From the NCBI GenBank assembly GCA_038063735.1, contig JBBTUN010000004.1, positions 106,646 through 170,645 on the forward strand: DNA of 64,000 nt, in the 5' to 3' direction. Origin of the DNA: Patescibacteria group bacterium (GTDB lineage Bacteria; Patescibacteriota; Microgenomatia; Curtissbacterales; GWA2-41-24). Under the pieces are notes generated by a model, which was not told where the DNA came from, did not search any database, and saw only the letters and a list, made by a program, of their open reading frames with translations. How positions within the stretch are numbered: position 1 is the first letter of the stretch; each line of letters begins with the position of its first letter. Position numbers and translations under genes: made by a program. Positions 1 through 64,000 of the stretch are shown one piece after another.

Positions 1-683
1 TGGGGGAGTTATATTATTTTGAGCTAATTCTCCTACTCGCAGGTACGTATTCCATAGTTAAAAATAAAGAAAAGTATGCGTTTTTAATTTTCGGGTGGTT
101 ACTTATCTCTCCTCTTGGGCCTGCTACAGCCCGAGAAACACCTCATGCGCTTCGAATGGCCCATATTCTGCCAACTTTTCAGGTAATTTCAGCGTACGGC
201 CTTTACTATTTATTGAATAGATTTAAATTCAGGAAACTTATGATTATTTCAACACCGCTGGTGATCGGTCTTTCTGTTTTTGCCTACTTGCACTTTTACC
301 ACGTCCATTACCCTAAAGAATATTCGGGTGAGTGGCAATATGGGTACAAGGAGGCAATTAACGAGGTAGCAGCTCAGCAGAGCAAGGTAGGCAAAGTCGT
401 AATTTCAAACTATATTGGCAGGGCTTACATAAATTTACTTTTTTATACAAAAGTCGACCCGGCAGATTATATAGCCAAAGCAAACGTTACACGAGACGAG
501 CAATTTTTCTATAATGTCAATAGTTTCGACAAATACATTTTTACGGACCATATTGAAGCATTTAACAGTGCAAATACCCTTTATGTATCCTCACCTGGAC
601 ATTTACCATCTTCGGCGCTTAAGCTTAAAACAGTCTATAACTTAAATAATTACCCTGTCTTTGAGGTAGGAATTATCCCATGA
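1..683 (+). CDS. GT-C glycosyltransferase (PMT/ArnT-like), 5'-truncated by the window start. Only the C-terminal TM region and periplasmic domain are present.
   Basis: The reading frame is open from position 3 to the stop at 681-683. The upstream part (…FGWLLISPLGPATARETPHALR) aligns with the last-TM region of paralogs 2191-3873 and 5665-7251. The C-terminal WQYGYK…YTKVDP block is shared with those paralogs. Confidence 0.6.
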   Translation, partial: GELYYFELILLLAGTYSIVKNKEKYAFLIFGWLLISPLGPATARETPHALRMAHILPTFQVISAYGLYYLLNRFKFRKLMIISTPLVIGLSVFAYLHFYHVHYPKEYSGEWQYGYKEAINEVAAQQSKVGKVVISNYIGRAYINLLFYTKVDPADYIAKANVTRDEQFFYNVNSFDKYIFTDHIEAFNSANTLYVSSPGHLPSSALKLKTVYNLNNYPVFEVGIIP

Positions 684-2194
684 TAAAGTTTATACAGATA
701 ATTAAGTCTAATAAATACGAATTAATAACCTGGGCGGTTCTCCTGCCAGCATTTCTATTAACTCGTCTTGTAAATCTTAAAGTAATTCCAATTTTTACGG
801 ATGAGGCAATTTATAGCTACTGGGCTCAAGTTGCTCTTCATGATCCTGCAAACCGATATATTTCCCTGGAAGACGGTAAGCAACCATTGTTTATCTGGAT
901 TGCAGCGGTTTTTCAATTCTTTATTAAAGATCCATTAGTTGCGACAAGACTCGTCTCGGTGCTTTCGGGCTTTTTAGCGCTTATTGGTATTTACCTCCTC
1001 GCTAGAGAGATTTTTAATAAAACTAGTGCCAAAATTGCTGCCCTAATCTACATACTAATTCCGCTGACTCTTCTTTATGACAGAATGGGACTTTTCGATT
1101 CTTTACTGGCAATGCTTGGTATTTGGGCGGTTTTTTTCTCCATAAAGGTGGCAAAAAATGGCCACCTGGATAATGCCCTTCTCAATGGTTTTGCAATTGG
1201 CCTCGCCACAATAACAAAGTCTTCCGGAAACTTTTTCTTGTATCTATTACCATTCTCACTCGTATTCTTCCCCTTTAAAAGTAAAGGTTTTTTGGAAAAA
1301 ATATTCAAATGGATATTTTTTACATTTGTTACGATAGCATTATCGCAAATAATTTATAACTCACTAAGGCTTTCCCCGCTCTTTTACTTAATAGCCAGGA
1401 AAAATCAAGAGTTTATAAGACCACTATCCGAGGTAATCAACGAACCATTTAAATTCTTTGTCTCCAACACTCATGCAATAACTGAATGGCTAGTGTCATA
1501 TGTAGGCATACCCTTATTTCTCATTTTTTTGACGGGTCTAGCAATAGGGGTTGTTACAAAAGATAAGAGAATTTTTTATCTTGGTGTACTCATCTTTGCA
1601 CCCTTTTTTGCAGAAGCTCTTTTCAACAAGGTTTTATATCCCAGATTCGTATTGTTTTACTTTCCGTACATCATCCTTGTAATCGCCTGCGCCTTCGATT
1701 ATTTATTTACAAGATTTTTATCCCAAAAAAATATAATTGCAGTTGTATTAATATTTGCGCTACTTCAACCTGCGATCAAATCGTTTAAGTTGCTAACAGA
1801 CCCTCCCAGTGCCGGACTAGTCGACGCCGATGCAAGCCAATATCTTAATAGCTGGCCAGCGGGATATGGAGTAGATGAAGTGCTTCAATTCATTCGAAGC
1901 AAGTCACAAGACAAAGCAATATTTATAGGAACCGAAGGAACATTCGGTCTTTTCCCGTTCTCATTAAATATTTACAACTTTAATAATCCCAAGGTGCAAA
2001 TACGCGCTTATTGGCCGGTAAACCCAAGCGATTTGCCAAAAGAAGTTACGGAAATATCGAAAAAAATGCCTACCTATTTTGTCTTTAATGAAAACCAACA
2101 CGAAATAAATAATAGCAGCCTCAAGTTGATTCAGAAAATTAAAAAGGGCAGCGGAGAAAGTTATATGAGGCTTTACCAAGTGATCCCTCGATGA
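680..2194 (+). CDS. GT-C family glycosyltransferase (PMT/ArnT-like, GT39/GT83-like), 504 aa polytopic membrane protein
   Basis: N-terminal TM helix followed by an FTDEAIYSYWA loop-1 'DE' motif. At least 10 predicted TM segments. ATGA overlap with the upstream gene. Confidence 0.6.
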   Translation: MIKFIQIIKSNKYELITWAVLLPAFLLTRLVNLKVIPIFTDEAIYSYWAQVALHDPANRYISLEDGKQPLFIWIAAVFQFFIKDPLVATRLVSVLSGFLALIGIYLLAREIFNKTSAKIAALIYILIPLTLLYDRMGLFDSLLAMLGIWAVFFSIKVAKNGHLDNALLNGFAIGLATITKSSGNFFLYLLPFSLVFFPFKSKGFLEKIFKWIFFTFVTIALSQIIYNSLRLSPLFYLIARKNQEFIRPLSEVINEPFKFFVSNTHAITEWLVSYVGIPLFLIFLTGLAIGVVTKDKRIFYLGVLIFAPFFAEALFNKVLYPRFVLFYFPYIILVIACAFDYLFTRFLSQKNIIAVVLIFALLQPAIKSFKLLTDPPSAGLVDADASQYLNSWPAGYGVDEVLQFIRSKSQDKAIFIGTEGTFGLFPFSLNIYNFNNPKVQIRAYWPVNPSDLPKEVTEISKKMPTYFVFNENQHEINNSSLKLIQKIKKGSGESYMRLYQVIPR

Positions 2195-3873
2195 AAAATT
2201 TTTTCACCAAAAACTGGCTTCTTATTTTTACCATTATTTTGGCAGCAATACTCAGATTAACCTATTTGCAGCAAATTCCTGTAGGGTTTAATGACGACGA
2301 AGCTGCTTTCGGCTACAACGCCTATTCAATTTCAAAAACAGCCAGGGACGAATGGGGCACACTCATGCCTTTCCCCGCATTCGAGAGCTTTGGTGACTGG
2401 AAACTGGTAGGTTATCTTTACCTTGTAGTTCCATTTATATACGCTTTTGGACTCACAGAGTTTGCAACACGCTTCCCTTCTGCCATTATTGGAATTTTGG
2501 CCGTTTTTACAACTTACCTTTTAGCAAAGGAAATTTTTAACAAAAAAACTGCAATAATTGCCTCCTTGTTGTTGGCTATCTCGCCTTGGCATATTGCAGC
2601 ATCCAGAAATGCTTTTGAATCAGATATCTTAATTTTTTTTAACACTCTTTTTATTTTCTTTTTCTACAAATCACTTAACAATTTCAAATACTTCAAATTT
2701 TTTATACTGACTGCAACGATAACTTTTTATATATATAGATCGGCTTGGGTTTTTACACCGCTGCTTGTTTTTTGCTTATTTCTAATCTTTGAGAACAATT
2801 TTAAAAAATACAGAAAAGAGGTACTTAAGTATTTTATTATTTCTTTTGTTTTACTTATCCCAATAATTTTAAGTGCGTTTTCTTTTAGAGGGCAATCCAG
2901 GTTCATTCAAGAAAGCTTTATTTATGGTGTTCAAAATTCCGGTATATCTCAATCTCTAAACGAGCGACTTGGTTTTTGCTCACAACGATACTCGCGCGTA
3001 ATTTGTCGTGTAGTCTACAACAAGCCGACGTTTTTTATAAGTCAGTTCACACAAAATTATATAGAAAACTTATCTCCAAACTTGTACTTCATAAATGGAA
3101 CAAGCGGTTATCAGGGTTTTGCTCCTCGTGGTTTTCTCTATTTTTTTGAATTGCCTCTAGCCTTAGCCGGTTTAATTTATCTTTTAAAAAAATGGTCAAA
3201 TACTACAAAAGTTATTCTTGCTTGGCTGCTTATAGTACCCCTAGCGCCTTCACTAACAAGTGTTGGTAACCCAGGCAGGCTTAATATTTTACTTCCGCTC
3301 CCACAAATTCTCGCTAGCGTGGGTGTGATATTTTTATATTCAAGCGTTAGGCAAAAAGCGTTAAGGCAAGCATTTTTGCTAGTGGTCACGGCAATTATTT
3401 TAATTTCCTTTGTGAGGTTTATTATGGACATAAGTACTATATATCCTATATTCACAGCAAGGTCACAACGTTATGGATACAAGGATGTTTTTAACTACGC
3501 ATATTCTCAAAAAAATAATTATGAGCAAATTGCGATATCCCGAAAAACTGATGACGCCAAGCAATATATTCATTTTCTAATGTACACAAAATACGATCCA
3601 AGTACTTATCACCAAAAGCAAATTCACACAAAAGACAATCAGGGCTGGCAAAATGTCCAAGCAATTGGAAAATTTCATTTTTATGGAAGTACACCGGCAA
3701 TTGAAGAGTTACCGTTAAATAGTTTACTTATAGTGGGTGAAAAAGAGGTAGATTACCCACAAGCCGCACTAAAGTATTATATAAACGATCTAAGAGGAGA
3801 CAGGCTTTTTGAGGTTTATGATATGAATGTAGTCAACAAGATAATTACCGATCAAAATAGAAATATCAATTAA
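2191..3873 (+). CDS. GT-C family glycosyltransferase (PMT/ArnT-like), paralog
   Basis: FNDDEAAFGYNAYSISKTARDEWGTLMPFP loop-1 motif, typical of PMT/GT39. Polytopic, with a C-terminal soluble domain carrying a YGYK…YTKYDP block. ATGA overlap. Confidence 0.7.
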   Translation: MKNFFTKNWLLIFTIILAAILRLTYLQQIPVGFNDDEAAFGYNAYSISKTARDEWGTLMPFPAFESFGDWKLVGYLYLVVPFIYAFGLTEFATRFPSAIIGILAVFTTYLLAKEIFNKKTAIIASLLLAISPWHIAASRNAFESDILIFFNTLFIFFFYKSLNNFKYFKFFILTATITFYIYRSAWVFTPLLVFCLFLIFENNFKKYRKEVLKYFIISFVLLIPIILSAFSFRGQSRFIQESFIYGVQNSGISQSLNERLGFCSQRYSRVICRVVYNKPTFFISQFTQNYIENLSPNLYFINGTSGYQGFAPRGFLYFFELPLALAGLIYLLKKWSNTTKVILAWLLIVPLAPSLTSVGNPGRLNILLPLPQILASVGVIFLYSSVRQKALRQAFLLVVTAIILISFVRFIMDISTIYPIFTARSQRYGYKDVFNYAYSQKNNYEQIAISRKTDDAKQYIHFLMYTKYDPSTYHQKQIHTKDNQGWQNVQAIGKFHFYGSTPAIEELPLNSLLIVGEKEVDYPQAALKYYINDLRGDRLFEVYDMNVVNKIITDQNRNIN

Positions 3874-3876
3874 TAA

Positions 3877-5655
3877 ATGGATTTTTACCATTCATTTCAA
3901 TCATCAGTTCGAGAAAAATTAAACATTTGGATAATTCTAATCCTATTATTAGGATCGTTATTGCGCCTTATCGACCTTGGTGGGATTCCTTCAGGTTTTC
4001 AGTACGACGAAATTCAAAGCGCTTACAACGGATTTTTAATTTCAAAACACTTAAAAAACATTCAAGGCGAATTTTTACCCACAGACATAGACTATTTTAG
4101 AGACTTTAGGCCGGCTTTTAATGCTTATCTCTCAAGTGTAACTGTCAAACTACTAGGCAACCATGAAACTTCAGGACGCCTGCCATCCGCTCTTTTAGGA
4201 ATAATCACAATATTGCTTGTATATTTACTAACTTTAAAGTTTTTTCAAAAAAAACAAATCGCAATCCTTGCAGCTCTGCTTATAGCAATTTCACCGTACC
4301 ATGTTATTTTTTCTCGCAGCTCATCCGATAGCATTATCGACGTAACACTTTCAATCTTCGCAATTTTAATTTCACTAAAATATTTAGGCAAGGGAGACAA
4401 AAAGTTGTTGCCATTGATATTAGTAACTTGGATCTTTAGTTTCTATACATATCAAACAGGCAGAATAATGATACCAATTTTATCTTCTGTAATAATTATT
4501 ATAGATTGGTTGAAAACGAAATCATTTAGCAAATCAAAATGGCTAATATTCACTTTAATAATATTTTTAATTTTCCCCCTAGGATACTCGATAGCAACAA
4601 AAAAAGGCTCAAGTAGATTTAATCAAGTAAGCGTTTTTGCAAACCCAGAAATTCAACGGTCACTAAATCAAATAATCACTGAATCCGGCGTCGTAGGTAT
4701 AAACCCTACAATAGTTCGAGTTTTCAATAACAAATTAATTTCTTACTCGATGCAGGCTTCACAGAATTATTTGTATTTTTTCTCTCCCGAAAATATGTTG
4801 TTTGACAAAAATGTGAAACCGCTAAGATACAAAATACCGCAAGTAGGGCTGATAACAATTACGGAATACCTCGGTCTCTTGGCGGCTTGTTACTTCTTCA
4901 TTAAAGGAAAAAACAAAATTAAGTCATCTTTTCCTTTCATAGCTATATTAATTGCTCCACTACCAGCTGCAATAACGTCCGAAGATTTTCAAAGATCCAT
5001 ATATCTAATACCCTACTGGCAAATTCTAGCTAGTTTTGGCTTATATAACATGATCAAATCTATCACCTCCAAAAAATTGTTATTATTTGGTGTGTCAATT
5101 GTTATTGTAGTAGTAACATACCAGGCATTATTCTTTGCCTATCAATATTTTCTGATTTCACCCGTCCATGAACCTTTTTATAGAACATACGAAAGGAAAG
5201 AATTAGCCATTTTCCTGGGCTCTAACGAAAATATGAACAAAAATGTCTTACTGTCAGAGTACGACGGAACATATATTTACTATCTATACTTTAATAAGTT
5301 GGATATATTTTCTCTGAAATATAAAAAACCAACCAAATACTTCGAGGGTGATTTTACTATGGTAAATATGACATTTAAAAAGAACAGATGCCTGGGAGGA
5401 AATGATTATTTGGAAAATCGATACGATATGTCTATTGAATATGAAGATTGCAAAAAATTTCCTTTTTTAGCGCCAGTCAAGGAATTTAGAAGAAAAGATG
5501 GCTCTTTAGTATTAGTTGCATACAATATAAACGGTTATATCTACGACTTACAAAGGCAGTATCAAGAAACCTGCGAGAAGGATTGGGGACCATCAGACGG
5601 TGATTTACTACAAAGTGCTAATTCCATTAGAACCACTATTAATAATTGTAATTAG
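3877..5655 (+). CDS. GT-C family glycosyltransferase (PMT/ArnT-like), paralog
   Basis: QYDEIQSAYNGFLISK loop-1 motif. Polytopic N-terminal half and a large soluble C-terminal domain. Confidence 0.65.
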   Translation: MDFYHSFQSSVREKLNIWIILILLLGSLLRLIDLGGIPSGFQYDEIQSAYNGFLISKHLKNIQGEFLPTDIDYFRDFRPAFNAYLSSVTVKLLGNHETSGRLPSALLGIITILLVYLLTLKFFQKKQIAILAALLIAISPYHVIFSRSSSDSIIDVTLSIFAILISLKYLGKGDKKLLPLILVTWIFSFYTYQTGRIMIPILSSVIIIIDWLKTKSFSKSKWLIFTLIIFLIFPLGYSIATKKGSSRFNQVSVFANPEIQRSLNQIITESGVVGINPTIVRVFNNKLISYSMQASQNYLYFFSPENMLFDKNVKPLRYKIPQVGLITITEYLGLLAACYFFIKGKNKIKSSFPFIAILIAPLPAAITSEDFQRSIYLIPYWQILASFGLYNMIKSITSKKLLLFGVSIVIVVVTYQALFFAYQYFLISPVHEPFYRTYERKELAIFLGSNENMNKNVLLSEYDGTYIYYLYFNKLDIFSLKYKKPTKYFEGDFTMVNMTFKKNRCLGGNDYLENRYDMSIEYEDCKKFPFLAPVKEFRRKDGSLVLVAYNINGYIYDLQRQYQETCEKDWGPSDGDLLQSANSIRTTINNCN

Positions 5656-5664
5656 AATTAACTT

Positions 5665-7251
5665 ATGAAAAATAAAATTTTAATATTAATAATCGTCCTT
5701 TCCTTTATCTTCAGATTTTACAGATTGGGCGAGATACCTTTAAGCCTTAATTGGGATGAAGTAAGTAATTCTTACAACGCATATTCGATATTAAAAACAG
5801 GTCGGGACGAATACGGCAATTTTTTACCCTTAACTAATCGTTCCTTTGACGATTATAAACCGCCCCTTTACATGTACTTGGACATAGTGCCTGTGGCTCT
5901 GGTGGGACTTAACGAAATTGCTGCAAGGCTTCCTTCCGCACTCTTTGGGGTAATGAGCGTATATGCCATTTATTTATTAACAAAAAGGTTGTCAAAAAAC
6001 GAAAAGACATCTCGCCTAAGCGCACTTCTTTTTTCTATCTCACCTTGGAATTTACTTTTTTCCAGAGTGGGGTTTGAAGCAAATATTGGGCTTTTCTTCT
6101 CAATCATAACTCTTATGCTATTTCACTATGCCCTTCGTTATTCAGAAAACAATCCAACCCCAAAAAACAAACTATTTTTAGTGTTAAGCGCTATCTTTGC
6201 AGCACTTTCTTTATACAGTTACCACTCCGTGAGGATTTTCTTGCCGCTAATTCTTTTTGTCTCGGCAGTGATCTACAGAGAGAATCTCTTAAAATTCGAT
6301 AAAAAGATTCTTTCGGTATCAATTTTGCTAGGTATCGCATTAACACTACCACTCGTACTTCTAAACCCCAAAGAAGCTATCACTGGCAGGTACGCAACAA
6401 CAACCCTAAAAGCAAGGTCCCAGGATTTGGAAAAATCAGTAAGTCTTATAAATGAGGATAGTAACGCCCGTCAATTCTTTGGCAACATAATTCATAACCG
6501 CAGATTAGTTATTCTGGAGTCAACACTTCAAAAATACATCTCTCATTTTGATATTAACTATTTATTTACTTCAGGAGACGACAACCCCAGACATCATCTT
6601 AAAACGAATGGCCTTCTATTCTTGGTTATGTTACCTCCAGTATTGTACGGAGTTTTTTCTTCCTTAAAAAAGAACAGCAAAGAAACACTCTTTTTATTTT
6701 CGTGGCTTATTGTCGCGCCTATTCCTGCCGCATTTGGAGACGCCTTCCCTCACGCCATAAGGAGCTACTTAATGGTTGTTCCCTTAACAATCTTTGGGGC
6801 TATCGGTTTAAAAAAAATAGTTACTTTTGAAAAATTCGCAAAATTTACCCTCGCCCTGTCTTCATTGATTCTTTTAGCAACCGTTGTTGCTTTTCTTCAT
6901 AATTATTTTGCTCACTACAATAAAGAAGAATACTCGTCTTGGCAATATGGCTATAAGGGGGCCGTTTTTGAATCAGCGAAACTTAAGGATCAGTTTGAAA
7001 AAGTTATAATTGATCCCGGCATAGAACAGGGGTACGCTTTTTGGCTTTTCTATTTAAAATACGATCCTAAGGCCTACCAGGAAAGTGGCAACGCCAAAAA
7101 CTTTGATAAATTTTATTTCGAAGATAACTTGCCCAAAGATGATAACAGTCTTTTTGTTTCACCATCAGAAAAATTTCCTGAAAGTTTTATTTTAGTTAAA
7201 ACAATTTACAATTCTGAAAACAATATATTGTTGAAATTGGGACACCCCTAA
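5665..7251 (+). CDS. GT-C family glycosyltransferase (PMT/ArnT-like), paralog
   Basis: NWDEVSNSYNAYSILKTGRDEYGNFLPL loop-1 motif. The C-terminal WQYGYK…YLKYDP block is shared with 1-683 and 2191-3873. Confidence 0.7.
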   Translation: MKNKILILIIVLSFIFRFYRLGEIPLSLNWDEVSNSYNAYSILKTGRDEYGNFLPLTNRSFDDYKPPLYMYLDIVPVALVGLNEIAARLPSALFGVMSVYAIYLLTKRLSKNEKTSRLSALLFSISPWNLLFSRVGFEANIGLFFSIITLMLFHYALRYSENNPTPKNKLFLVLSAIFAALSLYSYHSVRIFLPLILFVSAVIYRENLLKFDKKILSVSILLGIALTLPLVLLNPKEAITGRYATTTLKARSQDLEKSVSLINEDSNARQFFGNIIHNRRLVILESTLQKYISHFDINYLFTSGDDNPRHHLKTNGLLFLVMLPPVLYGVFSSLKKNSKETLFLFSWLIVAPIPAAFGDAFPHAIRSYLMVVPLTIFGAIGLKKIVTFEKFAKFTLALSSLILLATVVAFLHNYFAHYNKEEYSSWQYGYKGAVFESAKLKDQFEKVIIDPGIEQGYAFWLFYLKYDPKAYQESGNAKNFDKFYFEDNLPKDDNSLFVSPSEKFPESFILVKTIYNSENNILLKLGHP

Positions 7252-7273
7252 AAATACTCACAAGGGAGCATAA

Positions 7274-8812
7274 TTACTGGTAGTCTGGGTCGAATTTAGA
7301 CATTATCTTTTTAATCAAAAATTTCCAGAAGTCGTTGCCTGGTTTGGGTATATCTTTTTTCCACCATTCAACGGTATCAATATATATGTCCTCAGCATTT
7401 TGTCTGTACCACGTAATATTTGTATTCGCTCTAACCGCACTATTTAAAACTTGCCAGTTCCCTAGGCAGACCCCAATATTTTCCCCAGCATTGTAATTAA
7501 TACTGTGATTAAGCATTATCAAAGCAACCGGGTAGTTGATATTATTAACATCAGTACTGCAAGAGTACAGATCAATATTTCTGTTGGGAAACTCTACTAT
7601 AATTTCGGAGGCAATTTTTCTGGCTAGTAAATAATCCTTAGCTTTGGCACTAACATTATTAGAAGTCAAAAATAGTGTACAAATTGTTATTAGTAAAACT
7701 AAAATCAGGCCTAAATATCTATTTTTTCCTAGTAACCAGACACAAGTCGATGCGGTAATTAAAAATACCATAGGATAGGAAAATACAGAAAGGTATAATG
7801 CACGCCCACCTCGATAATATTTGAAAAGGAAAATTTCAACTAAAAATGACAAGATCAGGTAAAGATAAACAATGTTTTTTCTGAAGTTAACTATCCTTGT
7901 AGCTGTATATAGTCCGGATAAAAATATAATTAGCATAGCCACAATTTTGTTGCCACCAATTATTATTGCCCAAGTATTTGGCCAAAAGTCAAAAACGTAT
8001 GTTAACCATCGATTAGGAACCCAAAGTTTATTTTGGTCGAAAAGGAGGTAAATAAGTATGCTACGAAAATTGTACCAGCCAAACCTGTAGTCAAAATATA
8101 TTAGCGGGGAAAGTGCGAACAAACACCCGGCTGTCACCAATAGGGCACATATTATAAATTTAGAAAAGGGTCTGACAAGCAGTAGGGCAATAAATAACAT
8201 AGGAATTATTAATATGTTTTGAAAATGTACAGTCCAGGCTAAAAAGACAGAGAAACTTAGCAAAAATATATACACTTCCTTTCTAGTTTTGATAAATTTA
8301 ACAAAAAATAATAATGAGGTTAAAACCAGAATTGGAACAACTGATACATTCCAGGTAGTAAGTGAATTAGCCACCTGAGCTGGAGAGATTGATGCGAAGA
8401 ACGCAGACAGCAGTCCAACTTTTCTGCCAGCAGCATCCTTCCCTAATAGAAAAATTAGCATTATAAAAAGTAAATCAATTAGTGTGCTAAAAAACCAAGG
8501 AACTAAAAGGCCTGGTATAAAACTTATCAACACCAAATACCAGTAGTACCATGGTCCATAGAAAAATGGACCTGCGGATGAAAATTGACCTATCTGAGGA
8601 ATGAGGAAGTTTTTTGCAGCAAACTTTCCAATAATTACGTCCCTGGAATTATCAGCATTGAATGCAATTCTATGAGTATAGTTATATGTTCTAAGAAATA
8701 ACGCACATGCAAATATAAAAATGATTGTGACCGCGAATAATTTTTTCGATGTAGCTTGTTTATTGAGCCTTTTAAAGCTCTTTATTTGATTAAAATCATT
8801 GAACGAAATCAC
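7274..8812 (-). CDS. Polytopic membrane protein, probable GT-C glycosyltransferase (ArnT-like)
   Basis: 512 aa with more than 10 hydrophobic segments. Aromatic-rich periplasmic loops. The genomic context is glycosylation genes. Confidence 0.45.
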   Translation of the reverse strand: MISFNDFNQIKSFKRLNKQATSKKLFAVTIIFIFACALFLRTYNYTHRIAFNADNSRDVIIGKFAAKNFLIPQIGQFSSAGPFFYGPWYYWYLVLISFIPGLLVPWFFSTLIDLLFIMLIFLLGKDAAGRKVGLLSAFFASISPAQVANSLTTWNVSVVPILVLTSLLFFVKFIKTRKEVYIFLLSFSVFLAWTVHFQNILIIPMLFIALLLVRPFSKFIICALLVTAGCLFALSPLIYFDYRFGWYNFRSILIYLLFDQNKLWVPNRWLTYVFDFWPNTWAIIIGGNKIVAMLIIFLSGLYTATRIVNFRKNIVYLYLILSFLVEIFLFKYYRGGRALYLSVFSYPMVFLITASTCVWLLGKNRYLGLILVLLITICTLFLTSNNVSAKAKDYLLARKIASEIIVEFPNRNIDLYSCSTDVNNINYPVALIMLNHSINYNAGENIGVCLGNWQVLNSAVRANTNITWYRQNAEDIYIDTVEWWKKDIPKPGNDFWKFLIKKIMSKFDPDYQ

Positions 8813-8832
8813 TTTAGCTGTATACTAGCATA

Positions 8833-9594
8833 GTGAAAAATATTTCTGTAGCGCTAGCCTGTTACAACGAAGAGACCAATATTGTGGACTGCATTGAGGC
8901 TGCAAAACTCTTGGCAGATGAAATTATAGTAGTCGATGGTCACTCCCGGGATAGAACAGCTGAATTAGCACGCCAGCAAGGCGCAATTGTGGTTGAAGTT
9001 CCCAATAAAAAAATGTTTCACATTAATAAAAATATCGCCATTAAAAATTGCACAAATGAGTGGGTATTCGTATTGGATGCAGACGAGAGAATAACTGAAG
9101 ATCTTGCAATAGAAATAAAAAAAACACTAAGAAAAGTATCCAATGAAAAAGGCTTTTGGATAAATAGAAAAAACTGGTTTTTAGGGGGGTACTTAACAAA
9201 AGGTGGTGCCTACCCCGATGCTGTTATCAGATTATTTAAAAATGGATATGGAATTCATCCTGAAAAAGATGTGCACGAGCAAATTGCAATAAAAGGACCC
9301 CTTGGTCATATAACAAGCCCACTATTGCACTTAGCAGACCCCAATTTCGCAAGATACCTGGAAAGAGCGAATAGATACACCGACGAGACAAAGAGGCATT
9401 TCAAAGAGCAAAAACTAGCTAAAAATTTTCCGAACACAATTTATTATGTAATTATAAAACCAGCAATTACGTTCTTTAAGATTTATGTAAGACACAAAGG
9501 TTATGTGGATGGTTTTAGAGGCTTTGTCTGGGCGCTTTTTTCCTCAGCGCATTATTTTTATGCTTATTCTAAATACCTCACAGACAAAAAATAA
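8833..9594 (+). CDS. GT2 family glycosyltransferase (GT-A fold)
   Basis: VALACYNEE…IIVVDGHSRDRT…VLDADE motifs. GTG start. Divergent from 7274-8812. Confidence 0.7.
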   Translation: MKNISVALACYNEETNIVDCIEAAKLLADEIIVVDGHSRDRTAELARQQGAIVVEVPNKKMFHINKNIAIKNCTNEWVFVLDADERITEDLAIEIKKTLRKVSNEKGFWINRKNWFLGGYLTKGGAYPDAVIRLFKNGYGIHPEKDVHEQIAIKGPLGHITSPLLHLADPNFARYLERANRYTDETKRHFKEQKLAKNFPNTIYYVIIKPAITFFKIYVRHKGYVDGFRGFVWALFSSAHYFYAYSKYLTDKK

Positions 9595-9656
9595 TTTTAA
9601 CGCTTGCAATAATTCGTAAAACTTGATAACAATCTTATACAGTAACTTTTTTAAAA

Positions 9657-9666
9657 AAGGAGGTGA
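9657..9666 (+). promoter_or_regulatory. Strong Shine-Dalgarno AAGGAGGTGA, 9 nt upstream of the ATG at 9676
   Basis: Direct sequence match to the anti-SD. Confidence 0.55.
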
Positions 9667-9675
9667 TTAAAAAAC

Positions 9676-9813
9676 ATGCCCGCAAAGAAAAAATCAAAAC
9701 CTAAGAAAAAAGCTGCAAAAAAGACAACTAAGAAAAAAACCGTAAAAAAAGCTTCAAAGAAGAAAGCGGTAAAAAGGTCAACTAAAAGAAAAGCTACAAA
9801 GAAAAAGAGATAA
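9676..9813 (+). CDS. Small lysine-rich basic protein, 45 aa, histone H1-like or nucleoid-associated-like. Not in the ORF track.
   Basis: Translation is MPAKKKSKPKKKAAKKTTKKKTVKKASKKKAVKRSTKRKATKKKR. It is about 60% K/R. A strong RBS lies upstream and a hairpin plus T-run lies downstream. It sits in the only sizable intergenic gap (9595-9922) in the first 20 kb. Confidence 0.5.
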   Translation: MPAKKKSKPKKKAAKKTTKKKTVKKASKKKAVKRSTKRKATKKKR

Positions 9814-9837
9814 GTTGTTTCTATTCAGTTCGAACTG

Positions 9838-9889
9838 CCCACCTCCAAGTTTTAAAGTGAATCTTTAAAAACATGTAGGTGGGTTTTAT
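9838..9889 (+). terminator. Putative intrinsic terminator with a long loop
   Basis: CCCACCT (9838-9844) pairs with AGGTGGG (9877-9883). It is followed by TTTTATT. Confidence 0.3.
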
Positions 9890-9922
9890 TGTATCTACCA
9901 TCTCCTGATATAATTTTGATTA

Positions 9923-10954
9923 GTGAAAGTTGCATTTAACATATCGCCAAATTCAACAAACCACAAATTTCGGGGCATAGGTGTTTACACCTTATCACTC
10001 CAAAGAGCCCTCAAAGAGCATTCGGGTAAAGAGATTGATATTGAGTTCTTCTCAGCTATCAAAGAACCAGCCGGCTTTGATTTAATTCATTACCCATACT
10101 TCGATTTGTTTTTCCACACACTCCCTATGCAAAAAAAAACTTGCCGAGTTGTAACGATTCATGACGTAATACCACTGATCTTTCCGGATAAATTTCCTGT
10201 GGGTATAAAAGGCAAATTTAACCTGCTTTTGCAAAAACGGGCTCTTAAAAACACGGATGCTGTAATATGTGACTCATATCAATCAAAAAAAGATATTCAA
10301 AAATATCTAAACTTCCCGGAAGAGAAAATACATGTGGTCTACTTGGCAGCGGACAAAATATTTACAAATTTTAGGACCATTCCGCCAGCTATCAGGCTAA
10401 AATACAAGCTCCCTTCCAAATTTGTTCTATATGTTGGAGACGTTAATTATAATAAGAACATACTAAATCTTCTGGATGCTGTAAAAATTACAGGTGTCAA
10501 CCTAGTCATGGTTGGATCAGCAATTATTAACGACAAAATACCCCAGGTGCAAGAAATAAATCACAAAATCTCAAAATTAGGCTTACAAGATAAGATTACT
10601 AAAACAGGCTATATCCCAGACTCGGAACTGGTAGCAATTTACAACCTGGCCATTGTAACTCTAGTGCCGTCATTGTACGAAGGTTTTGGACTACCTTTAG
10701 TAGAAAGTATGTCTTGTGGCACCCCCGTCATTGCCGCTAAAAATTCATCACTAACTGAAATCGGTGGCGAAGCGGCTTTCTATTGCAAAGCAGAAGATCC
10801 AACAGACCTCGCCAATAAAATTAAGAAGGTTGTTGGTCTAAACGAGAAGGAACTCTCAAGCATCAGGCAAAAATCCCTTAAAAACGCAAGAAAATATTCT
10901 TGGTCGAAAACTGCTCAGGAAACTATTAATGTATACAAGTCGGCTATCAAGTGA
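9923..10954 (+). CDS. GT4 family glycosyltransferase (GT-B fold)
   Basis: EGFGLPLVESMSCGTPVIA motif, typical of GT4. GTG start. Confidence 0.75.
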   Translation: MKVAFNISPNSTNHKFRGIGVYTLSLQRALKEHSGKEIDIEFFSAIKEPAGFDLIHYPYFDLFFHTLPMQKKTCRVVTIHDVIPLIFPDKFPVGIKGKFNLLLQKRALKNTDAVICDSYQSKKDIQKYLNFPEEKIHVVYLAADKIFTNFRTIPPAIRLKYKLPSKFVLYVGDVNYNKNILNLLDAVKITGVNLVMVGSAIINDKIPQVQEINHKISKLGLQDKITKTGYIPDSELVAIYNLAIVTLVPSLYEGFGLPLVESMSCGTPVIAAKNSSLTEIGGEAAFYCKAEDPTDLANKIKKVVGLNEKELSSIRQKSLKNARKYSWSKTAQETINVYKSAIK

Positions 10955-12060
10955 AACATAAATTTAATGACATCTATCTAGTAATTTTCCTTTTTATAAC
11001 CTGGCGCCTATTTATATTCACAGTGGCTGCCATTGCACCAAAATTTATACCCAACTTCGGTGGAACATTTCCATATTACAATGAGCGATTAATTTCCACA
11101 GGCTTGCCATATTATATTTGGTCCTTTGGGAATTTCGATGGTGTTCACTATTTAGGTATTGCCAGGGACGCCTACGCTTATCAGTTCACACAAGCCTTCT
11201 TCCCACTTTATCCAATATTAATAAAACTAGTCTCAATGATATTATTTAATAAGTATTTAATATCCGCCCTTCTTATATCAAACATCTGTTTCCTTGCCGC
11301 CCTGCTATTATTTTATAATCTGACAAAACGCATATACTCAAAAAGTGTTGCTCTTTGGTCGTGTGTATTTTTAATTTCTTTCCCAACGTCTTTTTACTTT
11401 GGATCAATCTACACAGAAAGCCTATTTTTACTTTTAGTCGTCCTCTCGTTTTATTTTTTTGAACAAAATAAAATAATTCTCGCCTCACTAATAGGAGGTA
11501 TCGCCTCTTTTTCCAGATTGGTAGGAATATTCTTAGCGCCTGCACTTGTTAAAAAAATCACCATAAAAAACTTAATACCAATTTTGATTGTTCCAACGGG
11601 GTTAATTATTTATATGATTTACTTGCAATATAAATTTCATAATGCGCTCTACTTTCTTACCGCACAAAGCGCCTTCGGGCAAGAAAGAGCAACAACAAAA
11701 ATTGTTTTACTCCCGCAGGTAATTTACCGGTGGATAGCTCAAATCACTTCGTCCCACGGACCCCAATTATTTGTATCAACTTTTGAATTAGCCGCTACCT
11801 TATTTGCCCTGCTGACTTTAATAGTAGGCGCCAGGAAAGTGAAAAGAGAGTGGTTAATTTTTAGCTCCCTTGCGCTTATTACACCAACATTAACGGGCAG
11901 CTTGGCATCTATGCCAAGATATATTCTCGTCGCTTTTCCAATTTTTATCATCCTTGCACATATTAAAAATCTTTATATTAAGCTGTTTATTACGGCGACA
12001 TTTATAATTCTTCTAACATACTGCGTATCTATGTTCACACGTGGTTACTGGATAGCGTAA
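10951..12060 (+). CDS. GT-C mannosyltransferase-like membrane protein (PIG-V/GT76-like)
   Basis: FDGVHYLGIARDAY motif resembling the PIG-V family 'W/FDxxHYLxIAexGY' motif. About 8 TM segments. Confidence 0.5.
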   Translation: MKHKFNDIYLVIFLFITWRLFIFTVAAIAPKFIPNFGGTFPYYNERLISTGLPYYIWSFGNFDGVHYLGIARDAYAYQFTQAFFPLYPILIKLVSMILFNKYLISALLISNICFLAALLLFYNLTKRIYSKSVALWSCVFLISFPTSFYFGSIYTESLFLLLVVLSFYFFEQNKIILASLIGGIASFSRLVGIFLAPALVKKITIKNLIPILIVPTGLIIYMIYLQYKFHNALYFLTAQSAFGQERATTKIVLLPQVIYRWIAQITSSHGPQLFVSTFELAATLFALLTLIVGARKVKREWLIFSSLALITPTLTGSLASMPRYILVAFPIFIILAHIKNLYIKLFITATFIILLTYCVSMFTRGYWIA

Positions 12061-12087
12061 CAAATCAAAATTTGATATCATCCAGTC

Positions 12088-12456
12088 ATGGGTTTTTATC
12101 AACTTCTAGTAGTAAGTGTAATTTTTAATGTAACAGCCAACATTTTACTAAAAAAAGGAGTACTCTCCTTTGGCGGAATGAGTGGCGAAAAATCAAAAAT
12201 AATTGTTGAACTGTCCAAAGCAGCCGTAAATCCATTTGTACTTGTAGGCCTGGTACTGTATGGCCTTTCATTTTTAATATGGCTACGCGTATTGTCATTT
12301 AACGATTTATCAAAATCCTATCCAATATTTGCTACATGTGTTTTCCTCCTAACTACTTTAGGATCATTAAAATTCCTGGGGGAACAAATCACGCTAATGA
12401 GAATTGTGGGAATTGCCGTAATGCTTTTTGGTATTTTTATCGTTTCCCGTTCCTAG
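12088..12456 (+). CDS. Small 4-TM EamA/SMR-like membrane protein (ArnE/ArnF-like candidate polyprenyl-P-sugar flippase subunit)
   Basis: 122 aa with four hydrophobic helices. It lies immediately upstream of a DPM1/ArnC-like GT2. Confidence 0.45.
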   Translation: MGFYQLLVVSVIFNVTANILLKKGVLSFGGMSGEKSKIIVELSKAAVNPFVLVGLVLYGLSFLIWLRVLSFNDLSKSYPIFATCVFLLTTLGSLKFLGEQITLMRIVGIAVMLFGIFIVSRS

Positions 12457-12462
12457 TCATAA

Positions 12463-13143
12463 GTGAATGCAGCAATTGTAATACCTGCTTTTAACGAAGC
12501 AGCTGTCATTTATAAAGTAGTAAAGTTTCTTCCGAAAAAGCTAAAAGGTATTAAAGATATCAGAGTTGTCGTTGTAGACGATGGATCAACAGACGACACA
12601 CGCTTACAAGCTAAAAAAGCTGGGGCTATTGTCCTGAGGCATCCTGTAAACAGAGGTGTTGGTGCAGCAACTAAGACAGGAATCGAATGGGCACGCAAGC
12701 AGTCTATCGATTTACTTATTACTTTCGATGCAGACGGCCAGCATAATCCCATAGATATACCAAGGCTCATTAAACCAATAATTAAAAACGAAGCAGATCT
12801 GGTGATAGGCTCACGGTTCAAAAGGCAGCAAAGTATACCCTTAGACCGGCTCATTTTAAATTGGTCTGCAAACTTAATCACCTTCATGCTATTCGGTATT
12901 TTTTCAACAGATTCACAATCAGGATTAAGAGCAATGTCCAAAAGAGCCATCAGAAATCTGAATTTTAAAAACGATAGAATGGAATTTTCAACGGAGGTCT
13001 TAATTGAGGCCAAGCGAAATAAATTAAAAACACGAGAAGTTCCAACGAGTGCCGTTTACACAGTTTACTCCAGAAAAAAAGGACAAAAAAACACGAACGC
13101 ATTTCCAATCTTTATCCGTTTTCTTGTAAAATGGCTTCGATGA
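12463..13143 (+). CDS. GT2 polyprenyl-phosphate sugar synthase (DPM1/ArnC/GtrB-like)
   Basis: IVIPAFNEA…VVVVDDGSTDDT…TFDADGQH motifs. Confidence 0.7.
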   Translation: MNAAIVIPAFNEAAVIYKVVKFLPKKLKGIKDIRVVVVDDGSTDDTRLQAKKAGAIVLRHPVNRGVGAATKTGIEWARKQSIDLLITFDADGQHNPIDIPRLIKPIIKNEADLVIGSRFKRQQSIPLDRLILNWSANLITFMLFGIFSTDSQSGLRAMSKRAIRNLNFKNDRMEFSTEVLIEAKRNKLKTREVPTSAVYTVYSRKKGQKNTNAFPIFIRFLVKWLR

Positions 13144-14030
13144 AAAAAATACTTGTAACTGGCGCTGGAGGATTTGTAGGCACTCATTTAATTGCTTTCC
13201 TTGCTAAAAAAAATTATCAATTAACAGCACTTGTTATGACTAATAGAGAGAAAAAAAGGTTAAAAGGGACAAGAAGTGTACTGGTTGCAGATTTATCAAA
13301 AAAAGGTACATGGCAAAAGAATTTGACGGGTTACGATCTGGTTATACATCTGGCTGCACAAATTTCGGCAAAAACACCTGATCTCTTTATAAAAAATAAC
13401 GTCGTCGCGACCCAAAATCTCATCGATGCCTTAAAAAAAAGTAAAGTTCCGGAAATAATACATTTTTCCTCCGCGGCGGTGACTTCAATTCGCCTCGATG
13501 ATTACGCCAGAACCAAAAAGACTCAAGAAGAAACAGTTAGAAAATCAAAGCTCAAATACACAGTTCTAAGACCATCTATGATATATGGCCCGGGTGATAC
13601 AAAAAATGTCGGCTGGTTAATTAAGATTGTAAAAAGTCTACCAATCATTCCCCTGCCAGGGGGCGGAGGGTTTGGCAGGCAACCTGTTTTTGTTGAAGAT
13701 ATTTGTAGGATAGTTGAAAAAACTATAAAAACAGGGTCCAAAAACAAAATATATGAAATTCATGGTAAAGAATATGTGAGTATGAAAAGAATGATAAACG
13801 TAATAGTAAAAAAGCTAAAAGCAAAGAGGATCCTAATAAATGTTCCCATCGCACTATTATTATTAGCAGTCAAGGCTAATGAATTCCTCTTGCCAAATCC
13901 TAAATTTACAACGGATCAAATAATGTCGCTTATTTCAGGGGAAAAATTTAAAGGTGATAAATGGTGGATTACGTTTGATATAATACCAACCAAGTTTGAA
14001 ACAGGAGTTGCCAAGATGATAAAAGGATAA
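13131..14030 (+). CDS. NAD-dependent epimerase/dehydratase (SDR). The start may be the ATG at 13140 (ATGA overlap).
   Basis: VTGAGGFVGTHL Rossmann motif. YARTK catalytic Y-x3-K. Confidence 0.65.
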   Translation: MASMKKILVTGAGGFVGTHLIAFLAKKNYQLTALVMTNREKKRLKGTRSVLVADLSKKGTWQKNLTGYDLVIHLAAQISAKTPDLFIKNNVVATQNLIDALKKSKVPEIIHFSSAAVTSIRLDDYARTKKTQEETVRKSKLKYTVLRPSMIYGPGDTKNVGWLIKIVKSLPIIPLPGGGGFGRQPVFVEDICRIVEKTIKTGSKNKIYEIHGKEYVSMKRMINVIVKKLKAKRILINVPIALLLLAVKANEFLLPNPKFTTDQIMSLISGEKFKGDKWWITFDIIPTKFETGVAKMIKG

Positions 14031-14384
14031 ATGCTTACATCAATTCAGATAATCCTAATACTATTCATAATCTTTGCTTTATCTAGAGTAATCTTAAGAC
14101 TTAGAGAAAAAGTAATTTCAACCCTTACTGCGGTTTTTTGGAGCGCAATTTGGCTAGCCGCCTTTGCCGGAATACTTCTGCCTAAAACTACGACAAAAAT
14201 TGCAGAATTTTTCGGCGTCGGAAGAGGGGTGGACGTTATTGTTTACTTATCGCTCGCACTACTTTTTTATTTGGTTTTTAGAGTTTACGTAATGATTGAA
14301 GATATACGCCATGAGATTACAGAAATCGTAAGATTAGTCGCACTCAAAAACACTCCAAAAAAGAAAAAATCTTCCAAGAAATGA
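14031..14384 (+). CDS. Small membrane protein (DUF2304-like), commonly paired with GtrB-like GT2 genes
   Basis: 117 aa with 3 TM helices and a K-rich C-terminus. Confidence 0.4.
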   Translation: MLTSIQIILILFIIFALSRVILRLREKVISTLTAVFWSAIWLAAFAGILLPKTTTKIAEFFGVGRGVDVIVYLSLALLFYLVFRVYVMIEDIRHEITEIVRLVALKNTPKKKKSSKK

Positions 14385-15523
14385 AACTTCTCTTTATCTC
14401 GGAATACTTTCCAAGAGGGAAAGAGTTACGTTTTAGTGGAGGTGTCGAGGCCCGAACATTTTACATTGCCAAGTATCTAGCCAAAAAACATGAAGTTCAT
14501 GTGGTAACTTCAAAATTAAGTGACACAAAATCAAACGAAAAGCTGTTTGGAATCAATGTGCATCGAGTAGGGCCAATAAGAGTTTATAAGCCAGGTGCCG
14601 AAACGTCGTCAATAATTGCCATCATAAATTTCACACGAGAAGCAATTAAAGTAGGTCAAAATTTGAAACCAGATATCGTTGACGGAGGAAATTTCATCAG
14701 TCACACAATTGCAAAAGAGATAGGTAATAAGCTAAAAATTCCAACCGTTTTTTGGTATCCTGACGTCTTTTTGGGTAATTGGGTTAAAACATCAGGATAC
14801 ATTGCGGGACTAGGGGGTTGGCTAAATGAAAAATTTAATCTGCTTAGAGGCGCTGACATGTTTATTGCAATATCTAAAGTAACAAGAGATAAGTTAATAA
14901 AAAACGGCGTAAGTTCATCTAAGATAAGAGTGATACCCTGCGGAGTGGATAAAAAAGAATTTGTGGGTACAAGCCATAAATACAATGAAACCACGATAGT
15001 GTGCGTTAGTAGACTTGTTGGCTACAAACGAATTGAGGATTTAATCTGGGCTTTTGCCTTGTTGCTGAAAGAAAATAAAGGTATCCAGCTAGTAATTATA
15101 GGAAGAGGCCCAACTGAAAATAAAATAAATAACATAATAAAAATGCTAAATATCAAAAAACATGTGACGATTAAATTAAATCTGCCTAGAAAAGAATTAA
15201 TAGAAACTTTAAAGTCTTCACACTTATTTTGTCTTCCATCAGAAATCGAGGGTTTCGGAATAAGTGTAGTCGAAGCTATGGCTGCAAAAATACCTTATGT
15301 AATAAGTAACATTCCTGTGTTTAAAGAAATTACGCACAACGGTAAGGGTGGTTCCGTCTTCAAACTTGGTGATCAGCAAGACCTAAAGTCTAAGTTAAGC
15401 AAATTATTAAGCAATAAATCTTTTTACAACAGTAAGATCAAAGAATCTGAAGGCCTACTGAGCATATATAACTGGGAAAAAATAGCCTCACAAACTGAGT
15501 CTGTCTACAAAAGCCTATTATGA
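14381..15523 (+). CDS. GT4 family glycosyltransferase
   Basis: EGFGISVVEAMAAKIPYVIS motif. Confidence 0.75.
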   Translation: MKLLFISEYFPRGKELRFSGGVEARTFYIAKYLAKKHEVHVVTSKLSDTKSNEKLFGINVHRVGPIRVYKPGAETSSIIAIINFTREAIKVGQNLKPDIVDGGNFISHTIAKEIGNKLKIPTVFWYPDVFLGNWVKTSGYIAGLGGWLNEKFNLLRGADMFIAISKVTRDKLIKNGVSSSKIRVIPCGVDKKEFVGTSHKYNETTIVCVSRLVGYKRIEDLIWAFALLLKENKGIQLVIIGRGPTENKINNIIKMLNIKKHVTIKLNLPRKELIETLKSSHLFCLPSEIEGFGISVVEAMAAKIPYVISNIPVFKEITHNGKGGSVFKLGDQQDLKSKLSKLLSNKSFYNSKIKESEGLLSIYNWEKIASQTESVYKSLL

Positions 15524-16602
15524 AAGTTGCCGTAATCATTGACACTTGGTTTCCTTTTGTGGGCGGCGGTCAGATTAACGCTTGGGAGATTTCAAAAAGA
15601 CTTGCTCACAAGGGTCAAGATGTCGAAATAATTACCAGAAACTGCGGAAAAGATAGCCTCCAAAGCATTAAAAATTTAAAAGTTGCCAAACTTGGCCCAA
15701 AATCAAAAACTGGTAACAATTTTTCCAAAATAATATTTATTTTCAGAGCCTTTTTTTATGTACACAAAAGAGATTTCGATTTAGTTCATGCACATGCTTT
15801 TTTCCCGGGTATCACCGCGAGGCTAGTGACTGTGTTTAAAGGAACCCCAAGCATCTTTACCGTCCATGGTACATCGCTTAATACAAAACTCAATGGTCTA
15901 GCGTCTAGATTAGTTGAAAACTTTATACTAACAAAAATACTTTATTCCGCCCAAATCACTGTATCAAGAGATTTTTATAAAATAAAAAATGTTAACAAGA
16001 ATATAATTTTTATTCCGAACGGTGCATATATAAAAAATTACAATAGTAATACACAAAAAGAAAATTTACTGTGTGCAGCTAGACTTCACCCTCAGAAAAA
16101 CTTAGATAACTTAATAAAAGCATTTAAAATAATAGAAAGAAAATATCCTCATATAAAATTACAGATAGCAGGTGATGGTCCCCAAAAAAAATACCTACAA
16201 GAACTTGTAAAAAATCTGAATTTAAACAACAAAGTGAAATTTTTAGGATTATTGGACAAAAAATCACTTAATAAACTTTACTCAACATCAAAATTATTTA
16301 TTTTATCATCAGTTTACGAAGGACAACCCCTGACGGTTCTGGAGGCATTTGCTGCTAAGCTTCCAGTAGTTGTCACTAGAACCGGAGACCTTCCATATAT
16401 TGTAAAGGAAGGTGTAAACGGTTTTTTTATAAGCGATCCTTTAAATCCTCGGAGTATAGCAACAAGTATAATCAAAGCTTTAAATAATAATAATCTTGGC
16501 AAGCTCGGTAATAACGGATTCAATCTAGTTAAAAATAATTACACTTGGGATAAAATTGGCCAGAAAACATATGAACTATACAGGCAAACAATCAAAAACT
16601 GA
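15520..16602 (+). CDS. GT4 family glycosyltransferase
   Basis: YEGQPLTVLEAFAAKLPVVVTRTG motif. Confidence 0.75.
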   Translation: MKVAVIIDTWFPFVGGGQINAWEISKRLAHKGQDVEIITRNCGKDSLQSIKNLKVAKLGPKSKTGNNFSKIIFIFRAFFYVHKRDFDLVHAHAFFPGITARLVTVFKGTPSIFTVHGTSLNTKLNGLASRLVENFILTKILYSAQITVSRDFYKIKNVNKNIIFIPNGAYIKNYNSNTQKENLLCAARLHPQKNLDNLIKAFKIIERKYPHIKLQIAGDGPQKKYLQELVKNLNLNNKVKFLGLLDKKSLNKLYSTSKLFILSSVYEGQPLTVLEAFAAKLPVVVTRTGDLPYIVKEGVNGFFISDPLNPRSIATSIIKALNNNNLGKLGNNGFNLVKNNYTWDKIGQKTYELYRQTIKN

Positions 16603-17389
16603 AGTAAGCGTAATTATGGCAGTTTATAATGGTATGCCATTTTTAAAGCAGGCCGTAAAAAGCATACTGAATCAAACATTTAAAAACTTCGAATTCATTA
16701 TAGTGGACGACGGATCAAGCGATGGAACATGCGAATACCTTAAAAAAATAAATAACAATAGACTTAAGATTATAAAAAACAAAAAAAACTTTGGCCTTGC
16801 AACATCACTCAACAAGGCATTTAAAGTATCAATTGGTAAGTATGTTGCAAGAATGGATGCTGACGATATAAGTTTGCCAAAACGTCTAGAATTGCAATAC
16901 TATTTTATGAAAAATAAACCTGAGGTTGATATTTGTGGAACTTGGGTGGCAATAATTGATGAAAACGGCAGAAAGATAGGCAAAGTTCATTATCCCGTTG
17001 GCGACAAAGACATTAAAAAAACTTTGAGAAAAGTGACACCTCTCATTCACCCCACATGGTTTTTAAGGCGATCAGTATTTAATGAGCTGAAAGGGTATAA
17101 ACCCGTATGGGATATTGTAGAAGACTACGATTTCTTGCTCCGGGCAAAGAACTTCAAAATGGCCAATATTCCAAAAGAATTAGTTTACTGGCGAACACAA
17201 AAAAATCGTCGGTCAACTAAAGACATACAAAAAATGTACAAAAAAAGCCTAATGCTCCGGCTTGAATATTTTAAACAAGGAAAATTAGATATCTCATACC
17301 TACCTTATGTCGTTAGAAGTGTTATTACAACTTACATTATTCCTCCAAAGCTTAAGATATATTTAAATCAAAAAGCACATTTAATATGA
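16556..17389 (+). CDS. GT2 family glycosyltransferase. The start is uncertain; 16556 and 16571 are both candidates.
   Basis: VSVIMAVYNG…FEFIIVDDGSSDGT…RMDADD motifs. Confidence 0.7.
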   Translation: MARKHMNYTGKQSKTEVSVIMAVYNGMPFLKQAVKSILNQTFKNFEFIIVDDGSSDGTCEYLKKINNNRLKIIKNKKNFGLATSLNKAFKVSIGKYVARMDADDISLPKRLELQYYFMKNKPEVDICGTWVAIIDENGRKIGKVHYPVGDKDIKKTLRKVTPLIHPTWFLRRSVFNELKGYKPVWDIVEDYDFLLRAKNFKMANIPKELVYWRTQKNRRSTKDIQKMYKKSLMLRLEYFKQGKLDISYLPYVVRSVITTYIIPPKLKIYLNQKAHLI

Positions 17390-18279
17390 ATTTAAGCAAT
17401 AAAAAAGTTTTAGTAACAGGAAGTTCGGGCTTCATAGGCGAAAATTTAAAAACAAGACTTATTAAAGAGGGGGCGCAAATAACAATATTTGACAAACGAA
17501 ATGGTGATGACGTCAAAGATGAAAAAAAAATGGCTGGGACTCTAAAAAACAATTTTGACATCATATACCATTTAGCAGGAGTTTCGGGAAGCGCAGGTAG
17601 CAACAAAAATGCGATCGAATCTTTTAAAATCAACACACTTGCCACGATAAAAATGCTTGCATTAGTATGCAAAATATCACCAAAAACAAAAATAATACTC
17701 TCTAGCTCGAGACTAGAATACGGAATACCTAGAAAATTACCTGTTGGGGAAAGTCATCCAACAGAGCCGAATTCAATTTACGGTTTATCAAAATTACTCG
17801 CAACTCAATATGCACTTTTACTCGCCAAAACACAAAAACTAAATGTGACCATTTTTAGGACATCGAACACTTATGGTCCACACGAAAAAGAAAAGTTCCA
17901 CGGTTATAATCTCATAAATCATTTTATCGATTTAGCAAAAAGCAACAAAAAAATAGTAATTTTTGGCCATGGCGATCAGCTTAGGGATTATATTTATATC
18001 GATGATTTAATTGATGCATTCATACTAGCAAATCAAAAAATTGCTTCCGGTAAAATTTACAATTTAGGATACGGAAAAGGTGTTTCACTGATGGAAATGG
18101 CCACTTTGATTGTTGAAAAAACCGGTAATGGCAATATCATTTCTCGGCCGTGGCCGCAAGAATATAAAAACGTCGAAACAGGTAGCTATATTAGTGATAT
18201 AAGGGCAATAAATAATGATCTAAATTTTGTACCTAGAACAACTTTTGTAGAGGGCATTATCAAGACAATTAATAATTAA
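17386..18279 (+). CDS. NAD-dependent sugar epimerase/dehydratase (SDR)
   Basis: VTGSSGFIGENL motif and YGLSK Y-x3-K. Confidence 0.7.
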   Translation: MNLSNKKVLVTGSSGFIGENLKTRLIKEGAQITIFDKRNGDDVKDEKKMAGTLKNNFDIIYHLAGVSGSAGSNKNAIESFKINTLATIKMLALVCKISPKTKIILSSSRLEYGIPRKLPVGESHPTEPNSIYGLSKLLATQYALLLAKTQKLNVTIFRTSNTYGPHEKEKFHGYNLINHFIDLAKSNKKIVIFGHGDQLRDYIYIDDLIDAFILANQKIASGKIYNLGYGKGVSLMEMATLIVEKTGNGNIISRPWPQEYKNVETGSYISDIRAINNDLNFVPRTTFVEGIIKTINN

Positions 18280-19388
18280 TGAGAATATGTTCACCTCAAC
18301 TCGGACTTGCCCCAAATTCAGTACTCGGAGGAGAGGTATTTGATAGACAAATATTACTCGGCTTGGCTAAAAAAGGTGTTAAAGTTGAAGTTATTTTGCC
18401 AAAAAATCTGCCTCATGACAAAAAGGTAAAAAATTGGGATATCACATTTCTGCCAGTCGCCCACTTCCCCGCGGTTTTCGGCAATTTACTTTACTTGCCA
18501 TACCTCTTTAAGATTTATAAGAAGAACAAATTTCAAATATTAAGAATTCATCAACCACAATTTTTAGGAATAGGATGCTTGATTTTTAAGATTTTTAAAA
18601 AAGACGTAAAACTGTTTGCAAATTACCATCGATTTAAAGAGACAAATTTTGGGCCTTTTTCTAAATATATAAATAAGAAATGGGATCATATCATCTGCGA
18701 TAGCGAAAATGTAAAGAAGAAAATTAACCAGTCGTATCAGGTTCCAAAGTCTAAAATTACCGTTATCCATAATGGTATCCCAAGTTACTTGAAGCCGACA
18801 AAAAAGGATCCAAAGTTAATAAAAACACTAAAACTGGAGGGTAAATTTGTGATGCTTTTCATGGGACTCTTTATAAAAAGAAAAAATCCACAATTTTTAA
18901 TTGATGTACTAGATGAATTAGTAAAAAGAGACAAAAACTATGCTGTCCTTTTTTGGGGTGAAGGGCCCTTGAAAGAGAGAATAATTAAAAAGGCCCAAGA
19001 ATTGGGGCTGCTTGAGAATATAAAATTTATTAAGCCAGTATTTGGTGCAAAAAAGAATAAAATCCATAATCTTGCAGATATTTTTGTGCACCCGTCCCTA
19101 GATGAAGGCTTAGCTCTAGCCCCTTTAGAGGCAATGGCTTGCGCCAAACCAATTATTATGACTAGCGGTTACTCATCAAAAGAAATAGTTGAAGATGGGA
19201 AAAATGGCTATATTGTTAGGGCTAATGATATTAAAGACTGGTCAAATAAAATCTATGCACTGAGTAGTAATAAATATTTGTCAACAAGAATGTCAATTCA
19301 CACTTTAAAAAAAGTTGTAAATGATTTTAATTGGTTAAAAAGCGTACAGATAAATTTTGAAGTAATTAAAAAATTAACAAGGATATGA
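18279..19388 (+). CDS. GT4 family glycosyltransferase
   Basis: DEGLALAPLEAMACAKPIIMT motif. TAATG overlap. Confidence 0.65.
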   Translation: MRICSPQLGLAPNSVLGGEVFDRQILLGLAKKGVKVEVILPKNLPHDKKVKNWDITFLPVAHFPAVFGNLLYLPYLFKIYKKNKFQILRIHQPQFLGIGCLIFKIFKKDVKLFANYHRFKETNFGPFSKYINKKWDHIICDSENVKKKINQSYQVPKSKITVIHNGIPSYLKPTKKDPKLIKTLKLEGKFVMLFMGLFIKRKNPQFLIDVLDELVKRDKNYAVLFWGEGPLKERIIKKAQELGLLENIKFIKPVFGAKKNKIHNLADIFVHPSLDEGLALAPLEAMACAKPIIMTSGYSSKEIVEDGKNGYIVRANDIKDWSNKIYALSSNKYLSTRMSIHTLKKVVNDFNWLKSVQINFEVIKKLTRI

Positions 19389-20257
19389 AGAGAGTATTAT
19401 TGATTGGAGCCAGCGGACAATTAGGTACTGATATAGCAATAGCTTTTAAAAAAAAGTACGAGGTGGTATCTGCTAACCATAAAGATGTAGACATTCTTGA
19501 CTCAAAAAAATTGAAAAAAGCTGTATTTAATATAAAGCCAGATATTATTATTAATACAGCTGCTTACCATAAGGTGGATGAAATTCAAAAAAACGCCAAA
19601 AAAGCGTTTTTGGTAAACGCACTAGGGCAAAGAAACGTAGCAAACTTATCATTAAAAATAAACGCTACTGTCGTTTTCATGAGTACTGACTATGTATTTG
19701 GTGCCGATGTGGGCAGAAGAAAAGCCTACACAGAGTTAGATTGTCCTCGCGCAATAAACACGTATGGTGTTACAAAAATAGCAGGAGAAGAATTAACAAA
19801 GATTCATACTAATAAATATTTTATTATCAGAACAAGCGGACTTTATGGTACAAAGGGATCGTCAAACAAAGGGGATAACTTTGTAGAAAAGATGATAAAT
19901 ATGGCCAAAATTGGCAAAGAATTAAACGTGGTAAATGATCAATTCTTAAGCCCTACATACACTAAAAATCTTGCTCAAAACTTACTACTGCTTTTAAAAA
20001 CCACGAGGTTTGGCACCTATCACATGGTTTCTCGTGGATCGTGTTCATGGTGGCAATTTACCAAAGAAATATTTAAACTCCTACACATAAGGGTTATATG
20101 CAATCCTGTAGATTCAAATTACTTTAAAACCGAAGCAAAAAGACCATCTTATAGTGTGCTAGCAAACTGTAATCTATCAAAGATTAAGATAAATAAAATG
20201 AAGCACTGGAAAACAAATCTAAAAGATTATCTAGAAGAAGCAAATCATATCAGTTAA
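19385..20257 (+). CDS. rmlD: dTDP-4-dehydrorhamnose reductase (RmlD family)
   Basis: LLIGASGQLG motif, the STDYVFGAD RmlD signature and YGVTK. Convergent 4-bp overlap with rmlC. Confidence 0.65.
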   Translation: MKRVLLIGASGQLGTDIAIAFKKKYEVVSANHKDVDILDSKKLKKAVFNIKPDIIINTAAYHKVDEIQKNAKKAFLVNALGQRNVANLSLKINATVVFMSTDYVFGADVGRRKAYTELDCPRAINTYGVTKIAGEELTKIHTNKYFIIRTSGLYGTKGSSNKGDNFVEKMINMAKIGKELNVVNDQFLSPTYTKNLAQNLLLLLKTTRFGTYHMVSRGSCSWWQFTKEIFKLLHIRVICNPVDSNYFKTEAKRPSYSVLANCNLSKIKINKMKHWKTNLKDYLEEANHIS

Positions 20258-20880
20258 TTTTTATACGCAAACACAGGAAAATTAAGGTCTTTCTTCCAAG
20301 CTGACAGCGAGATTCCATTAATATCTTTATAAGAAACTATTGCGCCTTTGTTTTTAATTTCGTCAAATTTATTCTTTAAATCTTTGTCAGCTAAACTAAA
20401 ATCTATATCACTTGAAAAAGCAGAAATTCCTCTTTCGCACTCAGGATTGTAAGAACCTGTGCAAAAATACTCTATCAACGTGTCTTCGAGGAAAAAATTG
20501 CCATGAGCAAATCCAGGTGGCAGCCATATCCATTGTCCTTCACCGTCTTTTATATTTTGAGGCATGTCATAAAGAATTGCTTTTCCAAAAGTAGGGGAGT
20601 CTTTTCTTATATCCAAAGCAATATCAACCATGTGGCCGGATATTGTTCTAACCAATTTTCCCATCCTAGGGTTCCATTGAAAATGTAGACCTCGAATCAC
20701 GTTCTTTTTCGAATAGCTCTCATTAGACTGCATAAATTCAAAATCTTTAAAACCGTCTATTGTCTTAAAATCAGAAAGTTTAAAGGATTCGCAGAAATAA
20801 CCTCTCTCGTCCTTAAATTTTGCAAACTTAACTACTTGTAAACCATCAAGCGCTAAGTCAACTCTTTCGAAAATTTTCAT
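20254..20880 (-). CDS. rmlC: dTDP-4-dehydrorhamnose 3,5-epimerase (RmlC, cupin). The ORF-track start at 20952 is probably too long; the likely start is the MKIFERV ATG at 20880.
   Basis: FKDERGYFCE and RGLHFQ motifs characteristic of RmlC. A TATAAT lies immediately upstream of the 20880 ATG. Confidence 0.7.
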   Translation of the reverse strand: MKIFERVDLALDGLQVVKFAKFKDERGYFCESFKLSDFKTIDGFKDFEFMQSNESYSKKNVIRGLHFQWNPRMGKLVRTISGHMVDIALDIRKDSPTFGKAILYDMPQNIKDGEGQWIWLPPGFAHGNFFLEDTLIEYFCTGSYNPECERGISAFSSDIDFSLADKDLKNKFDEIKNKGAIVSYKDINGISLSAWKKDLNFPVFAYKN

Positions 20881-20936
20881 TACACTTATTATATAGCACA
20901 AAACATTGCGAAAAAGGTTGCCAGGGAAGCTAAAAA

Positions 20937-22013
20937 TTGCTACATTACACATCTAAAGTGAGAAAAAGAATTAAAATCATCAACAAAGTAATTCTATTAA
21001 CTGGAGCGGGAGGCTATATTGGCGCCGTTACGACCAAGACTCTATTAAATAAAGGATACGAAGTCAGAGCGTTAGATTCTTTCTACTGGGGCCTTAAACC
21101 TCTTCAGGAATTTAAAAACAATATAGAGATAATAAGAGAAGACATTCGTAACGTTAACCCTAAGATCCTCAATGGTGTACACACAGTAATTCATACTGCA
21201 GGACTATCGAATGATCCAATGGCAGACTTTAACCCTAGCGCCAATTTCGAAATCAACACAACCGCAACTGCTCGACTCGCAAAAATTTGTAAAAAGAACG
21301 GTGTAAAAAAGTTTATCTTTGCATCATCAGCGTCAATATATGATCGAGCCCGTGGAGGAAACATTTTGCAGGACGAAAGTTCTAATGTTAGCCCAGTAGC
21401 TGCCTACTCCCTCTCAAAGTTCAAGGCGGAACAGGAAATAATAAAAATTAAAAACAATGATTTTTGCCCTGTCATATTTAGACAGGGAACTGTCTACGGA
21501 TATTCCCCTCGGTTGAGGTACGATTTAGTAGTAAACACGATGGTTAAGGATGCATTAAACTGCCGAAGAATAAATGTGTTCTGTAAAGGCATGCAGTGGA
21601 GACCACTAGTTGATGTCAGAGATGTAGCAGAAGCCTACGTAAGGGCAATTGAGTGCAAAAATTTAATGATAAATGGACAGGTTTTTAACTTACTTTATAA
21701 AAACTATACAATGATCGAGCTGGCAAGAATTGTAAAAAAAATATTAAAAGAAAAATTTAATCTCGATATAAGAATTGTCATAGACAACACTCCAAAAATT
21801 GGCAGAAATTACAAAATCAGTTCAGAAAAATTGAATAGATATTTTAAATGGAAACCAAAATATTCTGTTGAGGATGCGGTTCAAGACTTAGTAAAGCAGA
21901 TTAAAAGGAACACCAACACGGATTTTACTCATCCCCGATATTATAATATTGAATGGATGAAATTATTAGTAGAAACAAGTCAAATACTTTCTTCAACTGA
22001 CAAAATATTTTAA
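20937..22013 (+). CDS. NAD-dependent epimerase/dehydratase (SDR). The start is uncertain: TTG at 20937 or GTG at 20958.
   Basis: LTGAGGYIG motif and YSLSK Y-x3-K. Confidence 0.65.
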   Translation: MLHYTSKVRKRIKIINKVILLTGAGGYIGAVTTKTLLNKGYEVRALDSFYWGLKPLQEFKNNIEIIREDIRNVNPKILNGVHTVIHTAGLSNDPMADFNPSANFEINTTATARLAKICKKNGVKKFIFASSASIYDRARGGNILQDESSNVSPVAAYSLSKFKAEQEIIKIKNNDFCPVIFRQGTVYGYSPRLRYDLVVNTMVKDALNCRRINVFCKGMQWRPLVDVRDVAEAYVRAIECKNLMINGQVFNLLYKNYTMIELARIVKKILKEKFNLDIRIVIDNTPKIGRNYKISSEKLNRYFKWKPKYSVEDAVQDLVKQIKRNTNTDFTHPRYYNIEWMKLLVETSQILSSTDKIF

Positions 22014-22014
22014 A

Positions 22015-22788
22015 GTGTTTTTTTTCTTAAAAAAGTTATATATATCCGCCCTAAAAAAAATTGAGATTTGTAGCGCAATAGCAGTACGGCTTACTAAGTA
22101 CACAGGGAAATCAAAGGTATTCATTCATCCAAAACACTTTTTAAATGAGAGGCCATGGTTTATTAAATTTCTCGCAAAAAATGACATAGTTTTAGATTTA
22201 GGATCAAGTAGCGGCCAGAATGCTATCAAGTCGTCAAACTATGTAAAAAAAATTGTAGGTATTGAAATAGACAAAACTCTTTTAGATATTTCCAGAAGAA
22301 CAATTGAGGAAAAAAAAATTAAAAATGTAAAATTTATAGAAGGAAATTTAGAAAAAAAATTATCTTTTAAAAATAAGTCATTCGATAAGGTAATATTTCT
22401 TGACGTTTTGGAGCACTTAATAAAGAGAGATCAGATTTTAAGCGAAATACATAGAATTTTAAAATCCAAAGGCCTACTAATAATAGGTGTACCCAATAAA
22501 GAAACATCATGGAAAAAAGCCCAAAGATCGGTAAGTATGTTTTCATACTCCGACCCCGATCATAAAATAGAATTTAGTGAGGCTGAGATTAAAAAATTAC
22601 TAACAAAACACAGTTTTCATATAATTCAATTTAATTATGCACCCTACGACACGCCTTTTAGAGGTTTTTACGATATTATTGGTGTTTTCTCTCTTAGTCT
22701 TTATAAGAAGATTCACGAATGGAGAGCAATAAAATCCCAGAAAAATGGAAAAGAAGCTTCTGGCTTTGAAATTGTTGCAGCCAAATGA
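22015..22788 (+). CDS. Class I SAM-dependent methyltransferase
   Basis: VLDLGSSSGQNAIK motif I and FLDVLEHL. Confidence 0.65.
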   Translation: MFFFLKKLYISALKKIEICSAIAVRLTKYTGKSKVFIHPKHFLNERPWFIKFLAKNDIVLDLGSSSGQNAIKSSNYVKKIVGIEIDKTLLDISRRTIEEKKIKNVKFIEGNLEKKLSFKNKSFDKVIFLDVLEHLIKRDQILSEIHRILKSKGLLIIGVPNKETSWKKAQRSVSMFSYSDPDHKIEFSEAEIKKLLTKHSFHIIQFNYAPYDTPFRGFYDIIGVFSLSLYKKIHEWRAIKSQKNGKEASGFEIVAAK

Positions 22789-24032
22789 AAATACTTTTTT
22801 TGCTTAAGTTCTATCAGCCGTTCGATAGGGGAGGATCAGAATGGAGTAGCCATGACCTAGCAAGGCTTCTAATCAAGGAGGGTCATGATGTAACTATTCT
22901 TACTCCAAACTACGGTGCCAAAAGAGAAGAAGTCATAGAGAAAATAAAGATAATTCGCTTTCCTTTTCCTATAAAACTTAGAAACCGTAAGCAAAAAATA
23001 GCACCTTACTGGACATCAAATATATTTTGGTACGTCTACACTTTCATAGTTTGCGTTTATTACAAAATTAGAGGTGACTATGAAATAATTCACGCCCATA
23101 ATAACGAGTTTATACCAGCAGTGGCGTTGACTGGGCTCACAACAAGAATTCCTACCGTAGCAACCTTTCGAGATTATCAGGCTCTTTGTCCGTTAGGATT
23201 TTGTTTGTGGACAAGCAATATCGCTTGCACTTTACATTCTTATTTTAAAAATGACTATAAGTTTTTTTTCAACAATTACGTAGAGAACAAGAACCCCATA
23301 AACTTCTTTGTTTATTTAGGTGCTGCAATTAGAGCAAGGTTATCTTCATATCTTGTGAAATACTTTGCAAAACAAATAAATGAAAAAGTGGCAGTTTCCA
23401 GTAAGGTAAAAAAAATCTTTCAAACCAACAACGTTAAAGGCTTAAAAATTATTTATAATCCAGTGATCATTAAGACGTCATCAGAACATCGAAACAACAC
23501 TGTTTTGTACGTTGGCAAATTTTCCCCAGGTAAAGGAATAAATTTACTCTTAGAAATATTACCTAAACTAGCTATTCAGCTTCCTGAAGTTACTTTTGTA
23601 TTAATAGGGTCTGGAAACCTTGAGGCAATCGTTCAAAATTTTTTAATAGCACATAATTTAATTCACAGGGTTAAAATTACAGGGCAGTTACCCCACGATA
23701 AAACTCTGCAATATGTAAAAAGAGCGCAATTAGTCATGGTGCCGTCTTTGTGGCCAGAGCCTCTTCCTAGAAGCGTAATTGAAGCAATACTTTCTAGGGT
23801 TCCCGCTATTGCAACAAACACGGGAGGTATTAGCGAAATATTAAAAGATGAAAGGTACGGAATAATGTCAGAAGCAAATTCTAAAAGTTTCTACCGAGGT
23901 GTTTTAAAAGCTTATAAAAATCGTTTAAAACTTAGAGCGAATATCCAAAATGATATTGATGACCTAAAATATTTATATTCTACTCAAACAGTAAATTCCT
24001 ACACCAGTATATATAAAAGTTTACTAAAATGA
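22785..24032 (+). CDS. GT4 family glycosyltransferase
   Basis: GT-B architecture with PEPLPRSVIEAILSRVPAIATNTGG. Confidence 0.7.
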   Translation: MKILFLLKFYQPFDRGGSEWSSHDLARLLIKEGHDVTILTPNYGAKREEVIEKIKIIRFPFPIKLRNRKQKIAPYWTSNIFWYVYTFIVCVYYKIRGDYEIIHAHNNEFIPAVALTGLTTRIPTVATFRDYQALCPLGFCLWTSNIACTLHSYFKNDYKFFFNNYVENKNPINFFVYLGAAIRARLSSYLVKYFAKQINEKVAVSSKVKKIFQTNNVKGLKIIYNPVIIKTSSEHRNNTVLYVGKFSPGKGINLLLEILPKLAIQLPEVTFVLIGSGNLEAIVQNFLIAHNLIHRVKITGQLPHDKTLQYVKRAQLVMVPSLWPEPLPRSVIEAILSRVPAIATNTGGISEILKDERYGIMSEANSKSFYRGVLKAYKNRLKLRANIQNDIDDLKYLYSTQTVNSYTSIYKSLLK

Positions 24033-25117
24033 ATTTAGGTTTAATTTTGGCTATAGGAGAAAGCTTCAGAGATCTTGAAAAAAAAGGTCAGCTGAAGAGG
24101 TTGATAAACTATAACATCAAAAGTTACGCTAGACACTTTGATAAGGTATACATCTTTTCATACAAGAATGACAGGAACTTTAAAATACCAAAAAACTGTG
24201 TGTTAGTAACTAACAAAAGAGGAGTGAATCGTTTCTTTTATAGCTTACTCCTACCTTTTTTAAAAAATAGTGAATTTAAAAACTGTGATGTAATTCGCGG
24301 TCTACAAATAACTGGAGGAATTCCAGCAGTTGTAGCCAAAATATTTCTTGGCAAAAAGTTTGTGATTAATTATGGCTATGATTACGCGAAATTTGCGAGT
24401 ATTGAAAACAAAAAACTGCAGAGCCTCCTTTTCAAAGTAATAGAAATGCCTATATTGAAAACTGCCGAAAGAGTAATAATAACATCAAGTGAAATCTACA
24501 ACAAACTTTCTAAAAAAATAAATAGAAAGAAATTGTTACTAATTCCAAACGGAGTAGATAATAAATTATTTAAGCCCGCTTACAACAAAAAGTCTAATCA
24601 ATTTACTGTAATGTTTATCGGCAGGATAGAGAAACAGAAAAACCTGGAAAATCTTATTATCGCTGCACAAAAATTACCTAAAATCAAAATCATCTTAATA
24701 GGAAATGGGTCCTTGAAAGGACAACTAAAACTTCTGTCAAAAAGAAAAAAAGTAACGATTAAAATCGTTCCACCCGTAGACTATGAGGAAATACCAAAAA
24801 ATTTGGCAAGAGCAGATGTTTTTGCTTTACCATCACTCGTAGAAGGAAATCCTAAAATCCTTCTTGAAGCTATGGCATGCCAAAAAGCCGTAATTGGCAC
24901 CAACGTAGAGGGTATTAGAGAACTAATAATAAACAAATATAATGGTATTTTGACGGATACAGATCACGATAGTATAAGATCAGGCTTAATAGAGCTGTTA
25001 GATGATAAGTTAAGACAAAAACTAGGGAAGCAAGCCAGAAAATTCATAATAGAGAATTATGACATTGAAAAACTTTTAGAAAAAGAAAATCGAATTTTAT
25101 TAAAGCTAGCAAAGTGA
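24029..25117 (+). CDS. GT4 family glycosyltransferase
   Basis: EGNPKILLEAMACQKAVIGTN motif. Confidence 0.7.
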   Translation: MNLGLILAIGESFRDLEKKGQLKRLINYNIKSYARHFDKVYIFSYKNDRNFKIPKNCVLVTNKRGVNRFFYSLLLPFLKNSEFKNCDVIRGLQITGGIPAVVAKIFLGKKFVINYGYDYAKFASIENKKLQSLLFKVIEMPILKTAERVIITSSEIYNKLSKKINRKKLLLIPNGVDNKLFKPAYNKKSNQFTVMFIGRIEKQKNLENLIIAAQKLPKIKIILIGNGSLKGQLKLLSKRKKVTIKIVPPVDYEEIPKNLARADVFALPSLVEGNPKILLEAMACQKAVIGTNVEGIRELIINKYNGILTDTDHDSIRSGLIELLDDKLRQKLGKQARKFIIENYDIEKLLEKENRILLKLAK

Positions 25118-26193
25118 AAAAAGTATTATTTGTTTACAGAACTCCAAGAGGGCAAGTGCTTGAAAATTGGAAAAAAGGAAAAGGTCCAGACAGCCTGCTT
25201 TTTGGGGCCAATCATCTTAAAAGGTTAGGGTACAAAGTTGATTTTTTTGATATCGCATATTCACCTTTGAATATATTTCACCCCCTCTTCTACTTATTTG
25301 AGCACTCGATTATTAATGTCACAAAAATGGGCTTTAAGCTTGATCAGGCAACATTCTTATATTCAAAGTTTTCTAAATACGACGTCATTGTTGCAACGGG
25401 TGATTCGGTGGGTTTACCAATTCTGCTTCTAAAATATATGAAGCTAATTAATAAACCTGTGGTTTTTATGACAGCCGGCCTTGCTGGTGCTCTTAAGGAC
25501 AAGACAAACACTTGGGTTGGAAAATTTTATAAAAAAATTTTACCTAGTGCCGATATATTTACTGCATATTCACAAGTAGAAATTGATTTTTTTGAAAAAG
25601 AGATGAGAATAAAAAACAAAATAAGATACATTCCGCTTGCAACCGATTACGAATACTTTTCTCAAAAGTCATCTTCAGAAAGAACAGTAATTTGTGCAGT
25701 CGGAACTGAGATAGGAAGAGACTACAAAACATTTTTTGAGGCGATAAAGAAATTGCAAATACCTGTAGAAATAGCATGTCACACGGATAACATCAAAGGT
25801 TTAAAAATCCCAAAAAACGTCAAGGTACATATAAACATACCCGAAAGTGAAGTATTAGAACTATATCAAAGATCTTTGCTCTCTGTAATCCCATGCAAAG
25901 AAAGATATAGATCGTCTGGCCAAATGGTTGTTTTAGAATCTGCAGCAGCAGGTCTGCCTATCGTTGCAAGTGGCATCTCTGGGATCACATCTGCTTTTTC
26001 ATTTGAAAATAAAAAGCATATTATTTTCTCAAAACCGCATGATCCGATTGATCTTAAAAATAAAATATCATTTTTGTTAAATAACGGATCAATGGCAAGC
26101 AATCTTGGAAAAAATGCATCAATAAAAGTAAAAGAAGAATACACAACCATGCATTTTGCGAAAACTCTTGCAAAAATGATAGATCATCTATGA
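25114..26193 (+). CDS. GT-B fold glycosyltransferase (GT4-like, divergent)
   Basis: SGQMVVLESAAAGLPIVAS C-terminal motif. Confidence 0.6.
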   Translation: MKKVLFVYRTPRGQVLENWKKGKGPDSLLFGANHLKRLGYKVDFFDIAYSPLNIFHPLFYLFEHSIINVTKMGFKLDQATFLYSKFSKYDVIVATGDSVGLPILLLKYMKLINKPVVFMTAGLAGALKDKTNTWVGKFYKKILPSADIFTAYSQVEIDFFEKEMRIKNKIRYIPLATDYEYFSQKSSSERTVICAVGTEIGRDYKTFFEAIKKLQIPVEIACHTDNIKGLKIPKNVKVHINIPESEVLELYQRSLLSVIPCKERYRSSGQMVVLESAAAGLPIVASGISGITSAFSFENKKHIIFSKPHDPIDLKNKISFLLNNGSMASNLGKNASIKVKEEYTTMHFAKTLAKMIDHL

Positions 26194-27893
26194 AACTGTT
26201 GCTACCATTTTTAGTAATCCTGGTATCGGTCATCTACGGAATGCCTAACGTGATACTCTACTCTAGGTTTAAAAATGAATACACTCCTTTTACACTCTCC
26301 TCAACATCCCCAATCGGTAGAGATGAATCATTCGCTTATGGGCCAGAAGTGAATTATATTTTGTCTGAGAGGAGTTTACTAAAAGAAATTTATATAAAAG
26401 AGTATAGTACAATGCCAACACCCTTCCTTGGAGAGTCAGCCTCAGCAGCAACCCTTTCATTTTTTGCTTTTTTGACAAGTTCAGTACCAAAGGCATTTAT
26501 TATTGCTGATTTTATATTCCCTCCAGTGATATTCATGGGGTTATATTATTTTTCATGTAAATTTATTAACAACCGCGTTTTTGCAGCTTCTGCTGCCTTC
26601 GCAACTGTTATATCCAGAGACTTTATAGCAGTCATACCGTATCCGTTAGAAACTGCAAAATATCTTTTAAATCAAGAAAATCAAAACTACCTACTATATT
26701 TTTCAAGAGCGTTTCAACCACAAATAAGTTTTCTATACTTTTTGTTAGCGTTAATTGCAACATTAAAAATAATAAATGCACCTAAAAAGATAAGCAACAC
26801 AGTATTTCTCGGGATTACTTACGGATTGTTATTTTACACGTACGTTTTTAATTGGAGCCTATTTTCTATTTTCTATTTATGTATCCTCATAATATTTATT
26901 GCTAGAGAAGAGTTAGCAATAGTAAAATCAATGATATTCGCCGGCATAATAGCGTTATGTATCTCAGGCTATTATTTATTTGAAATCTATCAATTTTATA
27001 AGTTACCCAGCATAAACGACTTTGTTGCTAAAAATTCTCTACAAAATGTCCCAATACCGGCAACTTTAATAAGATACAGTTTTCTGGCAATCGCTTTTCT
27101 TCTAACAACCAAAAAAAAAGGTTTGCATGTTTACACACTATTTATTTTACTTGCTACTGGGGTACTAGTAACTCCGATCTCAAAGACATTAATTGGTCAA
27201 GACCTTGAAACATTCCATTATTTAAGAAGAATTATAATGCCTTTTGCCACGATAGCAATGTTCGCGATTATTTACAATTTACAAGCTAAGAAGAAATATC
27301 TGCAAAATGTAACAGCAATTATTTTTATTTTTATTTTTGTAACGTATGGATTTAGAACACAGTTAATTGCAACGGACAAAATTGCTGCTAGTCACAAAAA
27401 GGACACTGACCTGGAAAGTGTATTTTATTGGATAAATCATAATACGCCAAAAAACTCCGTCGTAGCCTCTCTGAATCCAAATTTTTCTTCATTGATCCCA
27501 TTGCATACAAGAAATTATACTTACTTTCCCCCAACCGACAGAACAATAATGCCTACTTATGAAGGAGTAGAGAGGTATAAAATTCTAAACCAGATTTTAG
27601 GTACAGATGAAAATTGGCAGAAAAAGAACATTGATACATTAGTTTCATACATGTTTGTGTATCAATCGTATGACGATATGAGAAACTTACATTTAGACTC
27701 AGAACGGCGACATGAAGCGGAAAGGCAAATGGATATCTTAAATGAAAATGATAACTGGAAAATGAAGGTAAATAAATACCAAATTGACTATATTATTACT
27801 ACCCCTGATGAACTGATTAATATAAATCCTGACCCAAAATATTTGAAATTCATAACGTCAATCAATCAGTATCTGATTTTTAAAAAGATATGA
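26190..27893 (+). CDS. Polytopic membrane protein with a soluble C-terminal domain, GT-C-like
   Basis: PIGRDESFAYGPE loop resembles the DE motif of the PMT-like paralogs. At least 9 TM segments and a roughly 180-aa soluble C-terminal domain. Confidence 0.45.
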   Translation: MKLLLPFLVILVSVIYGMPNVILYSRFKNEYTPFTLSSTSPIGRDESFAYGPEVNYILSERSLLKEIYIKEYSTMPTPFLGESASAATLSFFAFLTSSVPKAFIIADFIFPPVIFMGLYYFSCKFINNRVFAASAAFATVISRDFIAVIPYPLETAKYLLNQENQNYLLYFSRAFQPQISFLYFLLALIATLKIINAPKKISNTVFLGITYGLLFYTYVFNWSLFSIFYLCILIIFIAREELAIVKSMIFAGIIALCISGYYLFEIYQFYKLPSINDFVAKNSLQNVPIPATLIRYSFLAIAFLLTTKKKGLHVYTLFILLATGVLVTPISKTLIGQDLETFHYLRRIIMPFATIAMFAIIYNLQAKKKYLQNVTAIIFIFIFVTYGFRTQLIATDKIAASHKKDTDLESVFYWINHNTPKNSVVASLNPNFSSLIPLHTRNYTYFPPTDRTIMPTYEGVERYKILNQILGTDENWQKKNIDTLVSYMFVYQSYDDMRNLHLDSERRHEAERQMDILNENDNWKMKVNKYQIDYIITTPDELININPDPKYLKFITSINQYLIFKKI

Positions 27894-28624
27894 AGCCAAT
27901 TGCATATAAGGAAATGTACGAGAATGAGCTAAGTCATCCTTGGTACACATATACAAGAAAAAGACTACTGAGAACGTTCAAGACACTTATTAAAACAGAA
28001 GCAAAAATCTTAGATCTAGGGTGCGGTACTGGGGGCACACTCATAAAGTTAAAAGACGCTGGTTTTAAAAACATTTATGGTTTAGATAAAAGCAATGCGG
28101 CGATCGAATATTGTAAAAAAAGAAAACTAGAAAACCTGGTGATAGGGAACATAAATACTTTGCCATATAAGGCAAAGTCATTCGATGCGATAGTTTGTTT
28201 AGACGTCCTATATCACGAAGGAGTGAACTTAGAATTAGCTTTAAATGAAATTTATAGAGTATTAAAAAGAGGTGGCATTTGCTATTTACAAGAACCAGCA
28301 CTAGATTGGCTAAAATCACAACATGACTTAGCGGTCGAAACCAAGACACGGTTTACTAAAACAATTTTAACCAGCGCGTTAAGAAGAAAAAGATTTCGAA
28401 TAATTTACTCAACTTACTATAATACGTTTTTATTGCCGTTTATTATCTTAAAAAGACTGATAGATAAAACAAGAAAAAAAGACCAGGTTTCTTCAGATGT
28501 TTATCAATTACCTCCTGTTATATCAGCAGTTTTTTCATTCGTTCTTAATTTTGAAAATATTATTACCCTGAATTCAGGAAGTTTACCCTTTGGGCTCTCA
28601 ATTATTATAGTTTCTAAAAAATGA
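27890..28624 (+). CDS. Class I SAM-dependent methyltransferase
   Basis: ILDLGCGTGG motif I. Confidence 0.65.
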   Translation: MKPIAYKEMYENELSHPWYTYTRKRLLRTFKTLIKTEAKILDLGCGTGGTLIKLKDAGFKNIYGLDKSNAAIEYCKKRKLENLVIGNINTLPYKAKSFDAIVCLDVLYHEGVNLELALNEIYRVLKRGGICYLQEPALDWLKSQHDLAVETKTRFTKTILTSALRRKRFRIIYSTYYNTFLLPFIILKRLIDKTRKKDQVSSDVYQLPPVISAVFSFVLNFENIITLNSGSLPFGLSIIIVSKK

Positions 28625-30144
28625 AGCATGCACTAATAATAGCCGCTGCCTCATTAGCTGCAATATTTATTCATGGCTACCAGTTCGCCGTGTCAGACCA
28701 AGAGATTTTTATTCCTTACATTCTAAAATGGCAGAACCCTTCACTATTCCCGACAGACTTACTTTTTAACCAGTTTTCTGCAAAAGCCTCCATATTTTAT
28801 CCCATATACGGTTATGTCATAAGATTTGTAGGCATACAGACAGCCTTTTTCATAAGTTATTTATTATTTCAACTTTTTTTCTTCCATGCTATTTACAAAT
28901 TGTCATTCACTCTTTTACGAGATAAAAATCTTGCCTATGTCTCTCTTCTACTCTTTTTGCTACCGAAATTTATCGGAGGAACCGCAACACTGACCTTTGA
29001 TAATTTTTTTGGATACAGATCACTAGGACAAATTTTTTTAATATATTACTTATCTTACTTGATAGAAAAGAAATTCAAAAAAGCAGCCGGCTTTGCTTTA
29101 TTAAGTTTAATCTTTCACCCTCTATCTATTTTGCCAAGTCTTGTCCTGATGCCAGTTTTTCATGAAAGATTTAAATTACTAAACTTTTTTATAAAATACA
29201 AAACCTTTATTTCCATACTTCTCATTATTATTTTTATATTGTTTTTGAATACAAGAGATTACTCGTGGCTTTCAATAATTAAATCTAGAGATGACTACCT
29301 GTTTCCCTCTCAATGGGGAATAAGGGGTTGGCTTTCACTTTTTATGTACTATTCAATAGTTTTAATCTTGACGATGCAATTAACGATAAAATACAAAAAA
29401 ATAGTAACTATTTTAATTTTAATCCTAACCTCATTGTTTATTTTTAACTTCATAGGGCTTGAGGTTTTTCAAAATCCTGCCCTTGCAAGACTACAATTAG
29501 TGAGATCCATCTCGCCAATTGCATATATCGCCTTAGCCATCTCACCACTCTTTTTGGGGGGCAAGAATGCTTTACAAACAATTCTAGGTACATTGTCTAT
29601 TGTTTTTCTTGCCCTGAACCAATTTGAGGTATTCACCCTAGTTCTCATACTTTTTTTACTTTGCCACGCTCTAAGACGCGGAGAACACATAAAGCTAATG
29701 AAACCGTTACCCGTATACTTACTTATTTGTACGGTTATTGGCGTGTCCTTATTTGTGGCTTACCTAAATAATAAAAATTCACTATCTACTATTAATTACC
29801 CAAAGCCCCAAGACGAGTGGGTTGAAGTACAAATATGGGCAAAAAATAATACAAACCAATTTCAATTATTTCTCATTGACCCAAGCTTAACAGGGTTTAG
29901 AATCTTCTCTGAAAGACAAATATCAGGAGACATAAAAGATGGGGCAGTAGTAATTTATGACAGGAGTTATGCAAGATATTGGCAAAACTTAATAAACTCC
30001 ACAAAAGATTTTGATAGTCTCACAGAAGACCAACTCATGAGAATAAATAAAGATGAAAAGTACCAATTTATAGTCACAAAAAAAAATAACCTTACTTTTT
30101 CTAAAACCTTTGAAAACCAGAAATACACAATATATAAGTTTTAA
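28621..30144 (+). CDS. Polytopic membrane protein, possibly a glycan polymerase/ligase or GT-C. Function unclear.
   Basis: 507 aa with about 10 TM segments and a roughly 140-aa soluble C-terminal domain. Glycosylation context. Confidence 0.4.
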   Translation: MKHALIIAAASLAAIFIHGYQFAVSDQEIFIPYILKWQNPSLFPTDLLFNQFSAKASIFYPIYGYVIRFVGIQTAFFISYLLFQLFFFHAIYKLSFTLLRDKNLAYVSLLLFLLPKFIGGTATLTFDNFFGYRSLGQIFLIYYLSYLIEKKFKKAAGFALLSLIFHPLSILPSLVLMPVFHERFKLLNFFIKYKTFISILLIIIFILFLNTRDYSWLSIIKSRDDYLFPSQWGIRGWLSLFMYYSIVLILTMQLTIKYKKIVTILILILTSLFIFNFIGLEVFQNPALARLQLVRSISPIAYIALAISPLFLGGKNALQTILGTLSIVFLALNQFEVFTLVLILFLLCHALRRGEHIKLMKPLPVYLLICTVIGVSLFVAYLNNKNSLSTINYPKPQDEWVEVQIWAKNNTNQFQLFLIDPSLTGFRIFSERQISGDIKDGAVVIYDRSYARYWQNLINSTKDFDSLTEDQLMRINKDEKYQFIVTKKNNLTFSKTFENQKYTIYKF

Positions 30145-30179
30145 CACCATGTGATTAATAGCGTGCTAAAATAAGCACC

Positions 30180-31151
30180 ATGAAAAAAACTACAACAATA
30201 GGCATCACCGGCGTGTGCGGATTTGTCGGGAGTAACCTTGCAGAAAGGCTCGTAAGTATGAACTATCACGTCATTGGAATTGATGATCTTTCCAAAGGGA
30301 ACAGACGAAATATAAATTCTTTAATAGGAAAAAAGAACTTTGAATTTAGAAAGCTCAAAACACAAAATCACAAACAACTAAAAAAGGTTTTTAAAAAAGC
30401 CGAAGTAATTTTTCATCTATCATCTGCAAAAATTCCCCGATACGGGGACCGGCTTCTAACTCTTATAGAAAATTCCAAAGGCATGGAATCAGTTTTAGAA
30501 ACGGCAAGAGTCAATAAGTCTAAAGTAATTTTTACTTCAACTTCAGATGTATACGGTAAAAACACCCAACTTCCCTTTACAGAGGACTCGAACTTAGTCC
30601 TCGGATCCTCTGAGGTAGCTAGGTGGGCTTACGCGGCTACCAAAATATTCGATGAGCATTTATGCTTCGCGTATCAAGAGCAATATAAAACAAAAATAGT
30701 AATTCTTAGATTATTTGGAGTTTACGGCCCAAAACAACATTTAACTTGGTGGGGAGGCCCGCAAGCACTTTTTATAGATAATATTTCAAAAGGGCGTAAT
30801 GTGGAAATACATGGTGACGGTTCTCAAACAAGAACCTTCGTTTACATTGATGATGTCATTGATGCTCTAGTAAAATTAATATCTAATCCTTCCGCAATTG
30901 GCCAAATCATAAACATAGGCACAACTCAAGAAATAACAATAGTTAATTTGGCCAGAATGATTGCAAAAATTCTCAAGAAAAAATTAATCGTAAAACGAGT
31001 CCCCTATAAAAGCTTTACTGGAAAAAAGTACGAAGATGTATTAAAAAGGAAGCCTTCTATAACAAAAGCGAACAAGCTTCTCAATTGGAGTCCTAAAACT
31101 GAACTAAAAAGCGGACTTGAAAAAACTATACAATGGCAACTTGATCAATGA
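30180..31151 (+). CDS. NAD-dependent epimerase/dehydratase (SDR)
   Basis: GVCGFVGSNL motif and YAATK Y-x3-K. Confidence 0.7.
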   Translation: MKKTTTIGITGVCGFVGSNLAERLVSMNYHVIGIDDLSKGNRRNINSLIGKKNFEFRKLKTQNHKQLKKVFKKAEVIFHLSSAKIPRYGDRLLTLIENSKGMESVLETARVNKSKVIFTSTSDVYGKNTQLPFTEDSNLVLGSSEVARWAYAATKIFDEHLCFAYQEQYKTKIVILRLFGVYGPKQHLTWWGGPQALFIDNISKGRNVEIHGDGSQTRTFVYIDDVIDALVKLISNPSAIGQIINIGTTQEITIVNLARMIAKILKKKLIVKRVPYKSFTGKKYEDVLKRKPSITKANKLLNWSPKTELKSGLEKTIQWQLDQ

Positions 31152-31882
31152 TTTATTTTTTAATACCTTCCTACAACGATTCCCACAACTTCCCAAAATT
31201 ATTGTCCAACATTAATAAATCAACACGAAAGGCTAAAAAGGTAATCATCGTGAGCGACGGCTCTACTGATAACACAAAAGAAGTTTTAAAAGGCCTAAGC
31301 TATAAATTCTTAGTAAAACTACTAAGCTATAAGCCCAATAGAGGACCCGGTTTCGCATTTAATCATGGTTTTGAGTACATACTGAATAAAGCTAATTCAA
31401 ATGACGTAATAATTACCATGGAGGCAGATAACACGTCGGACCATAAATTAGTAGAGAAACTTATTAAAGGTCTAGAAAAATCCGAGGTAGTTCTAGCATC
31501 ACCATATGCAAAAAAGGGTGGAGGGATTGTTGGTATAAGTATATTGAGAAAGTTGTTGAGCGTCGTGTCCAACAATTTGGACAAGCTTTTATTCCGAATC
31601 CCCAACGTTAACACGTACACCTCTTTTTTCAGGGCGTATAAGGTTTCCGCTCTATTAAAACTCAAAAAAGGAAATAGAAAAAATTTAATAGATGAAAATG
31701 GTTTTCCGTCGGTAGTAGAAATTTTAATAAGACTTCATAATTCTGGAGCAAATATAACTGAAATACCGTCAACGGTTGATTGGACAAATAAATCTGGTAA
31801 AAGTCACATGAACGTTACGAGAACTATAACCAGACATCTTGTAGTGTATAAAAATTATCTTCAGGGCAATTACAGCAAATGA
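31148..31882 (+). CDS. GT2 glycosyltransferase, likely a polyprenyl-phosphate sugar synthase (DPM1-like)
   Basis: LIPSYNDS…IIVSDGSTDNT…MEADNTSD motifs. Confidence 0.6.
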   Translation: MIYFLIPSYNDSHNFPKLLSNINKSTRKAKKVIIVSDGSTDNTKEVLKGLSYKFLVKLLSYKPNRGPGFAFNHGFEYILNKANSNDVIITMEADNTSDHKLVEKLIKGLEKSEVVLASPYAKKGGGIVGISILRKLLSVVSNNLDKLLFRIPNVNTYTSFFRAYKVSALLKLKKGNRKNLIDENGFPSVVEILIRLHNSGANITEIPSTVDWTNKSGKSHMNVTRTITRHLVVYKNYLQGNYSK

Positions 31883-32913
31883 AAAAAATAATTTCTATAG
31901 TGGGTACTAGGCCAAACTTCATAAAACTAGCGCCAGTAGCAGATAGCTTATTATCGACATATAAACACATCATTGTAAATACAGGTCAACATTACAACAA
32001 AGAACTCTCAAAAAACTTTTTTGATGAGCTAAAACTTCCCGAACCCAAATACAACCTGAAAGTAGGATCCAAAGAAAGCAAATTACAAATAACCAGCATG
32101 TTTATTAAGCTTTGTCCAATTCTAGAGAAAGAAAAACCATCTTTAGTTTTAATTTATGGAGATACAAATAGTAGCTTGGCTGGTAGTCTTGCTTCTGCAT
32201 ATAATCGGATTCCGATTGCTCATATTGAAGCCGGGATTAGATGCTTCGATAATTCTGTGCCTGAAGAGGTTAACAGAGTAATAATTGATCAAATTTCTGC
32301 CCTTTTATTCTGCCCCACTCAAACAGCTGTTGAAAACCTTAAAAAAGAAAGTATTCATAAAAATATACATTTCACTGGAGATGTCATGTATGACATATTC
32401 TTAAAAACAAAACCTCAGCCTATAAAACTTAAGTCGCCCAAGAAGTATTTCCTAGCAACTATCCACAGGCAGGAAAACACAAATAACAATACAAGACTTT
32501 TAAGTATTTTTAAATTCTTAAACAACCAAAGGATAAAAGTAATAATGCCTCTACATCCCAGAACCAAAAAAGTCATAGGAAAATTAACCAAAAATTATAA
32601 AAATATTGCCTTCGTAAAACCAATTTCTCACACTAATTTACTTTCTCTTATAAAAAAATCTTGCGGAGTTATTACGGATTCTGGAGGCATACAAAAAGAG
32701 GCGTACTGGCTGGGGGTACAATGTTATGTAATACGCAAATCAACCGAATGGCCAGAAACATTAAACAATAACAAATTAATAAAAAACATTGATACTGATT
32801 TTAAACTTAGGATAGAAAAAAGGCATCCCATCAATAAAAATTATTTTGGTGACGGAAAAGCAACCAAAAAAATAACATCTATTATTGCAGCTTATTTAAA
32901 CGACCCTGAGTGA
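31879..32913 (+). CDS. wecB: UDP-N-acetylglucosamine 2-epimerase (non-hydrolysing, WecB family)
   Basis: IVGTRPNFIKLAPV N-terminus and the HIEAG…TDSGGIQKEA motif. Confidence 0.75.
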   Translation: MKKIISIVGTRPNFIKLAPVADSLLSTYKHIIVNTGQHYNKELSKNFFDELKLPEPKYNLKVGSKESKLQITSMFIKLCPILEKEKPSLVLIYGDTNSSLAGSLASAYNRIPIAHIEAGIRCFDNSVPEEVNRVIIDQISALLFCPTQTAVENLKKESIHKNIHFTGDVMYDIFLKTKPQPIKLKSPKKYFLATIHRQENTNNNTRLLSIFKFLNNQRIKVIMPLHPRTKKVIGKLTKNYKNIAFVKPISHTNLLSLIKKSCGVITDSGGIQKEAYWLGVQCYVIRKSTEWPETLNNNKLIKNIDTDFKLRIEKRHPINKNYFGDGKATKKITSIIAAYLNDPE

Positions 32914-33658
32914 CTAAGAATATCTGTTTATCGCCTACAGAGATATATGCTGGCTCGAAGGGAGGAAAATCAAGTGCTCGAACAAAGTTATAAAATTTCT
33001 TCGGACTCCATTTTATATTAGCTTTTTTGTCTCTTAACGAGTTACGCGTATAATACCTAGCAATCTTTTCATTTTGAATTCGTGCTTTCACTGTTTTTCC
33101 TTGTTTGGCCTTTTCAATTATTATTGGTAGGTTTTTTGTAAAAACTCCAAGCGCAACTTTTTGTGCTCGCAGGTAGAGGCTGTAGCCCGTATCTTCAATT
33201 GAAATCGGTAAAGTTCCTTGAGCAATTATGGGCCCTGTATCAATACCAGTTTCAATATAATGCATAGTGACCCTATACTCCTTATCTCCATTCATGATCG
33301 CGTGTGCATAGCTATTACAACCTCTATATTCAGGAAGAGGCGCCGGATGTAAATTTATAGCTCCTAACGAACAATTTTCAAGATGTTGCGCTCCAAATAT
33401 ACCGCCATGCAATACACTAAAGGTAATATCAAACATAATATTATTCCACTTGCCCCAAGGAACAGTTTTAAATCCAAGTCTTTTAATTTCGTCCTCATCC
33501 ACCACATCTTTCCACCAAACCTTCTCAGTTTTTTTAGGAAAGCAGACTGCTTTGATTTCAACATCATCTCGTTTGGCAAGAAGCTTAAAACACTCAATGC
33601 CAAGCCATCTCGATCCTGCAAAACCCACAACTATTTTGTTGTTTTTCACAAATGCCAT
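32882..33658 (-). CDS. Formyltransferase (Fmt/ArnA-N/PurN-like), probable sugar N-formyltransferase
   Basis: INLHPAPLPEYRGCNSYAHAIMNG matches the formyl_transf N-domain HxSLLPxxRG-type motif. Convergent overlap with wecB. Confidence 0.7.
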   Translation of the reverse strand: MAFVKNNKIVVGFAGSRWLGIECFKLLAKRDDVEIKAVCFPKKTEKVWWKDVVDEDEIKRLGFKTVPWGKWNNIMFDITFSVLHGGIFGAQHLENCSLGAINLHPAPLPEYRGCNSYAHAIMNGDKEYRVTMHYIETGIDTGPIIAQGTLPISIEDTGYSLYLRAQKVALGVFTKNLPIIIEKAKQGKTVKARIQNEKIARYYTRNSLRDKKANIKWSPKKFYNFVRALDFPPFEPAYISVGDKQIFLVTQGRLNKLQ

Positions 33659-33731
33659 TTTAAAGTATAAACTTCAGATTAAGCAATACAAGTTGAATAG
33701 ATACTAAAAATATTAGACAATACTCGAAATT

Positions 33732-34712
33732 ATGAAGGTCGCAGTCATTGGCTTGGGATACATGGGCCAAAATCATGCTAGAGTACTTTCTCAATTAGAG
33801 GATGTCGAACTTGTTGCAGTGTGTGACATTGATGATTCAAAATCTGAATCATTAGCAAAAAAGTACAAGGTAAACGGATACTCAGATTATAAAAAAATGT
33901 TTAAAAACGAAATGCTTGACGCAGTTTTCATTTGCTTGCCAACGACACGTCATTACCAATCTGCTATTTTTGCTTTAAATTTAAAAATCCCTACATTCAT
34001 TGAAAAACCAATAGCGGCTACTATTACTCAAGCAAAAAAACTAGTTAAAATTTCAAAAACAAAAAAAGTACCTTTAATGATTGGACACATCGAAAGATTC
34101 AATCCTGTAGTTACTGAGATAAAGAATAGAATTAAATCAGGAGAACTAGGAAAAATAATACATATTCACACACAAAGATTTTCTCCACCGCCAACAAGAG
34201 CACAGGATGTCTCTGCCATAGTAGACCTTGGAACCCATGATGTTGATATAGTTAATTTTATAGCAGGTGAACAGCCAATTAGGATATTTGCAGAAACTGA
34301 TACCAAATACCACAAAAAAGAAGATCTTATGTCTGCAATACTCAGATACAAATCAGGAATCATAGGCTTAATAGAAGTAAGCTGGCTTCATCCGACAAAA
34401 ATAAGAAATTTAACAGTTTTGGGTGAAAACGGTATGTATATTGCAAATTACTTAACTCAAGAATTATTTTTTTATAAACAGAATGAATTAATCGTCAAAA
34501 AAACGACAATTCCATCGCCAATTCAAACCTGGGCGGACGTAATAAAAGTAGCTTTTGAAGCTAAAGAACCGCTTCAAATTGAGATAAGATCCTTTGTAAC
34601 TGCACTAAAAAATAAAACTGAAATGCCTGTGACCCCAGCAGAAGGATTGGCAGCATTAGTACTTATTGAAAAAATAACAAAATCAGGTGCTAGATGTAAA
34701 ATTGTAAAATGA
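33732..34712 (+). CDS. Gfo/Idh/MocA family NAD-dependent oxidoreductase (WbpB-like sugar dehydrogenase)
   Basis: MKVAVIGLGYMGQNHARV Rossmann N-terminus and EKP motif. Confidence 0.7.
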   Translation: MKVAVIGLGYMGQNHARVLSQLEDVELVAVCDIDDSKSESLAKKYKVNGYSDYKKMFKNEMLDAVFICLPTTRHYQSAIFALNLKIPTFIEKPIAATITQAKKLVKISKTKKVPLMIGHIERFNPVVTEIKNRIKSGELGKIIHIHTQRFSPPPTRAQDVSAIVDLGTHDVDIVNFIAGEQPIRIFAETDTKYHKKEDLMSAILRYKSGIIGLIEVSWLHPTKIRNLTVLGENGMYIANYLTQELFFYKQNELIVKKTTIPSPIQTWADVIKVAFEAKEPLQIEIRSFVTALKNKTEMPVTPAEGLAALVLIEKITKSGARCKIVK

Positions 34713-35980
34713 AAGTCGCGGTTATTGGCTTAGGTTACGTAGGACTCCCTCTAACGTTGCTATTATCGTCTAAAAATTATAGCGTAGTAGCAATAGACAA
34801 AAGCATAGAAAAAATAGAAAAGCTTTCAAAGGGAGTTCTGCCTTTTTCTCGCAAGGAGCCAGGCATAGTTGATTTTTTTAATAAATCTAAAATTAAACGA
34901 AACATTGTTTACTCAAACTCTTTCGAAAAGCTAAGAGAGGTCAACACTATTCTCGTTTCTGTGGACACTCCCACGCGAGGCAAAAACCCTGATTACAAAT
35001 CATTAAAAAGAGCTCTTCAATCTATAGCAAAAAATTTAAATAAAAAAACAACAATTATTATTGAGTCTACGCTTGCGCCAAAAACCACTAATAATTTAGT
35101 AATACCAATTATTGAGAAATACTCAAGCTACAAAATAAACGAGGAATTTTATGTAGCAGTAGCTCCAGAAAGAATAAGGCCAAACTATATATTTAAGCAG
35201 CTAACTACGTTATCAAGGGTTATAGGAATATCTAGTCCAACAATCAAAAACGCAATCAAAAAACTATATAAGGACATAACAATAGGAGATTTAGATTTTG
35301 TCGATCCCACAACGGCAGAAACTGTCAAAACGGTGGAAAATACTTTTAGAGACGTAAATATAGCGTTTGCCAATCAAGTTGCTATCGCCTGTGAAGAACT
35401 AGGTGTCAACGTGTGGAAAGTAAGAGACCTTGTCAATAAGTCACCTTTCCATAATTTGCATAGACCAGGATCCGGTGTTGGAGGTCATTGTATACCGAAA
35501 GATCCTTGGCTGCTCTCTTCCAGTGTTAGTAACAATAAACTTTCTATGATTAAGGATGCACGGAGAACTAACGATAATATGCCCATGCATTTATTTGAGC
35601 TTTTTCAGCAGGCACTCAAGGAAGAAAATATCGATCCTAAAAAAGCAAAAGTTTGTATTCTTGGTTATTCTTACGTTGAGGACTCTGATGATACAAGAAA
35701 CTCTCCCACAATATTACTGATAGATATTTTAAAAACTAAAAAAATCAATTTTACTCTTCATGACCCAAACGTGGATGGATTAAACGCAAATATTTTGAAT
35801 GCATTAAAAGGAGCTACCTGTTTAATCTTAACTGTTGGACACAAGGAATACAAAGATCTCACTCTTAAGAAGCTAGACAGTCTCCTCAAAAATAAAATAA
35901 TAATAGACGGAAGAAATTTTTTTGATAAAGAATTATTACAAAAATCCGGATTTACCTATAAAGGCATTGGCAATGTTTAG
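34709..35980 (+). CDS. UDP-sugar 6-dehydrogenase (UDP-GlcNAc/ManNAc dehydrogenase, WecC/WbpA-like)
   Basis: MKVAVIGLGYVGLP N-terminus and the catalytic GGHCIPKDP motif. Confidence 0.8.
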   Translation: MKVAVIGLGYVGLPLTLLLSSKNYSVVAIDKSIEKIEKLSKGVLPFSRKEPGIVDFFNKSKIKRNIVYSNSFEKLREVNTILVSVDTPTRGKNPDYKSLKRALQSIAKNLNKKTTIIIESTLAPKTTNNLVIPIIEKYSSYKINEEFYVAVAPERIRPNYIFKQLTTLSRVIGISSPTIKNAIKKLYKDITIGDLDFVDPTTAETVKTVENTFRDVNIAFANQVAIACEELGVNVWKVRDLVNKSPFHNLHRPGSGVGGHCIPKDPWLLSSSVSNNKLSMIKDARRTNDNMPMHLFELFQQALKEENIDPKKAKVCILGYSYVEDSDDTRNSPTILLIDILKTKKINFTLHDPNVDGLNANILNALKGATCLILTVGHKEYKDLTLKKLDSLLKNKIIIDGRNFFDKELLQKSGFTYKGIGNV

Positions 35981-37298
35981 TGCCCTGATAATTTTGGCCT
36001 TTGTTGTTCGATTAGCTTTAATGCCAATATCTGTTCACTCTGATTTATTCTTTATAAATTATTTTCCTAACTTAATTTACACTAAAAATGTTTTTGACAT
36101 ATTTTCCTTTACTCATAATGATTTATCAAAATTAAACGTATCCTACTACCCACCGATTACGTTTTACTTTTTTGGGTTATTTCAGTATTTCTATCATTTT
36201 TTGTCTCAAAGTTTTTCACCATGGATGACCCAGATTTATAACCTTAGGATGAGCGGTGTAAATGGACAATCTTATGATTACCTATCTAAAGCTCCAAATG
36301 AGCACATTTATAAGGATATATTTTTAGCAAAATTTCCATACCTCTTATTTGACCTATCTTCAATTTACGTGATAATGATATATGCAAAAAAACATCTTCT
36401 TAGAAAAAACGCTATTCTAGTTTGGCTCTTTAATCCTGTTATTTTGTATGGTGTTTACTTAATGGGGCAATATGACGTAATTCCAGCATTTTTTGTCCTT
36501 TTAAGTTTTCTGTTAATAAGAAAAAATGTTTATCTTGGAATCATTGTGCTTGGGGTTGCCGCAGCGTTCAAGAATTTTGCCTTTATTTTTATTCTTCCGA
36601 CTATTCTAATTTATATGAAAAGCCCCATCGAGCGCCTCAAGCTTGCAATTGTATCCTTTCTGCCATATTTTGTTTTCCTCTGTCCTACGCTCATTCATGA
36701 CCCAACAGCGGCAATATTTTCGTTCCTTCCTAAAGTTTATTTATCATACCGCAAGCCACTTGAAGACTGGGCACTTTACTCTCAATACATTAAGTATGGG
36801 TTGTTCATGTTAGGGTATGGAGTATTTTTGACTATGTCTTTTTCATTAAAAAGCAGAGATAAGTGGAGACTTGCTGTTGGACTTTGTTTGGCTTCCATTT
36901 TGCTCTTTTTTTCCTTTGCACCAAGAATCTCATTTCATTATCTTCTTTGGGGTGTTCCATTAATAATTATTTGGTATAAAAATTCAAAGACATCATTTTT
37001 AATAATATTAATCCAATCAATAAGCTTAGCCTCTTACAAATTATTGGCGATACAACTGCAACTAGGACTATTTGCTCCAATAAACCTCGCTTTTTCAGTA
37101 TCAACAACGTTTAATGGTTACGTAAATAATTTTTTCCCTTATCGGATAATTAGTACAATGGGATATTTTATTTTTCTTTTTACAAATCTATTTTTAATTA
37201 CTCAAATTATTTTAAACCTATTATTTAGCGAGCCTGCTCTCGTTAAAAATATTGAGAAGAAAAGAGAAAGAAAACAACTTATTTTTCAATCAAGTTAA
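35973..37298 (+). CDS. Polytopic membrane protein (GT-C-like, paralog of 51957-53333). The start is moved to the ATG at 35973, which overlaps the stop of the upstream gene.
   Basis: At least 10 TM segments. It shares a …YYPP… block with 51957-53333 (TTDYPPFAF). Confidence 0.45.
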   Translation: MFSALIILAFVVRLALMPISVHSDLFFINYFPNLIYTKNVFDIFSFTHNDLSKLNVSYYPPITFYFFGLFQYFYHFLSQSFSPWMTQIYNLRMSGVNGQSYDYLSKAPNEHIYKDIFLAKFPYLLFDLSSIYVIMIYAKKHLLRKNAILVWLFNPVILYGVYLMGQYDVIPAFFVLLSFLLIRKNVYLGIIVLGVAAAFKNFAFIFILPTILIYMKSPIERLKLAIVSFLPYFVFLCPTLIHDPTAAIFSFLPKVYLSYRKPLEDWALYSQYIKYGLFMLGYGVFLTMSFSLKSRDKWRLAVGLCLASILLFFSFAPRISFHYLLWGVPLIIIWYKNSKTSFLIILIQSISLASYKLLAIQLQLGLFAPINLAFSVSTTFNGYVNNFFPYRIISTMGYFIFLFTNLFLITQIILNLLFSEPALVKNIEKKRERKQLIFQSS

Positions 37299-38787
37299 AA
37301 ACTACGTAGTTATCATTATCAGCTATTGTTGTGTACTTCTTGTACATATAGTCACTAAAATTTTTATTTAAAAGAAGTTGGTTTTTGTATGAGCTAGCAA
37401 ATATTACCGCCCCCTGGCTCCTTAGCTTTTCTACTTCATCGATAGCATCAGAGACAACCATGTTACTAACTCCATAGAAACTAAAGTTCTCTAAGATCTT
37501 ATTCCTCTGCACATCGAATCCCCATCCCCTTCGTTGTGAATAAAAGACTAACGCTGGGCCTGCATCCATAGATCCAATAACAAGGTCATTCGGCCCTGTA
37601 TTCTTATTAATTACATCAGCAGTCTCTATTACGTAATTAAATCTATCTATTGGCTTATAAGCACGTTGATAAGTTGGTGCAAGCATTGTGATCAAAGTAA
37701 AAGCTACCAAAACAAAAATTATCAAACTCGGTTTAACACTTATTCTCCTTATTAAAGAAGACCACATATTTTCGCATGCAATTCCAATAAAAAGACATGC
37801 AATAGGCAACATTGGCAAGTGATAATACTCATGTGTCATATTGTGTTTGTTAAAAATTATAAAATAAGCAAATACACCGAACAACCAAAAATAAAGGAAT
37901 CTCTGATCAGGTTTCAGTTTTTGAAAAATGCCAACTATAAAGAGCAAAATGCCTGTAGGTAAAAGAACTAAATGATATTCAAACCCGAATACATTATAAT
38001 AATATTGGCGATTCCAAAATAAATTAATGCCGAACCAATTCCCAACAGAGAAGGCACTATGAGAAACCCCACTAAAATCTTTTAGCAAAAATCCATAAGC
38101 CGTCCACACTCCAACAGGTAGGCACGCAACAAAAAAGTATAAAAAAAAGAGCCTACCGATTTTGAGTTTAGTGGTTAAGATTAATAATAGTAATGGGAAA
38201 AGTAAGAAAATAATTGCTGGCAACTTTGTAAGTATTGCCAAAGATGCAAATATTGAACTAATTACAAAGTAAACTACTTTCTTGTTTTTGGTCCATTTCA
38301 AAAGCGTAAAAATCGCCGCCAAAGAAAAAGTGATCATCCATTGATCTGGCTGAAAACTTTTACTAATTAGAACAGATAAAGGAGAAAAAGTATAAAAATA
38401 TAAAGCAGTCAACGAACCGATATTTTTGGTAAACATTCTCGAAATTGAATATATAAGAAAAGCGGCAATCAACCACGCCCATACAGACACAGCTCGCCCA
38501 AGTGTTTCGTTTACACCGCCAAAAATTTTATATGTTAACACTACAATTGAGTTATAGATAGGCGCCTCCAAAAGAAAAATTTTTTTCTCAGGACCTAAAT
38601 AACTCACTTTTGGTTTTAGAAATTCACTATCATAAAAAAGATTTTTGGTAATTTCTGCTGTCTGAATTTGTCTTGAAGGATAAAATTCAAGAAGAGGAAT
38701 ATCTATTTTATAAAGTCTAACTGATAAACCGAAAAGCAAGATTATTAGAAATAATTTCTGATACGAGGTACTTTTAATTAAGTTCAT
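37279..38787 (-). CDS. GT-C family glycosyltransferase (ArnT/PMT-like). Last gene of the nonulosonic-acid operon.
   Basis: 502 aa with about 11 TM segments and a roughly 130-aa soluble C-terminal domain. Overlaps the upstream gene by 14 bp. Confidence 0.55.
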   Translation of the reverse strand: MNLIKSTSYQKLFLIILLFGLSVRLYKIDIPLLEFYPSRQIQTAEITKNLFYDSEFLKPKVSYLGPEKKIFLLEAPIYNSIVVLTYKIFGGVNETLGRAVSVWAWLIAAFLIYSISRMFTKNIGSLTALYFYTFSPLSVLISKSFQPDQWMITFSLAAIFTLLKWTKNKKVVYFVISSIFASLAILTKLPAIIFLLFPLLLLILTTKLKIGRLFFLYFFVACLPVGVWTAYGFLLKDFSGVSHSAFSVGNWFGINLFWNRQYYYNVFGFEYHLVLLPTGILLFIVGIFQKLKPDQRFLYFWLFGVFAYFIIFNKHNMTHEYYHLPMLPIACLFIGIACENMWSSLIRRISVKPSLIIFVLVAFTLITMLAPTYQRAYKPIDRFNYVIETADVINKNTGPNDLVIGSMDAGPALVFYSQRRGWGFDVQRNKILENFSFYGVSNMVVSDAIDEVEKLRSQGAVIFASSYKNQLLLNKNFSDYMYKKYTTIADNDNYVVFNLIEK

Positions 38788-40489
38788 ACTCTGTTCGTTT
38801 CAACATATTAAATATTTTGTCCGATGAGTTAGTTCCAAAAGAACAATAATCCAACAAAAACTTAGCTATCTTACTGTTTTTAGTCGCACTTCTACTCCTT
38901 AGTATTGTCTCTAGACAATGGTTAAGCTCTGATTTATTCTTTGCGACAGATACACCACTGTTTTCTAAGAACTTCTTGGGAAAAATCATTGAAGGAAAGT
39001 AGATAACAGGTTTGCCCATCAAAAGTGCGTATAAAGTTGCTGTGGTTGTCTGCCCGATGATTACATCTGAGCCTCCCAGTAAGTTTACCAAATCCGAATT
39101 TTCATCAAAGTATATTTTTAGTTTTTCTTTTTTTGCAATCGCCTTTAAGACTTTATCGGAAGTTCTCGGATGCAATCGAACAATAATGTTCGCGTTAATT
39201 GCAGTATCTCTCAAAGAGGCTAAAATGATTTTAAAAGTTTTCTCGGTGTTATTGAATTTGTACTGAGAAGAAAAGCCTTCAGCTTGGTGGTGTAAATACA
39301 ATATTTCTAGTCTAGATGACTTGAAGTCTCTTTTTGAATTAAATTTATTTAATTTATCAAAATTTGGCCAACCGCCAACGATTAATCTTTTTGCATCAAT
39401 CCCAAATTTCCCACACAACTTTTTAGTACTTTCTCCCCATACTTCAAAAATGTTAGCCACTAAGTATTTACTATCAATCCCGACATGAAGTCCGTGCTGA
39501 ATCTCAAGAGTTGGAATTTTATTTTTGTTAGCTTCTCTCAGCATTATTTGATTTGTCGAGTCGTTTGTAACTGCCACAACTTGTTTAACATTTATATTGC
39601 GCAGAAGATAGGAAAAAAAAGATTTGTAATTTTCAAGATTAAGCGCATCAACAATTACAACTGAAATTAATTTATCACTAAAAATTGGGTACAAGTCAAA
39701 ATTTTTGTACTTATAGATAGATCTAGATATTGACCGAAGCAAAATGAAATACCTAAACTTTAAAACCAAGTTAAAAATTAATGAAGATAAGTTAACTTCG
39801 CCGGTGTAGTTTAAAAACCTAATGCCACTTTTTACTAGCTCTGGTTCAGCCTGGCCAACTCTGCCTACAACTAAAAGAGAATTTTTCTCAAACTTTTTAA
39901 TTAGTGGAAAGCACCCTAGGATGTGGTAATGGTGAGCCAAAAAAAGCGTAACATCTTCATCTCCAAACACCGCAAAACTATTAAGTGATTTAATTTTTGG
40001 AGGCTTAAAAAGTTGTATCAGATGCTTGATTAAATTGATTTCTACAGTTTTGTTTTTTTTTACTCTTATTCCTTTTTCTTTACAAAGAAACTCGATAAGT
40101 GGTGATAGTGTTTCATGATCAAAGACAAAAAAACTTTTTACACCTTTCTTTTCTCTATCTATATAAACTGTAGTAGGCCGTTCTTTATCTAGTAGTGAAT
40201 TCAAACTTTCAAGTAAATATAAACGTTTGGCAAAAAAATGATGCAGACTGAGATTCAGAGAGCGCAAAACGTCACTTTCTTCACTAACCCAATCTCTGGC
40301 CCAGATCTCTGAGTGTTTACTGATAACATCTTTATTCGCTCGGTCGTAAAAGTCTTCAAAGTTCAAATATCTGATATTTTTATTTATCAAGTAAGTCTTG
40401 ACATCGTCATTTAGCGGTACTAGATGGTTTTTGTCATCGAAGTTAGACAAACTACTAATGTTTGACACGAAGGTAATGTTTTTTGCCAT
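38774..40489 (-). CDS. Soluble GT-B-like protein of the capsule-biosynthesis / TagF / sialyltransferase superfamily. Candidate CMP-nonulosonate transferase.
   Basis: 571 aa. An LHPR 'HP' motif followed by DVIIGQTTTATLYALLMGKPVIYFP. Co-operonic with the CMP-sugar synthetase. Confidence 0.35.
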   Translation of the reverse strand: MAKNITFVSNISSLSNFDDKNHLVPLNDDVKTYLINKNIRYLNFEDFYDRANKDVISKHSEIWARDWVSEESDVLRSLNLSLHHFFAKRLYLLESLNSLLDKERPTTVYIDREKKGVKSFFVFDHETLSPLIEFLCKEKGIRVKKNKTVEINLIKHLIQLFKPPKIKSLNSFAVFGDEDVTLFLAHHYHILGCFPLIKKFEKNSLLVVGRVGQAEPELVKSGIRFLNYTGEVNLSSLIFNLVLKFRYFILLRSISRSIYKYKNFDLYPIFSDKLISVVIVDALNLENYKSFFSYLLRNINVKQVVAVTNDSTNQIMLREANKNKIPTLEIQHGLHVGIDSKYLVANIFEVWGESTKKLCGKFGIDAKRLIVGGWPNFDKLNKFNSKRDFKSSRLEILYLHHQAEGFSSQYKFNNTEKTFKIILASLRDTAINANIIVRLHPRTSDKVLKAIAKKEKLKIYFDENSDLVNLLGGSDVIIGQTTTATLYALLMGKPVIYFPSMIFPKKFLENSGVSVAKNKSELNHCLETILRSRSATKNSKIAKFLLDYCSFGTNSSDKIFNMLKRTEYELN

Positions 40490-40490
40490 C

Positions 40491-41918
40491 TTACTGAAGC
40501 GAGCTTAAAAGGCCTGGGGAGTTGAAAGCCATTTTTTTTAAATTATTAATATCGCTCTTCTTAATATTTCTATTCATTTCAAGTATTCCTTCTTCAATTC
40601 CGATTTCTGTGTGGAAATCCAAAACTCTGTTGATTTTAGAAAAAGAAACTCTATAATTTCTTTTGTCTCCGACTGAATTTAAATTTTTAATAACGACATC
40701 TTTAGATAGTTTTTTTATCGTTTCGGCAATCTCGTTGATCGTGAAATTTGAATTATTTGAGCCTACATTAAAAATCTCGCCACTAATACTTTTAATCGGA
40801 GATTGCAAAACCATTTCTATTGCTCTTGCTGCATCCCTTACATGCAAGAACGGTCGCCATTGGTCACCTCCGTTAACCGGAATACCCTTACCTTGGCTAG
40901 CCAGTAATGTAAAAAAATTAACTACGAGATCAAACCTCGGCCTATGTGACCAACCAAACAAAGTTGAAAGTCTCAAAACGGTTGGTGAAAAATTCTGATC
41001 ACTTAATCTCAAGAGTTCAATTTCACTTTCAATCTTTGATTGAGCATACAGAGATACAGGTATAAGAGGAGATGTCTCTGCTAACAAATTTTCTGATTCG
41101 CTTGCTCCGTATACAGAACAGGTTGAAGTGAAAACTAACCTATTGATTTGAAACTTTTTACAAGTATGAGCAAGATTGATTGTGGCAAGGGTGTTGTCCG
41201 ATATAGCCAAAGTCGGATTAGCACTTGAAGCTTCATCTCCCACTATTGCTGCTAAGTGAACCACCGCATCAACATCCTTTGCAGCTTCTACCACTTCGTC
41301 AATATGCAAAACATCCCCCACAACTAAGTCAAATCCCTTATGCGCCCAAATTTTACTTAACGATTCCTTCCCAAAGCTTAAATTGTCCAAAACCTTAACT
41401 TTATACCCACTGTTTAAAAGCTTGCGAACTAAAACTGATCCTAAGTAGCCGGCACCACCAGTAACAAGAATTTTTTCAACTCGTTTTTCTGTCGATTTAG
41501 CCAAGGTAGTAAGATAGCTGAGTTTTCCGTCTGTATCAATTATTGCTACATCGATTGGTCTTCGGTGCTTATCGAGGATAGGCACCTGAATTATTCCGCC
41601 CGTTGTAGATAGCTTTGAAAGTGAAAGTGCTTTAATCCTTCTATCATTATCGCCCTTGTTTGCTGTAATTGGCCTCCTATTATATATATCCTTTATTTTG
41701 TCACTGTCGGCATGCCCCTCAAGAAGAGACCTTCTTAAGTCCCCAAAAGAAAGGACTCCCTCAAGCTTACCGCTGGATGAACACACAAGGACAATCTTTG
41801 CCCCCGCCTCGTCCATCATTCTTGCAGCTTTCTTAATAGTAGTAGATTCTTTTAGTAATATCTTCTTAAAATTTTTAATCACGTTATTTTTGAATTTTAA
41901 TAGGCACTCCAAACGCAA
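40491..41918 (-). CDS. CBS-domain pair fused to an NAD-dependent sugar epimerase/dehydratase (SDR)
   Basis: The N-terminal roughly 130 aa have CBS-like features (VLSFGDLRR, VAIIDTD). The C-terminal part has KILVTGGAGYLGS and YAQSK. Confidence 0.65.
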   Translation of the reverse strand: MRLECLLKFKNNVIKNFKKILLKESTTIKKAARMMDEAGAKIVLVCSSSGKLEGVLSFGDLRRSLLEGHADSDKIKDIYNRRPITANKGDNDRRIKALSLSKLSTTGGIIQVPILDKHRRPIDVAIIDTDGKLSYLTTLAKSTEKRVEKILVTGGAGYLGSVLVRKLLNSGYKVKVLDNLSFGKESLSKIWAHKGFDLVVGDVLHIDEVVEAAKDVDAVVHLAAIVGDEASSANPTLAISDNTLATINLAHTCKKFQINRLVFTSTCSVYGASESENLLAETSPLIPVSLYAQSKIESEIELLRLSDQNFSPTVLRLSTLFGWSHRPRFDLVVNFFTLLASQGKGIPVNGGDQWRPFLHVRDAARAIEMVLQSPIKSISGEIFNVGSNNSNFTINEIAETIKKLSKDVVIKNLNSVGDKRNYRVSFSKINRVLDFHTEIGIEEGILEMNRNIKKSDINNLKKMAFNSPGLLSSLQ

Positions 41919-42279
41919 TTTTTCCGGCTGGTATGTTTTTGTTTACAAAACTGTGGGCGCCAATTATTGCGTTTTTGCCAATAGTTATGTTGGGCATAAT
42001 CGTGGTGTGGCTTCCTATTCTAGCACCACTCTCAATTTTTACCGGCCCTCTTTTATTATCTATTGTAGACTCGGAGTATATAGAACAATGCGAACCAATC
42101 TGTACATCTTCTCCTATAAAAACTCCGTGTTTTGCATTGATATATGTGAAAGCGCCTATATCTGCACCACTATCAATTGTTAAATTCTTTCTGTTTTGGC
42201 ACATCCACTGCCATTTAGTCATACCTAATCTATTAAACTTGGGTTGTTTCCAGTGAACAAAACGCTGTGAGTTCTTCAT
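41884..42279 (-). CDS. Hexapeptide-repeat (left-handed beta-helix) sugar N-acetyltransferase (PglD/LegH/NeuD-like)
   Basis: Repeated [LIV]G-x4 hexapeptides: IGEDVQIGSHCSI…IGSHTTI…IGKNAIIGAHSFV. Confidence 0.7.
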   Translation of the reverse strand: MKNSQRFVHWKQPKFNRLGMTKWQWMCQNRKNLTIDSGADIGAFTYINAKHGVFIGEDVQIGSHCSIYSESTIDNKRGPVKIESGARIGSHTTIMPNITIGKNAIIGAHSFVNKNIPAGKIAFGVPIKIQK

Positions 42280-43418
42280 CTTCTTGCTCGTTCAACAGCT
42301 TTCTCAAGCGACAGGCAAACTTTTTCAATATCCGATTGCTTCATGTCTGTATAAAGCGGTAATGCTAAGCTGGATGCGCTTGTCGACTCACTGACAGGAA
42401 ATCTACCAGCAGAAGCATTAATTTTTTTCCAATAAGGTTGCAAATGAATTGATGGAAGATACGGCTTTGACTGGATTTTATTCTTTTTTAGTATAGCCAT
42501 TGTCTTGTTCCTATCAATGCTCTTGTCTAATAATACAATAAATGCCTGCCAGCTTCTGCTATAAACAGTATCGTCATCACGTAAAGTTTTAATTAAATTA
42601 TTCTTTTTAAGAATTCTCTTGTAGTAAAGTGCAGCCTTTTTTCTTGATGAAAGTATATATTTGATTTTTTTCATCTGCATCAAACCTACAGCAGCGCTCA
42701 TTTCATCCATTCTGTAGTTGAAGCCAAGTTTATCATGAGAAAGCCATTGTCCCGAATCACCCCTTCCCTGATTAATCAGGCTCTTCAAAAGAGTATAGTC
42801 CTCTTTGTTATTAGTCACAATCATACCCCCTTCTCCTGTTGTAATTTGTTTATTCGGGTAAAAAGCAAAAACTGCCAAATTGCCAAAATTGCCAACTTTT
42901 TTCCCTTTATATGTTGCTCCCAACGATTCACATGCATCCTCCACAATTTTCAATTTGTATTTTTCTGCAAGCTTTTTTATTTTTGCATAATTAATAGGGT
43001 AGCCAAATATATGAACGGGCAATATGGCCTTTGTGCTTTTTGTAATAGCCGACTCGATATTTTCGGGGTTAATATTCAAAGTTTCAGGATCTATATCGAC
43101 AAAGACTGGTTTAGCTTGGCAATATAAAATTGCATTTGCAGAAGAAACAAACGAAAATGGAGATGTAATAACTTCATCGCCAGGCTTAAGCCCTAAGGTA
43201 ACAACTGAGGCATGAAGGCCGGCTGTTCCCGAAGAGACAGCAATGGCATATTTTGTTCCGACAAAATCGGCAATACTTTTTTCAAATGCCTCCAGGTATT
43301 TTCCAAGTCCAAGAATTCCGGATCGTAAAACTTTCTGTACAGCTTTCTCCTCGTCAGTTGTAATAAATGGTGGACTCAATGGAATTAACTCTTGTGGTAA
43401 TTTATTAATTCTTTTCAT
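42276..43418 (-). CDS. DegT/DnrJ/EryC1/StrS family PLP-dependent sugar aminotransferase (LegC/PglE-like)
   Basis: 380 aa. AVSSGTAGLH motif and the family-typical length and composition. Confidence 0.8.
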   Translation of the reverse strand: MKRINKLPQELIPLSPPFITTDEEKAVQKVLRSGILGLGKYLEAFEKSIADFVGTKYAIAVSSGTAGLHASVVTLGLKPGDEVITSPFSFVSSANAILYCQAKPVFVDIDPETLNINPENIESAITKSTKAILPVHIFGYPINYAKIKKLAEKYKLKIVEDACESLGATYKGKKVGNFGNLAVFAFYPNKQITTGEGGMIVTNNKEDYTLLKSLINQGRGDSGQWLSHDKLGFNYRMDEMSAAVGLMQMKKIKYILSSRKKAALYYKRILKKNNLIKTLRDDDTVYSRSWQAFIVLLDKSIDRNKTMAILKKNKIQSKPYLPSIHLQPYWKKINASAGRFPVSESTSASSLALPLYTDMKQSDIEKVCLSLEKAVERARR

Positions 43419-44553
43419 AAAAATGTTTTTGAATTAAATTAAGATGTAAATTAATTTTTTCCAGTATTTTTGCGATTTTCTTACCGCTATGCCCATTGCC
43501 GTAAATATTGTCCTTTTTAAACCTTTTTTTGCCCTTGATTATTTTACTTATAGCAGTCTCTATTCTTAAAGCATCGTAGTCAATATCCACCACGTTACTG
43601 TTTCTTTCTCTGCCTTCCTGTCTAGTACCGACATTAACAACTGGCAACCCAAAGGATGAAGCTTCAATTATTCCGCTGGATGAGTTACCAACAAGAACAT
43701 TCGCAATTCTCAGAGTGTTAGCATAAATTCTTCTGTCCATATTTCTTAAGACTAGGTAGTCTTTTTTCGAACTGAATTTTTCAAGCTCATTGGCAATAGC
43801 GTTAGAACCAGGATCTCCATTAGGATAAATCAAAATTCTCGTGCACTTGATGTTTGATACAGCTTTTAATGTTTCTCTTATCTCTCGCCTTGCTGTAGTC
43901 GGAGATGTTGAAACAGGGTGTTGTAACAGAATTATTAAAGTGTTACCAATTTTGACACCCAACTTCTTAGAGAGTTCACCCTTGCTAATTACAGGTTCGC
44001 TCATAAGTTCATCAAGCCCGGGTGCGCCCACTAAAAATACATTTTTTGGATTTTCTCCCATCCTTAAAATCCTATTCATACTTTTTTTTGTCGCGGGAAA
44101 GTGGAAATGGGCAAGTTTTGTAATAGCGTGTCTTATAGACTCATCAAACCCGGCTTTAGAAAGATCCCCACCGTGGATATGAGCAATTGGGATTGGAATA
44201 AAAGCTGCAGAAACTGCGCAAGCAAGCGCTTCACTCCTGTCGCCACTTAAAACGACTAAATCTGGCTTAAGCCTTAAAAGAATTTTGGTAAATTCTAGTA
44301 TCCCGTTGCCTATCTCGAGACTAACCTTCCCCTCAATCTCTTCGTCTATAACAATGTTTACCTTAGCATCTATTGAAAAACCATCTCTATTAATCAGCTC
44401 GATTGTGGAGCCATATTTCTTAAGAAGATGAACTCCGGAGACAATAAGTTGTAAATCAAGACTTTTAGATTCGCTAATCGCGGTAACTACAGGCCTAAGA
44501 ATTCCATACTCAGATCTTCCGCCAGTAAAAACTGCAATACGTTTCCTTTTCAT
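43405..44553 (-). CDS. UDP-N-acetylglucosamine 2-epimerase, hydrolysing type (NeuC/LegG-like)
   Basis: IAVFTGGRSEYGILRPV N-terminus and GDRSEALACAVSAAFIPIPIAHIHGGD. Confidence 0.7.
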   Translation of the reverse strand: MKRKRIAVFTGGRSEYGILRPVVTAISESKSLDLQLIVSGVHLLKKYGSTIELINRDGFSIDAKVNIVIDEEIEGKVSLEIGNGILEFTKILLRLKPDLVVLSGDRSEALACAVSAAFIPIPIAHIHGGDLSKAGFDESIRHAITKLAHFHFPATKKSMNRILRMGENPKNVFLVGAPGLDELMSEPVISKGELSKKLGVKIGNTLIILLQHPVSTSPTTARREIRETLKAVSNIKCTRILIYPNGDPGSNAIANELEKFSSKKDYLVLRNMDRRIYANTLRIANVLVGNSSSGIIEASSFGLPVVNVGTRQEGRERNSNVVDIDYDALRIETAISKIIKGKKRFKKDNIYGNGHSGKKIAKILEKINLHLNLIQKHFYEKN

Positions 44554-45434
44554 AAGAGCCTATCGCCAATTTTAATTTTTCTTGGCTGCCACTTAGTAAC
44601 ATAAATCGCACCATCTCGGCATTTAACGATAAAACCACCCTTTTTCTTTTTTACAACCTCGCCATTTGCTCCTGGAAAGGTTTCATGCATTTTTCTTGCT
44701 TGCCATATTATTAACTTTTTTTCGCCAAACGTACAAAATGCGCCCGGATACGGCCGGGTTGTTGCTCTTATTAGCTTATCAATTCGGTCTAAACTCCAGG
44801 ACCATTTTATTTTTCCGTCCATTGGTTCTCTAGCTGGCCAATAATTACTCCTAGCCGGCTGCATAATTATTTTTATTGTTCCGTTTTCAATTTGGGGTAA
44901 AACTTTGTTAACCATTATTTTTCCAACAGCAATCATTTTTTTGTAAATACTAGCAGCGTCATCCTTAGAAGTAATCTTCCATTTCATTTGATATACAACG
45001 TCTCCGGTGTCTGCGCCTTCATCCAAATACATAAATGTCAGTCCGGAGACTTTTAATCCTTTTATTATCGACCAGGGTATTGGTGATCTACCCCGATTTT
45101 TTGGAAGAAGAGCCGGGTGAGTTCCAAGAACACCGATTGATGGTAACGTCAGTAATGTTTTTTTAACAATTTGTGAGAGGCCAAAAACCAACATCAAATC
45201 TGGTTTTAGTTTTCTTATCAAACTCACATTTTTATTTTCATTAATGTTTTTAAACCAAAAGTGCGGAATCTTATATTTTTTAGCAAGGTCAGATTGATCT
45301 CTGTAATCAGAGATGTTTTTTGAAAAATCTGGATGGACGTTGAAAACGCCAACTACATCGGCAAGTTTTTTTTCTAAAATCTCGTTCAGGCAGTACCAAG
45401 AGAACTCAATGCTGCCTATATAAACGACTCTCAT
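44550..45434 (-). CDS. Formyltransferase (Fmt-like), probable sugar N-formyltransferase
   Basis: GVLGTHPALLPKNRGRSPIPWSIIKG (HxxLLPxxRG motif). The C-terminal domain is Fmt-like. Confidence 0.7.
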   Translation of the reverse strand: MRVVYIGSIEFSWYCLNEILEKKLADVVGVFNVHPDFSKNISDYRDQSDLAKKYKIPHFWFKNINENKNVSLIRKLKPDLMLVFGLSQIVKKTLLTLPSIGVLGTHPALLPKNRGRSPIPWSIIKGLKVSGLTFMYLDEGADTGDVVYQMKWKITSKDDAASIYKKMIAVGKIMVNKVLPQIENGTIKIIMQPARSNYWPAREPMDGKIKWSWSLDRIDKLIRATTRPYPGAFCTFGEKKLIIWQARKMHETFPGANGEVVKKKKGGFIVKCRDGAIYVTKWQPRKIKIGDRLL

Positions 45435-45436
45435 AA

Positions 45437-46099
45437 TTAATCATTTCTGGCGTATAAAATTGAAAAAACTTCTGCATATTTATACCCGGATCTTAGACCT
45501 CTTTCCGAGGCAAGTATCGTTAACCCTTTTAAGGATCTGGGATGAGGGTATTCTTTTAATTCTGATTTGTAAAAACTCATAACCTCCAGCTTATTTTTAA
45601 AATTTAAAGAAATGTTCTCGAAGTAATTAAAAACCTGCTTGTTACTTTTTATTTCCGAAAAATTTGTTGTGACTGGAATCTCATAGCTAATAATCTGTTT
45701 AACTTCACTTCCATTCCATGGTCTAACAACGGAAAGAACATTACCGGTCACAATTTCATGGTCCAAATGGCAATCGAAAAGCGGTGGCGTGTAAATAACC
45801 TCGGCCCTTGTTGACTTGACTGCATTTGAAATTGTATCGGCTATCTCAAGTTGAGGATAACTGGAAAGAGAAGCTGCTTTGAACTTAGCATTAATAACTT
45901 TCCGAAATCCATAATAACTCCCAACTTTTTTTATCTCCTTTTTTTTTGCAGTTATATAACGGGCATCCCATTTCGGAGTAAAAGCGCGAGTCACAATGAG
46001 CCAGGACAAGCTATGGCCGCGAGATGAAAGTTTTGAGAGAGTTCCCCCCATTCCTATTGTCTCATCATCTGGATGAGCAGAAATTATAAGAATATTCAT
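45437..46099 (-). CDS. PIG-L/LmbE family N-acetyl-sugar deacetylase
   Basis: LIISAHPDDETIGMGGT signature. Confidence 0.7.
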   Translation of the reverse strand: MNILIISAHPDDETIGMGGTLSKLSSRGHSLSWLIVTRAFTPKWDARYITAKKKEIKKVGSYYGFRKVINAKFKAASLSSYPQLEIADTISNAVKSTRAEVIYTPPLFDCHLDHEIVTGNVLSVVRPWNGSEVKQIISYEIPVTTNFSEIKSNKQVFNYFENISLNFKNKLEVMSFYKSELKEYPHPRSLKGLTILASERGLRSGYKYAEVFSILYARND

Positions 46100-47208
46100 T
46101 CGACCATTTCTGAAGTAATTTCTTGGTCGGCGACAACAGAAGTTTTCAAATTCTTGTCCAGTAACTGTTCAAAGTCCATCGGTGATTGTCTGCCACGAGT
46201 TCTTTTAGGAATAAGCAAGTCAATAGTGACCTTGTCTCCTTCGGCCATATCATTCCTTGCCCTGACAGCTTTTCTAAAAAACTCTATATTATTTACCTCA
46301 GATGGTTGTACTTTTTTTACTCCATCGCCAAGTGCTTCGGGGTGTTTTATTTCTTTTGAAGGGGATGATTCGGCTTCTCTTATTAAATTAACCATTTCAC
46401 GAAACTCTTCTGTATTAAGAGAAGCTCTATGGTCGGGACCGTCCATTTTCTTGTCGAGTGTCATATGTTTTTCAATAGAAACCGCTCCAAGTCTGACTGC
46501 ATCTGCCGGTACAATCATGTCGTCGCCGTTATCGGAAAATCCCACCAATACACCATATTTTTGAGAAAGCTTTTCTTTAAATGTTTTAATAACATCGAGG
46601 TTTTGTTCTCGTGTAGGAGTAGGATAAGAAGATGTACAGTGGTAAACAAGGATCGTGCCTTCAAAACCATGTTCTTGTAAAAATACTAGGGATCTCTCAA
46701 CGTCTTCAAGTGTTCCACCCCCTGTTGAAAGGAACAATGGCTTAGATTTTAAATCAGGATGTTTTGCGATCTTATATAATAAAAGTCCGTTATTTAAATC
46801 CGGAGACGCAATTTTAATTACAGGTAAGTTTAATCTGGCTAATATATCTACACTTGTCAGATCGTGGGGTGTAGCATAGAAAATTATCCCCTTCTGCCAA
46901 GAATATTGCTGTAGTTGGACAAGTTGGTCTTCTGAAAGTGAAAGTTTTTTTAACATCTCGCGTTGGCTTTCGCCTTCGCCAGTGGTCTCTTTTTGGTAAT
47001 TCCCTTTGGATGCATCCTTAGTTGCAATCTCATCCGGGATAAAAATCTGAAATTTGACAGCGTCTGCGCCGACAGCTTTTGCTTGATCAATAAGTTTTCT
47101 TGCCAAATCCACTTGTCCATTGTGATTGACACCTGCTTCTGCAACGATAAAGCATGGTTGGCCAATTCCTACAGACTTATCCCCAATGCTTATATTTTGT
47201 CTTTTCAT
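46096..47208 (-). CDS. Nonulosonic acid synthase (NeuB/LegI/PseI family) with a C-terminal SAF domain
   Basis: GQPCFIVAEAGVNHNGQ and AVKFQ motifs. About 370 aa. Confidence 0.8.
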   Translation of the reverse strand: MKRQNISIGDKSVGIGQPCFIVAEAGVNHNGQVDLARKLIDQAKAVGADAVKFQIFIPDEIATKDASKGNYQKETTGEGESQREMLKKLSLSEDQLVQLQQYSWQKGIIFYATPHDLTSVDILARLNLPVIKIASPDLNNGLLLYKIAKHPDLKSKPLFLSTGGGTLEDVERSLVFLQEHGFEGTILVYHCTSSYPTPTREQNLDVIKTFKEKLSQKYGVLVGFSDNGDDMIVPADAVRLGAVSIEKHMTLDKKMDGPDHRASLNTEEFREMVNLIREAESSPSKEIKHPEALGDGVKKVQPSEVNNIEFFRKAVRARNDMAEGDKVTIDLLIPKRTRGRQSPMDFEQLLDKNLKTSVVADQEITSEMVE

Positions 47209-47246
47209 ATCGACGACATTGTAATTAATTGTTTAGTCAAATACAA

Positions 47247-47954
47247 TCAACCCTTTTTATATGCAAATAAAGCTCTGGCTATGTTTAGGTCTTCCATATC
47301 ATCTACGTCAATTGATTCTAACTTACTAGTAAGAATGTAACCAGACCGATTTTTAGCAAAAGGATACCTAAGCGCTTTTTTAATAAAATCCTTCTTATAA
47401 ACGTACAAAACGCCATCTATTTCATAATTCTTATCAAAATCTTGTCCACGGATTTTTGAAAAATCATTTGCATAGATAAACTCCAATAGTTCTTTGTTTA
47501 TTTTAAGAATCCAGTTAGAAGGGAATTTAGTTTGTTTTACAGAAAATATTGCGTCAAGCTTATCCCAATTCCCCCAAAGCTTTTTAATGCCAGAGATGAT
47601 GGTAGTTGCTGATCTAAAAGGGGAAGTGGGTTGTAACAAGACTACCGTGTCGAATCGCACCCCTTCCTCTTCCAGTGCCTCAACAGAATGTTTCAAAACG
47701 GACAAGGTCGAAGATTTGTCTTTAGCATGTTGGTTAGGTCTTTTTATAATCTTTGCTTCATACCTGGTAGCAGTTTGAGCAATTTCTGCATCATCTGTAG
47801 AAACATAAATCCGACTAGGGAAGTACTTAGAGATTTTGGCAGATAAAATAGTGTATGCAATTAACGGTTTACCATCGATATCTACGACATTTTTTTTAGG
47901 AATTCTCTTCGATCCACCCCGCGCAGGAATAATTGCAATGGCACGGTGTTTCAT
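47247..47954 (-). CDS. CMP-nonulosonic acid synthetase (acylneuraminate cytidylyltransferase, NeuA/LegF family)
   Basis: AIIPARGGSKRIPKKN N-terminal signature. Confidence 0.8.
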   Translation of the reverse strand: MKHRAIAIIPARGGSKRIPKKNVVDIDGKPLIAYTILSAKISKYFPSRIYVSTDDAEIAQTATRYEAKIIKRPNQHAKDKSSTLSVLKHSVEALEEEGVRFDTVVLLQPTSPFRSATTIISGIKKLWGNWDKLDAIFSVKQTKFPSNWILKINKELLEFIYANDFSKIRGQDFDKNYEIDGVLYVYKKDFIKKALRYPFAKNRSGYILTSKLESIDVDDMEDLNIARALFAYKKG

Positions 47955-47960
47955 AAGTAA

Positions 47961-49244
47961 TTATTCTTCAATATCTTTGCTCTTCAATATTCTAGGGATG
48001 GGAAGAGGAATTATAAAATCACCTCGGAAACCATTTTTTTTAATTTTAGGAGCCAACTCATCTGCAATATGCCATGATAAAAGAAGTGCATAATCCGGTT
48101 GGTCGCTATAAAGCCTATCTTCATCAAGAACGGGAATTACAGTACCAGGGACGTACTTACCAATCTTATGTGAACCTTTTATTTCTAAAACACAATCCAA
48201 AATACCATCATCAATTCCAACGTAATTTATTAGTGTACTGGCTCGTGACGGGGCCCCGATTCCATAAATAACCTTATTTTGTATTTTTAATTTTTCCAAA
48301 AGGGACATGATCTTAAGTTTTGATAAAGTCACTTCTTTTTGGAATCTAATTAAATTTGCTTTATTAGTAACCGCAGCTTTCTCTTTCTTAAGCATATCCC
48401 CAACACTCTTCCCAATTTTTCGAGTGTCTTTCTTGGCAGCGTATACTCTGATTGAGCCACCGTGAGACGGAATGTTTTTTGCATGAAATACCTCAAGCCC
48501 ATGCATAGCAAGGAGATACTTTAAACTGTGGAGTGAATAATATCTCATATGTTCATGATAAATAGTATCATATTGTAAAGTTTTAATTAACGAATAAAGA
48601 TAATGAGACTCAGATATAAATACACCGCCTGGTTTTATGAGTCGAATAATATTTTTCAAAGCTTCATGAATATTTTCCATATGTGCAAAAACATTTGTGG
48701 CAGTGACGACTGTCGCTTTTCCTCTAGTTTTGATAATTTTATCAACAACTTTTGCAGTAAAATAATCTATTATAGTATCAATCCCTTTTTTAACCGCGAG
48801 TTTCCCAATTTCTTCGGGTGTTACCCCGAGAACTTTATGCTCATTAACAAAGTTAGAAAGAAGATTTCCATCATTTGATCCAATGTCTACAATCAAATCC
48901 TCACTTTTAAGTGATAGTAATTTTGAAGATTCGCGATATAATTCCTCAAAATTTTCTCTTAAAACCCTCGTGGTGCTACTCGTGTAAGGGTATTCTGGAG
49001 GGAATAAAATTTTTGGATCAACGATAAGTCCAAGCTGGACTAGATGACATTTTCGACAGTACAACCATTGAGCAGGGTAGCTGGGTTCCTCAGACGGTCT
49101 AGTGCCAATCTTTGGCATCGTGTTGACAGGGGGCAAGTATCCTAGAAAAAGGATAGAGGATAGTTTAGGGTTTTCACATATTTGACATTTTTTTACCACC
49201 ACGCTGGAACCGGTACCAAAAGCAAAGGAAGAATTCTTAGTCAT
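47961..49244 (-). CDS. Putative sugar C-methyltransferase (Zn-ribbon Methyltransf_13 N-domain + SAM MTase, TylCIII/NovU-like)
   Basis: CQIC…CRKC zinc ribbon, a DIGSNDGNLL SAM motif and a C-terminal Methyltransf_14-like region. Confidence 0.55.
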   Translation of the reverse strand: MTKNSSFAFGTGSSVVVKKCQICENPKLSSILFLGYLPPVNTMPKIGTRPSEEPSYPAQWLYCRKCHLVQLGLIVDPKILFPPEYPYTSSTTRVLRENFEELYRESSKLLSLKSEDLIVDIGSNDGNLLSNFVNEHKVLGVTPEEIGKLAVKKGIDTIIDYFTAKVVDKIIKTRGKATVVTATNVFAHMENIHEALKNIIRLIKPGGVFISESHYLYSLIKTLQYDTIYHEHMRYYSLHSLKYLLAMHGLEVFHAKNIPSHGGSIRVYAAKKDTRKIGKSVGDMLKKEKAAVTNKANLIRFQKEVTLSKLKIMSLLEKLKIQNKVIYGIGAPSRASTLINYVGIDDGILDCVLEIKGSHKIGKYVPGTVIPVLDEDRLYSDQPDYALLLSWHIADELAPKIKKNGFRGDFIIPLPIPRILKSKDIEE

Positions 49245-49271
49245 TAGATAATATTCGCTTCTCCATACATC

Positions 49272-49322
49272 ATTTATTCTAAATTATATTCACTTCGCTT
49301 ATGTAATTTATTCTAAATTATA
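49272..49322. repeat. 17-bp perfect direct repeat ATTTATTCTAAATTATA, two copies at 49272-49288 and 49306-49322
   Basis: Seen directly in the sequence. The second copy overlaps the stop codon of 49313-50302. Confidence 0.8.
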
Positions 49323-50302
49323 AGGGCAGGGGGTTTTAAATGAGCGTTATTATTATACCAATCGGCAGTAATTTGTAAACCTTCGTAAAAACTAAATTTC
49401 GGCTGATAGCCAAGTTTTCTAATCTTCGAAATATCTGGAAGACGTCGATTAGTACCGCCTTTTTGTATCTTTCCGGGAATTATTTTTATTTTTTGTCCAA
49501 AAAAATCCGCCACCCCCTGTGCCACCTCATTAATAGCAATTTCCTGATCCGTGCCGATGTTATATATCTCTAAATGTTTGCCATGCTTAATTATAGTTTC
49601 CAGCCCTTTCACAAAATCATCAATGTACACAAATGCTCTCGTCTCCTTGCCGGAACCCTGAATATGAAATTTTACAAGTCCATGATCCTTTTTAGATAAC
49701 TCTCTCATTCTGATAACGAATTGTGGGATTACATGTTCCCACCCCATCTCTGGGCCGAATACATTATGGGGACGGAAAATCATTGCACGTCTAAAATATT
49801 TTCTACCATAATTCGCGACAAAAAGTTCACTTATTATTTTCCCTCCCCCGTAAGAATAGCGGGGGTTTAACAAATCAGGAACAATTAAACGAACATTTTC
49901 CGGCGTCGGCACAACTGGGGGAGTTTGATAAACTTCAGAACTTGAAGCGAAATAAATTTCATCTACACCGTTCCATAAACATGAATCAATTACATTAATA
50001 ATTCCACGCGTGGACACATCTAATACAACTTCTGGCATCGAATAAAAAAACTTAGTGCCGTTTACAGCGGCAAGATGAATTACTCCATCAACACCCTTGC
50101 ATGCGATATTGACAATTTTTGGATCCCTAACGTCGCCGGAAATAAATTCAAAATCATTTACGATATCCTTTAAGCTCTCTAAATTACCTCTCGAATTGTT
50201 ATCTAAAACTCTGGTAGTATAGCCGTTTCTTACCATAGCCCTCGTGACATTCCTACCGATAAACCCGGTGCCTCCAGTCACTAAATATTTTTTTGCAAAC
50301 AT
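49313..50302 (-). CDS. NAD-dependent epimerase/dehydratase (SDR). First gene of the minus-strand nonulosonic-acid operon.
   Basis: VTGGTGFIGRNV motif and YSYGGGK. Confidence 0.7.
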   Translation of the reverse strand: MFAKKYLVTGGTGFIGRNVTRAMVRNGYTTRVLDNNSRGNLESLKDIVNDFEFISGDVRDPKIVNIACKGVDGVIHLAAVNGTKFFYSMPEVVLDVSTRGIINVIDSCLWNGVDEIYFASSSEVYQTPPVVPTPENVRLIVPDLLNPRYSYGGGKIISELFVANYGRKYFRRAMIFRPHNVFGPEMGWEHVIPQFVIRMRELSKKDHGLVKFHIQGSGKETRAFVYIDDFVKGLETIIKHGKHLEIYNIGTDQEIAINEVAQGVADFFGQKIKIIPGKIQKGGTNRRLPDISKIRKLGYQPKFSFYEGLQITADWYNNNAHLKPPALII

Positions 50303-50323
50303 TTTGCTTATCGGCAGTCTTTC

Positions 50324-51241
50324 ATGTATATTCTATGCGATATGTCAAGGCAAAAAATACTCGTTTACGGAATTACAGGGATGACAGGCACAAGATTTGC
50401 CGAACTGGTCAGAGATAAATTTAAAATTATTGGCCCTCCTCGTTTCATTGTCGACCTCACAAATAAGAAACAAGTGAAAAAAAATATCCGAGATGTTAGT
50501 CCAGATCAGATACTTTATTTAGCAGGAATCACTAAAGTAGATGAGGCACAGCAAAATCCTAAAAACGCATATTTACTTAATTCGGAAGCTGTAAAATATG
50601 CTGCGAAAGAGTCAGCTCTCCTAAACATCCCTTTTCATTATGTTTCTACTGATGCTGTGTTTGACGGCAAACTAAAAAACAGACTGTATAAAGAAAATGA
50701 TAAAACTAATCCGATTTCCATTTATGGTAAAAGTAAATTAGCTGGGGAAAAAGTTGTATTAGAATTTTCAAATAAGAATTCTGTCATCAGGACAATAATG
50801 ATATATTCTCCAAATTATCCGCATAAAAAAGATTTTGCCAAGTTTGCTTACGAATCACTAAAATACAAAAAACCAATAACTGGAATAATCGATCAATTTA
50901 TAAATCCAACCTATGTGGACGATTTGGTAAATGGCATCTGCAAAATATTGCAAAAAAGAGAAAGTGGCATTTACCATGTTGCAGCAACAGACAGTACCAC
51001 TAACTTTGAATTTCTAAAAAAAATAGAGAAAACTTTCAAATTCAATAAAAATCTTATTACAGAAACAACATTTAATGAATTTTTCAAAGATAAAACCGCG
51101 CCTAGACAGCAATACAGTAGACTTTCAACCGAAAAATTTAGAAAAAAATTTGGAAACGGAATCCTTCACAAAATAGATCAAGGAATCAATGAATTTAAAA
51201 AACAGATGTCAAAACTAGAAACGCAACCTATTGACGTTTAG
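50324..51241 (+). CDS. RmlD-like NAD(P)H sugar reductase (dTDP-4-dehydrorhamnose reductase family). The start is possibly the ATG at 50342.
   Basis: ILVYGITGMTG motif, a VSTDAVFDG signature and YGKSK. Confidence 0.6.
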   Translation: MYILCDMSRQKILVYGITGMTGTRFAELVRDKFKIIGPPRFIVDLTNKKQVKKNIRDVSPDQILYLAGITKVDEAQQNPKNAYLLNSEAVKYAAKESALLNIPFHYVSTDAVFDGKLKNRLYKENDKTNPISIYGKSKLAGEKVVLEFSNKNSVIRTIMIYSPNYPHKKDFAKFAYESLKYKKPITGIIDQFINPTYVDDLVNGICKILQKRESGIYHVAATDSTTNFEFLKKIEKTFKFNKNLITETTFNEFFKDKTAPRQQYSRLSTEKFRKKFGNGILHKIDQGINEFKKQMSKLETQPIDV

Positions 51242-51994
51242 TCTCACTAAGATCCCGTATAAATACCATCGTACATACTTGGGCAGCCACTTCAATAGTT
51301 TAAATTTAGATTTTCCCACTGTTCTATCTCTCCAAACTGTTGGCACATCTCCGATTTTAAAACCGGCATGATACGCTTTTATTATTATCTCGCAAGAGTA
51401 TTCCCAGCCACCTGTTGACTCGATTTTTATCTTGTCGAAAATATTTCTTTTATACATCTTAAAACCGTTTGATATATCTGTTGTTGGAATTCCCAGTAGA
51501 AAAGGACTAAGCTGGCCAGCAAATCTGGAAAGCAAAGTTTTTAAAAAACCTCCACCAATCTTTTTACCACCTTTTCCATATCTGGATGCACATACAATAT
51601 CAAAGCCATCCTCCATTTTCGTGTACATCTTATTCACTGTTTTCGGTTCATCAGCTAAATCCGCAGGCATGATCACAACCACTTTCCCTTTTGCATTCTT
51701 AATTCCGGTTTTAACTGCGTTTATCACCCCTTTTCCAAAATTGTTTTTCACCAAAATTACGCTTTTAAATTTGCGTTGAAGTTTTCTTGCATATGGAATA
51801 GTATTATCTTCATCAAAATCATAAACGATTAAGATTTCATGAGGGTTTATTACATCTTTTTCTAAAGCAATTATTTGTGTTGTAATGTTCTCACCTTCGT
51901 TATAAACAGGCAAGACAATACTTAAATCAAAATGCTTATTCGAAGAAAAGCTTTGCTTATTCACTTCCAGCCAAATACTTTCTAAGATAAACAA
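51215..51994 (-). CDS. GT2 polyprenyl-phosphate sugar synthase (DPM1-like)
   Basis: LSIVLPVYNEGENI…VIMPADLAD motifs. Confidence 0.7.
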   Translation of the reverse strand: MFILESIWLEVNKQSFSSNKHFDLSIVLPVYNEGENITTQIIALEKDVINPHEILIVYDFDEDNTIPYARKLQRKFKSVILVKNNFGKGVINAVKTGIKNAKGKVVVIMPADLADEPKTVNKMYTKMEDGFDIVCASRYGKGGKKIGGGFLKTLLSRFAGQLSPFLLGIPTTDISNGFKMYKRNIFDKIKIESTGGWEYSCEIIIKAYHAGFKIGDVPTVWRDRTVGKSKFKLLKWLPKYVRWYLYGILVRLNVNRLRF

Positions 51995-53333
51995 GATAAA
52001 TCAAAACGTGGATAGCAGCCAGTAGTGTCAGAAGCCAGTAATGCAAGAGATTTTCAGGAAATGCGACAAAACCACCCCTGACGGGAAATCCGTGAGTTAA
52101 GACTGGGCTTAAGCCAAAAAATATCAGTATTAAATACAGCCTAATATTACTCTTATTAGTGTTGATTATGGCCAAACATAAAGCGGCTAATATCGTGATG
52201 AATAAGTGGTTCGCGTGCACGCCGGTTCTCAAGATAAAATAACTCCAACTTATCATCAAGCTCGCCTGCAACAAACTGCCAACGTCTTTCTTTTTTATTA
52301 AGAAACTCTTCAAGATTGCTATATCAACTAACAGAAAAATCACTCCAGTAATTAATGAAAAAATATGGAGATTATTTTTAATAACCATTACGTACGTCTC
52401 TGGGTAAAATGGTATAAGGACACCATATTGAATAAGATACACGAAATTTAAAGACCCTATTTCAAAATACCAAACGCCATGACTGAAAGCTTTTCTTAAG
52501 GATTCAGCTAAAGAAAATAAAGATAAATGATTTACCAAAAAAACAATAATTAACAAGACAAATACTGACGTAAAGGCCACCAAGAATTTGAATATTGGCA
52601 TGTCAATTTTATATTCGCTCGCAGAATGCCCTAGGCTATTAATCCACGGATGAATGCGAGAGAATACATACTTTCGAGGACTGCTGTGTATTTTTGCTCG
52701 CTCATGTAAACTTAAAGAATAATACCGATGACTTTCAGTCTTCGGAAGTTTATACCGCTGCCCATTTTTTATTATGAAATAAAACAGAAACACTGGTAGC
52801 ATCATAATAGCAATCCATTTCACCAATACCGCCAAAGCAAAACAAATTCCGGAAGGAAGATACTTCCGTCGAGCGAATAAGGCCAAAGAGAAAATTACAT
52901 ATGGCGCAAAGGTAATATCTAAAGTGGTGAATGCCTGCGAAATAATGGCAAAATACAATCCCCCCAAATAAAGTCCAGAGACAACAGCAATGCTTGTCCA
53001 AATTGATTTTCGCCTCAAAATAGTAGATAAGTAAATTAAAGAAACCCATGTTGCTAAATAATAGACCAGCAACATTAGTTTTATCCCTATCATCCAGCTG
53101 ACGCCAAAAACTGCAGCTGCTTTCATTGCAAGCCAGAGATTAATGAAAGCGAAAGGCGGGTAATCAGTAGTCCAATAATTGTAGTTGGCATTAATACTGT
53201 TACTAATAATAGTGTCACTAACACTGGTATTGATAATAGAATAAGCATTCAGGGGACCCCATCTATCAATATGAGCTGTCCATTCCAGCCAAACGTCCAT
53301 ATTCCCCAGTACCATAATTTGGGAAAAAGACAA
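51957..53333 (-). CDS. Polytopic membrane protein (GT-C-like). The N-terminus is probably incomplete or frameshifted; see the 53266-53448 ORF.
   Basis: At least 11 TM segments. The annotated start is TTG, and the nearest ATG is at 53315. An upstream out-of-frame ORF encodes a TM helix. Confidence 0.4.
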   Translation of the reverse strand: MSFSQIMVLGNMDVWLEWTAHIDRWGPLNAYSIINTSVSDTIISNSINANYNYWTTDYPPFAFINLWLAMKAAAVFGVSWMIGIKLMLLVYYLATWVSLIYLSTILRRKSIWTSIAVVSGLYLGGLYFAIISQAFTTLDITFAPYVIFSLALFARRKYLPSGICFALAVLVKWIAIMMLPVFLFYFIIKNGQRYKLPKTESHRYYSLSLHERAKIHSSPRKYVFSRIHPWINSLGHSASEYKIDMPIFKFLVAFTSVFVLLIIVFLVNHLSLFSLAESLRKAFSHGVWYFEIGSLNFVYLIQYGVLIPFYPETYVMVIKNNLHIFSLITGVIFLLVDIAILKSFLIKKKDVGSLLQASLMISWSYFILRTGVHANHLFITILAALCLAIINTNKSNIRLYLILIFFGLSPVLTHGFPVRGGFVAFPENLLHYWLLTLLAAIHVLIYLVYLRKYLAGSE

Positions 53334-53584
53334 TTATGGGCAAAGACAAAAATATGAGAGCAAAAACAATTAATAATCTCTTAATTTGAACCATAATAGA
53401 TGAAAATAGTTTGAGTATTACATTGTTTGAAGAAAAAAATATTTTCAAATCTCTTGTAGCAAGTTACTTTACATCCATGCAATATCAATACCAAATTCAC
53501 TTCCTCAAACAAACTCTCTTGATTTTTTAATACCACCTATTTGGTATTATTTCTCTCATTAAAACCGATAAAGTAATAGATAAC

Positions 53585-54319
53585 TTAACTTTTTTTCATC
53601 CCAAAACCAACCACCCACGCACCAAAAAACCGAGCAAAAGGAGTTTTTCCTAAAATGCCGTCTATAACATTGTAACATTTAAGCAAAGGTTTAGTTTTCC
53701 CCGCGATATAACAAAAGGCTATACCTGATTTTATTTGAATTTTTGTATCAAACCCTGCTTTTGAAAAAGTTTCCCCAATTTCTTTTGCTGTCAACAACCT
53801 TTCGTTAGATGTTATTCCTATATTCGAATGCAAAGGGGATGATTTAGAACGATAAATCCAAAATGCCGGGTTAAAATAATGAGGATCGTAAGAAAAGAAT
53901 GTTCCTCTAGGTCTTAAAATACGATGACCCTCTTTTGCAACTAGTTCGAAATTGGGAAAATGGTGTAATATACCAGAATAACAGGCAACGTCTACAGAAG
54001 AAGATTTTATTCTTAAATTTTCTATGTCTCCAACCATAAAATCAATTTTGGGAAAGTCCTTTTGTGCTCTTTTGATGCAACCACGCGAAATATCAACCCC
54101 GATAATCTTGCAGTTAGGATATGCTTGATATAAGTGGCTGGTGAACGCCCCGCTTCCGCAACCCAAATCGTAAATAATTTTATTTTTTCGTGGTGGGATA
54201 AGATCAGTCATCCACGATATCATTTCTAAATATCCGTCTTTATCAAAAACGTCATATCCACCTTGCTTGTCAAAGTGGTCAAAAAATTTTATTTCTGCCT
54301 TTTTATTTTGCAATATCAT
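53585..54319 (-). CDS. Class I SAM-dependent methyltransferase
   Basis: IIYDLGCGSGAFT motif I. Confidence 0.65.
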   Translation of the reverse strand: MILQNKKAEIKFFDHFDKQGGYDVFDKDGYLEMISWMTDLIPPRKNKIIYDLGCGSGAFTSHLYQAYPNCKIIGVDISRGCIKRAQKDFPKIDFMVGDIENLRIKSSSVDVACYSGILHHFPNFELVAKEGHRILRPRGTFFSYDPHYFNPAFWIYRSKSSPLHSNIGITSNERLLTAKEIGETFSKAGFDTKIQIKSGIAFCYIAGKTKPLLKCYNVIDGILGKTPFARFFGAWVVGFGMKKS

Positions 54320-54377
54320 TAGGTAATAATTCGTTAATTTTACATATTTTCTGACTCTGGATGATAGAGATCAGCTT

Positions 54378-54386
54378 TGTTATCAT
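54378..54386 (+). promoter_or_regulatory. Candidate extended -10 promoter element TGtTATCAT upstream of 54411
   Basis: TGnTATcAT lies about 25 nt upstream of the ATG, in a divergent intergenic region. Confidence 0.2.
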
Positions 54387-54410
54387 ATTGGGCACAACTT
54401 TCAAAGGACA

Positions 54411-56090
54411 ATGAATTTTTCTAAAAGGATACCTTTCGTATTTATTATTTCGACACTTTTTGTTAGTTTTGCCTTAAGGTTTTATGCATTAGGTCAAGTG
54501 CCGAATGGTTTGTCGCCAGATGAAGTTGATGTCGGCTACAACGCTTTTTCTATAATCAAAACTCACAAAGATGTCTACGGGAGAGCCTTCCCGCTATTTT
54601 TCCAATCACTTGACGACTATAAAGCTGGGCTTCCGATATACCTTTCGGTAATCGGTATAAAATTGTTTGGATTATCAGATTATTCAATAAGAGCGATCCC
54701 GGCACTTTTTGGCGCACTTACCCCGATTCTATTTTTCTTTTTTGCCAAATTGCTTTATCCAGAGAAGAAAAAATTTCCTTTTGTCATAATGATTTTAGCC
54801 ACATTTGAACCTTGGGGTATAGCAATTTCAAGAGCCATGATTTTTTACTCGGAATATGTCTTTTTGTGTTTACTAGTTTTAATTACATTTTTAATAGGTA
54901 TGAAAAAAAATATGAAGAATGTTTTATATGTCTCAGGAGCACTTTTGGGCCTTACGCCTTACGTTTATTATTCGTCATTTATTTATATGCCGCTTCTCTT
55001 TGTAGCAGTAAGTTTAATTTATAAGGATTTTATATTTAAAAATTTAAAGACTTGCACTATTAGCTTATTGTTTGTTCTTGTTGTTTCTTTTCCGGCCATA
55101 TCTCTTTACTTAAATCCTCAAAACAGAAACCGTTTTAACGCAATTTCTCTCTTTAATCCAGATACCACTTTGACGCTTTCCATAAAAGAGCAGACGAGCG
55201 ACATTGAAGAAAAGTTACCTTTTTCCGGCTATGTTCATAATCGCAGAATTATTTATGCAAGCGCATTCCTTGATAATTACTTCGATTACTTCAATTTAGA
55301 TTATCTTTTTGTTAATGCAAAAAACATACGTTATTTTTATACAAACTATGTCGGTCTTTTTTACCTTTTTGCTATACCCTTCTTTTTGTTTGGTCTATTT
55401 AAAATAATCACAAGAAGGAAAAAAGATGACTTATTCATTTTAGCTTTAATTATAATCGGACCTATTTCAGCAGCTGTCACACTTGGCTCACCCTTTCCCC
55501 ATCGTGGACTGCTTTTTTTGATAGGAGTTCAAGTCGTTTGTGCGCTTGGACTAACTGCTTTTTTTGATAATTTCTTAAAAAGAAAGCAATGGCAATATAA
55601 AGCCGCAATCATTCTTATAATTTTTGCTTATTTTTTAAATGTGTACTTTTTCATTCACCAATACTTTATTCATTCACCACAAGAATTTAACGCTGAAAGT
55701 AATAACGGAGCTTGGTTTGCAACTGTTAGGGACGTTATGCCATTTGTAAGAAAGAATAAATCCAATTACGAAACTATCATATTTTCGTGGTCTTACAGAA
55801 AATTAGTCCCGGGAGTTTATTACGCATTTTATAACAAGACATCACCTTTTGTTTTTCAATCCAAGTCTGCTCTTTGGACTAACGAACCACCATCATATAG
55901 GCAAATATACGATAAGATCGAAAACATTGAATTCAGACCAATAGATTGGGAAAACGACAAAAGCAGAATTAAAACACTTTTGATCGGATACCCGGAAGAG
56001 TTTCCTCCTGACGTAAAAAATGTGGTTAACAAAACATACTTACCCAATGGTCAAATACATCTCCTTTTTGTTGAAGTGAAAAAAGACTAG
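54411..56090 (+). CDS. GT-C family glycosyltransferase (PMT/ArnT-like)
   Basis: LSPDEVDVGYNAFSIIKTHKDVYGRAFPLFF loop-1 motif, highly similar to the 2191/5665 paralogs. Confidence 0.65.
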   Translation: MNFSKRIPFVFIISTLFVSFALRFYALGQVPNGLSPDEVDVGYNAFSIIKTHKDVYGRAFPLFFQSLDDYKAGLPIYLSVIGIKLFGLSDYSIRAIPALFGALTPILFFFFAKLLYPEKKKFPFVIMILATFEPWGIAISRAMIFYSEYVFLCLLVLITFLIGMKKNMKNVLYVSGALLGLTPYVYYSSFIYMPLLFVAVSLIYKDFIFKNLKTCTISLLFVLVVSFPAISLYLNPQNRNRFNAISLFNPDTTLTLSIKEQTSDIEEKLPFSGYVHNRRIIYASAFLDNYFDYFNLDYLFVNAKNIRYFYTNYVGLFYLFAIPFFLFGLFKIITRRKKDDLFILALIIIGPISAAVTLGSPFPHRGLLFLIGVQVVCALGLTAFFDNFLKRKQWQYKAAIILIIFAYFLNVYFFIHQYFIHSPQEFNAESNNGAWFATVRDVMPFVRKNKSNYETIIFSWSYRKLVPGVYYAFYNKTSPFVFQSKSALWTNEPPSYRQIYDKIENIEFRPIDWENDKSRIKTLLIGYPEEFPPDVKNVVNKTYLPNGQIHLLFVEVKKD

Positions 56091-56091
56091 A

Positions 56092-57768
56092 TCAGTCTAT
56101 TACCCCCAGTACATCAATATAGGGACCTGGTCTTATGAGTCTAAAATATGGGAATATTGCTGTTGTGTCAAAAAGAGCCTCGGGGATATCGGTATCGTAG
56201 ATCTTGCTCCCAGTAGGACTAAAATGTGCAACCAGCCTGTAACGTTTCGGATCAAGCTCTAATAATCTGTCCGAAGATGAATTGTAATTGTCAATAACAA
56301 TTCTTGAGTTGCTTATTAACAAAGCTTTATTTGTATAATTTACCTTGCTATCGCCTGCTGTAGAAATTGCGTTAGCATACATTATATCTCTAACGTTGTC
56401 GGCATATGTATTCCCACTAAGTTTTGCAGCTCTTCCATAATATCCCGGGTTCATCTCCTGCACTTTTTTTATAACAAGCGCATTCGGAACATACCCATAA
56501 TACCTGTGAGACGTAGCTACGAGCGGGGTGCTCTTTTCTATATTCTGGTCCAACCATTGTCTTATAAGATCATAGGTCGATGTTTGAACAAGAACCAAGT
56601 TAAAATAAACAGAATTAAAAAAAGTTAAAATCATAACAATCACAAAAAACAAGTGTCTATATCTGACTCGTAGTACAAATTCATAAAAAACATATCCGGC
56701 CAACACTGGTAAAAAACAAAAAGAAATCAATAAATAGCGACTAAGGGGGGGAAAAAAAAGAACCCATATTAAAATATTTATAACAAAAAAAAGTATAAAA
56801 GCCCGATGTATCCCGTGCTTTTTGTATTTTGTAAGTGCAAAAATCACAAAAAAAAGAATGATAATTGGATCTGTAAAAAAAACATTAAGAATCGACTTGC
56901 CAGCGTTTAAAAAAGAATTTAGGTCCGTTATATTTAACTTAACCAATTCAACGCTGTCCGACCGGTTTGTCGGATCCAAAATTCGAAATACTTTTGACCC
57001 TAAACTAACTAAATTTAGAACGAATACAATCATGGTATAAAAAGTTAGCCCGGCAAGTAATCCTCTAATATATTTTTTAATTTTAAGTTCAGAAAAAAAA
57101 ATGATTAGGCAAATAAGTAATGCGCTCATCGCCCCAAACTGATGGAAACCAAAGGAAACAGCGCTAAAAAAAAATGAAACTAACACATACTTTGGGAACT
57201 TGTTTTTGGTTTTTACGGCTTTTACTGCCCAGTAAACAGCAACTATTGAGAAGAAAACTGCTTCTGACCAAGGTCTTGCTTGATGTGAAATTAAGACAAG
57301 ATTATATGAGGCAGCTGTAAGTAGAGAGCTAAATAATGCGACTTCCTTTTTATAAAACAGTAGTCTAGCAAGTTTATAACTAACCAATATTGCCAAAACA
57401 CCAAATAATGCCGAAATAACCCTAGGTATAAATAGAAAATATCCTTCGTGAGTTACTATCAGAAATTCTAAATCAGAAATAGAATGAATCTTGCCAGTGA
57501 TAAATAAAACAAATGATGCAAGAGCTATGAATGGAATTTGAAGATAGGCACCTAAAGGACCGTAGTTTCCTAAGGTAAATAGTGTTTTGCTAGCAAGCAT
57601 ATTAAGAGCGCTAAGGTGGTAAACAGCTTCATCACCCGAAGCATATAATATTGGAAAACCAATAGTTAAATTAATTGTTCTTAACAATAAACCAATTGCA
57701 ATGATAAAAAGAAGCAAATATTTATCTGGAATATTGGTAACAATACTCTTCAAACTTTGAAACAACAT
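56092..57768 (-). CDS. GT-C family glycosyltransferase (ArnT/PMT-like). Contains a G7A8 homopolymeric tract.
   Basis: ILYASGDEAVYHLSALNML loop-1 DE motif. About 12 TM segments and a roughly 170-aa C-terminal soluble domain. Confidence 0.6.
   Translation of the reverse strand: MLFQSLKSIVTNIPDKYLLLFIIAIGLLLRTINLTIGFPILYASGDEAVYHLSALNMLASKTLFTLGNYGPLGAYLQIPFIALASFVLFITGKIHSISDLEFLIVTHEGYFLFIPRVISALFGVLAILVSYKLARLLFYKKEVALFSSLLTAASYNLVLISHQARPWSEAVFFSIVAVYWAVKAVKTKNKFPKYVLVSFFFSAVSFGFHQFGAMSALLICLIIFFSELKIKKYIRGLLAGLTFYTMIVFVLNLVSLGSKVFRILDPTNRSDSVELVKLNITDLNSFLNAGKSILNVFFTDPIIILFFVIFALTKYKKHGIHRAFILFFVINILIWVLFFPPLSRYLLISFCFLPVLAGYVFYEFVLRVRYRHLFFVIVMILTFFNSVYFNLVLVQTSTYDLIRQWLDQNIEKSTPLVATSHRYYGYVPNALVIKKVQEMNPGYYGRAAKLSGNTYADNVRDIMYANAISTAGDSKVNYTNKALLISNSRIVIDNYNSSSDRLLELDPKRYRLVAHFSPTGSKIYDTDIPEALFDTTAIFPYFRLIRPGPYIDVLGVID
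56745..56759. repeat. Homopolymeric tract GGGGGGGAAAAAAAA (G7 then A8) inside the CDS 56092-57768. It encodes FFPP on the minus strand.
   Basis: Seen directly. It is the longest G/C run in the 64-kb window, and the genome is about 30% GC. Confidence 0.8.
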
Positions 57769-59023
57769 ATTTTAATTCAACTTTTCCGATTCCAGGATAA
57801 ACGCCCATCCAAAAACCATTGCTCATAATCTTATCACTAAATTTTAGATTTCCAACCACCCTATGTTTTATTTTGCAATATGCTGGATGACGCAATAAAT
57901 TTCCTGCAAAAAGACTTCTAGTTTCTATTTTGTTACTTTGCAAATAATTAACTATCGCTAGCCTATTAAATGGTGCGTTGTCTCGAATCGCCAACATAAA
58001 TCCAAACCAACATGGATCAGATTTAATATCCCACTTCGGCAGAACAAAAAAGTTATCAAATTTCTTAAGTTCCTCGTATAGAAACTGGTGGTTTTCTTGT
58101 CTTGCTTTGATAAAACCGGGGAGCTTATCAAGCTGTGCGACTCCTATTGCAGCCTGAATGTCTGTAGCCTTTAAATTAAATCCAATATGTGAATATGTAT
58201 ACTTATGGTCATATCCATAAGGTAACTTGCCAAGTTTGAAAGAAAACCGTCTACCACACCTGTTATCCTGACCTGTCCTGCACCAGCAGTCTCGTCCCCA
58301 CTCGCAAAAGGAATTTACAAGAACATGTAAATCGGGGTTACTGGTAACAACAGCTCCGCCTTCCCCCATTGTTATTTGATGGGCAGGGTAAAAGGAAAAA
58401 GTGCCTATGTCCCCAAACGTAGATACATAACGGCCGGCAAACTTTGAACCCAATGCGTCACAGCAATCTTCAATAAGCCAGAGTCCGTGCTTCTTGGCAA
58501 TTTTAGCTACTTTCTCAGCGTCAAATGGATTCCCGAGGGTATGGGCAAGTATTATAGCCTTCGTTTTGTTTGTGATCGCTTTTTCGATCATTTCAACTTC
58601 AGCGTTTCTTGTTTCAAGGTTAACGTCAACAAAAACAGGTACAGCGCCAAATTGAATGATTGGGTTTACTGTTGTAGGGAAAGAGCAAGCTGCCGTGATA
58701 ACCTCGTCCCCGGGTAAAATTCTCCTTTTGCCAAGTTTTGGAGAAGTCAACGCATAAAAAGCGGCTAAGTTGGCGCTTGAACCGGAATTTGTTATAGTCA
58801 CTAACTTTACGCCCAAAAAATTTCCTAATTTTTTGCAAAACTCTTCAGCATAATGACCTTCAGTTAACCAAAATTCCAATGATGCCTCGACAGCCTTTTC
58901 AATTTCATTATGATCAAAGACACGTCCTGCAACTTTTACAGGAGTGACCCTAGGAATAAATATCTGTTTTTTATGATTTTCGGTATAATACCTACGAATA
59001 AATGCCTGAAGCTGTTTGTCCAT
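57722..59023 (-). CDS. CDP-4-keto-6-deoxyhexose 3-dehydrase (E1; RfbH/DdhC/AscC family of the DegT superfamily)
   Basis: The N-terminus resembles RfbH (…ASLEFWLTEGHYAEEF…NSGSSANL). The exact E1 [2Fe-2S] spacing C-X57-C-X1-C-X7-C is present: DCC…(57)…CWCRTGQDNRC. Confidence 0.7.
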   Translation of the reverse strand: MDKQLQAFIRRYYTENHKKQIFIPRVTPVKVAGRVFDHNEIEKAVEASLEFWLTEGHYAEEFCKKLGNFLGVKLVTITNSGSSANLAAFYALTSPKLGKRRILPGDEVITAACSFPTTVNPIIQFGAVPVFVDVNLETRNAEVEMIEKAITNKTKAIILAHTLGNPFDAEKVAKIAKKHGLWLIEDCCDALGSKFAGRYVSTFGDIGTFSFYPAHQITMGEGGAVVTSNPDLHVLVNSFCEWGRDCWCRTGQDNRCGRRFSFKLGKLPYGYDHKYTYSHIGFNLKATDIQAAIGVAQLDKLPGFIKARQENHQFLYEELKKFDNFFVLPKWDIKSDPCWFGFMLAIRDNAPFNRLAIVNYLQSNKIETRSLFAGNLLRHPAYCKIKHRVVGNLKFSDKIMSNGFWMGVYPGIGKVELKYVVSKFEEYCYQYSR

Positions 59024-59064
59024 ACGCTATATATTAGCTGCCAAACAAAAACAAGTAAATATTA

Positions 59065-59997
59065 ATGAAAAAAATAAGTATTGTTACCCCCCTCTTTAAC
59101 GAAGAAGAAAATGTCAAAGAGCTTTATAAACAAATAAGCGATTTGATGGCAAAAGAAAAAAACTATCAATTCGAAATTATAGCGGTTGAACACGGTTCAA
59201 GCGATTCTACGTTCAAAATCTTAAAATCCATACGCAAAAAAGATCCAAGGCTGAAAATTATTCAACTTTCTAGAAATTTCGGTAATGTTGATGCAGCAAT
59301 TAGCGCCGGACTCAATTTTTCAAGCGGGGATGCAGCTGTGATTTTAATGGGAGACCTACAAGAACCACCCGCACTCATTTCGAGTTTCTTAAGAAAGTGG
59401 GAAGAAGGTTACGAGATTGTATACGGAACGATTAAAAAAAGAGCAGATAATTCACTTATTCGTAAATTTAACTCCCTACTGTTCTATAAAATATTAAGGT
59501 TTGCAACCGGAAAAATGTTTCCTGAAAATGCGTCAGATTATAGGCTTGTCGATAAAAAAGTATACGAGGTGATAAATAGCATGGGGGAAAGAAACAAATT
59601 CCTTAAAGGACTAACATTCTGGACTGGCTTTACTCAAATTGGTATCCCATACAATAGATCGCCGAGATTTGCTGGCGAGTCTAAAGCAGATTTCATTACT
59701 GTGCTTAAGGTAGCCGTAAATGGGATATTATCATTTTCCTACATACCGCTAAGGCTAGTGACAATATTGGGGTTTGTACTTGCAATAGCTTCTTTCTTCA
59801 TACTGTCTTTAGAAATCATTTTATTTTTAGCCTTGGGTAGAGAAGCAAAAGGAGTTCTAACAATTGTAGTTTTAATTAGCTTTTTGTTTGGCATGTTATT
59901 TGTGATCCTTGGTGTTATTGGAGAATATATTGCCAGAATTTACGACGAAGTTAAGCAAAGACCAATTTATATAGTCAAGAAAAAAATTGGTATCTAA
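59065..59997 (+). CDS. GT2 polyprenyl-phosphate sugar synthase with C-terminal TM helices (ArnC/GtrB-like)
   Basis: SIVTPLFNEEENV…IIAVEHGSSDST…DLQEPP motifs. Two hydrophobic helices at the C-terminus. Confidence 0.7.
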   Translation: MKKISIVTPLFNEEENVKELYKQISDLMAKEKNYQFEIIAVEHGSSDSTFKILKSIRKKDPRLKIIQLSRNFGNVDAAISAGLNFSSGDAAVILMGDLQEPPALISSFLRKWEEGYEIVYGTIKKRADNSLIRKFNSLLFYKILRFATGKMFPENASDYRLVDKKVYEVINSMGERNKFLKGLTFWTGFTQIGIPYNRSPRFAGESKADFITVLKVAVNGILSFSYIPLRLVTILGFVLAIASFFILSLEIILFLALGREAKGVLTIVVLISFLFGMLFVILGVIGEYIARIYDEVKQRPIYIVKKKIGI

Positions 59998-60635
59998 GAA
60001 GACAAGTGCCCAATGTTCACCATTCTGACATAGGATCTATCGGCAACACCATTAGCACTTTTAGGAAGCTTCACCCACTTAACATCTCCGTTTACAACTG
60101 TCTCCATAAGAGGTATTTTCCTCACAGTTTTAAATCCGCAACGTTTATAAAGATTCACTGCTCTTACATTATCATTAAATGTTATTAAATAGAGCCTGTC
60201 TATATTTAAATTTTTAAAACCCCAACTGACTAAGGTGGTAACACATGTAGTCATCAGCCCAGGAATATTTTTTAAACCTCTCACGACATTATCTAACTCG
60301 CATGAGTTATCCCTTCGTCTGTACCTATAAAAACCTAGATGCCCATAAAACCTACCGTACTCATCCTCAATTGCGAACAAAATCCTGTCCTGATTATCAA
60401 TGACTAAATCCTTTAACCATTTTTTTGTCCTTTTGACAGTAACTTTAAACGTGTCACCAAACCAGAAAGCCTCCCTCCTTCTCCACAAAGCTATATTCTT
60501 TATAAGAATTTTATTTTCAACATCTGCATTGTTTATTACGCGAAGAAAAATTATTATTGAGTGAATTTTGCCAACTTTAATAACAAATTTAGGCCTCTTC
60601 TTCAGAGCGTTTATTTTACTTGAATAATGAGACAT
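59994..60635 (-). CDS. GNAT-family N-acetyltransferase-like protein
   Basis: 213 aa. The C-terminal NVRAVNLYKRCGFK is a GNAT motif A/B-like region. Confidence 0.5.
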   Translation of the reverse strand: MSHYSSKINALKKRPKFVIKVGKIHSIIIFLRVINNADVENKILIKNIALWRRREAFWFGDTFKVTVKRTKKWLKDLVIDNQDRILFAIEDEYGRFYGHLGFYRYRRRDNSCELDNVVRGLKNIPGLMTTCVTTLVSWGFKNLNIDRLYLITFNDNVRAVNLYKRCGFKTVRKIPLMETVVNGDVKWVKLPKSANGVADRSYVRMVNIGHLSS

Positions 60636-60646
60636 TAATTTAGAGC

Positions 60647-61756
60647 TTATTTAGTTAGCTTGCGGACTAAACAGTCTGAAATATAATTTACTTGTTCTTC
60701 CGTAAGATTCACACCACTTGGAAGATTAATACCATTTAGGCCAAGATGATGGGCGACAGGTGTGTTAATTTCCTTATACATAGGAAACATGCTAACCGGA
60801 TAGAAAAATGGCCTTGTGTCAACGAGCTGTTTAGCCATTGCCCTCATTAATTGATCGCGGGTATATTCAAATTTTTTGTCTAAAACAATAGATGACATCC
60901 ATTTATTTGACCTAGTATTTGTTTTGTCAGGATTCATGGATATTCCTCCTAATTTGCCAAGTTTGCGAGCATACCATTTAAATATTTTATTCTTTCTTCT
61001 GACAAACTCCTCAATACGCTCAATTTGAGCCAGTGCGAGGGCTGCTTGGATATTGGACATGTGATAGCTATATCCCACCCGTATTTGCCAAAATTTTCGC
61101 TTCGGATCTTTTCCATGCTCGTTTAGCATTCTTGCTTTGTCCAAATTCTTTTTGCTATTTGTAACGAGCATCCCACCAATTCCAGAAATAGCTATTTTTG
61201 CCCCCTGAAAGCTATATGCTCCAAAATCTCCGAATGTGCCAGGCTTTTTCCCCTTATATATAGAGCCTAATGCTGGAGCAGCATCCTCAACTACATAAAG
61301 TCCATGCTTTTTCGCTATGTTCATAATCTCATCCATCTCACAAAGATTTCCGTACATGTAAACAGGCATAATAGCTTTAGTACGGCTACTGATAGCCTTT
61401 TTAATTTTATCTGGGTCAATGCACCATGTGTCTGGCAAAACATCTATAAAAATTGGTTTTGCTCCAAGACGCATAACTACATCGGAAGCTGCGTAAAAAG
61501 CTAAATCAGGCAAAATAACTTCATCCCCCGGCTTGATATCCAAGCAGGCAAGTGCAAGTTGCATAGCGCCGGTCGCCCCAGACACAGCCATTACGTATTT
61601 GGAACCAATATAATTTGCAAATTTTCTTTCAAGTTTTTCTTTGTAATCAAACATATGATAATTCCACCCGTTAGTGACTGCATCATTTACATAATTAATT
61701 TCTTTTTGAGTAATAGAAGGGCCAGCCGTTAATATCATCCCGTGTGGTCTATACAT
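60647..61756 (-). CDS. DegT/DnrJ/EryC1/StrS family PLP-dependent sugar aminotransferase
   Basis: 369 aa with family-typical organisation: GDEVILPD…AIMPVYMYG…GGMLVTN. Confidence 0.8.
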   Translation of the reverse strand: MYRPHGMILTAGPSITQKEINYVNDAVTNGWNYHMFDYKEKLERKFANYIGSKYVMAVSGATGAMQLALACLDIKPGDEVILPDLAFYAASDVVMRLGAKPIFIDVLPDTWCIDPDKIKKAISSRTKAIMPVYMYGNLCEMDEIMNIAKKHGLYVVEDAAPALGSIYKGKKPGTFGDFGAYSFQGAKIAISGIGGMLVTNSKKNLDKARMLNEHGKDPKRKFWQIRVGYSYHMSNIQAALALAQIERIEEFVRRKNKIFKWYARKLGKLGGISMNPDKTNTRSNKWMSSIVLDKKFEYTRDQLMRAMAKQLVDTRPFFYPVSMFPMYKEINTPVAHHLGLNGINLPSGVNLTEEQVNYISDCLVRKLTK

Positions 61757-61778
61757 GATAAGTAATAAATGTTACAAG

Positions 61779-63581
61779 CTATAAGTTATTTTCAGCAGTT
61801 GATTTTACAATCATATTGGATTCTAGCTCCTTGGGCAATAGCAAAGGAAAAAGATCCTCATATGGTCTGGATACCATAGAACCGTCCGCCCGTTTCACCG
61901 AATGAATTCTAGGCACAACCAATTGCCAATGCCCTGACCTAACGTCACACAATACTGGGCCAGGATAAGAGAGTACTTGTTTTATCTTTTTGTCGATTTC
62001 TCGAGTGTTGTTAATTCTTATTCCACGAATTCCATAAGAGCTAGCTATTTTCAAAATATCTGGAAACCACAATCCCGTTTTTGGGCTCTCACCCATGAGT
62101 CGACCGGCCATATGTGTTTTTTGAGTATGTCTAATTAGCAAATAGCCATTATTGTTAATGACAAAAATTTTAATAGGCAAATTGTTTTGCTTTACTGTAG
62201 CCAGTTCTTGAATATTCATTTGTAAACAGCCATCCCCCGTTACAACAATCGTTCTTTTACCTCCAGAAGCTATACATGCTCCTACGCTACTTGGCCAGTA
62301 TCCCATTGTTGAAATTCCTCCTGTCGTGATAAACCTTTGACCCTTTTTTAAATTCCACGTTTGGCAAACAACATGAAATGGGGAGCTGGTATCAACAACT
62401 ATGGTGTCACGATCGGATGCAAATTTAGATAACCGTTCTGTAAAGTAATACGAATTTACTAGAGCCTCTCTTTTGTAATGGGGCAAAACCATAGGATATT
62501 TTTTTCTCCAGGAAGCACATACACGAGTCCAATTATCAAAGCCTGGAAGCCTCTTTCTATTGATAGATTTTAGTAGTTTTTCAAGAAATACTTTTACGTC
62601 TTTATTTATTTTAAAGTCGATATTGATACCTGGTTTATTTAATTCGAAAACATCTATGTCGACTACAATTTTTTTTGCATGTCTACCCCAATCCTTAGCA
62701 TCATAACCAATAATACCTGTATCAAGCCTTGTTCCCAGGCAGATAATTAAATCGGCATTTTGAATAGCAAAATTTGCAGCTCGCTCTGGGTATAGTCCCG
62801 GCCTGCCAACAAAAAGTGGGTTAGTGCTTTCAATAAGGTCAATGCCAAGTCTTGTTGTTTCAACTGGAATTTTTAAAGTTGAGACTACTTCTTTAAAAAG
62901 TTTCTCGGCCATTCCTGTTCTAATGCCCTGACCAGCCAAGATAAGTGGTCGGCGTGATTTATAGATTATTTCCAAAACTCTGTTTATCTCCTCACTGGAA
63001 ATTTCAGCTATTTTAGGAAATTTTGGTTCAACAAATTTTTGTAAAAGCTTTTCGGGAACTTCCATCCTTTGAATGTCCAGTGGTACCTCTATCCATACAG
63101 GACCGCGCCTTCCAGACATCGCCCAAAAATAAGCCTCCTCCATGTAATGCTTAACACTTGCAGGGTCATCTATTGTTTTAAAGTACTTGGTTACAGATTT
63201 GGCAATTGGTGCGATGTTAATCCCTTGAAGGCCGAACTGCCTAATTTTTGTTTCCTGCATATAAGAAACCGTAGAGTGTGATGATTGCCCGGAAATGACC
63301 AGCATAGGGGCAGAATCTACATACGCGCCAACAACCCCATTTAAGACATTTATTGCTCCCGGGCCTGCCGTTACCATAGCCACACCCATTTTCCCACTAA
63401 TTCTGCCATATGCTTCAGCCGCCATTCCGGTCGCTTGTTCATGATGATTGAATACAGGTTTAATTTTTTTATTTCGAAAGACCGCATCATTTAAAAACAT
63501 TGCCTGTCCGCCAGTAACCATAAACACAGTGTCAACTCCTCTGCTTTCCAAGAATTTCACAATGTAGTCAGATACAGTCAT
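61779..63581 (-). CDS. Thiamine-diphosphate-dependent enzyme of the acetolactate synthase/YerE family
   Basis: 600 aa. N-terminal TPP_enzyme_N (GVDTVFMVTGGQAM…HHEQATGMAAEAYGR), a central domain and a C-terminal TPP-binding domain (GDGCLQMNIQELAT). Confidence 0.75.
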   Translation of the reverse strand: MTVSDYIVKFLESRGVDTVFMVTGGQAMFLNDAVFRNKKIKPVFNHHEQATGMAAEAYGRISGKMGVAMVTAGPGAINVLNGVVGAYVDSAPMLVISGQSSHSTVSYMQETKIRQFGLQGINIAPIAKSVTKYFKTIDDPASVKHYMEEAYFWAMSGRRGPVWIEVPLDIQRMEVPEKLLQKFVEPKFPKIAEISSEEINRVLEIIYKSRRPLILAGQGIRTGMAEKLFKEVVSTLKIPVETTRLGIDLIESTNPLFVGRPGLYPERAANFAIQNADLIICLGTRLDTGIIGYDAKDWGRHAKKIVVDIDVFELNKPGINIDFKINKDVKVFLEKLLKSINRKRLPGFDNWTRVCASWRKKYPMVLPHYKREALVNSYYFTERLSKFASDRDTIVVDTSSPFHVVCQTWNLKKGQRFITTGGISTMGYWPSSVGACIASGGKRTIVVTGDGCLQMNIQELATVKQNNLPIKIFVINNNGYLLIRHTQKTHMAGRLMGESPKTGLWFPDILKIASSYGIRGIRINNTREIDKKIKQVLSYPGPVLCDVRSGHWQLVVPRIHSVKRADGSMVSRPYEDLFPLLLPKELESNMIVKSTAENNL

Positions 63582-63586
63582 CTAAT

Positions 63587-64000
63587 TTATATTAATGCTT
63601 CAATTGGGTTTTCTCTCTCTATGGCGCTTTTTTTCTGTTTTAGGTTTGCCGCAATATCCACAATTATATCTTCTTGGCCAGCCACTATCTTCCTTCGCCC
63701 CAGTTCAACAAGTATGTCTCGGGCATCCACACCAAATCTTTTCGCAGCCATTCTAGCATGTGGAGCAAATCCACTAAAAACTCCGGCAAGTCCACTCGTA
63801 AGGCTGATGGCACTTATTTCCTGCGGTTTTTTCATAATCTTTGCGGTTATCTTTTCGCTATTGTCCATAAGTTTAAAAAGATCAAGATCTAATTTGTAGC
63901 CCTTCCTCATTAGAACGGCAACGATTACTTCAAGCTGACAATTACCTGCGCCTGCCCCCAACCCCCTAGATGTAGTGTCGATTATCTTAGCACCAGCCTC
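63587..64000 (-). CDS. 4-hydroxy-2-oxovalerate aldolase (DmpG/MhpE/BphI family), C-terminal part. The gene continues beyond the window end.
   Basis: The frame is open to position 64000. It has GLGAGAGNCQLE and DARDILVELGRRKIVAGQEDIIVDIA, matching the DmpG catalytic-domain end and the DmpG_comm domain. Confidence 0.65.
   Translation of the reverse strand, partial: EAGAKIIDTTSRGLGAGAGNCQLEVIVAVLMRKGYKLDLDLFKLMDNSEKITAKIMKKPQEISAISLTSGLAGVFSGFAPHARMAAKRFGVDARDILVELGRRKIVAGQEDIIVDIAANLKQKKSAIERENPIEALI

Follow-up and report, generated by a model that had tools for sequence, protein, structure and literature searches.

Introduction

Enzymes that attach sialic-acid-like sugars to the cell surface are rarely identified. 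In Tannerella forsythia, members of the BFO_1060 family are needed for the addition of Pse or Leg; BFO_1060 is orthologous to Tanf_01245, and when Tanf_01245 is deleted the O-glycan loses its terminal Pse, and the acceptor of the transferase for this nonulosonate (NulO, a sialic-acid-like sugar) is ManNAcA (PMC5420450). Members of two further families, LIC12162 and TIGR04396, likewise follow neuABC-type genes, as in Herbaspirillum AU14040 (PMC6679464).

The window analysed here is a 64-kb stretch of DNA from an uncultured groundwater bacterium. Within it, the genes for a 571-aa GT-B protein and a 502-aa GT-C membrane glycosyltransferase close a complete legionaminic-acid-type CMP-NulO operon. 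Since it closes this operon and is always coupled to one GT-C, the 571-aa protein is a credible candidate NulO transferase and, judged from its sequence and gene context, probably one that uses a CMP-NulO donor. This type of transferase is already known, though poorly characterised; the protein described here is a new variant.

Organisation of the locus

Every step of the Leg-type CMP-NulO pathway is encoded upstream of the 571-aa gene (Table 1), in a block that holds no other transferase gene. The original prediction had placed a soluble 571-aa protein directly between this pathway and a GT-C, and the arrangement is borne out: a 1-nt spacer separates the gene from that of the preceding LegB-like dehydratase, and its end overlaps the start of the GT-C gene, which suggests translational coupling. 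The GT-C gene in turn has a 20-nt tail-to-tail overlap with a plus-strand gene. Homologues of the 571-aa protein, with E values down to 2e-98, align from residue 1, so the gene is real, and the protein is soluble, being free of transmembrane stretches (Kyte-Doolittle mean over 19 residues, 1.39 at most). The window holds no second member of its family. The convergent neighbours, which are conserved alongside the pair (orthologues 43–60% identical in L001, L002 and L003), may supply a ManNAcA-type acceptor.

Table 1. Coordinates of the GT-B/GT-C pair, its predicted domains and motifs, and the neighbouring genes (positions in the window unless given as residues).
Feature	Position	Strand	Basis
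571-aa GT-B protein, candidate CMP-nonulosonate transferase	38774..40489	-	ORF call and translation
502-aa GT-C membrane glycosyltransferase, ArnT/OST-like, last gene of the block	37279..38787	-	ORF call, PMT_2
GT-B stop/GT-C start overlap, 14 nt, ATGAACTTAATTAA	38774..38787	-	sequence read
571-aa protein, N-terminal alpha/beta accessory region	~residues 1-175		
571-aa protein, GT-B N-domain	~residues 176-385		
571-aa protein, GT-B C-domain	~residues 386-571		
QHG, residues 331-333, GT-B N-domain	39491..39499	-	translation, conservation
RLHPR, residues 438-442, K/R-x-H-P, predicted nucleotide-phosphate binding	39164..39178	-	translation, conservation
GQTTTATLYALLMGKPVIY, residues 479-497, [ST][ST] at helix start, then KPV	38999..39055	-	translation, conservation
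NulO operon, whole upstream block	40491..50302	-	Pfam and NCBIfam scans
CBS-fused LegB-like 4,6-dehydratase	40491-41918	-	
Hexapeptide acyltransferase	41884-42279	-	
LegC/PseC-like aminotransferase	42276-43418	-	
NeuC-type hydrolysing 2-epimerase	43405-44553	-	equivalog cutoff exceeded, 414.6 vs 235.9 bits
Formyltransferase	44550-45434	-	
PIG-L deacetylase	45437-46099	-	
NeuB-type synthase	46096-47208	-	
CMP-NulO synthetase, same co-directional block as the GT-B gene	47247-47954	-	
C-methyltransferase	47961-49244	-	
SDR	49313-50302	-	
Convergent neighbours, conserved alongside the GT-B/GT-C pair	31879..37298	+	
WecB	31879-32913	+	262 bits vs cutoff 210
GFO oxidoreductase	33732-34712	+	
UDP-ManNAc-dehydrogenase-like protein	34709-35980	+	
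8-TM protein	35922-37298	+	

Family, fold and conserved motifs

The best family match of the 571-aa protein is NF046086, the BFO_1060 family (E 1.5e-11, 44 bits vs a cutoff of 200), and TIGR04396 is also matched (E 5.6e-9, 35.7 bits vs a cutoff of 125); both scores are far under the curated cutoffs, and both matches span the C-terminal part alone, residues 353-565 at most. The match to PF05159 (Capsule_synth) is at 20.1 bits (cutoff 20). Among 60 diverse relatives, 54 match NF046086 and 56 match TIGR04396, while close relatives number only about 11, all from candidate-phyla-radiation (CPR, Patescibacteria) bacteria. A likeness to sialyl, Kdo and TagF-type transferases had been proposed, and it stands in part: TagF-like enzymes and KpsC (GT107) are the nearest solved relatives, but no relation to GT38, GT52 or GT80 is detectable, and for GT99 (WbbB) the full profile gives no significant match (E ~1) and the C-domain profile a borderline one (E 0.015).

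The AF2 model (pLDDT 80.5, pTM 0.83) matches the GT-B fold in fold searches, as had been anticipated. The HP motif highlighted in the original prediction is not a chance dipeptide, since it is the sole HP in the protein and is kept across the relatives (H440 in 56/60, P441 in 58/60), with K or R at position 438 in 59 of the 60. In the model it sits after the second β-strand of the C-terminal Rossmann domain, and in HMMER alignments it is in register with the HP of KpsC (VHP) and of TarL/TagF-like enzymes (MHP in TarL). KpsC uses CMP-Kdo as its donor, and TarL/TagF-like enzymes use CDP-activated donors. The C-terminal block, also picked out at the start, aligns with the KpsC segment SSQ/TSQ...GKPV and is likewise conserved (S/T at 482 and 483 in 60/60, K493 in 54/60, P494 in 57/60). 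In the N-domain, QHG (Q 52/60, H 56/60, G 58/60) is part of a loop whose aligned counterpart in UDP-GlcNAc 2-epimerase is the catalytic GHVEAG loop, and H332 appears to be the best candidate for a catalytic base.

Conservation of the pair and its NulO context

A family member lies directly 5' of an orthologue of the same ArnT-like GT-C in all seven CPR loci. The junctions vary from a 14-nt overlap (the window, L001, L002) through a 4-nt overlap (L003, L013) to a gap of 1-2 nt (L014, L016), and in L016 the pair is kept although the downstream flank differs. About 12 GT-C-like proteins are encoded in the window, and only the 502-aa one is paired with the GT-B. Across loci the GT-C is 41–52% identical and the GT-B only 27–36%; in syntenic loci the GT-B is 32–36% identical, like the variable DegT, NeuB and NeuC, whereas flanking genes reach 50–75%. 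Divergence of the GT-B alongside the NulO genes is the pattern that would be expected of a donor-specific enzyme.

Of 13 informative loci, 11 have NeuB and CMP-synthetase genes next to the relative: NeuB and CTP_transf_3 occur within ~10 kb of a family member in the window, L001, L002, L005, L006, L008, L010, L013, L014, L016 and L017, and only L004 and L011 lack them in the part of the locus in view. One relative that adjoins NeuB, P0157, joins CTP_transf_3 (the CMP-NulO synthetase fold) and a LIC12162 domain in a single fusion protein, and its homology to the 571-aa family is full-length (hhalign probability 98.7%, E 4e-16).

Proposed role of the GT-B/GT-C pair

The downstream gene had been read as a GT-C, which its PMT_2 match (E 1.3e-12, 48.7 bits vs a cutoff of 26.1) and AF2 model (pLDDT 92.3) confirm. 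With this model, Foldseek returns ArnT, whose donor is a polyprenyl-phosphate-monosaccharide, as the best match (5ezm/5f15, E 1e-9), followed by STT3, AglB and PglB. At least 65 orthologues are 38–54% identical, and E34, E74, R98 and K188 are conserved.

In the favoured scheme, the 571-aa protein would work in the cytoplasm, probably peripheral to the membrane, as a GT-B glycosyltransferase whose donor is CMP-NulO from the upstream genes, the sugar being a legionaminic-acid-type 5,7-diamino sugar, probably N-acetylated and/or N-formylated. The C-terminal Rossmann domain would bind CMP via K/R438-x-H440-P441, D475, T482-T483 and K493, whilst the N-terminal GT-B domain would present the acceptor, with H332 as the likely base. 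A lipid-linked glycan on the cytoplasmic face of the membrane, possibly with a ManNAcA-type terminus, is the likeliest acceptor, and the overlapping ArnT/OST-like GT-C would then carry out the transfer that this pathway needs outside the cytoplasm. Such a hand-over of a lipid-linked intermediate is consistent with the overlapping or abutting pair at every one of the seven loci.

The pairing, including its persistence beside the different flank of L016, would also suit a polyprenyl-phosphate:NulO transferase that loads undecaprenyl phosphate from CMP-NulO; once this lipid had been flipped, the ArnT-like GT-C would pass its one NulO residue to an acceptor outside the cytoplasm. A sialic-acid-like sugar would thereby travel through a relay of the ArnC/ArnT or CsbB/YfhO kind. 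We regard this as unlikely. To our knowledge no polyprenyl-phosphate-linked NulO has ever been described, and the GT-C is far more conserved than either the GT-B or the NulO genes, as would suit an enzyme that does not recognise the variable NulO. Distant family members, moreover, are encoded next to Wzx flippases or flagellins and not next to a GT-C. The relay does draw some support from the ArnT match, from the ArnC-like GT2, SMR-like and further GT-C modules of the island, in a window where neither a Wzx flippase nor an initiating phosphoglycosyltransferase is detected by Pfam, and from KpsS, a distant relative that moves Kdo from CMP-Kdo to a lipid (PMC12887879).

Donor and reaction type

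The donor type of the 571-aa protein cannot be read from fold searches, which rank UDP-GlcNAc 2-epimerases and UDP-sugar GT4 and GT28 enzymes highest. These transferases, together with a profile match to the UDP-Glc GT28 diacylglycerol glucosyltransferase (1e-12) equal in strength to the TagF-like match, are what an ordinary UDP- or GDP-sugar GT-B would give, one that adds another sugar while a different enzyme transfers the NulO; guilt by association has failed earlier for such proteins, SpsB being the precedent (PMC7439481). This too has only a small chance of being correct: family scans of the window gave no Maf, GT38, GT42, GT52 or GT80 candidate for that different enzyme, the KpsC-aligned HP, [ST][ST] and K/R pattern is typical of CMP/CDP-binding GT-B enzymes, and the co-variation of the GT-B with the NulO genes would be left unexplained.

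In another alternative, the protein would be a phosphotransferase of the TagF/TagB kind and would decorate the glycan with a polyol or sugar phosphate, taken from a CDP-activated donor, instead of with NulO. That is improbable, as the score is under the cutoff of Pfam Glyphos_transf (22.1), the 64-kb window contains no CDP-glycerol or CDP-ribitol synthesis gene and has a single cytidylyltransferase, which belongs to the CMP-NulO/Kdo type, and the recurrent NeuB link and the CTP_transf_3 fusion favour CMP-NulO. Least probable is a non-transferase NulO biosynthesis enzyme such as a PseG/NeuC-like nucleotide-sugar hydrolase or 2-epimerase: NeuC and UDP-GlcNAc 2-epimerases are the best fold matches, the family profile matches the window's own NeuC (5e-11) and there is a faint PseG match (E 0.05), but the operon already has a bona fide NeuC, the 571-aa protein is ~200 residues longer than PseG/NeuC-type enzymes with an extra N-terminal region, its conserved QHG, [ST][ST] and KPV are distinct from the catalytic residues of the epimerases, and its place after a complete pathway and its coupling to the GT-C fit a transferase.

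Comparison with known systems

The GT-C resembles ArnT (GT83) and the oligosaccharyltransferases in its PMT_2 domain and in the conserved acidic and basic residues of the first loops, but is just 13–14% identical to them; its donor may be a polyprenyl-P-monosaccharide or a polyprenyl-PP-glycan. TagF, TarL and Cps3D, the CDP-alditol phosphotransferases, differ from the 571-aa protein in context, which is NulO and not teichoic acid. KpsC, KpsS, KpsS1 and WbbB (GT107, GT118 and GT99; retaining Kdo and Pse transferases) are GT-B-type enzymes that likewise use CMP-activated ulosonic acid donors, and the 571-aa C-domain can be aligned to that of KpsC (E 4e-6), which brings the HP and S/T-S motifs of the two into register; the Kdo-transferase QxxxKD motif, which contains the Asp nucleophile, is, however, absent, the aligned position being G405/E404, conserved in the close clade only, and the N-terminal half shows no sequence relationship to theirs.

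Also comparable are the LIC12162 family (PF27859/TIGR04331), to which the PF27859-bearing fusion protein provides the full-length link, and TIGR04396, named 'surface carbohydrate biosynthesis protein', which most relatives match, although the 571-aa protein itself is under the cutoff of either NCBIfam model. From the BFO_1060/Tanf_01245/TFUB4_00887 family (NF046086) it differs in the match being limited to residues 353-535, in being ~125 residues longer (571 vs 445 aa), in lacking the sialyltransferase D/E-D/E-G motif reported for the Tannerella enzymes, and in its coupling to a GT-C, the Tannerella locus being a Bacteroidota O-glycosylation locus. In both, however, a soluble TagB-like GT-B protein with an HP motif is encoded directly after a CMP-NulO pathway, and a possible supply of ManNAcA, the T. 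forsythia acceptor (PMC5420450), is encoded near the 571-aa gene.

The gene pair and its operon

The pair consists of a 571-aa soluble protein (here GT-B, the candidate transferase for a CMP-activated nonulosonic acid, NulO) and a 502-aa, ArnT-like membrane glycosyltransferase (GT-C), and its position at the end of a NulO operon is confirmed. A single nucleotide separates the GT-B start codon from the stop of the gene before it, and the last 14 nt of the GT-B gene overlap the start of the GT-C gene, which in turn has a tail-to-tail 20-nt overlap with a plus-strand gene and is thus the last gene of the minus-strand block. GT-B contains no hydrophobic stretch of transmembrane (TM) quality (maximum 19-residue Kyte-Doolittle mean 1.39), and both sequences quoted in the original prediction are present on the minus strand, the RLHPR motif at 39164-39178 and the C-terminal block GQTTTATLYALLMGKPVIY at 38999-39055.

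The upstream operon is a complete pathway to a CMP-NulO of the legionaminic acid (Leg) type with extra N-acyl-modifying enzymes; the 4,6-dehydratase, aminotransferase, N-acyltransferase, hydrolysing 2-epimerase, NeuB-type synthase and CMP synthetase are all encoded. The LegB, LegC, NeuB and PseF equivalog scores all fall below their cutoffs, so that the exact stereochemistry of the NulO is not assignable. The formyltransferase and PIG-L deacetylase of the operon, together with a second formyltransferase on the opposite strand inside the plus-strand operon, suggest N-formylated sugars. The formyltransferase/PIG-L pair (44550-46099) is not kept in L001 (L001-L017 denote other genomic loci with relatives of GT-B or GT-C), where a PglD-type acetyltransferase is found instead. 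The C-methyltransferase and SDR genes (47961-50302) immediately precede the CMP-NulO synthetase gene and are better conserved than the rest of the block, with 65-75% identity in L001 and L002; they may serve either NulO modification or a separate branched-sugar pathway. The LegB-like dehydratase carries an N-terminal CBS domain of ~140 residues, and the same fusion occurs in L002 at 56% identity.

The whole window forms a single large glycosylation island encoding ~12 multi-TM proteins that are GT-C-like or unannotated; several of these (26190, 35922) lack any family match, with 8-10 TM segments predicted. The possible Arn-like modules include a DUF2304 protein and a GT2 like polyprenyl-phosphate sugar synthases (PgfS, ArnC, PpgS), and a 122-aa SMR/EamA-like protein directly before a 226-aa GT2. 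The genes at the window edge, which encode a 600-aa acetolactate-synthase-like thiamine-diphosphate enzyme, a DegT aminotransferase, a GNAT and a DmpG-like fragment, may take part in making a branched-chain or unusual N-acyl sugar.

Positions of the gene pair, the upstream operon and other glycosylation genes in the window
Feature	Position	Strand	Basis or remark
571-aa GT-B ORF	38774-40489	-	ORF call
502-aa GT-C ORF	37279-38787	-	ORF call
SDR	49313-50302	-	Pfam/NCBIfam; first in transcription order
C-methyltransferase, TylC3-type (Methyltransf_13/14)	47961-49244	-	Pfam/NCBIfam
CMP-sugar synthetase, CTP_transf_3	47247-47954	-	Pfam/NCBIfam
NeuB-type synthase	46096-47208	-	Pfam/NCBIfam
PIG-L deacetylase	45437-46099	-	Pfam/NCBIfam
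Formyltransferase, ArnA-like	44550-45434	-	Pfam/NCBIfam
NeuC-type hydrolysing 2-epimerase	43405-44553	-	414.6 bits vs equivalog cutoff 235.9
LegC/PseC-like aminotransferase	42276-43418	-	Pfam/NCBIfam
Hexapeptide acyltransferase, 131 aa	41884-42279	-	Pfam/NCBIfam
LegB-like 4,6-dehydratase, CBS-fused	40491-41918	-	Pfam/NCBIfam
Second formyltransferase	32882-33658	-	
Multi-TM/GT-C-like genes	680-7251	+	four PMT_2 genes in tandem
Multi-TM/GT-C-like genes	7274-8812	-	
Multi-TM/GT-C-like genes	10951-12060	+	
Multi-TM/GT-C-like genes	26190-30144	+	
Multi-TM/GT-C-like genes	35922-37298	+	
Multi-TM/GT-C-like genes	51957-53333	-	
Multi-TM/GT-C-like genes	54411-57768		
Possible ArnC/ArnE/ArnT-like module	12088-13143	+	
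Possible ArnC/ArnE/ArnT-like module	14031-14384	+	
Possible ArnC/ArnE/ArnT-like module	51215-51994	-	
Window-edge genes	59994-63961	-	

Fold, motifs and family of GT-B

The modelled GT-B has two Rossmann-like α/β domains with an inter-domain cleft, so the fold is predicted to be GT-B, as originally proposed. A single-sequence PDB search with the 571-aa protein gave no meaningful match (best E 1.6). A profile of its C-terminal domain aligned with KpsC (6mgb/8fuw) at E 4e-6, placing 'vrlHP' opposite 'VKVHP' and the [ST][ST]...KPV stretch of GT-B opposite SSQ/TSQ...GKPV, and aligned too with the TagF-like Cps3D, TarL and TagF. KpsC is an enzyme with CMP-Kdo as donor. The likeness to Kdo- and TagF-type transferases suggested in the original prediction is borne out by these alignments, as is an HP motif at the predicted nucleotide site; a comparison of the protein with GT38, GT52 and GT80 found no detectable sequence or closest-fold relation to the solved members.

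HP occurs once in the protein (residues 440-441) and is kept in 56-58 of 60 relatives. In the 60-sequence alignment of diverse relatives in which conservation was counted, P105, H332-G333 (QHG), G352, G373, H440-P441, K493-P494 and F544 are near-invariant, positions 482 and 483 are S or T throughout (60/60), and 59 sequences have K or R at position 438. The D/E-D/E-G sialyltransferase motif, sought with the regular expression [DE][DE]G, has zero occurrences in the 571-aa protein, which also contains no Q...KD corresponding to the QxxxKD motif of Kdo transferases, with its Asp nucleophile after the first C-domain strand. The catalytic Asp of KpsC aligns with G405/E404; E404 adjoins it and was considered as a KpsC-like nucleophile, yet was dropped as it is conserved only in the close clade, the nearest relatives of GT-B. 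Because both motifs are absent and E404 is so restricted, H332 would be the best candidate for the catalytic residue.

Relatives of GT-B are few. Among 5.8 billion clustered proteins there are only five homologues, at 29-36% identity, whilst a profile search of 1.84 billion representatives returned ~11 close relatives at E below 1e-100, 39 at E <= 1e-30 and 4203 at E <= 1e-3. Locus L012 (ENA ERZ1292627, contig Hain_H51_01um..., 6816 bp) is essentially identical to window 32.5-39.4 kb, with an identical GT-C and a C-terminal GT-B fragment 99.5% identical; the contig breaks off within the GT-B gene, which accounts for the lack of the full-length protein among the 5.8 billion proteins. Further related loci belong to a Ca. 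Saccharibacteria MAG and to an assembly of Ca. Curtissbacteria. On this evidence the window belongs to a bacterium of the candidate phyla radiation (CPR, Patescibacteria), and the name of the L012 contig suggests a 0.1-µm groundwater fraction as its origin.

The best curated match is NF046086, the 'BFO_1060 family glycosyltransferase', at E 1.5e-11 over residues 353-535 only and 44.1 bits vs a cutoff of 200, followed by TIGR04396, a surface carbohydrate biosynthesis protein (E 5.6e-9, 35.7 bits vs 125); 54/60 and 56/60 of the relatives, respectively, match these models. PF05159 (Capsule_synth) scores 20.1 bits vs a gathering cutoff of 20.0 over residues 411-500 only, and PF04464 (Glyphos_transf) 18.8 bits vs 22.1. 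The NCBIfam scan gave no match of the 571-aa protein to TIGR04331 (LIC12162 family), and no Maf-family Pfam model (such as MAF_flag10) gave one at E <= 0.1. The GT-B family profile aligns full-length with the LIC12162 domain (PF27859) of the relative P0157 (hhalign probability 98.7%, E 4e-16), and the L016 protein in the GT-B-equivalent position has a weak PF27859 match. The clade passes no curated family threshold beyond this marginal PF05159 score and is a small, very divergent part of the TagB/LIC12162-like GT-B superfamily, confined to the CPR.

Coupling to GT-C

GT-C contains a PMT_2 domain (48.7 bits vs a cutoff of 26.1) and was modelled with a pLDDT of 92.3; the Foldseek top match of the model is ArnT (E 1e-9, TM-score 0.61-0.63), followed by STT3, AglB and PglB, which places it in the GT-C/ArnT-PMT group. 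The features of this group, a multi-TM GT-C fold and a conserved acidic residue in the first extracytoplasmic loop, are found: E34 is E or D in 35 of 36 orthologues, E74 is kept in the same number, and R98 and K188 are conserved as well. There are at least 65 orthologues at 38-54% identity, one of them named from Ca. Curtissbacteria, and those in L001, L002 and L003 are 49-52% identical.

Seven loci show the gene upstream of GT-C (the window with L012, L001, L002, L003, L013, L014 and L016), and in each of them a GT-B family member stands directly before GT-C, the junctions ranging from a 14-nt to a 4-nt overlap or a 1-2-nt gap. That the adjacency is a by-product of the ~12 GT-C genes in the window is ruled out, since the adjacent protein is a distinct orthologue (at most ~30% local identity, with weak E-values, to any other GT-C-like protein of the window) and a 27%-identical paralogue in L015 has neither a GT-B partner nor NulO genes. 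Locus L016 goes some way against mere conserved synteny, for it has another downstream flank yet keeps the NulO operon, GT-B and GT-C together. The GT-B clade is always coupled to one specific ArnT-like GT-C. In the CPR-like L016 (9503-13201), the GT-C orthologue is followed by a sulfotransferase, APS kinase and ATP sulfurylase, an arrangement that points to the same glycan being sulfated.

Association with nonulosonate genes

Co-occurrence with NulO genes was judged on 13 informative loci. Both NeuB and CTP_transf_3 genes are found close to family members in the window, L001, L002, L005 (a Methanomicrobiales MAG locus), L008, L010, L013, L014, L016 and L017; only L004 and L011, among the loci examined, have no NulO genes in view, and L003 is cut off upstream, so that its NulO side is not visible. 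In P0157 (863 aa; 10001-12592 of L006/L007), an N-terminal CTP_transf_3 domain (E 1.5e-27) is fused to the PF27859 domain, and the gene comes after NeuB within a NulO cluster, which is pseudaminic acid (Pse)-like and has radical-SAM genes too. In Herbaspirillum AU14040, a 'surface carbohydrate biosynthesis protein' and a LIC12162-family transferase likewise follow neuABC (PMC6679464). The Leg-type cluster of L017 (9001-17441) includes a 696-aa relative that carries a fused GT2 domain and whose gene immediately precedes two ~960-aa flagellin genes, and family members may serve flagellin glycosylation too.

Across L001-L003, flanking genes are 50-75% identical and GT-C about 50%, whilst GT-B reaches only 32-36%, like the variable DegT, NeuB and NeuC genes; this pattern fits recognition of the variable NulO donor by GT-B and not by GT-C. 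The only cytidylyltransferase found in the window is of the CTP_transf_3 type. No second family member was found there, and Pfam scans gave no alternative NulO transferase. A literature search surfaced no paper linking CPR bacteria to nonulosonic acids.

Proposed mechanism and alternatives

At the computational level the original interpretation is supported, and we consider it rather likely that GT-B moves the NulO from CMP-NulO onto a lipid-linked glycan and that GT-C acts in a later, extracytoplasmic transfer. The first step would take place at the inner face of the membrane. Speculatively, the acceptor would be of the ManNAcA type, as in T. forsythia (PMC5420450), judging from the convergent, co-conserved WecB and UDP-ManNAc-dehydrogenase-like genes; the plus-strand WecB scores above its equivalog cutoff.

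The alternative that survives best, itself unlikely, is a relay in which GT-B, at the inner membrane face, loads polyprenyl phosphate from CMP-NulO and so feeds the ArnT-like GT-C; on the outside of the cell, GT-C would pass the one NulO residue to a protein or polymer of the surface. The island holds ArnC-like GT2, SMR-like and GT-C modules, and Pfam finds neither a Wzx flippase nor an initiating phosphoglycosyltransferase in the window, both of which favour such a relay. Ranking behind it, and also improbable, is an NDP-sugar glycosyltransferase for another sugar. Fold searches with the 571-aa protein did not discriminate donor type. A TagF-like phosphotransferase is less likely still: no genes for CDP-alditol supply (TagD, TarI/J types) were found in the window by Pfam scans of ORFs of at least 150 aa and seven shorter ones. 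That GT-B is a non-transferase enzyme with this fold is very improbable.

The main caveat on assigning GT-B as a CMP-NulO transferase is the precedent of Bacillus subtilis SpsB, which is TagB-like, has HP motifs and is encoded beside CMP-Leg genes, yet is dispensable for Leg transfer (PMC7439481). If the assignment is wrong in the same way, the pair becomes a further warning against function-by-association in this GT-B superfamily. If it is right, GT-B is a concrete candidate Leg-type transferase, the pair is a testable one for the role of GT-C in NulO display, and there is genomic evidence that ultrasmall groundwater bacteria are able to make and attach surface NulOs, which would be relevant to epibiont-host recognition. 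If true, the relay would mean that a lipid-phosphate-NulO carrier and a GT-C nonulosonyltransferase had been found for the first time, and would explain CPR surface decoration without a visible Wzx/Wzy system.

Comparison with known systems

Leg and Pse transferases are far less known than the pathways that supply them, and besides the flagellin Maf/FlmG enzymes, descriptions exist only for KpsS1 (GT118) and for the Tannerella enzymes, which are implicated by genetics (PMC5420450, PMC12887879, PMC6137143). GT-B has HP in common with GT38, GT52 and GT80 but lacks their D/E-D/E-G, and shares the KpsC-aligned HP motif with GT99, GT107 and GT118 but is without QxxxKD. The Tannerella BFO_1060 family is its best curated match, yet GT-B falls far below the cutoff of that family. 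BFO_1060 comes from strain 92A2; its orthologues are Tanf_01245 and TFUB4_00887, whose deletion causes the T. forsythia O-glycan to lose its terminal Pse or Leg derivative (PMC5420450). The kind of enzyme is known but poorly characterised, and what is new here is a CPR-specific GT-B clade uniquely coupled to a GT-C.

Follow-up and report, generated by a model that had tools for sequence, protein, structure and literature searches.

The ten genes at positions 40491-50302 of a 64,000-nt stretch of DNA (in the following termed the window) from a Patescibacteria (CPR) metagenome-assembled genome of Hainich groundwater raise the question whether they encode a complete nonulosonic acid (NulO) pathway and, if so, which sugar would be its product. 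An earlier note had described them as a complete pathway of the legionaminic/sialic acid type within one overlapping minus-strand operon. According to the present analysis, the region from 47954 down to 37279 (minus strand) is interpreted, with a probability of roughly 60%, as a single unit for the synthesis and transfer of a CMP-activated 5,7-diamino NulO of the legionaminic (Leg) series.

Extent and conservation of the gene run

The ORF listing contains ten back-to-back reading frames between exactly these outer coordinates, all on the minus strand, and the domains that had been named for them were confirmed by Pfam and NCBIfam profile searches, the latter with application of the NCBIfam equivalog cutoffs (Table 1); the Pfam E-values rule out chance for the domain assignments, and the domain identities are established. 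The operon end that had been placed at 40491 had to be revised: the run continues by another 3.2 kb to 37279 and includes a GT-B gene followed by a GT-C gene. Spacing at the gene junctions ranges from −35 to +68 nt, with overlap at 6 of the 11. The order CMP-synthetase, NeuB, NeuC, DegT/hexapeptide acyltransferase (HexAT), SDR, a protein of about 570 residues and PMT_2 is established also for the loci L005, L007 and L088-L092, and the NeuB-NeuC-HexAT-DegT-SDR block is kept in the same order in related CPR and archaeal loci. A point against the Leg-series reading is that a nucleotidyltransferase for the starting NDP-HexNAc was not found within the window.

Table 1. Coordinates and domain assignments of the genes in the run and in the adjoining module B.
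Feature	Position	Strand	Length (aa)	Domains and remarks
RmlD-like NDP-4-ketosugar reductase	50324..51241	+	305	PF04321 2.1e-57; module B
Small GT2, polyprenyl-phosphate glycosyltransferase-like	51215..51994	-	259	PF00535 6.3e-25; module B
Extended SDR (SDR329), dehydratase/decarboxylase type	49313..50302	-	329	Epimerase 8e-45; S-S-E-V-Y; first gene of module B
Sugar 3-C-methyltransferase (TylC3/TcaB9/MtmC type)	47961..49244	-	427	Methyltransf_13+23+14 (PF08421, PF13489, PF08484); module B
CMP-nonulosonate synthetase (NeuA/LegF/PseF-like)	47247..47954	-	235	CTP_transf_3, PF02348 1.3e-21
NeuB-family nonulosonate synthase (LegI-like)	46096..47208	-	370	NeuB PF03102 5.7e-72, 242 bits
PIG-L/LmbE-family N-deacetylase	45437..46099	-	220	PF02585 1.2e-19
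Fmt/ArnA-like formyltransferase, G-x-H variant subfamily	44550..45434	-	294	Formyl_trans_N PF00551 + Formyl_trans_C PF02911
Hydrolysing NDP-HexNAc 2-epimerase (NeuC/LegG type)	43405..44553	-	382	Epimerase_2
DegT-family sugar 4-aminotransferase	42276..43418	-	380	PF01041 2.8e-117
Short left-handed beta-helix acyltransferase (HexAT), NeuD/PglD C-terminal-half type	41884..42279	-	131	Hexapep 9.6e-16
CBS-pair + extended SDR fusion (CBS-SDR)	40491..41918	-	475 (from TTG)	Pfam CBS + Epimerase
GT-B-fold protein, candidate CMP-nonulosonate transferase	38774..40489	-	571	outside 40491-50302
PMT_2 (GT-C, ArnT/PMT-like) membrane glycosyltransferase	37279..38787	-	502	PF13231 1.3e-12; last gene of run

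Nonulosonate synthase, CMP-synthetase and sugar-modifying enzymes

The NeuB homologue carries, at residue 19, the motif quoted earlier for the NulO synthase, CFIVAEAGVNHNG; the SAF domain claimed along with it was not called by Pfam, but the TIGR03569 match covers residues 19-364 and a diverged C-terminal domain is therefore present. The protein falls into the NeuB family PF03102 and not among the Kdo-8-P or DAHP synthases; its TIGR03569 score of 326.6 bits (below the cutoff of 399.65) compares with 197 bits for PseI. The top PDB match was SpsE of B. subtilis (1VLI; 162 bits versus 121 for PseI and 120 for NmNeuB); spsE is genetically required for Leg (PMC7439481). The homologue is part of a tight clade of proteins of about 370 residues (51-75% identity; next tier 45%), and in the neighbor-joining tree it clusters with NeuC/DegT-linked NeuB proteins, apart from paralogues in Pse-type contexts. 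In the cytidylyltransferase, the quoted motif AIIPARGGSKRIPKKN was likewise found, at residue 7; the top NCBIfam match was PseF (153 bits, under the 205.7 cutoff), and CMP-Neu5Ac synthetases were the top PDB matches (6IFD, 115 bits) versus 38 bits for KdsB.

The NeuC homologue scored 414.6 bits with TIGR03568, over the cutoff of 235.9, versus 86 bits with wecB, and it is thus to be placed with the hydrolysing enzymes and not with the non-hydrolysing WecB; its top PDB match was the hydrolysing GDP/UDP-diNAcBac 2-epimerase LegG (5XVS, 223 bits). With LegG and SpsE as nearest solved relatives, the sequences support a NeuC-dependent (Leg/Neu) NulO pathway and not one of the Pse type, as had been proposed. 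The NCBIfam matches of the DegT protein were PseC (314 bits) and LegC (307), each under its own cutoff, and its PDB matches perosamine synthetase (234 bits), ArnB (207), PglE (159) and PseC (156). A counterpoint to the Leg reading is that the NeuB, PseF/LegF-like and LegC-like proteins all remain under the NCBIfam equivalog cutoffs. The beta-helix acyltransferase was matched by TIGR03570 over model positions 111-202 only; every related cluster contains an orthologue (115-137 residues). A 5,7-diamino, Leg-like sugar is indicated, in agreement with the earlier note, by the presence of the aminotransferase and the acetyltransferase in one operon, within a block that is conserved in CPR bacteria and archaea.

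The CBS-fused SDR and the proposed entry step

The CBS-SDR (463 aa from the NCBI start at 41882) is a member of a mostly archaeal, uncharacterised family of about 460 residues, in which the motifs S-[ST]-C-S-V-Y-G and Y-A-x-x-K are invariant (121 of 121 sequences); the Asp/Glu (or Asp/Lys) pair found in every characterised sugar 4,6-dehydratase is missing. The completeness of the pathway asserted earlier is in consequence not demonstrated, as the sole SDR left for the dehydratase step is without the canonical acid/base residues. As a further point against the CBS-SDR in this step, the SDRs adjoining DegT in about 40 ordinary Leg-like loci are nearer to SDR329 than to the CBS-SDR. The CBS-SDR is proposed as the first, 4-keto-generating enzyme because the complete cluster L091 has no other extended SDR and because, in the sister clusters L005, L007 and L090, the place of the CBS-SDR is taken by an SpsM-type dehydratase (S-T-D-K/M-x3-K).

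Alternatively, the CBS-SDR could act as a plain C4 oxidase; C6 would then never be deoxygenated, and a 5,7-diamino-3,5,7-trideoxy-NulO with a 9-hydroxyl group would result instead of legionaminic acid. Such a function would be consistent with the invariant S-[ST]-C-S in place of T-D-E, T-S-E or T-D-K, with the lone extended SDR of L091 and with the top PDB match (6VO6, 153 bits), which lies well over any dTDP-glucose dehydratase (about 75-102 bits); the nearest solved relatives are presumably a non-dehydrating C4 (heptose) dehydrogenase and a 4-epimerase. Cofactor recycling through 2-oxoglutarate, as known from WbpB/WbpE, could be provided by the DegT partner. However, the sisters that carry the SpsM-type UDP-GlcNAc 4,6-dehydratase possess orthologous NeuB, NeuC, DegT and HexAT proteins, and the common operon slot argues for functional equivalence of both enzymes; moreover, the invariant Cys beside the catalytic Thr could serve as acid/base, and to our knowledge no 9-hydroxy 5,7-diamino NulO has been reported. 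Plain C4 oxidation is thus regarded as unlikely; if true, the product would represent a NulO class not yet described, made also by the many archaeal clusters that share the CBS-SDR.

The C-methyltransferase module

SDR329 and the C-methyltransferase had been counted among the pathway members, but they belong to the separate module B. SDR329 (top NCBIfam matches LegB, 141 bits, and dTDP-glucose dehydratase, 137 bits, both far under the cutoffs) is located immediately upstream of the C-methyltransferase in L005, L089, L095 and L096. The C-methyltransferase matches MtmC (4RV9) with 198 bits over its full length and TcaB9 with 166 bits, possesses the Y-H-E-H motif and four Zn cysteines, and has family members of 66-87% identity in more than 120 clusters. 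The RmlD-like reductase (187.5 bits with rmlD versus a cutoff of 224) is divergently oriented, 21 bp from the SDR329 start; this layout, and the position of the GT2 gene (top NCBIfam matches PgfS, ArnC, PpgS and dolichyl-P hexose transferase), are the same in L005 and L089. Judged by gene arrangement, these four genes are a module separable from NulO synthesis, because in L005 the unit is situated on the opposite strand with its inner arrangement kept, and because no NeuB, NeuC or cytidylyltransferase was found within 10 kb of the close C-methyltransferase homologues in L094-L096 (67-70% identity, same upstream SDR). The 5' genes of the module, SDR329 and the C-methyltransferase, probably share a transcript with the NulO genes.

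If SDR329 were instead the LegB-type 4,6-dehydratase and the CBS-SDR an accessory epimerase/reductase setting the stereochemistry, a single sugar would be served by all ten genes, perhaps with the C-methyltransferase among them; in the extreme case, it would be a C-methyl-branched (C10) ulosonic acid. The S-S-E-V-Y motif and LegB match of SDR329, the aforementioned DegT-adjacent SDRs, and the presence of SDR329 and the C-methyltransferase at most 10 kb from this NeuB clade in 4 of 4 informative loci are in line with this assignment; unassigned C10 ulosonic acids are known from Magnetospirillum (preprint), but its locus L050 is devoid of a C-methyltransferase. We consider the assignment improbable in view of the L005 and L094-L096 arrangements, of a C-methyltransferase family that is much larger than this NeuB clade and also better conserved, and of L091, which is complete without an SDR329-like SDR. 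Two unrelated pathways, i.e. NeuC, NeuB and NeuA for CMP-Neu5Ac (the three alone being enough for Neu5Ac) and SDR, DegT and acetyltransferase for a separate bacillosamine-like diamino hexose, would conform to the names of the TIGR03569 model (N-acetylneuraminate synthase) and of the NCBI protein ('N-acetylneuraminate synthase family'), but are very improbable given the block order shared by CPR and archaeal lineages, the diNAcBac specificity of LegG, the Leg-pathway role of SpsE, and a run in which a bacillosamine product would have no glycosyltransferase set of its own.

Proposed N-acyl editing by PIG-L and formyltransferase

The earlier note had assigned no role to the deacetylase or to the formyltransferase. 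The metal motifs of the PIG-L protein (HPDD and H-x-D-H) are intact, and homologues adjoin NeuC/NeuB in L011, L033, L037, L059, L060, L066, L072, L084, L088 and L089. The formyltransferase, for which ArnA and Fmt both reached about 112 bits among PDB entries, has homologues next to NeuC and PIG-L in L033, L037, L072 and L088. Its motif state is established as well: the catalytic Asn of N-x-H is replaced by Gly in all five PIG-L-linked members, with His and Asp retained; formyl transfer is not assured because the subfamily is without this Asn. As both genes are located beside NeuC/NeuB in Anaerolineae, Lachnospiraceae, Psychrobacillus and CPR loci, they are, by their genomic context, an N-acyl editing cassette that recurs. 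A parallel is offered by the recently reported cassette of Ca. Kuenenia, whose Leg-like cluster encodes a deacetylase and a formyltransferase and which produces CMP-NulOs with free amine and N-formyl groups (bioRxiv 10.64898/2026.04.20.719630). Halorubrum PV6 produces 5-N-formyl-Leg, and its leg cluster encodes a formyltransferase (PMC6137143).

Proposed pathway and transfer of the product

For the Leg-series unit, we infer substrates, step order, stereochemistry, 9-deoxygenation, formyl position and acyl pattern as follows: NDP-GlcNAc would be converted by the CBS-SDR to the 4-keto(-6-deoxy) sugar, aminated at C4 by the DegT enzyme and acetylated at the new amine by the short beta-helix transferase; the NeuC/LegG-type enzyme would then remove the nucleotide and epimerise C2, the NeuB-type synthase would condense the resulting sugar with PEP, and the cytidylyltransferase would form the CMP-sugar. 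The acetyl group inherited from GlcNAc, which is unavoidable in this pathway and would reside at N5 of the final sugar, would be stripped by PIG-L, and the Fmt/ArnA-like enzyme would subsequently place a formyl group on the freed amine. A Leg-type sugar with 5-formamido and 7-acetamido groups is predicted as the likeliest product, with a free-amine form as another possibility.

The downstream protein with its established GT-B fold is related to the Tannerella Pse/Leg transferases; the Pse/Leg transferases of T. forsythia, verified by gene knock-out and bearing the sialyltransferase HP motif, have BFO_1060 as their orthologue (PMC5420450). The GT-B protein would move the CMP-sugar to an acceptor, and the adjacent GT-C protein, whose gene shares 14 nt with the GT-B gene and follows it also in L007, L088, L089 and L090, would work on the same glycoconjugate. 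Module B would provide a C-methyl-branched sugar loaded on polyprenyl phosphate. The locus is a variant of an already known pathway, encoded in a tightly packed operon of a Patescibacteria host; most likely, a nine-carbon sugar of the legionaminic acid type is made and attached there, with its N-acyl groups being deacetylated and probably formylated.

Legionaminic-like character of the pathway

Model scores, solved relatives, the NeuB tree and the conserved gene context point to a legionaminic acid (Leg)-like, NeuC-dependent nonulosonic acid (NulO) pathway, and this central reading of the earlier note holds. According to the ORF listing, ten contiguous minus-strand reading frames have their outer limits at exactly 50302 and 40491 (see table for these and further features); Pfam and NCBIfam scans confirmed all domains that the earlier note had named, both of its quoted peptide motifs were found, and neighboring genes overlap by up to 35 nt or are separated by up to 68 nt.

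Positions of the glycan-related genes and other features in the window
Feature	Positions	Strand	Length	Basis
PMT_2/GT-C, four in tandem	680-7251	+
Second sugar pathway	31879-35980
Second formyltransferase	32882-33658	-
PMT_2/GT-C	37279-38787	-
GT-B protein	38774-40489	-	571 aa
CBS+SDR fusion (CBS-SDR)	40491-41918	-	475 aa	Pfam/NCBIfam
Hexapeptide transferase	41884-42279	-	131 aa	Pfam/NCBIfam
DegT aminotransferase	42276-43418	-	380 aa	Pfam/NCBIfam
Epimerase_2 protein	43405-44553	-	382 aa	Pfam/NCBIfam
Two-domain formyltransferase (FMT)	44550-45434	-	294 aa	Pfam/NCBIfam
PIG-L deacetylase	45437-46099	-	220 aa	Pfam/NCBIfam
NeuB-family synthase	46096-47208	-	370 aa	Pfam/NCBIfam
CTP_transf_3 cytidylyltransferase	47247-47954	-	235 aa	Pfam/NCBIfam
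Three-domain sugar C-methyltransferase (C-MT)	47961-49244	-	427 aa	Pfam/NCBIfam
Best sigma-70-like match	49379->49352
Extended SDR (SDR329)	49313-50302	-	329 aa	Pfam/NCBIfam
RmlD-like reductase	50324-51241
Small GT2	51215-51994
PMT_2/GT-C, weaker	51957-53333	-
PMT_2/GT-C, weaker	54411-56090	+
PMT_2/GT-C	56092-57768	-
RfbH and neighbors	57722-63581	-

The Epimerase_2 protein was found to be a 2-epimerase of the hydrolysing NeuC/LegG type, neither PseG nor WecB: It scored 414.6 bits against the hydrolysing NeuC model TIGR03568 (cutoff 235.9) versus 86 bits for wecB, and its best PDB relative is LegG, a hydrolysing GDP/UDP-diNAcBac 2-epimerase (5XVS, 223 bits). The synthase falls on the NeuB/LegI branch and not on the PseI branch, as indicated by 326.6 bits for TIGR03569 (NeuB_NnaB) versus 197.3 for PseI, by its best solved relative, SpsE of B. 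subtilis (162 bits; PseI and meningococcal NeuB approximately 120), and by a crude neighbor-joining tree; scoring below the TIGR03569 equivalog cutoff of 399.65, it is by profile a divergent family member. In B. subtilis, spsE is genetically required for legionaminic acid (PMC7439481). The tree of 99 NeuB homologues, calculated without support values and labeled from the gene context of paralogues in place of curated NeuB/LegI/PseI references, positioned the clade of the synthase among NeuC/DegT-linked genes and apart from paralogues in pseudaminic (Pse) context. This tight clade consists of proteins of approximately 370 aa with 51-75% identity; many homologues of the next tier (approximately 45%) are archaeal, and several are named 'N,N'-diacetyllegionaminate synthase' by JGI. 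The cytidylyltransferase was nearest to CMP-sialate synthetases, not to KdsB, in the PDB search. A C4 aminotransferase and an N-acetyltransferase are encoded with the synthase (Pfam: DegT 392 bits, Hexapep 57 bits), and their adjacent, overlapping genes are kept in all related clusters. The product may be 9-deoxy with D-glycero-D-galacto configuration, as expected for legionaminic acid.

A pseudaminic type was rejected: NeuC is present, neither a GNAT nor a PseG-like gene occurs in the run, and the PseI score of 197 compares with a cutoff of 340. Likewise, neither outcome that the earlier note had named as contrary to its reading was found, the model scores ruling out a Kdo-8-P or DAHP synthase identity of the NeuB homologue and giving no assignment of the NeuC homologue to WecB.

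Conserved gene context and extent of the operon

The neighborhoods of the NeuB-clade members L005, L007, L088, L089 and L090 and of the archaeal relatives L091 and L092 (homologous loci from other genomes or metagenomes) define a shared core of cytidylyltransferase, NeuB, NeuC, DegT with a hexapeptide transferase of 115-137 aa, an SDR, a protein of approximately 530-580 aa and usually a PMT_2 GT-C. Around this core, interchangeable modification cassettes are present: PIG-L and formyltransferase in the window and L088; PIG-L, WbqC and an extra SDR in L089; and HisH/HisF-like amidotransferase sets in L005, L007, L090 and L091. Because the conserved unit spans 47954 down to 37279 in the window, the operon is 3.2 kb longer than first reported and does not end at 40491: CBS-SDR is followed by a gap of 1 nt, the GT-B gene and, with a 14-nt overlap, a PMT_2 GT-C gene. 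In the GTDB genome collection, the loci of which were used for co-occurrence statistics only, there was a single close locus (L008, 5.4-kb contig, 54% identity); the other 79 loci showed 35-43% identity.

The archaeal-type metagenome contig L092 contains three NeuB paralogues and two cytidylyltransferases within a 19-kb stretch, with a Leg-type block including CBS-SDR and a Pse-type block including an S-T-D-K SDR, DegT and GNAT; its organism apparently makes several NulOs.

Identical sequence is present in metagenomes of Hainich groundwater (0.1-um fraction) and in a MAG that NCBI lists as 'Patescibacteria group bacterium'. Scans of the window for tRNA genes and Rfam families gave no matches. 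The promoter scan revealed promoter-like sites without enrichment (43 found versus 52 expected) and the terminator scan no intergenic terminator in the window. SDR329 and the RmlD-like reductase diverge from start codons just 21 bp apart (50302-50324), so that any promoters must fall within coding sequence; the best sigma-70-like match of that region (11/12, extended TG) is located inside the 3' end of SDR329, approximately 100 nt upstream of C-MT.

A separate module for a probable C-methyl sugar

SDR329 and C-MT had been listed in the earlier note as NulO pathway genes; this list mixes two modules, as judged from the gene orientation in L005 and from the loci L094-L096. Both genes keep the same arrangement with the small GT2 and the divergent RmlD-like reductase: The four-gene unit is positioned in L089 as in the window, and in L005 it is found downstream of the NulO genes and on the other strand. 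Within 10 kb of the C-MT of L094-L096 (67-70% identical), NeuB, NeuC and cytidylyltransferase genes were absent; the same SDR occurs directly upstream of C-MT in two of these three loci (L095 and L096), all three possess GT2 genes and, within a few kb, a UDP-glucose-dehydrogenase-family gene, and PMT_2 is found in L095 and L096. The C-MT family extends with 66-87% identity across over 120 clusters, Woesearchaeota and Elusimicrobia among them; the NeuB clade of the window has just 29 members above 50% identity.

C-MT is of the TylC3/TcaB9 type, with PF08421, PF13489 and PF08484 above their cutoffs. As a full-length relative of MtmC (198 bits, residues 10-420 aligned) and TcaB9, it shares the zinc cysteines and the Y-H-E-H active-site motif with TcaB9, MtmC, KijD1 and TylC3, but is located in a CPR/archaeal surface-glycan locus instead of an antibiotic deoxysugar pathway. 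The GT2 of the module is nearest to polyprenyl-phosphate glycosyltransferases (PgfS, ArnC, PpgS). In the simplest reading, the module makes a C-methyl-branched sugar on its own, which a lipid-phosphate carrier would bring to GT-C enzymes; with a gap of 6 nt, co-transcription with the NulO genes is probable in the window, and the module stands outside NulO synthesis. The S-S-E motif of SDR329, an enzyme of this module and not of the NulO core, resembles in its S-S-E-V-Y context that of UDP-GlcA decarboxylases. Based on this motif and the UDP-glucose-dehydrogenase neighbors, the C-MT substrate may be a UDP-4-keto-pentose rather than a 6-deoxyhexose. That the unassigned C10 ulosonic acids known from Magnetospirillum are products of C-MT has a low probability, since the Magnetospirillum locus L050 has no C-MT gene and the pair of C-MT and SDR occurs without NulO genes in L095 and L096.

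CBS-SDR as proposed entry enzyme of the pathway

With SDR329 set aside as part of the other module, CBS-SDR must provide the 4-keto sugar for the aminotransferase. The core genes of the pathway that the earlier note had called complete are present; its completeness hinges on this non-canonical first enzyme. CBS-SDR belongs to a fusion family of approximately 460 aa with many members in archaea (Woese- and Nanoarchaeota, Thermoplasmata, marine Euryarchaeota, Hodarchaeota), its spread comprising DPANN, Thermoplasmatota, marine Euryarchaeota and some CPR bacteria; the otherwise complete cluster of L091 has no extended SDR besides it.

Characterized sugar 4,6-dehydratases carry T-D-E, T-S-E or T-D-K at the acid/base site. 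In the CBS-SDR of the window, Y-A-Q-S-K is present and S-T-C-S is found where the acid/base pair is expected; S-[ST]-C-S-V-Y-G and Y-A-x-x-K are common to all aligned family members (121/121). The closest solved relatives of its SDR domain are 6VO6 (153 bits), which we take to be Cj1427, the non-dehydrating GDP-heptose C4 dehydrogenase of C. jejuni, and 6WJ9/6WJB (131-133 bits), presumably the UDP-GlcNAc 4-epimerase PelX. The dehydratase Asp/Glu is missing there too; however, neither 6VO6 nor 6WJ9 has a CBS pair, T-C-S with its invariant Cys stands against T-N-S in 6VO6, and the genomic role proposed for CBS-SDR is another one, at the start of a NulO pathway. In the sister clusters L005, L007 and L090, the operon slot of CBS-SDR is occupied by an SpsM/CapE-type enzyme (S-T-D-K and M-x3-K), SpsM being the UDP-GlcNAc 4,6-dehydratase of the B. 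subtilis Leg pathway (PMC7439481). Because this is a non-orthologous displacement at a fixed slot among otherwise orthologous genes, functional equivalence is favored.

A non-canonical dehydratase would thus be more likely than a plain C4 oxidase. CBS-SDR may be a mechanistically new, Cys-dependent 4,6-dehydratase with a CBS pair that gates and, as we infer, regulates pathway entry, the weaker variant of the novelty that a C4 oxidase would bring. The latter identity, in place of a 4,6-dehydratase, is unlikely; if true, the clusters would make an undescribed class of 9-hydroxyl 5,7-diamino NulO ('7-amino-7-deoxy-sialic acid' type), in the window also N-formylated.

Some CBS-SDR homologues contain extra fused domains (P0160 with 665 aa, e.g. 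a class-I methyltransferase; P0150 and P0169 with approximately 580 aa), which suggests further fused tailoring functions in the family.

Proposed N-acyl editing by PIG-L and formyltransferase

The PIG-L protein has kept both metal motifs (AHPDDE at residues 8-13, CHLDH at 110-114) and scored 71.6 bits against PF02585 (cutoff 28.2); homologous genes adjoin NeuC/NeuB in ten other loci, and the pair of PIG-L and FMT recurs in Anaerolineae (L033), Lachnospiraceae (L037), Psychrobacillus (L072) and CPR (L088). The Asn-x-His...Asp triad of Fmt/ArnA/PurN formyltransferases is not intact in FMT: The Asn of N-x-H is replaced by Gly in all five PIG-L-linked members including that of the window, with His and Asp kept. 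With Pfam domains above their cutoffs, FMT is by profile a family member with a variant active site; the canonical N-x-H is retained in the second formyltransferase of the window and in other NulO-locus formyltransferases.

For Ca. Kuenenia stuttgartiensis, the SugarBase preprint of 2026 reports CMP-NulOs in which one amine is free and one is N-formylated, together with a Leg-like cluster with embedded deacetylase and formyltransferase (bioRxiv 10.64898/2026.04.20.719630); because the edited groups were measured on CMP-NulOs, editing precedes transfer in this species. The likeness to the window is by cluster description, not by sequence, and consists in the deacetylase and formyltransferase among leg/neu homologues, whereas phylum (Planctomycetota versus Patescibacteria) and gene order differ. 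Halorubrum sp. PV6 makes 5-N-formyl-Leg, and a predicted formyltransferase is likewise encoded within its Leg cluster (PMC6137143), but no deacetylase was reported, its LegB gene of approximately 1 kb is not CBS-fused, and the cluster serves archaeal N-glycosylation. In the window, the deacetylase would be needed only for the acetyl group inherited from GlcNAc (the future N5), and the N7 acyl group would be set by the pathway's own transferase. Since the hexapeptide acetyltransferase is available for N7, the likeliest product would be a 5-formamido-7-acetamido sugar.

A candidate NulO transferase

For the GT-B protein, Pfam gave no strong match (Capsule_synth 20.1 bits, at cutoff) and NCBIfam the 'BFO_1060 family glycosyltransferase' (E 1.5e-11, 44 bits versus a cutoff of 200). 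Its family is rare, with 9, 71 and 763 representatives at E<=1e-30, 1e-10 and 1e-3 among 1.84 billion; relatives match Epimerase_2, TagF-type, KpsC/S-type and GT1 models, three match polysialyltransferase models, and two the LIC12162 family of NCBIfam. BFO_1060 is an orthologue of the T. forsythia transferases whose action on Pse/Leg derivatives was established by knock-out and which have the sialyltransferase HP motif (PMC5420450). With these Tannerella proteins (Tanf_01245, TFUB4_00887, BFO_1060) the window protein has in common the family domain match, the predicted GT-B fold, the HP motif (H440-P441, near-invariant in the family with 57/60 and 54/60 sequences) and the neighboring NulO genes; it differs in its length of approximately 570 aa with an extra N-terminal region and in the D/E-D/E-G motif, which was not found in the family alignment, where a conserved Q-H-G is present instead. 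A profile from six close relatives detected homologues at most 10 kb from NeuB in about fifteen more loci of diverse phyla. A function as NulO transferase is somewhat favored for this protein.

Other glycan genes of the window

Glycan genes occupy the rest of the window. Its PMT_2/GT-C (ArnT/PMT-like) paralogues number at least six and perhaps eight in 64 kb, a striking investment for a small CPR genome. The second sugar pathway includes a non-hydrolysing WecB (262 bits, above cutoff), an archaeal-type UDP-GlcNAc 3-dehydrogenase-like GFO/IDH protein, a UDP-ManNAc-dehydrogenase-like enzyme and the second formyltransferase; by its predicted enzymes it resembles a 2,3-diamino-mannuronic-acid-type route with N-formylation. 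RfbH (CDP-4-keto-6-deoxyglucose 3-dehydrase; 664 bits versus a cutoff of 423) is accompanied by a LegC-like DegT, a GNAT and an acetolactate-synthase-like ThDP enzyme (370 bits, below cutoff), and this region could be a YerE-like branched-chain 3,6-dideoxyhexose route.

Relation to known systems and significance

The closest systems are the Leg pathways of C. jejuni (LegB/C/H/G/I/F), Legionella/Acinetobacter (PglF/E/D-like with LegG/I/F) and B. subtilis (SpsM/C/D/G/E/F; PMC7439481), with the same six steps: 4-keto formation, C4 amination, N-acetylation, hydrolysing 2-epimerization, PEP condensation and CMP activation. The window shares with these pathways the NeuC, NeuB, DegT and cytidylyltransferase families. 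In contrast, the first enzyme of the window is a CBS-fused SDR without dehydratase acid/base residues, its acetyltransferase, a beta-helix of 131 aa, lacks the N-terminal domain found in PglD/NeuD, the genes for a deacetylase and a formyltransferase lie between those for synthase and epimerase, and its proteins score under the NCBIfam equivalog cutoffs (except NeuC, above its TIGR03568 cutoff).

Nonulosonic acids decorate the surfaces of many microbes, and their diversity, above all that of the editing and transfer enzymes, is poorly known. Among the papers covered by a targeted full-text search, none linked nonulosonic or legionaminic acids with CPR/Patescibacteria. Besides the NulO pathway in a CPR bacterium, the locus is of interest mainly for three testable candidates in one compact operon: CBS-SDR, an uncharacterized, mostly archaeal enzyme at the pathway entry; the pair of deacetylase and variant formyltransferase, which would explain the origin of free-amine and N-formyl NulOs; and the GT-B protein, which may be a legionaminic-type transferase, few of which are known to us. 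This ultra-small groundwater CPR bacterium spends over 60 kb on surface glycans, among them a sialic-acid-like sugar.

Follow-up and report, generated by a model that had tools for sequence, protein, structure and literature searches.

N-formylated nonulosonates (NulOs) of the legionaminic (Leg) type, and the pairing of a PIG-L deacetylase with an Fmt-like formyltransferase, have already been described, with the enzymes predicted from genes. Halorubrum sp. PV6 produces 5-N-formyl-legionaminic acid (Zaretsky et al. 2018, PMC6137143; for the glycan, Kandiba et al. 2012), and its cluster holds a gene for a formyltransferase of ~317 aa between legG and neuD/legI (PMC6137143). In Ca. Kuenenia stuttgartiensis a deacetylase and a formyltransferase lie between leg/neu genes and the CMP-NulOs carry N-formyl; the sugars bear a single formyl group beside a single free amine, and variants heavier by 14 Da were read as O-methylated (SugarBase preprint, bioRxiv 10.64898/2026.04.20.719630). 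Like the window examined here, which is a 64,000-nucleotide stretch from a Patescibacteria (CPR) MAG, the Halorubrum operon combines a Leg-type gene set (legB/C/G/I/F), a predicted formyltransferase and a NeuD-like left-handed beta-helix (LbH) acetyltransferase. It differs in being archaeal and in placing its sugar on an N-linked S-layer glycan, whereas the window belongs to a CPR bacterium and encodes a CBS-fused SDR. The Halorubrum paper mentions no deacetylase (HrrPV6_1052 is undescribed; PMC6137143), whereas the window has a PIG-L gene. A plasmid of Halorussus (L149), a haloarchaeon related to Halorubrum, carries neuC-PIG-L-neuB adjoining an Fmt-like gene with the motif G-M-H-P. The Kuenenia cluster resembles the window in its deacetylase/formyltransferase pair, likened here by gene description, within a Leg-type cluster and in modification at the level of the nucleotide sugar; unlike the window, it has no legH described within the cluster.

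Five back-to-back minus-strand ORFs fill positions 44550-49244 of the window, with ends at the positions given in the initial annotation, and the flanking genes complete a Leg/Neu-type NulO set (Table 1). The formyltransferase, PIG-L deacetylase and Zn-ribbon C-methyltransferase that had been recognized there are all present, as judged from Pfam domains and the Zn-ribbon Cys motifs, and every Pfam domain call in the five ORFs, Formyl_trans_N/C, PIG-L, Methyltransf_13 and Methyltransf_14 among them, lies above its gathering cutoff. The same-strand genes from 50302 down to 37279 are separated by -35 to +68 bp, so that they physically resemble one transcription unit. The earlier view of a single operon holds in this physical sense, but comparative genomics splits its enzymes over two separate sugar pathways. 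With moderate confidence, we interpret the unit as two separable sugar modules fused within a large Patescibacteria glycan island, namely a Leg-type NulO module with N-acyl editing and, independent of it, a set of genes for a C-methyl-branched sugar.

Table 1. Genes of the two sugar modules in the window, with the main evidence for each.
Feature	Position	Strand	Evidence
GT-C (PMT_2) membrane glycosyltransferase, last gene of the transcription unit	37279..38787	-	PMT_2 1.3e-12
571-aa protein, GT-B-like C-terminal half	38774..40489	-	weak Capsule_synth (20.1 bits, cutoff 20) and Glyphos_transf matches
CBS pair fused to extended SDR (CBS-SDR)	40491..41918	-	CBS and Epimerase/GDP_Man_Dehyd domains
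Short LbH acetyltransferase, 131 aa (Hex131)	41884..42279	-	Hexapep 9.6e-16
DegT-family (LegC/PseC-like) sugar aminotransferase	42276..43418	-	PF01041 2.8e-117
NeuC/LegG-type hydrolysing NDP-HexNAc 2-epimerase	43405..44553	-	TIGR03568 414.6 bits, cutoff 235.9
Fmt/ArnA-like two-domain formyltransferase, 294 aa, NulO-specific clade	44550..45434	-	Formyl_trans_N 2.2e-25 and Formyl_trans_C 3.2e-20 (Pfam)
PIG-L/LmbE-family metal-dependent de-N-acetylase, 220 aa	45437..46099	-	PF02585 71.6 bits, cutoff 28.2; 1.2e-19
NeuB-family nonulosonate synthase, PEP condensation	46096..47208	-	PF03102 5.7e-72
CMP-nonulosonate synthetase (cytidylyltransferase)	47247..47954	-	CTP_transf_3 PF02348 1.3e-21
Zn-ribbon SAM-dependent sugar C-methyltransferase, 427 aa, TylC3/TcaB9/MtmC family	47961..49244	-	Methyltransf_13 5.8e-12, Methyltransf_23 6.1e-17, Methyltransf_14 3.7e-39
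SDR, 329 aa (SDR329), constant C-methyltransferase partner	49313..50302	-	ortholog in 20/20 C-methyltransferase loci
RmlD-like NDP-4-keto-sugar reductase, 305 aa, C-methyltransferase cassette	50324..51241	+	RmlD_sub_bind 2.1e-57
Small GT2, 259 aa, polyprenyl-phosphate sugar synthase-like (DPMS/GtrB/ArnC)	51215..51994	-	Glycos_transf_2 6.3e-25
458-aa membrane protein, weak PMT_2; accompanies cassette	51957-53333	-	67% identical to L004 gene
SAM methyltransferase; accompanies cassette	53585-54319	-	57% identical to L005 gene
GT-C PMT_2 protein; accompanies cassette	54411-56090	+	50% identical to L005 gene

The deacetylase and formyltransferase had been placed inside a NulO operon, and comparison with related loci establishes them as an integral and conserved part of that pathway. 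Among 82 loci with a member of the Fmt-like clade, PIG-L is found in 64, NeuC in 56 and NeuB in 51; in the 24 that extend at least 3 kb to each side, the counts are 21, 21 and 20. NulO genes surround the Fmt-like gene in about 85% of complete loci, where it adjoins a NeuC-type gene (21 of the 24 full-flank loci) and, in most related loci, the PIG-L gene. All 62 members of the PIG-L family keep the metal-binding and catalytic motifs, H9-P-D-D-E13 and D113-H114, unchanged. The closest relative of the NulO operon, in the Parcubacteria locus L001, has an identical gene order, and the succession CMP-transferase, NeuB, PIG-L, Fmt, NeuC, DegT, Hexapep, SDR and ~580-aa protein is kept in L001, L002 and L069 at 50-72% identity, with 62% for the CMP-NulO synthetase (L001) and 72% for Hex131 (L001 and L069). 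The NeuB-family synthase scores 326.6 against TIGR03569 (NeuB) and 197.3 against TIGR03586 (PseI), and the aminotransferase 313.6 against PseC and 306.7 against the LegC family, all below the respective cutoffs. The CBS-SDR was compared with the SDR at the equivalent L001 position and the two are not orthologous; its homologs, at 40-45% identity, recur across Fmt/PIG-L loci, and it is presumed to serve as the 4,6-dehydratase (LegB role). The C-terminal region of the 571-aa protein resembles the 580-aa protein at the equivalent L001 position (29% over 174 aa, 1e-13), and it is a candidate CMP-NulO glycosyltransferase by its sequence. The deacetylase/formyltransferase pair is widespread, and the suggestion of a novel decorated sugar was overstated given the N-formyl Leg-type sugars and gene pairs described before.

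Judged by its sequence features and setting, the formyltransferase is not a Met-tRNA formyltransferase, and the grouping with genuine fmt that would have undercut the initial annotation is not observed. It is scarcely credible that the gene is the cell's own methionyl-tRNA formyltransferase, lodged in the cluster by chance. Many homologs bear the name 'methionyl-tRNA formyltransferase' at NCBI and JGI, and likeness to Fmt equals likeness to ArnA in fold and in sequence (tied PDB matches of 112.8 bits for Fmt and 112.0 bits for ArnA); the two-domain fold and approximate length are common to Met-tRNA Fmt, at ~27% identity. However, the TIGR00460 (fmt) score of 156.2 falls below the cutoff of 201.5, the tRNA-recognition loop is gone ('PDRPAGRG' in Fmt, 'HPDFSKNISDY' here), the catalytic Asn is missing, and the genomic context is that of NulO synthesis. 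The clade also has archaeal members, in Nitrososphaerota and one haloarchaeon, and to our knowledge archaea do not formylate the initiator methionine. By score the protein is not an ArnA equivalog either; the ArnA N-terminal model gives 176.4, and the equivalog cutoff of 777 stands well above the 176 bits scored. PDB entries 6ci2 and 6ci4 contain PseJ, which we take from the PDB title to be a formyltransferase of a pseudaminic-acid-type pathway; in contrast to the Fmt-like protein it is short and single-domain, lies outside the NulO-specific clade and is not accompanied by PIG-L, and the two match weakly (38 bits, residues 79-202).

The AF2 model of the Fmt-like protein (pLDDT 96) has as its top fold match the ArnA N-terminal domain (TM 0.85), which shares the Formyl_trans_N + C fold and has an amino sugar nucleotide as its substrate, the class of compound proposed for the window enzyme. 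The window protein lacks the fused decarboxylase domain of ArnA, and the ArnA triad Asn-His-Asp is replaced by Gly-His-Asp, with Gly104 at the catalytic-Asn position and His106 and Asp142 retained. The corresponding G-x-H-P motif occurs in all of the top 120 protein homologs and in 83 of 83 locus ORFs. Since this substitution sets the clade apart from all studied formyltransferases, the chemistry may differ. An unconventional enzyme using another donor or acyl group, or acting as a hydrolase or scaffold and leaving the product unformylated, would account for a Gly in every clade member where Fmt, ArnA and the canonical sugar formyltransferases found nearby keep the Asn. We consider this improbable, in view of the invariance of His106, Asp142 and the LLP-x-x-RG folate-site motif, the superposition of the model on an ArnA structure bound to folate analogues, and the formylated NulOs seen in organisms with such clusters.

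The most economical reading of the pair is an exchange of N-acetyl for N-formyl, with precedents in Halorubrum and Kuenenia, and together the two enzymes probably make an N-formyl Leg-type sugar. The proposed first module (47954 down to ~38774) would be a legionaminic-type pathway with this editing pair built in, comprising an SDR dehydratase, DegT aminotransferase, LbH acetyltransferase, NeuC-type 2-epimerase, NeuB synthase and CMP-transferase. In this scheme, for which we infer the substrates, step order, formylated nitrogen and stereochemistry, PIG-L would take off the GlcNAc-derived N-acetyl group at the position that becomes N5 of the nonulosonate, and the Fmt-like enzyme would formylate the freed amine, with N10-formyl-tetrahydrofolate presumably the donor. 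The product would be a CMP-activated 5-formamido-7-acetamido Leg-type sugar for the adjacent 571-aa putative glycosyltransferase. Hex131 is a candidate N-acetyltransferase of the 4-amino group; it aligns with the C-terminal half of NeuD/PglB/VioB (73.6 bits), lacks a PglD-type N-domain, and has as its top PDB match the N-acetyltransferase 7s3u (7.5e-12). O-acetyltransferases come next and fit it almost equally, and so it could be an O-acetyltransferase.

That ambiguity bears on where the formyl group goes. The Kuenenia CMP-sugar, in which one amine is free and the other formylated, fits deacetylation at N5 and formylation at N7, which runs against a swap at N5. If the window worked in that way, the Fmt-like enzyme would take over from a LegH acetyltransferase and formylate the new 4-amino group, which later becomes N7, PIG-L would leave N5 free and positively charged, and Hex131 would O-acetylate or act elsewhere. 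In favour of such a route, the Leg-like Kuenenia cluster has no legH inside, and roughly half of the Fmt/PIG-L loci in which an aminotransferase is seen have no Hex131-like gene nearby. However, the genes for the LbH acetyltransferase and the aminotransferase overlap in the LegC-LegH manner, both in the window and in its nearest relatives, and the acetyltransferase is 72% conserved; the Halorubrum cluster, with its formyltransferase and NeuD-like LbH gene, yields 5-N-formyl rather than 7-N-formyl. We regard formylation at N7 as unlikely, though it is the most probable of the alternatives to the N5 exchange that we prefer.

The likeness of the C-methyltransferase to TylCIII-type sugar C-methyltransferases is genuine. 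Its full-length PDB matches are MtmC (4rv9, 3e-57), TcaB9 (3ndi, 1.2e-47) and 5t64 (1.3e-43), and it shares with the TylC3/TcaB9/MtmC/KijD1 sugar C-3-methyltransferases three domains, the four-Cys Zn site (C20-x2-C23 ... C63-x2-C66) and the active-site motifs Y-H-E-H and F-A-H, all conserved. It differs from the solved enzymes in modest identity and in its fixed SDR and GT2 partners. More than 8000 homologs, many 66-96% identical, form a large, tightly conserved environmental clade spanning CPR, DPANN, Proteobacteria and SAR11, on which a literature search found no published study. Among 20 comparison loci (C-methyltransferase at least 53% identical), all have an SDR329 ortholog, directly upstream in 12, and a GT2 homolog within 5.5 kb; 16 have a reductase or DegT aminotransferase, two have NeuB and none has PIG-L. 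The trio of C-methyltransferase, SDR and GT2 occurs without NeuB in loci of Woesearchaeota, Gammaproteobacteria, Bacteroidota, SAR11 and Prochlorococcus, and the C-methyltransferase was found in 0 of the 82 Fmt/PIG-L loci. The syntenic L001 operon lacks it, with ABC-transporter genes standing where the window has the cassette. Because the cassette is spread over many phyla in the absence of NulO genes and is missing from all of those 82 loci, the C-methylated nonulosonate proposed earlier is not supported.

An NDP-4-keto-6-deoxy compound, the kind of substrate that TylC3-type enzymes use, arises as an intermediate of the Leg pathway. A single pathway in which the C-methyltransferase acted on this NulO intermediate, giving an N-formyl, C-methyl-branched nonulosonate, would also explain why its stop codon lies 6 bp from the CMP-transferase start on the same strand and why cassettes in L004 and L005 adjoin other NulO genes; the spacing and adjacency leave a little room for a functional link. 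We nevertheless hold it very improbable, given the distribution above, the enzyme's constant SDR and GT2 partners, and sister loci in which an aminotransferase replaces the reductase, with or without a canonical formyltransferase, gene sets whose apparent logic is that of Arn-like hexose or pentose synthesis ending on a polyprenyl-phosphate GT2.

Comparative genomics assigns the C-methyltransferase to a cassette that stands by itself and has an SDR, a reductase, a polyprenyl-phosphate-type GT2 and a GT-C of its own. SDR329 has as nearest PDB matches the GDP-sugar 4-epimerase 8rdg (motif SSSTVY), RmlB-like 2hun and UXS1, and 20 of 21 orthologs carry S-[ST]-S-E-V-Y; it presumably generates an NDP-4-keto sugar, with dehydratase, decarboxylase and epimerase as candidate reactions. 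The RmlD-like reductase is kept at 53-75% identity, in the divergent orientation of the window, in L004, L005 and L007-L009. The best PDB matches of the GT2 are DPMS (5mlz, 6e-22), GtrB (5ekp, 8e-16) and ArnC (9hwj, 1.7e-10). This second module (56090 down to 47961) would follow the logic of the Arn pathway (ArnA/ArnB/ArnC/ArnT), from keto-sugar SDR to ArnC-like GT2 on polyprenyl phosphate to GT-C. The TylC3-like enzyme would add a C-methyl beside the keto group, its presumed position, the RmlD-like enzyme would reduce C-4, the DPMS/ArnC-like GT2 would charge polyprenyl phosphate with the sugar, and a GT-C would move it outside the membrane. As in the proposed Coxiella virenose pathway (PMC3539893), the sugar would be destined for a cell-surface glycan and not an antibiotic. 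The L005 counterparts of the accompanying methyltransferase and GT-C are arranged as in the window, and a 52%-identical homolog of the GT-C that ends the transcription unit follows the C-methyltransferase in L008.

The interval 44550-49244 holds five minus-strand ORFs, tightly packed, to which Pfam assigned Formyl_trans_N and Formyl_trans_C, PIG-L, Methyltransf_13 and Methyltransf_14, the families by which the initial annotation had proposed to check its reading. Its observation of a formyltransferase, a PIG-L deacetylase and a Zn-ribbon C-methyltransferase in this interval is thus confirmed, and its interpretation, a nonulosonate (NulO) that is both N-formylated and C-methylated, is partly supported. 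The ORFs are shared between a Leg-type NulO module, running from 47954 down to about 38774, and a predicted C-methyl-sugar cassette at 56090-47961, both within a 64-kb window that is in its entirety one glycan island, where GT-C paralogs number about nine and genes of the GT2 and GT4 families are plentiful. The residual interest lies in a NulO pathway in a bacterium of the Patescibacteria (CPR), a clade-wide Asn-to-Gly change, the mis-annotation of enzymes as fmt, and a conserved cassette of C-methyltransferase (C-MTase), SDR and GT2 genes.

Genes of the nonulosonate module, the adjacent predicted C-methyl-sugar cassette and a flanking GT-C gene
Feature	Position	Strand	Similarity
GT-C (PMT_2) protein	37279-38787	-	
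571-aa protein	3' of the five ORFs	-	weak Capsule_synth/Glyphos_transf similarity
CBS-fused SDR	40491-41918	-	
Hexapeptide acetyltransferase, 131 aa (Hex131)	41884-42279, 3' of the five ORFs	-	
DegT aminotransferase	3' of the five ORFs	-	
NeuC-type hydrolysing 2-epimerase	3' of the five ORFs	-	TIGR03568 414.6 bits (cutoff 235.9)
Formyl_trans_N + Formyl_trans_C (Fmt-like)	44550-45434	-	Pfam 2.2e-25, 3.2e-20
PIG-L	45437-46099	-	Pfam 1.2e-19
NeuB	46096-47208	-	Pfam PF03102 5.7e-72
CTP_transf_3 (CMP-transferase)	47247-47954	-	Pfam PF02348 1.3e-21
Methyltransf_13 / 23 / 14 (C-MTase)	47961-49244	-	Pfam 5.8e-12, 6.1e-17, 3.7e-39
SDR, 329 aa (SDR329)	49313-50302, 5' of C-MTase	-	
RmlD-like reductase, divergent	50324-51241, 5' of C-MTase	+	
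Small GT2	51215-51994, 5' of C-MTase	-	

Fold comparison fails to separate ArnA from Fmt as the nearer relative of the 294-aa Fmt-like protein, with TM values of 0.83-0.86 for both. The best PDB fold match of its AF2 model (pLDDT 96.1) is the ArnA N-domain 5j63_B (E 3.4e-31, TM 0.85), its two-domain Pfam architecture is that of ArnA-type sugar N-formyltransferases, and sequence comparison with solved structures gives nearly equal scores, 112.8 bits for Fmt and 112.0 bits for ArnA. Since the folds are almost equally close, membership was decided on motifs, cutoffs and context. Among NCBIfam models the protein scores 176 bits for the ArnA N-terminal region, 175 for PRK06988 'formyltransferase' and 156.2 for TIGR00460 fmt, the last below the equivalog cutoff of 201.5. 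The catalytic Asn is replaced by Gly104: both 'INVH' of 1fmt and 3r8x (N108/H110/D146 in E. coli) and 'FNLH' of ArnA align with 'LGTH', so that the Asn-His-Asp triad is incomplete, with His106 and Asp142 kept. The basic N-domain loop 'PDRPAGRG(K)' of Fmt, which reads the initiator tRNA acceptor stem in the 2fmt complex, is replaced by 'HPDFSKNISDY' with a 3-residue gap. Members of the same clade occur in Nitrososphaerota and on a haloarchaeal (Halorussus) plasmid, and archaea are not known to formylate their initiator Met. Finally, 21 of the 24 Fmt-like loci with full flanks lie in a NulO context, as against the housekeeping context expected of fmt. Together the cutoff, Gly104, the altered tRNA loop, the archaeal members and the NulO context refute a genuine Met-tRNA fmt, the identity that the initial annotation had named as fatal to its proposal. 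Membership in the PseJ type was likewise rejected, the match being limited to one domain and 38 bits.

The loss of the catalytic Asn is a property of the whole clade. Gly stands in its place in 120 of the 120 best protein homologs (P0001-P0120) and in all 83 Fmt-like ORFs that are 36% or more identical in the comparison loci (L001-L003, L069-L149), while the His and Asp are conserved. The clade thus has a G-x-H-P motif, as opposed to the N-x-H of Fmt, of ArnA and of the canonical sugar formyltransferases nearby. The Asn is kept in five more distant sugar-cluster paralogs and in the window's own single-domain formyltransferase (32882-33658). This universal change in a presumed formyltransferase poses a ready question for formyltransferase enzymology. 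The large clade is predicted to be a NulO-tailoring enzyme paired with the PIG-L deacetylase. NCBI and JGI give the name methionyl-tRNA formyltransferase to many of its bacterial and Thaumarchaeota members, which looks like systematic mis-annotation, and a corrected label would improve the annotation of hundreds of environmental genomes. The RefSeq protein WP_276282380.1 of Halorussus caseinilyticus (NZ_CP119810.1; locus L149, 10001-10945) carries both this name and an fMet-tRNA GO term.

The PIG-L/Fmt-like pair is a conserved nonulosonate module that is common in metagenomes. PIG-L itself scores 71.6 bits for PF02585 (gathering cutoff 28.2) and has the Zn-ligand and general-base motifs A8-H-P-D-D-E13 and H111-L-D-H114, of the pattern (A/P)HPDD...HxDH; since HPDDE and DH are invariant in 62 of 62 homologs, these enzymes look catalytically competent. 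Three Parcubacteria loci (L001, L002 and L069; Fmt-like protein 60% identical) have the same gene order as the window, namely CMP-transferase, NeuB, PIG-L, Fmt, NeuC, DegT, Hexapep, SDR and a protein of about 580 aa, whose C-terminal half is homologous to that of the window's 571-aa protein. A metagenome scan with a 12-sequence alignment of the Fmt-like clade returned at least 532 relatives, of which 80, together with L001 and L003, form the 82 loci counted here. Homologs of PIG-L were present in 64, of NeuC in 56 and of NeuB in 51 of the 82. Where at least 3 kb was available on both sides (n = 24), the counts were PIG-L 21, NeuC 21, NeuB 20, CMP-transferase 16 and Hex131 11.

The remainder of the module is consistent with synthesis of a Leg-type sugar. 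Its core is complete, with a hydrolysing 2-epimerase (LegG/NeuC) above the TIGR03568 cutoff and a NeuB-family synthase and CMP-transferase recognized by Pfam. Equivalog models for the earlier steps score below cutoff (306.7 against 420 for the LegC family, 104.5 against 475 for LegB TIGR04180), and Hex131 matches just the C-terminal half of NeuD/PglB. Roles equivalent to LegB, LegC and LegH are plausible for the window's genes, whose sequences do not discriminate Leg from its epimers. The SDR presumed to act as the LegB dehydratase has a CBS pair fused at its N terminus; homologs that are 40-45% identical are met again in Fmt/PIG-L loci of marine origin, among them L075, L078, L089 and L093, and the syntenic Parcubacteria locus has a non-orthologous CapD/PseB-like SDR in its place. 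The gene complement indicates that ultra-small CPR bacteria may invest in nonulosonate capping, a subject on which we found nothing in the open-access literature for nonulosonate or legionaminic acid in Patescibacteria or CPR.

The two acyl groups of Leg-type sugars differ in origin: that on N5 is already present in the GlcNAc nucleotide with which the pathway starts, as its 2-acetamido group, and that on N7 is attached once transamination has supplied the 4-amino group. Because the N5 acyl comes from GlcNAc, a 5-N-formyl product can arise only if the N-acetyl group is first removed and the amine then formylated, and a PIG-L enzyme with a formyltransferase is exactly such a pair. In the proposed mechanism PIG-L would remove the N5 acetyl group and the Fmt-like enzyme would formylate the freed amine, presumably from N10-formyl-THF, the pair acting on an NDP-sugar, a free hexose or the nonulosonate. 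That their genes closely adjoin NeuC is no more than a hint in this respect. Such a pair would offer a simple, testable route for N5 acyl exchange in sialic-acid-like sugars, whose charge, phage binding and recognition by hosts are governed by these groups. The genes for Hex131 and the aminotransferase overlap, and Hex131 shows 72% conservation in the syntenic loci, and so a product with N7-acetyl and N5-formyl groups is favoured on these genomic grounds.

Precedents bear on both the novelty of this exchange and the position of the formyl group. The S-layer N-glycan of Halorubrum sp. PV6 is capped by 5-N-formyl-legionaminic acid, and its leg cluster contains a co-transcribed predicted formyltransferase gene of about 953 bp beside legG and a neuD homolog; a deacetylase is not discussed in that paper (PMC6137143). 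With a Halorussus plasmid taken as haloarchaeal proxy for this strain, a neuC-PIG-L-neuB run is found adjoining a 'G-M-H-P' Fmt-like gene. The plasmid links haloarchaeal clusters to the Fmt-like clade, and by analogy we infer that the link may extend to Halorubrum itself. The Leg-like cluster of Ca. Kuenenia stuttgartiensis holds a deacetylase and a formyltransferase, and its CMP-NulOs bear one free amine and one N-formyl group (2026 preprint, bioRxiv 10.64898/2026.04.20.719630), which places editing before glycan transfer. A product of the Kuenenia type, with N7-formyl and a free N5 amine, is a serious rival for the window: about half of the loci showing the aminotransferase have no Hex131 homolog, and the Hex131 sequence is compatible with either N- or O-acetylation, points to be set against the overlap and conservation that favour the N7-acetyl, N5-formyl product. 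The idea of N-acetyl to N-formyl editing put forward in the initial annotation is therefore sound, in that the formyltransferase is not fmt and the pair is conserved in NulO loci, but given Halorubrum and Kuenenia it is not new. A literature search returned no report of enzymology for the PIG-L/Fmt-like pair.

The likeness of the CxxC...CxxC methyltransferase to TylCIII-type sugar C-methyltransferases is borne out over its full length. It aligns with MtmC (4rv9) over residues 10-420 (3e-57), with TcaB9 (3ndi, 1.2e-47) and with 5t64, and Pfam divides it into a Zn-ribbon, a class I SAM domain and a Methyltransf_14 C-domain. The four Zn-ribbon Cys are at positions 20, 23, 63 and 66, the active-site motifs 'YPYT', 'FAH' and 'YHEH' align with MtmC (the corresponding residues of TcaB9 are Tyr76, His181, Tyr222, Glu224 and His225), and Y-x-E-H is present in 65 of 65 homologs from C-MTase loci. 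By sequence criteria C-MTase is a bona fide TylC3-family enzyme. Its clade has more than 8000 matches, many 66-96% identical, and includes Woesearchaeota and Elusimicrobia.

The company kept by C-MTase is distinct from that of the formyltransferase. A block of GT2, RmlD-like reductase, SDR of about 328 aa and C-MTase recurs in L004 (87% identity), L005 (79%) and the Woesearchaeota locus L006 (68%), with the reductase divergent or adjacent; NulO genes are rearranged in the first two and absent from the third. A genome scan with C-MTase added 62 loci, and neighbours were counted at the 20 loci where C-MTase identity was at least 53% and the sequence extended 1.2 kb or more upstream, drawn from CPR, Gammaproteobacteria MAGs, Bacteroidota, Elusimicrobiota, Planctomycetia, SAR11 and Prochlorococcus. 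SDR329 orthologs and GT2 homologs accompany C-MTase at every one of the 20, NeuB at two and PIG-L at none; conversely, C-MTase was found at none of the 82 Fmt/PIG-L loci. C-MTase thus serves an adjacent, independent branched-sugar cassette, and the C-methylated nonulosonate suggested in the initial annotation is not supported. Passage of a Leg-type 4-keto intermediate through the TylC3-like enzyme to a nonulosonate with both an N-formyl group and a C-methyl branch, a kind of sugar that is not known to have been described, is very improbable, and a polyprenyl-phosphate C-methyl-sugar cassette is the more likely reading. In L001 the place of the block from the GT-C gene PMT559 to C-MTase (56090-47961), between a conserved PMT_2 gene and the CMP-transferase, is taken by two ABC-transporter genes.

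A free 4-keto intermediate leads one to expect a reductase or an aminotransferase as fourth enzyme, and one or the other is present at 16 of the 20 loci (RmlD-like reductase at 8, DegT aminotransferase at 10). In L011, L014, L020 and L023, which include SAR11 single-cell genomes, a DegT aminotransferase and a canonical (Asn) formyltransferase replace the reductase, an Arn-like arrangement that implies a polyprenyl-phosphate-linked sugar bearing C-methyl and 4-formamido groups. The best solved relatives of the window's GT2 are polyprenyl-phosphate sugar synthases (DPMS 6e-22, GtrB 8e-16, ArnC 1.7e-10), and GT-C genes travel with the cassette. SDR329, whose orthologs adjoin C-MTase at all 20 loci, is the candidate source of an NDP-4-keto sugar for that enzyme. 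The nearest solved relative of SDR329 is 8rdg, a promiscuous GDP-sugar 4-epimerase (PMC12171764). SDR329 (SSSEVY) and 20 of 21 orthologs have 'S[ST]SEVY' where 8rdg has 'SSSTVY'. The Glu is typical of keto-forming enzymes such as GMD, UXS and the RmlB type. NCBIfam, PDB matches and this motif do not discriminate between a 4,6-dehydratase, a decarboxylase and an epimerase. We give about even odds that GT2, reductase, SDR and C-MTase constitute an undescribed pathway for a polyprenyl-phosphate-linked C-methyl sugar in CPR, DPANN, SAR11 and Prochlorococcus. A literature search found nothing that connects TylC3-type enzymes with polyprenyl or LPS pathways. The cassette is uncharacterised, although it is tightly conserved and shared by CPR, DPANN and marine bacteria of high abundance.

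Transcription signals were scanned over 37-54.5 kb, where 51 promoter-like and 17 terminator-like sites compare with 59.6 and 11.3 expected from shuffles. The best sigma-70-like match, at 49379-49352 (-), is TTTACA-16-TATAAT with TG (11/12), the only strong -35/-10 match in the scan. It falls inside the SDR329 gene, in its 3' end, and precedes the start of C-MTase by about 110 bp. As promoter-like sites are no more numerous than in shuffles, a separate C-MTase promoter is not evidenced there.

Other parts of the island also carry sugar genes. The single-domain formyltransferase at 32882-33658 (-) has a canonical Asn-containing 'INLHPAPLPEYRG' motif, and its neighbours (31879-32913, 33732-34712 and 34709-35980) encode a WecB-like 2-epimerase, an oxidoreductase of the Gfo/Idh/MocA family and a UDP-sugar dehydrogenase. 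This company suggests that a sugar of the formamido-uronic-acid type is made separately here. A 'formyltransferase family protein' on the Halorussus plasmid (L149, 11069-12783) is likewise paired with a Gfo/Idh/MocA gene. Homologs of RmlD (19385-20257, +) and RmlC (20254-20952, -) are present, and no RmlA or RmlB homologs were seen among window ORFs of at least 150 aa. The segment 57722-63581 is syntenic with L001 1-5983 (TPP-dependent enzyme, DegT, GNAT, GT2 on the opposite strand, DegT and PMT_2) and may thus be a further conserved module, the third, devoted to an amino sugar. The nine or so GT-C (PMT_2) paralogs, at 680-8812, 37279-38787 and 51957-57768, are accompanied by several small DPMS/ArnC-like GT2 genes, a combination that implies that this CPR bacterium draws extensively on sugar donors carried by polyprenyl phosphate.
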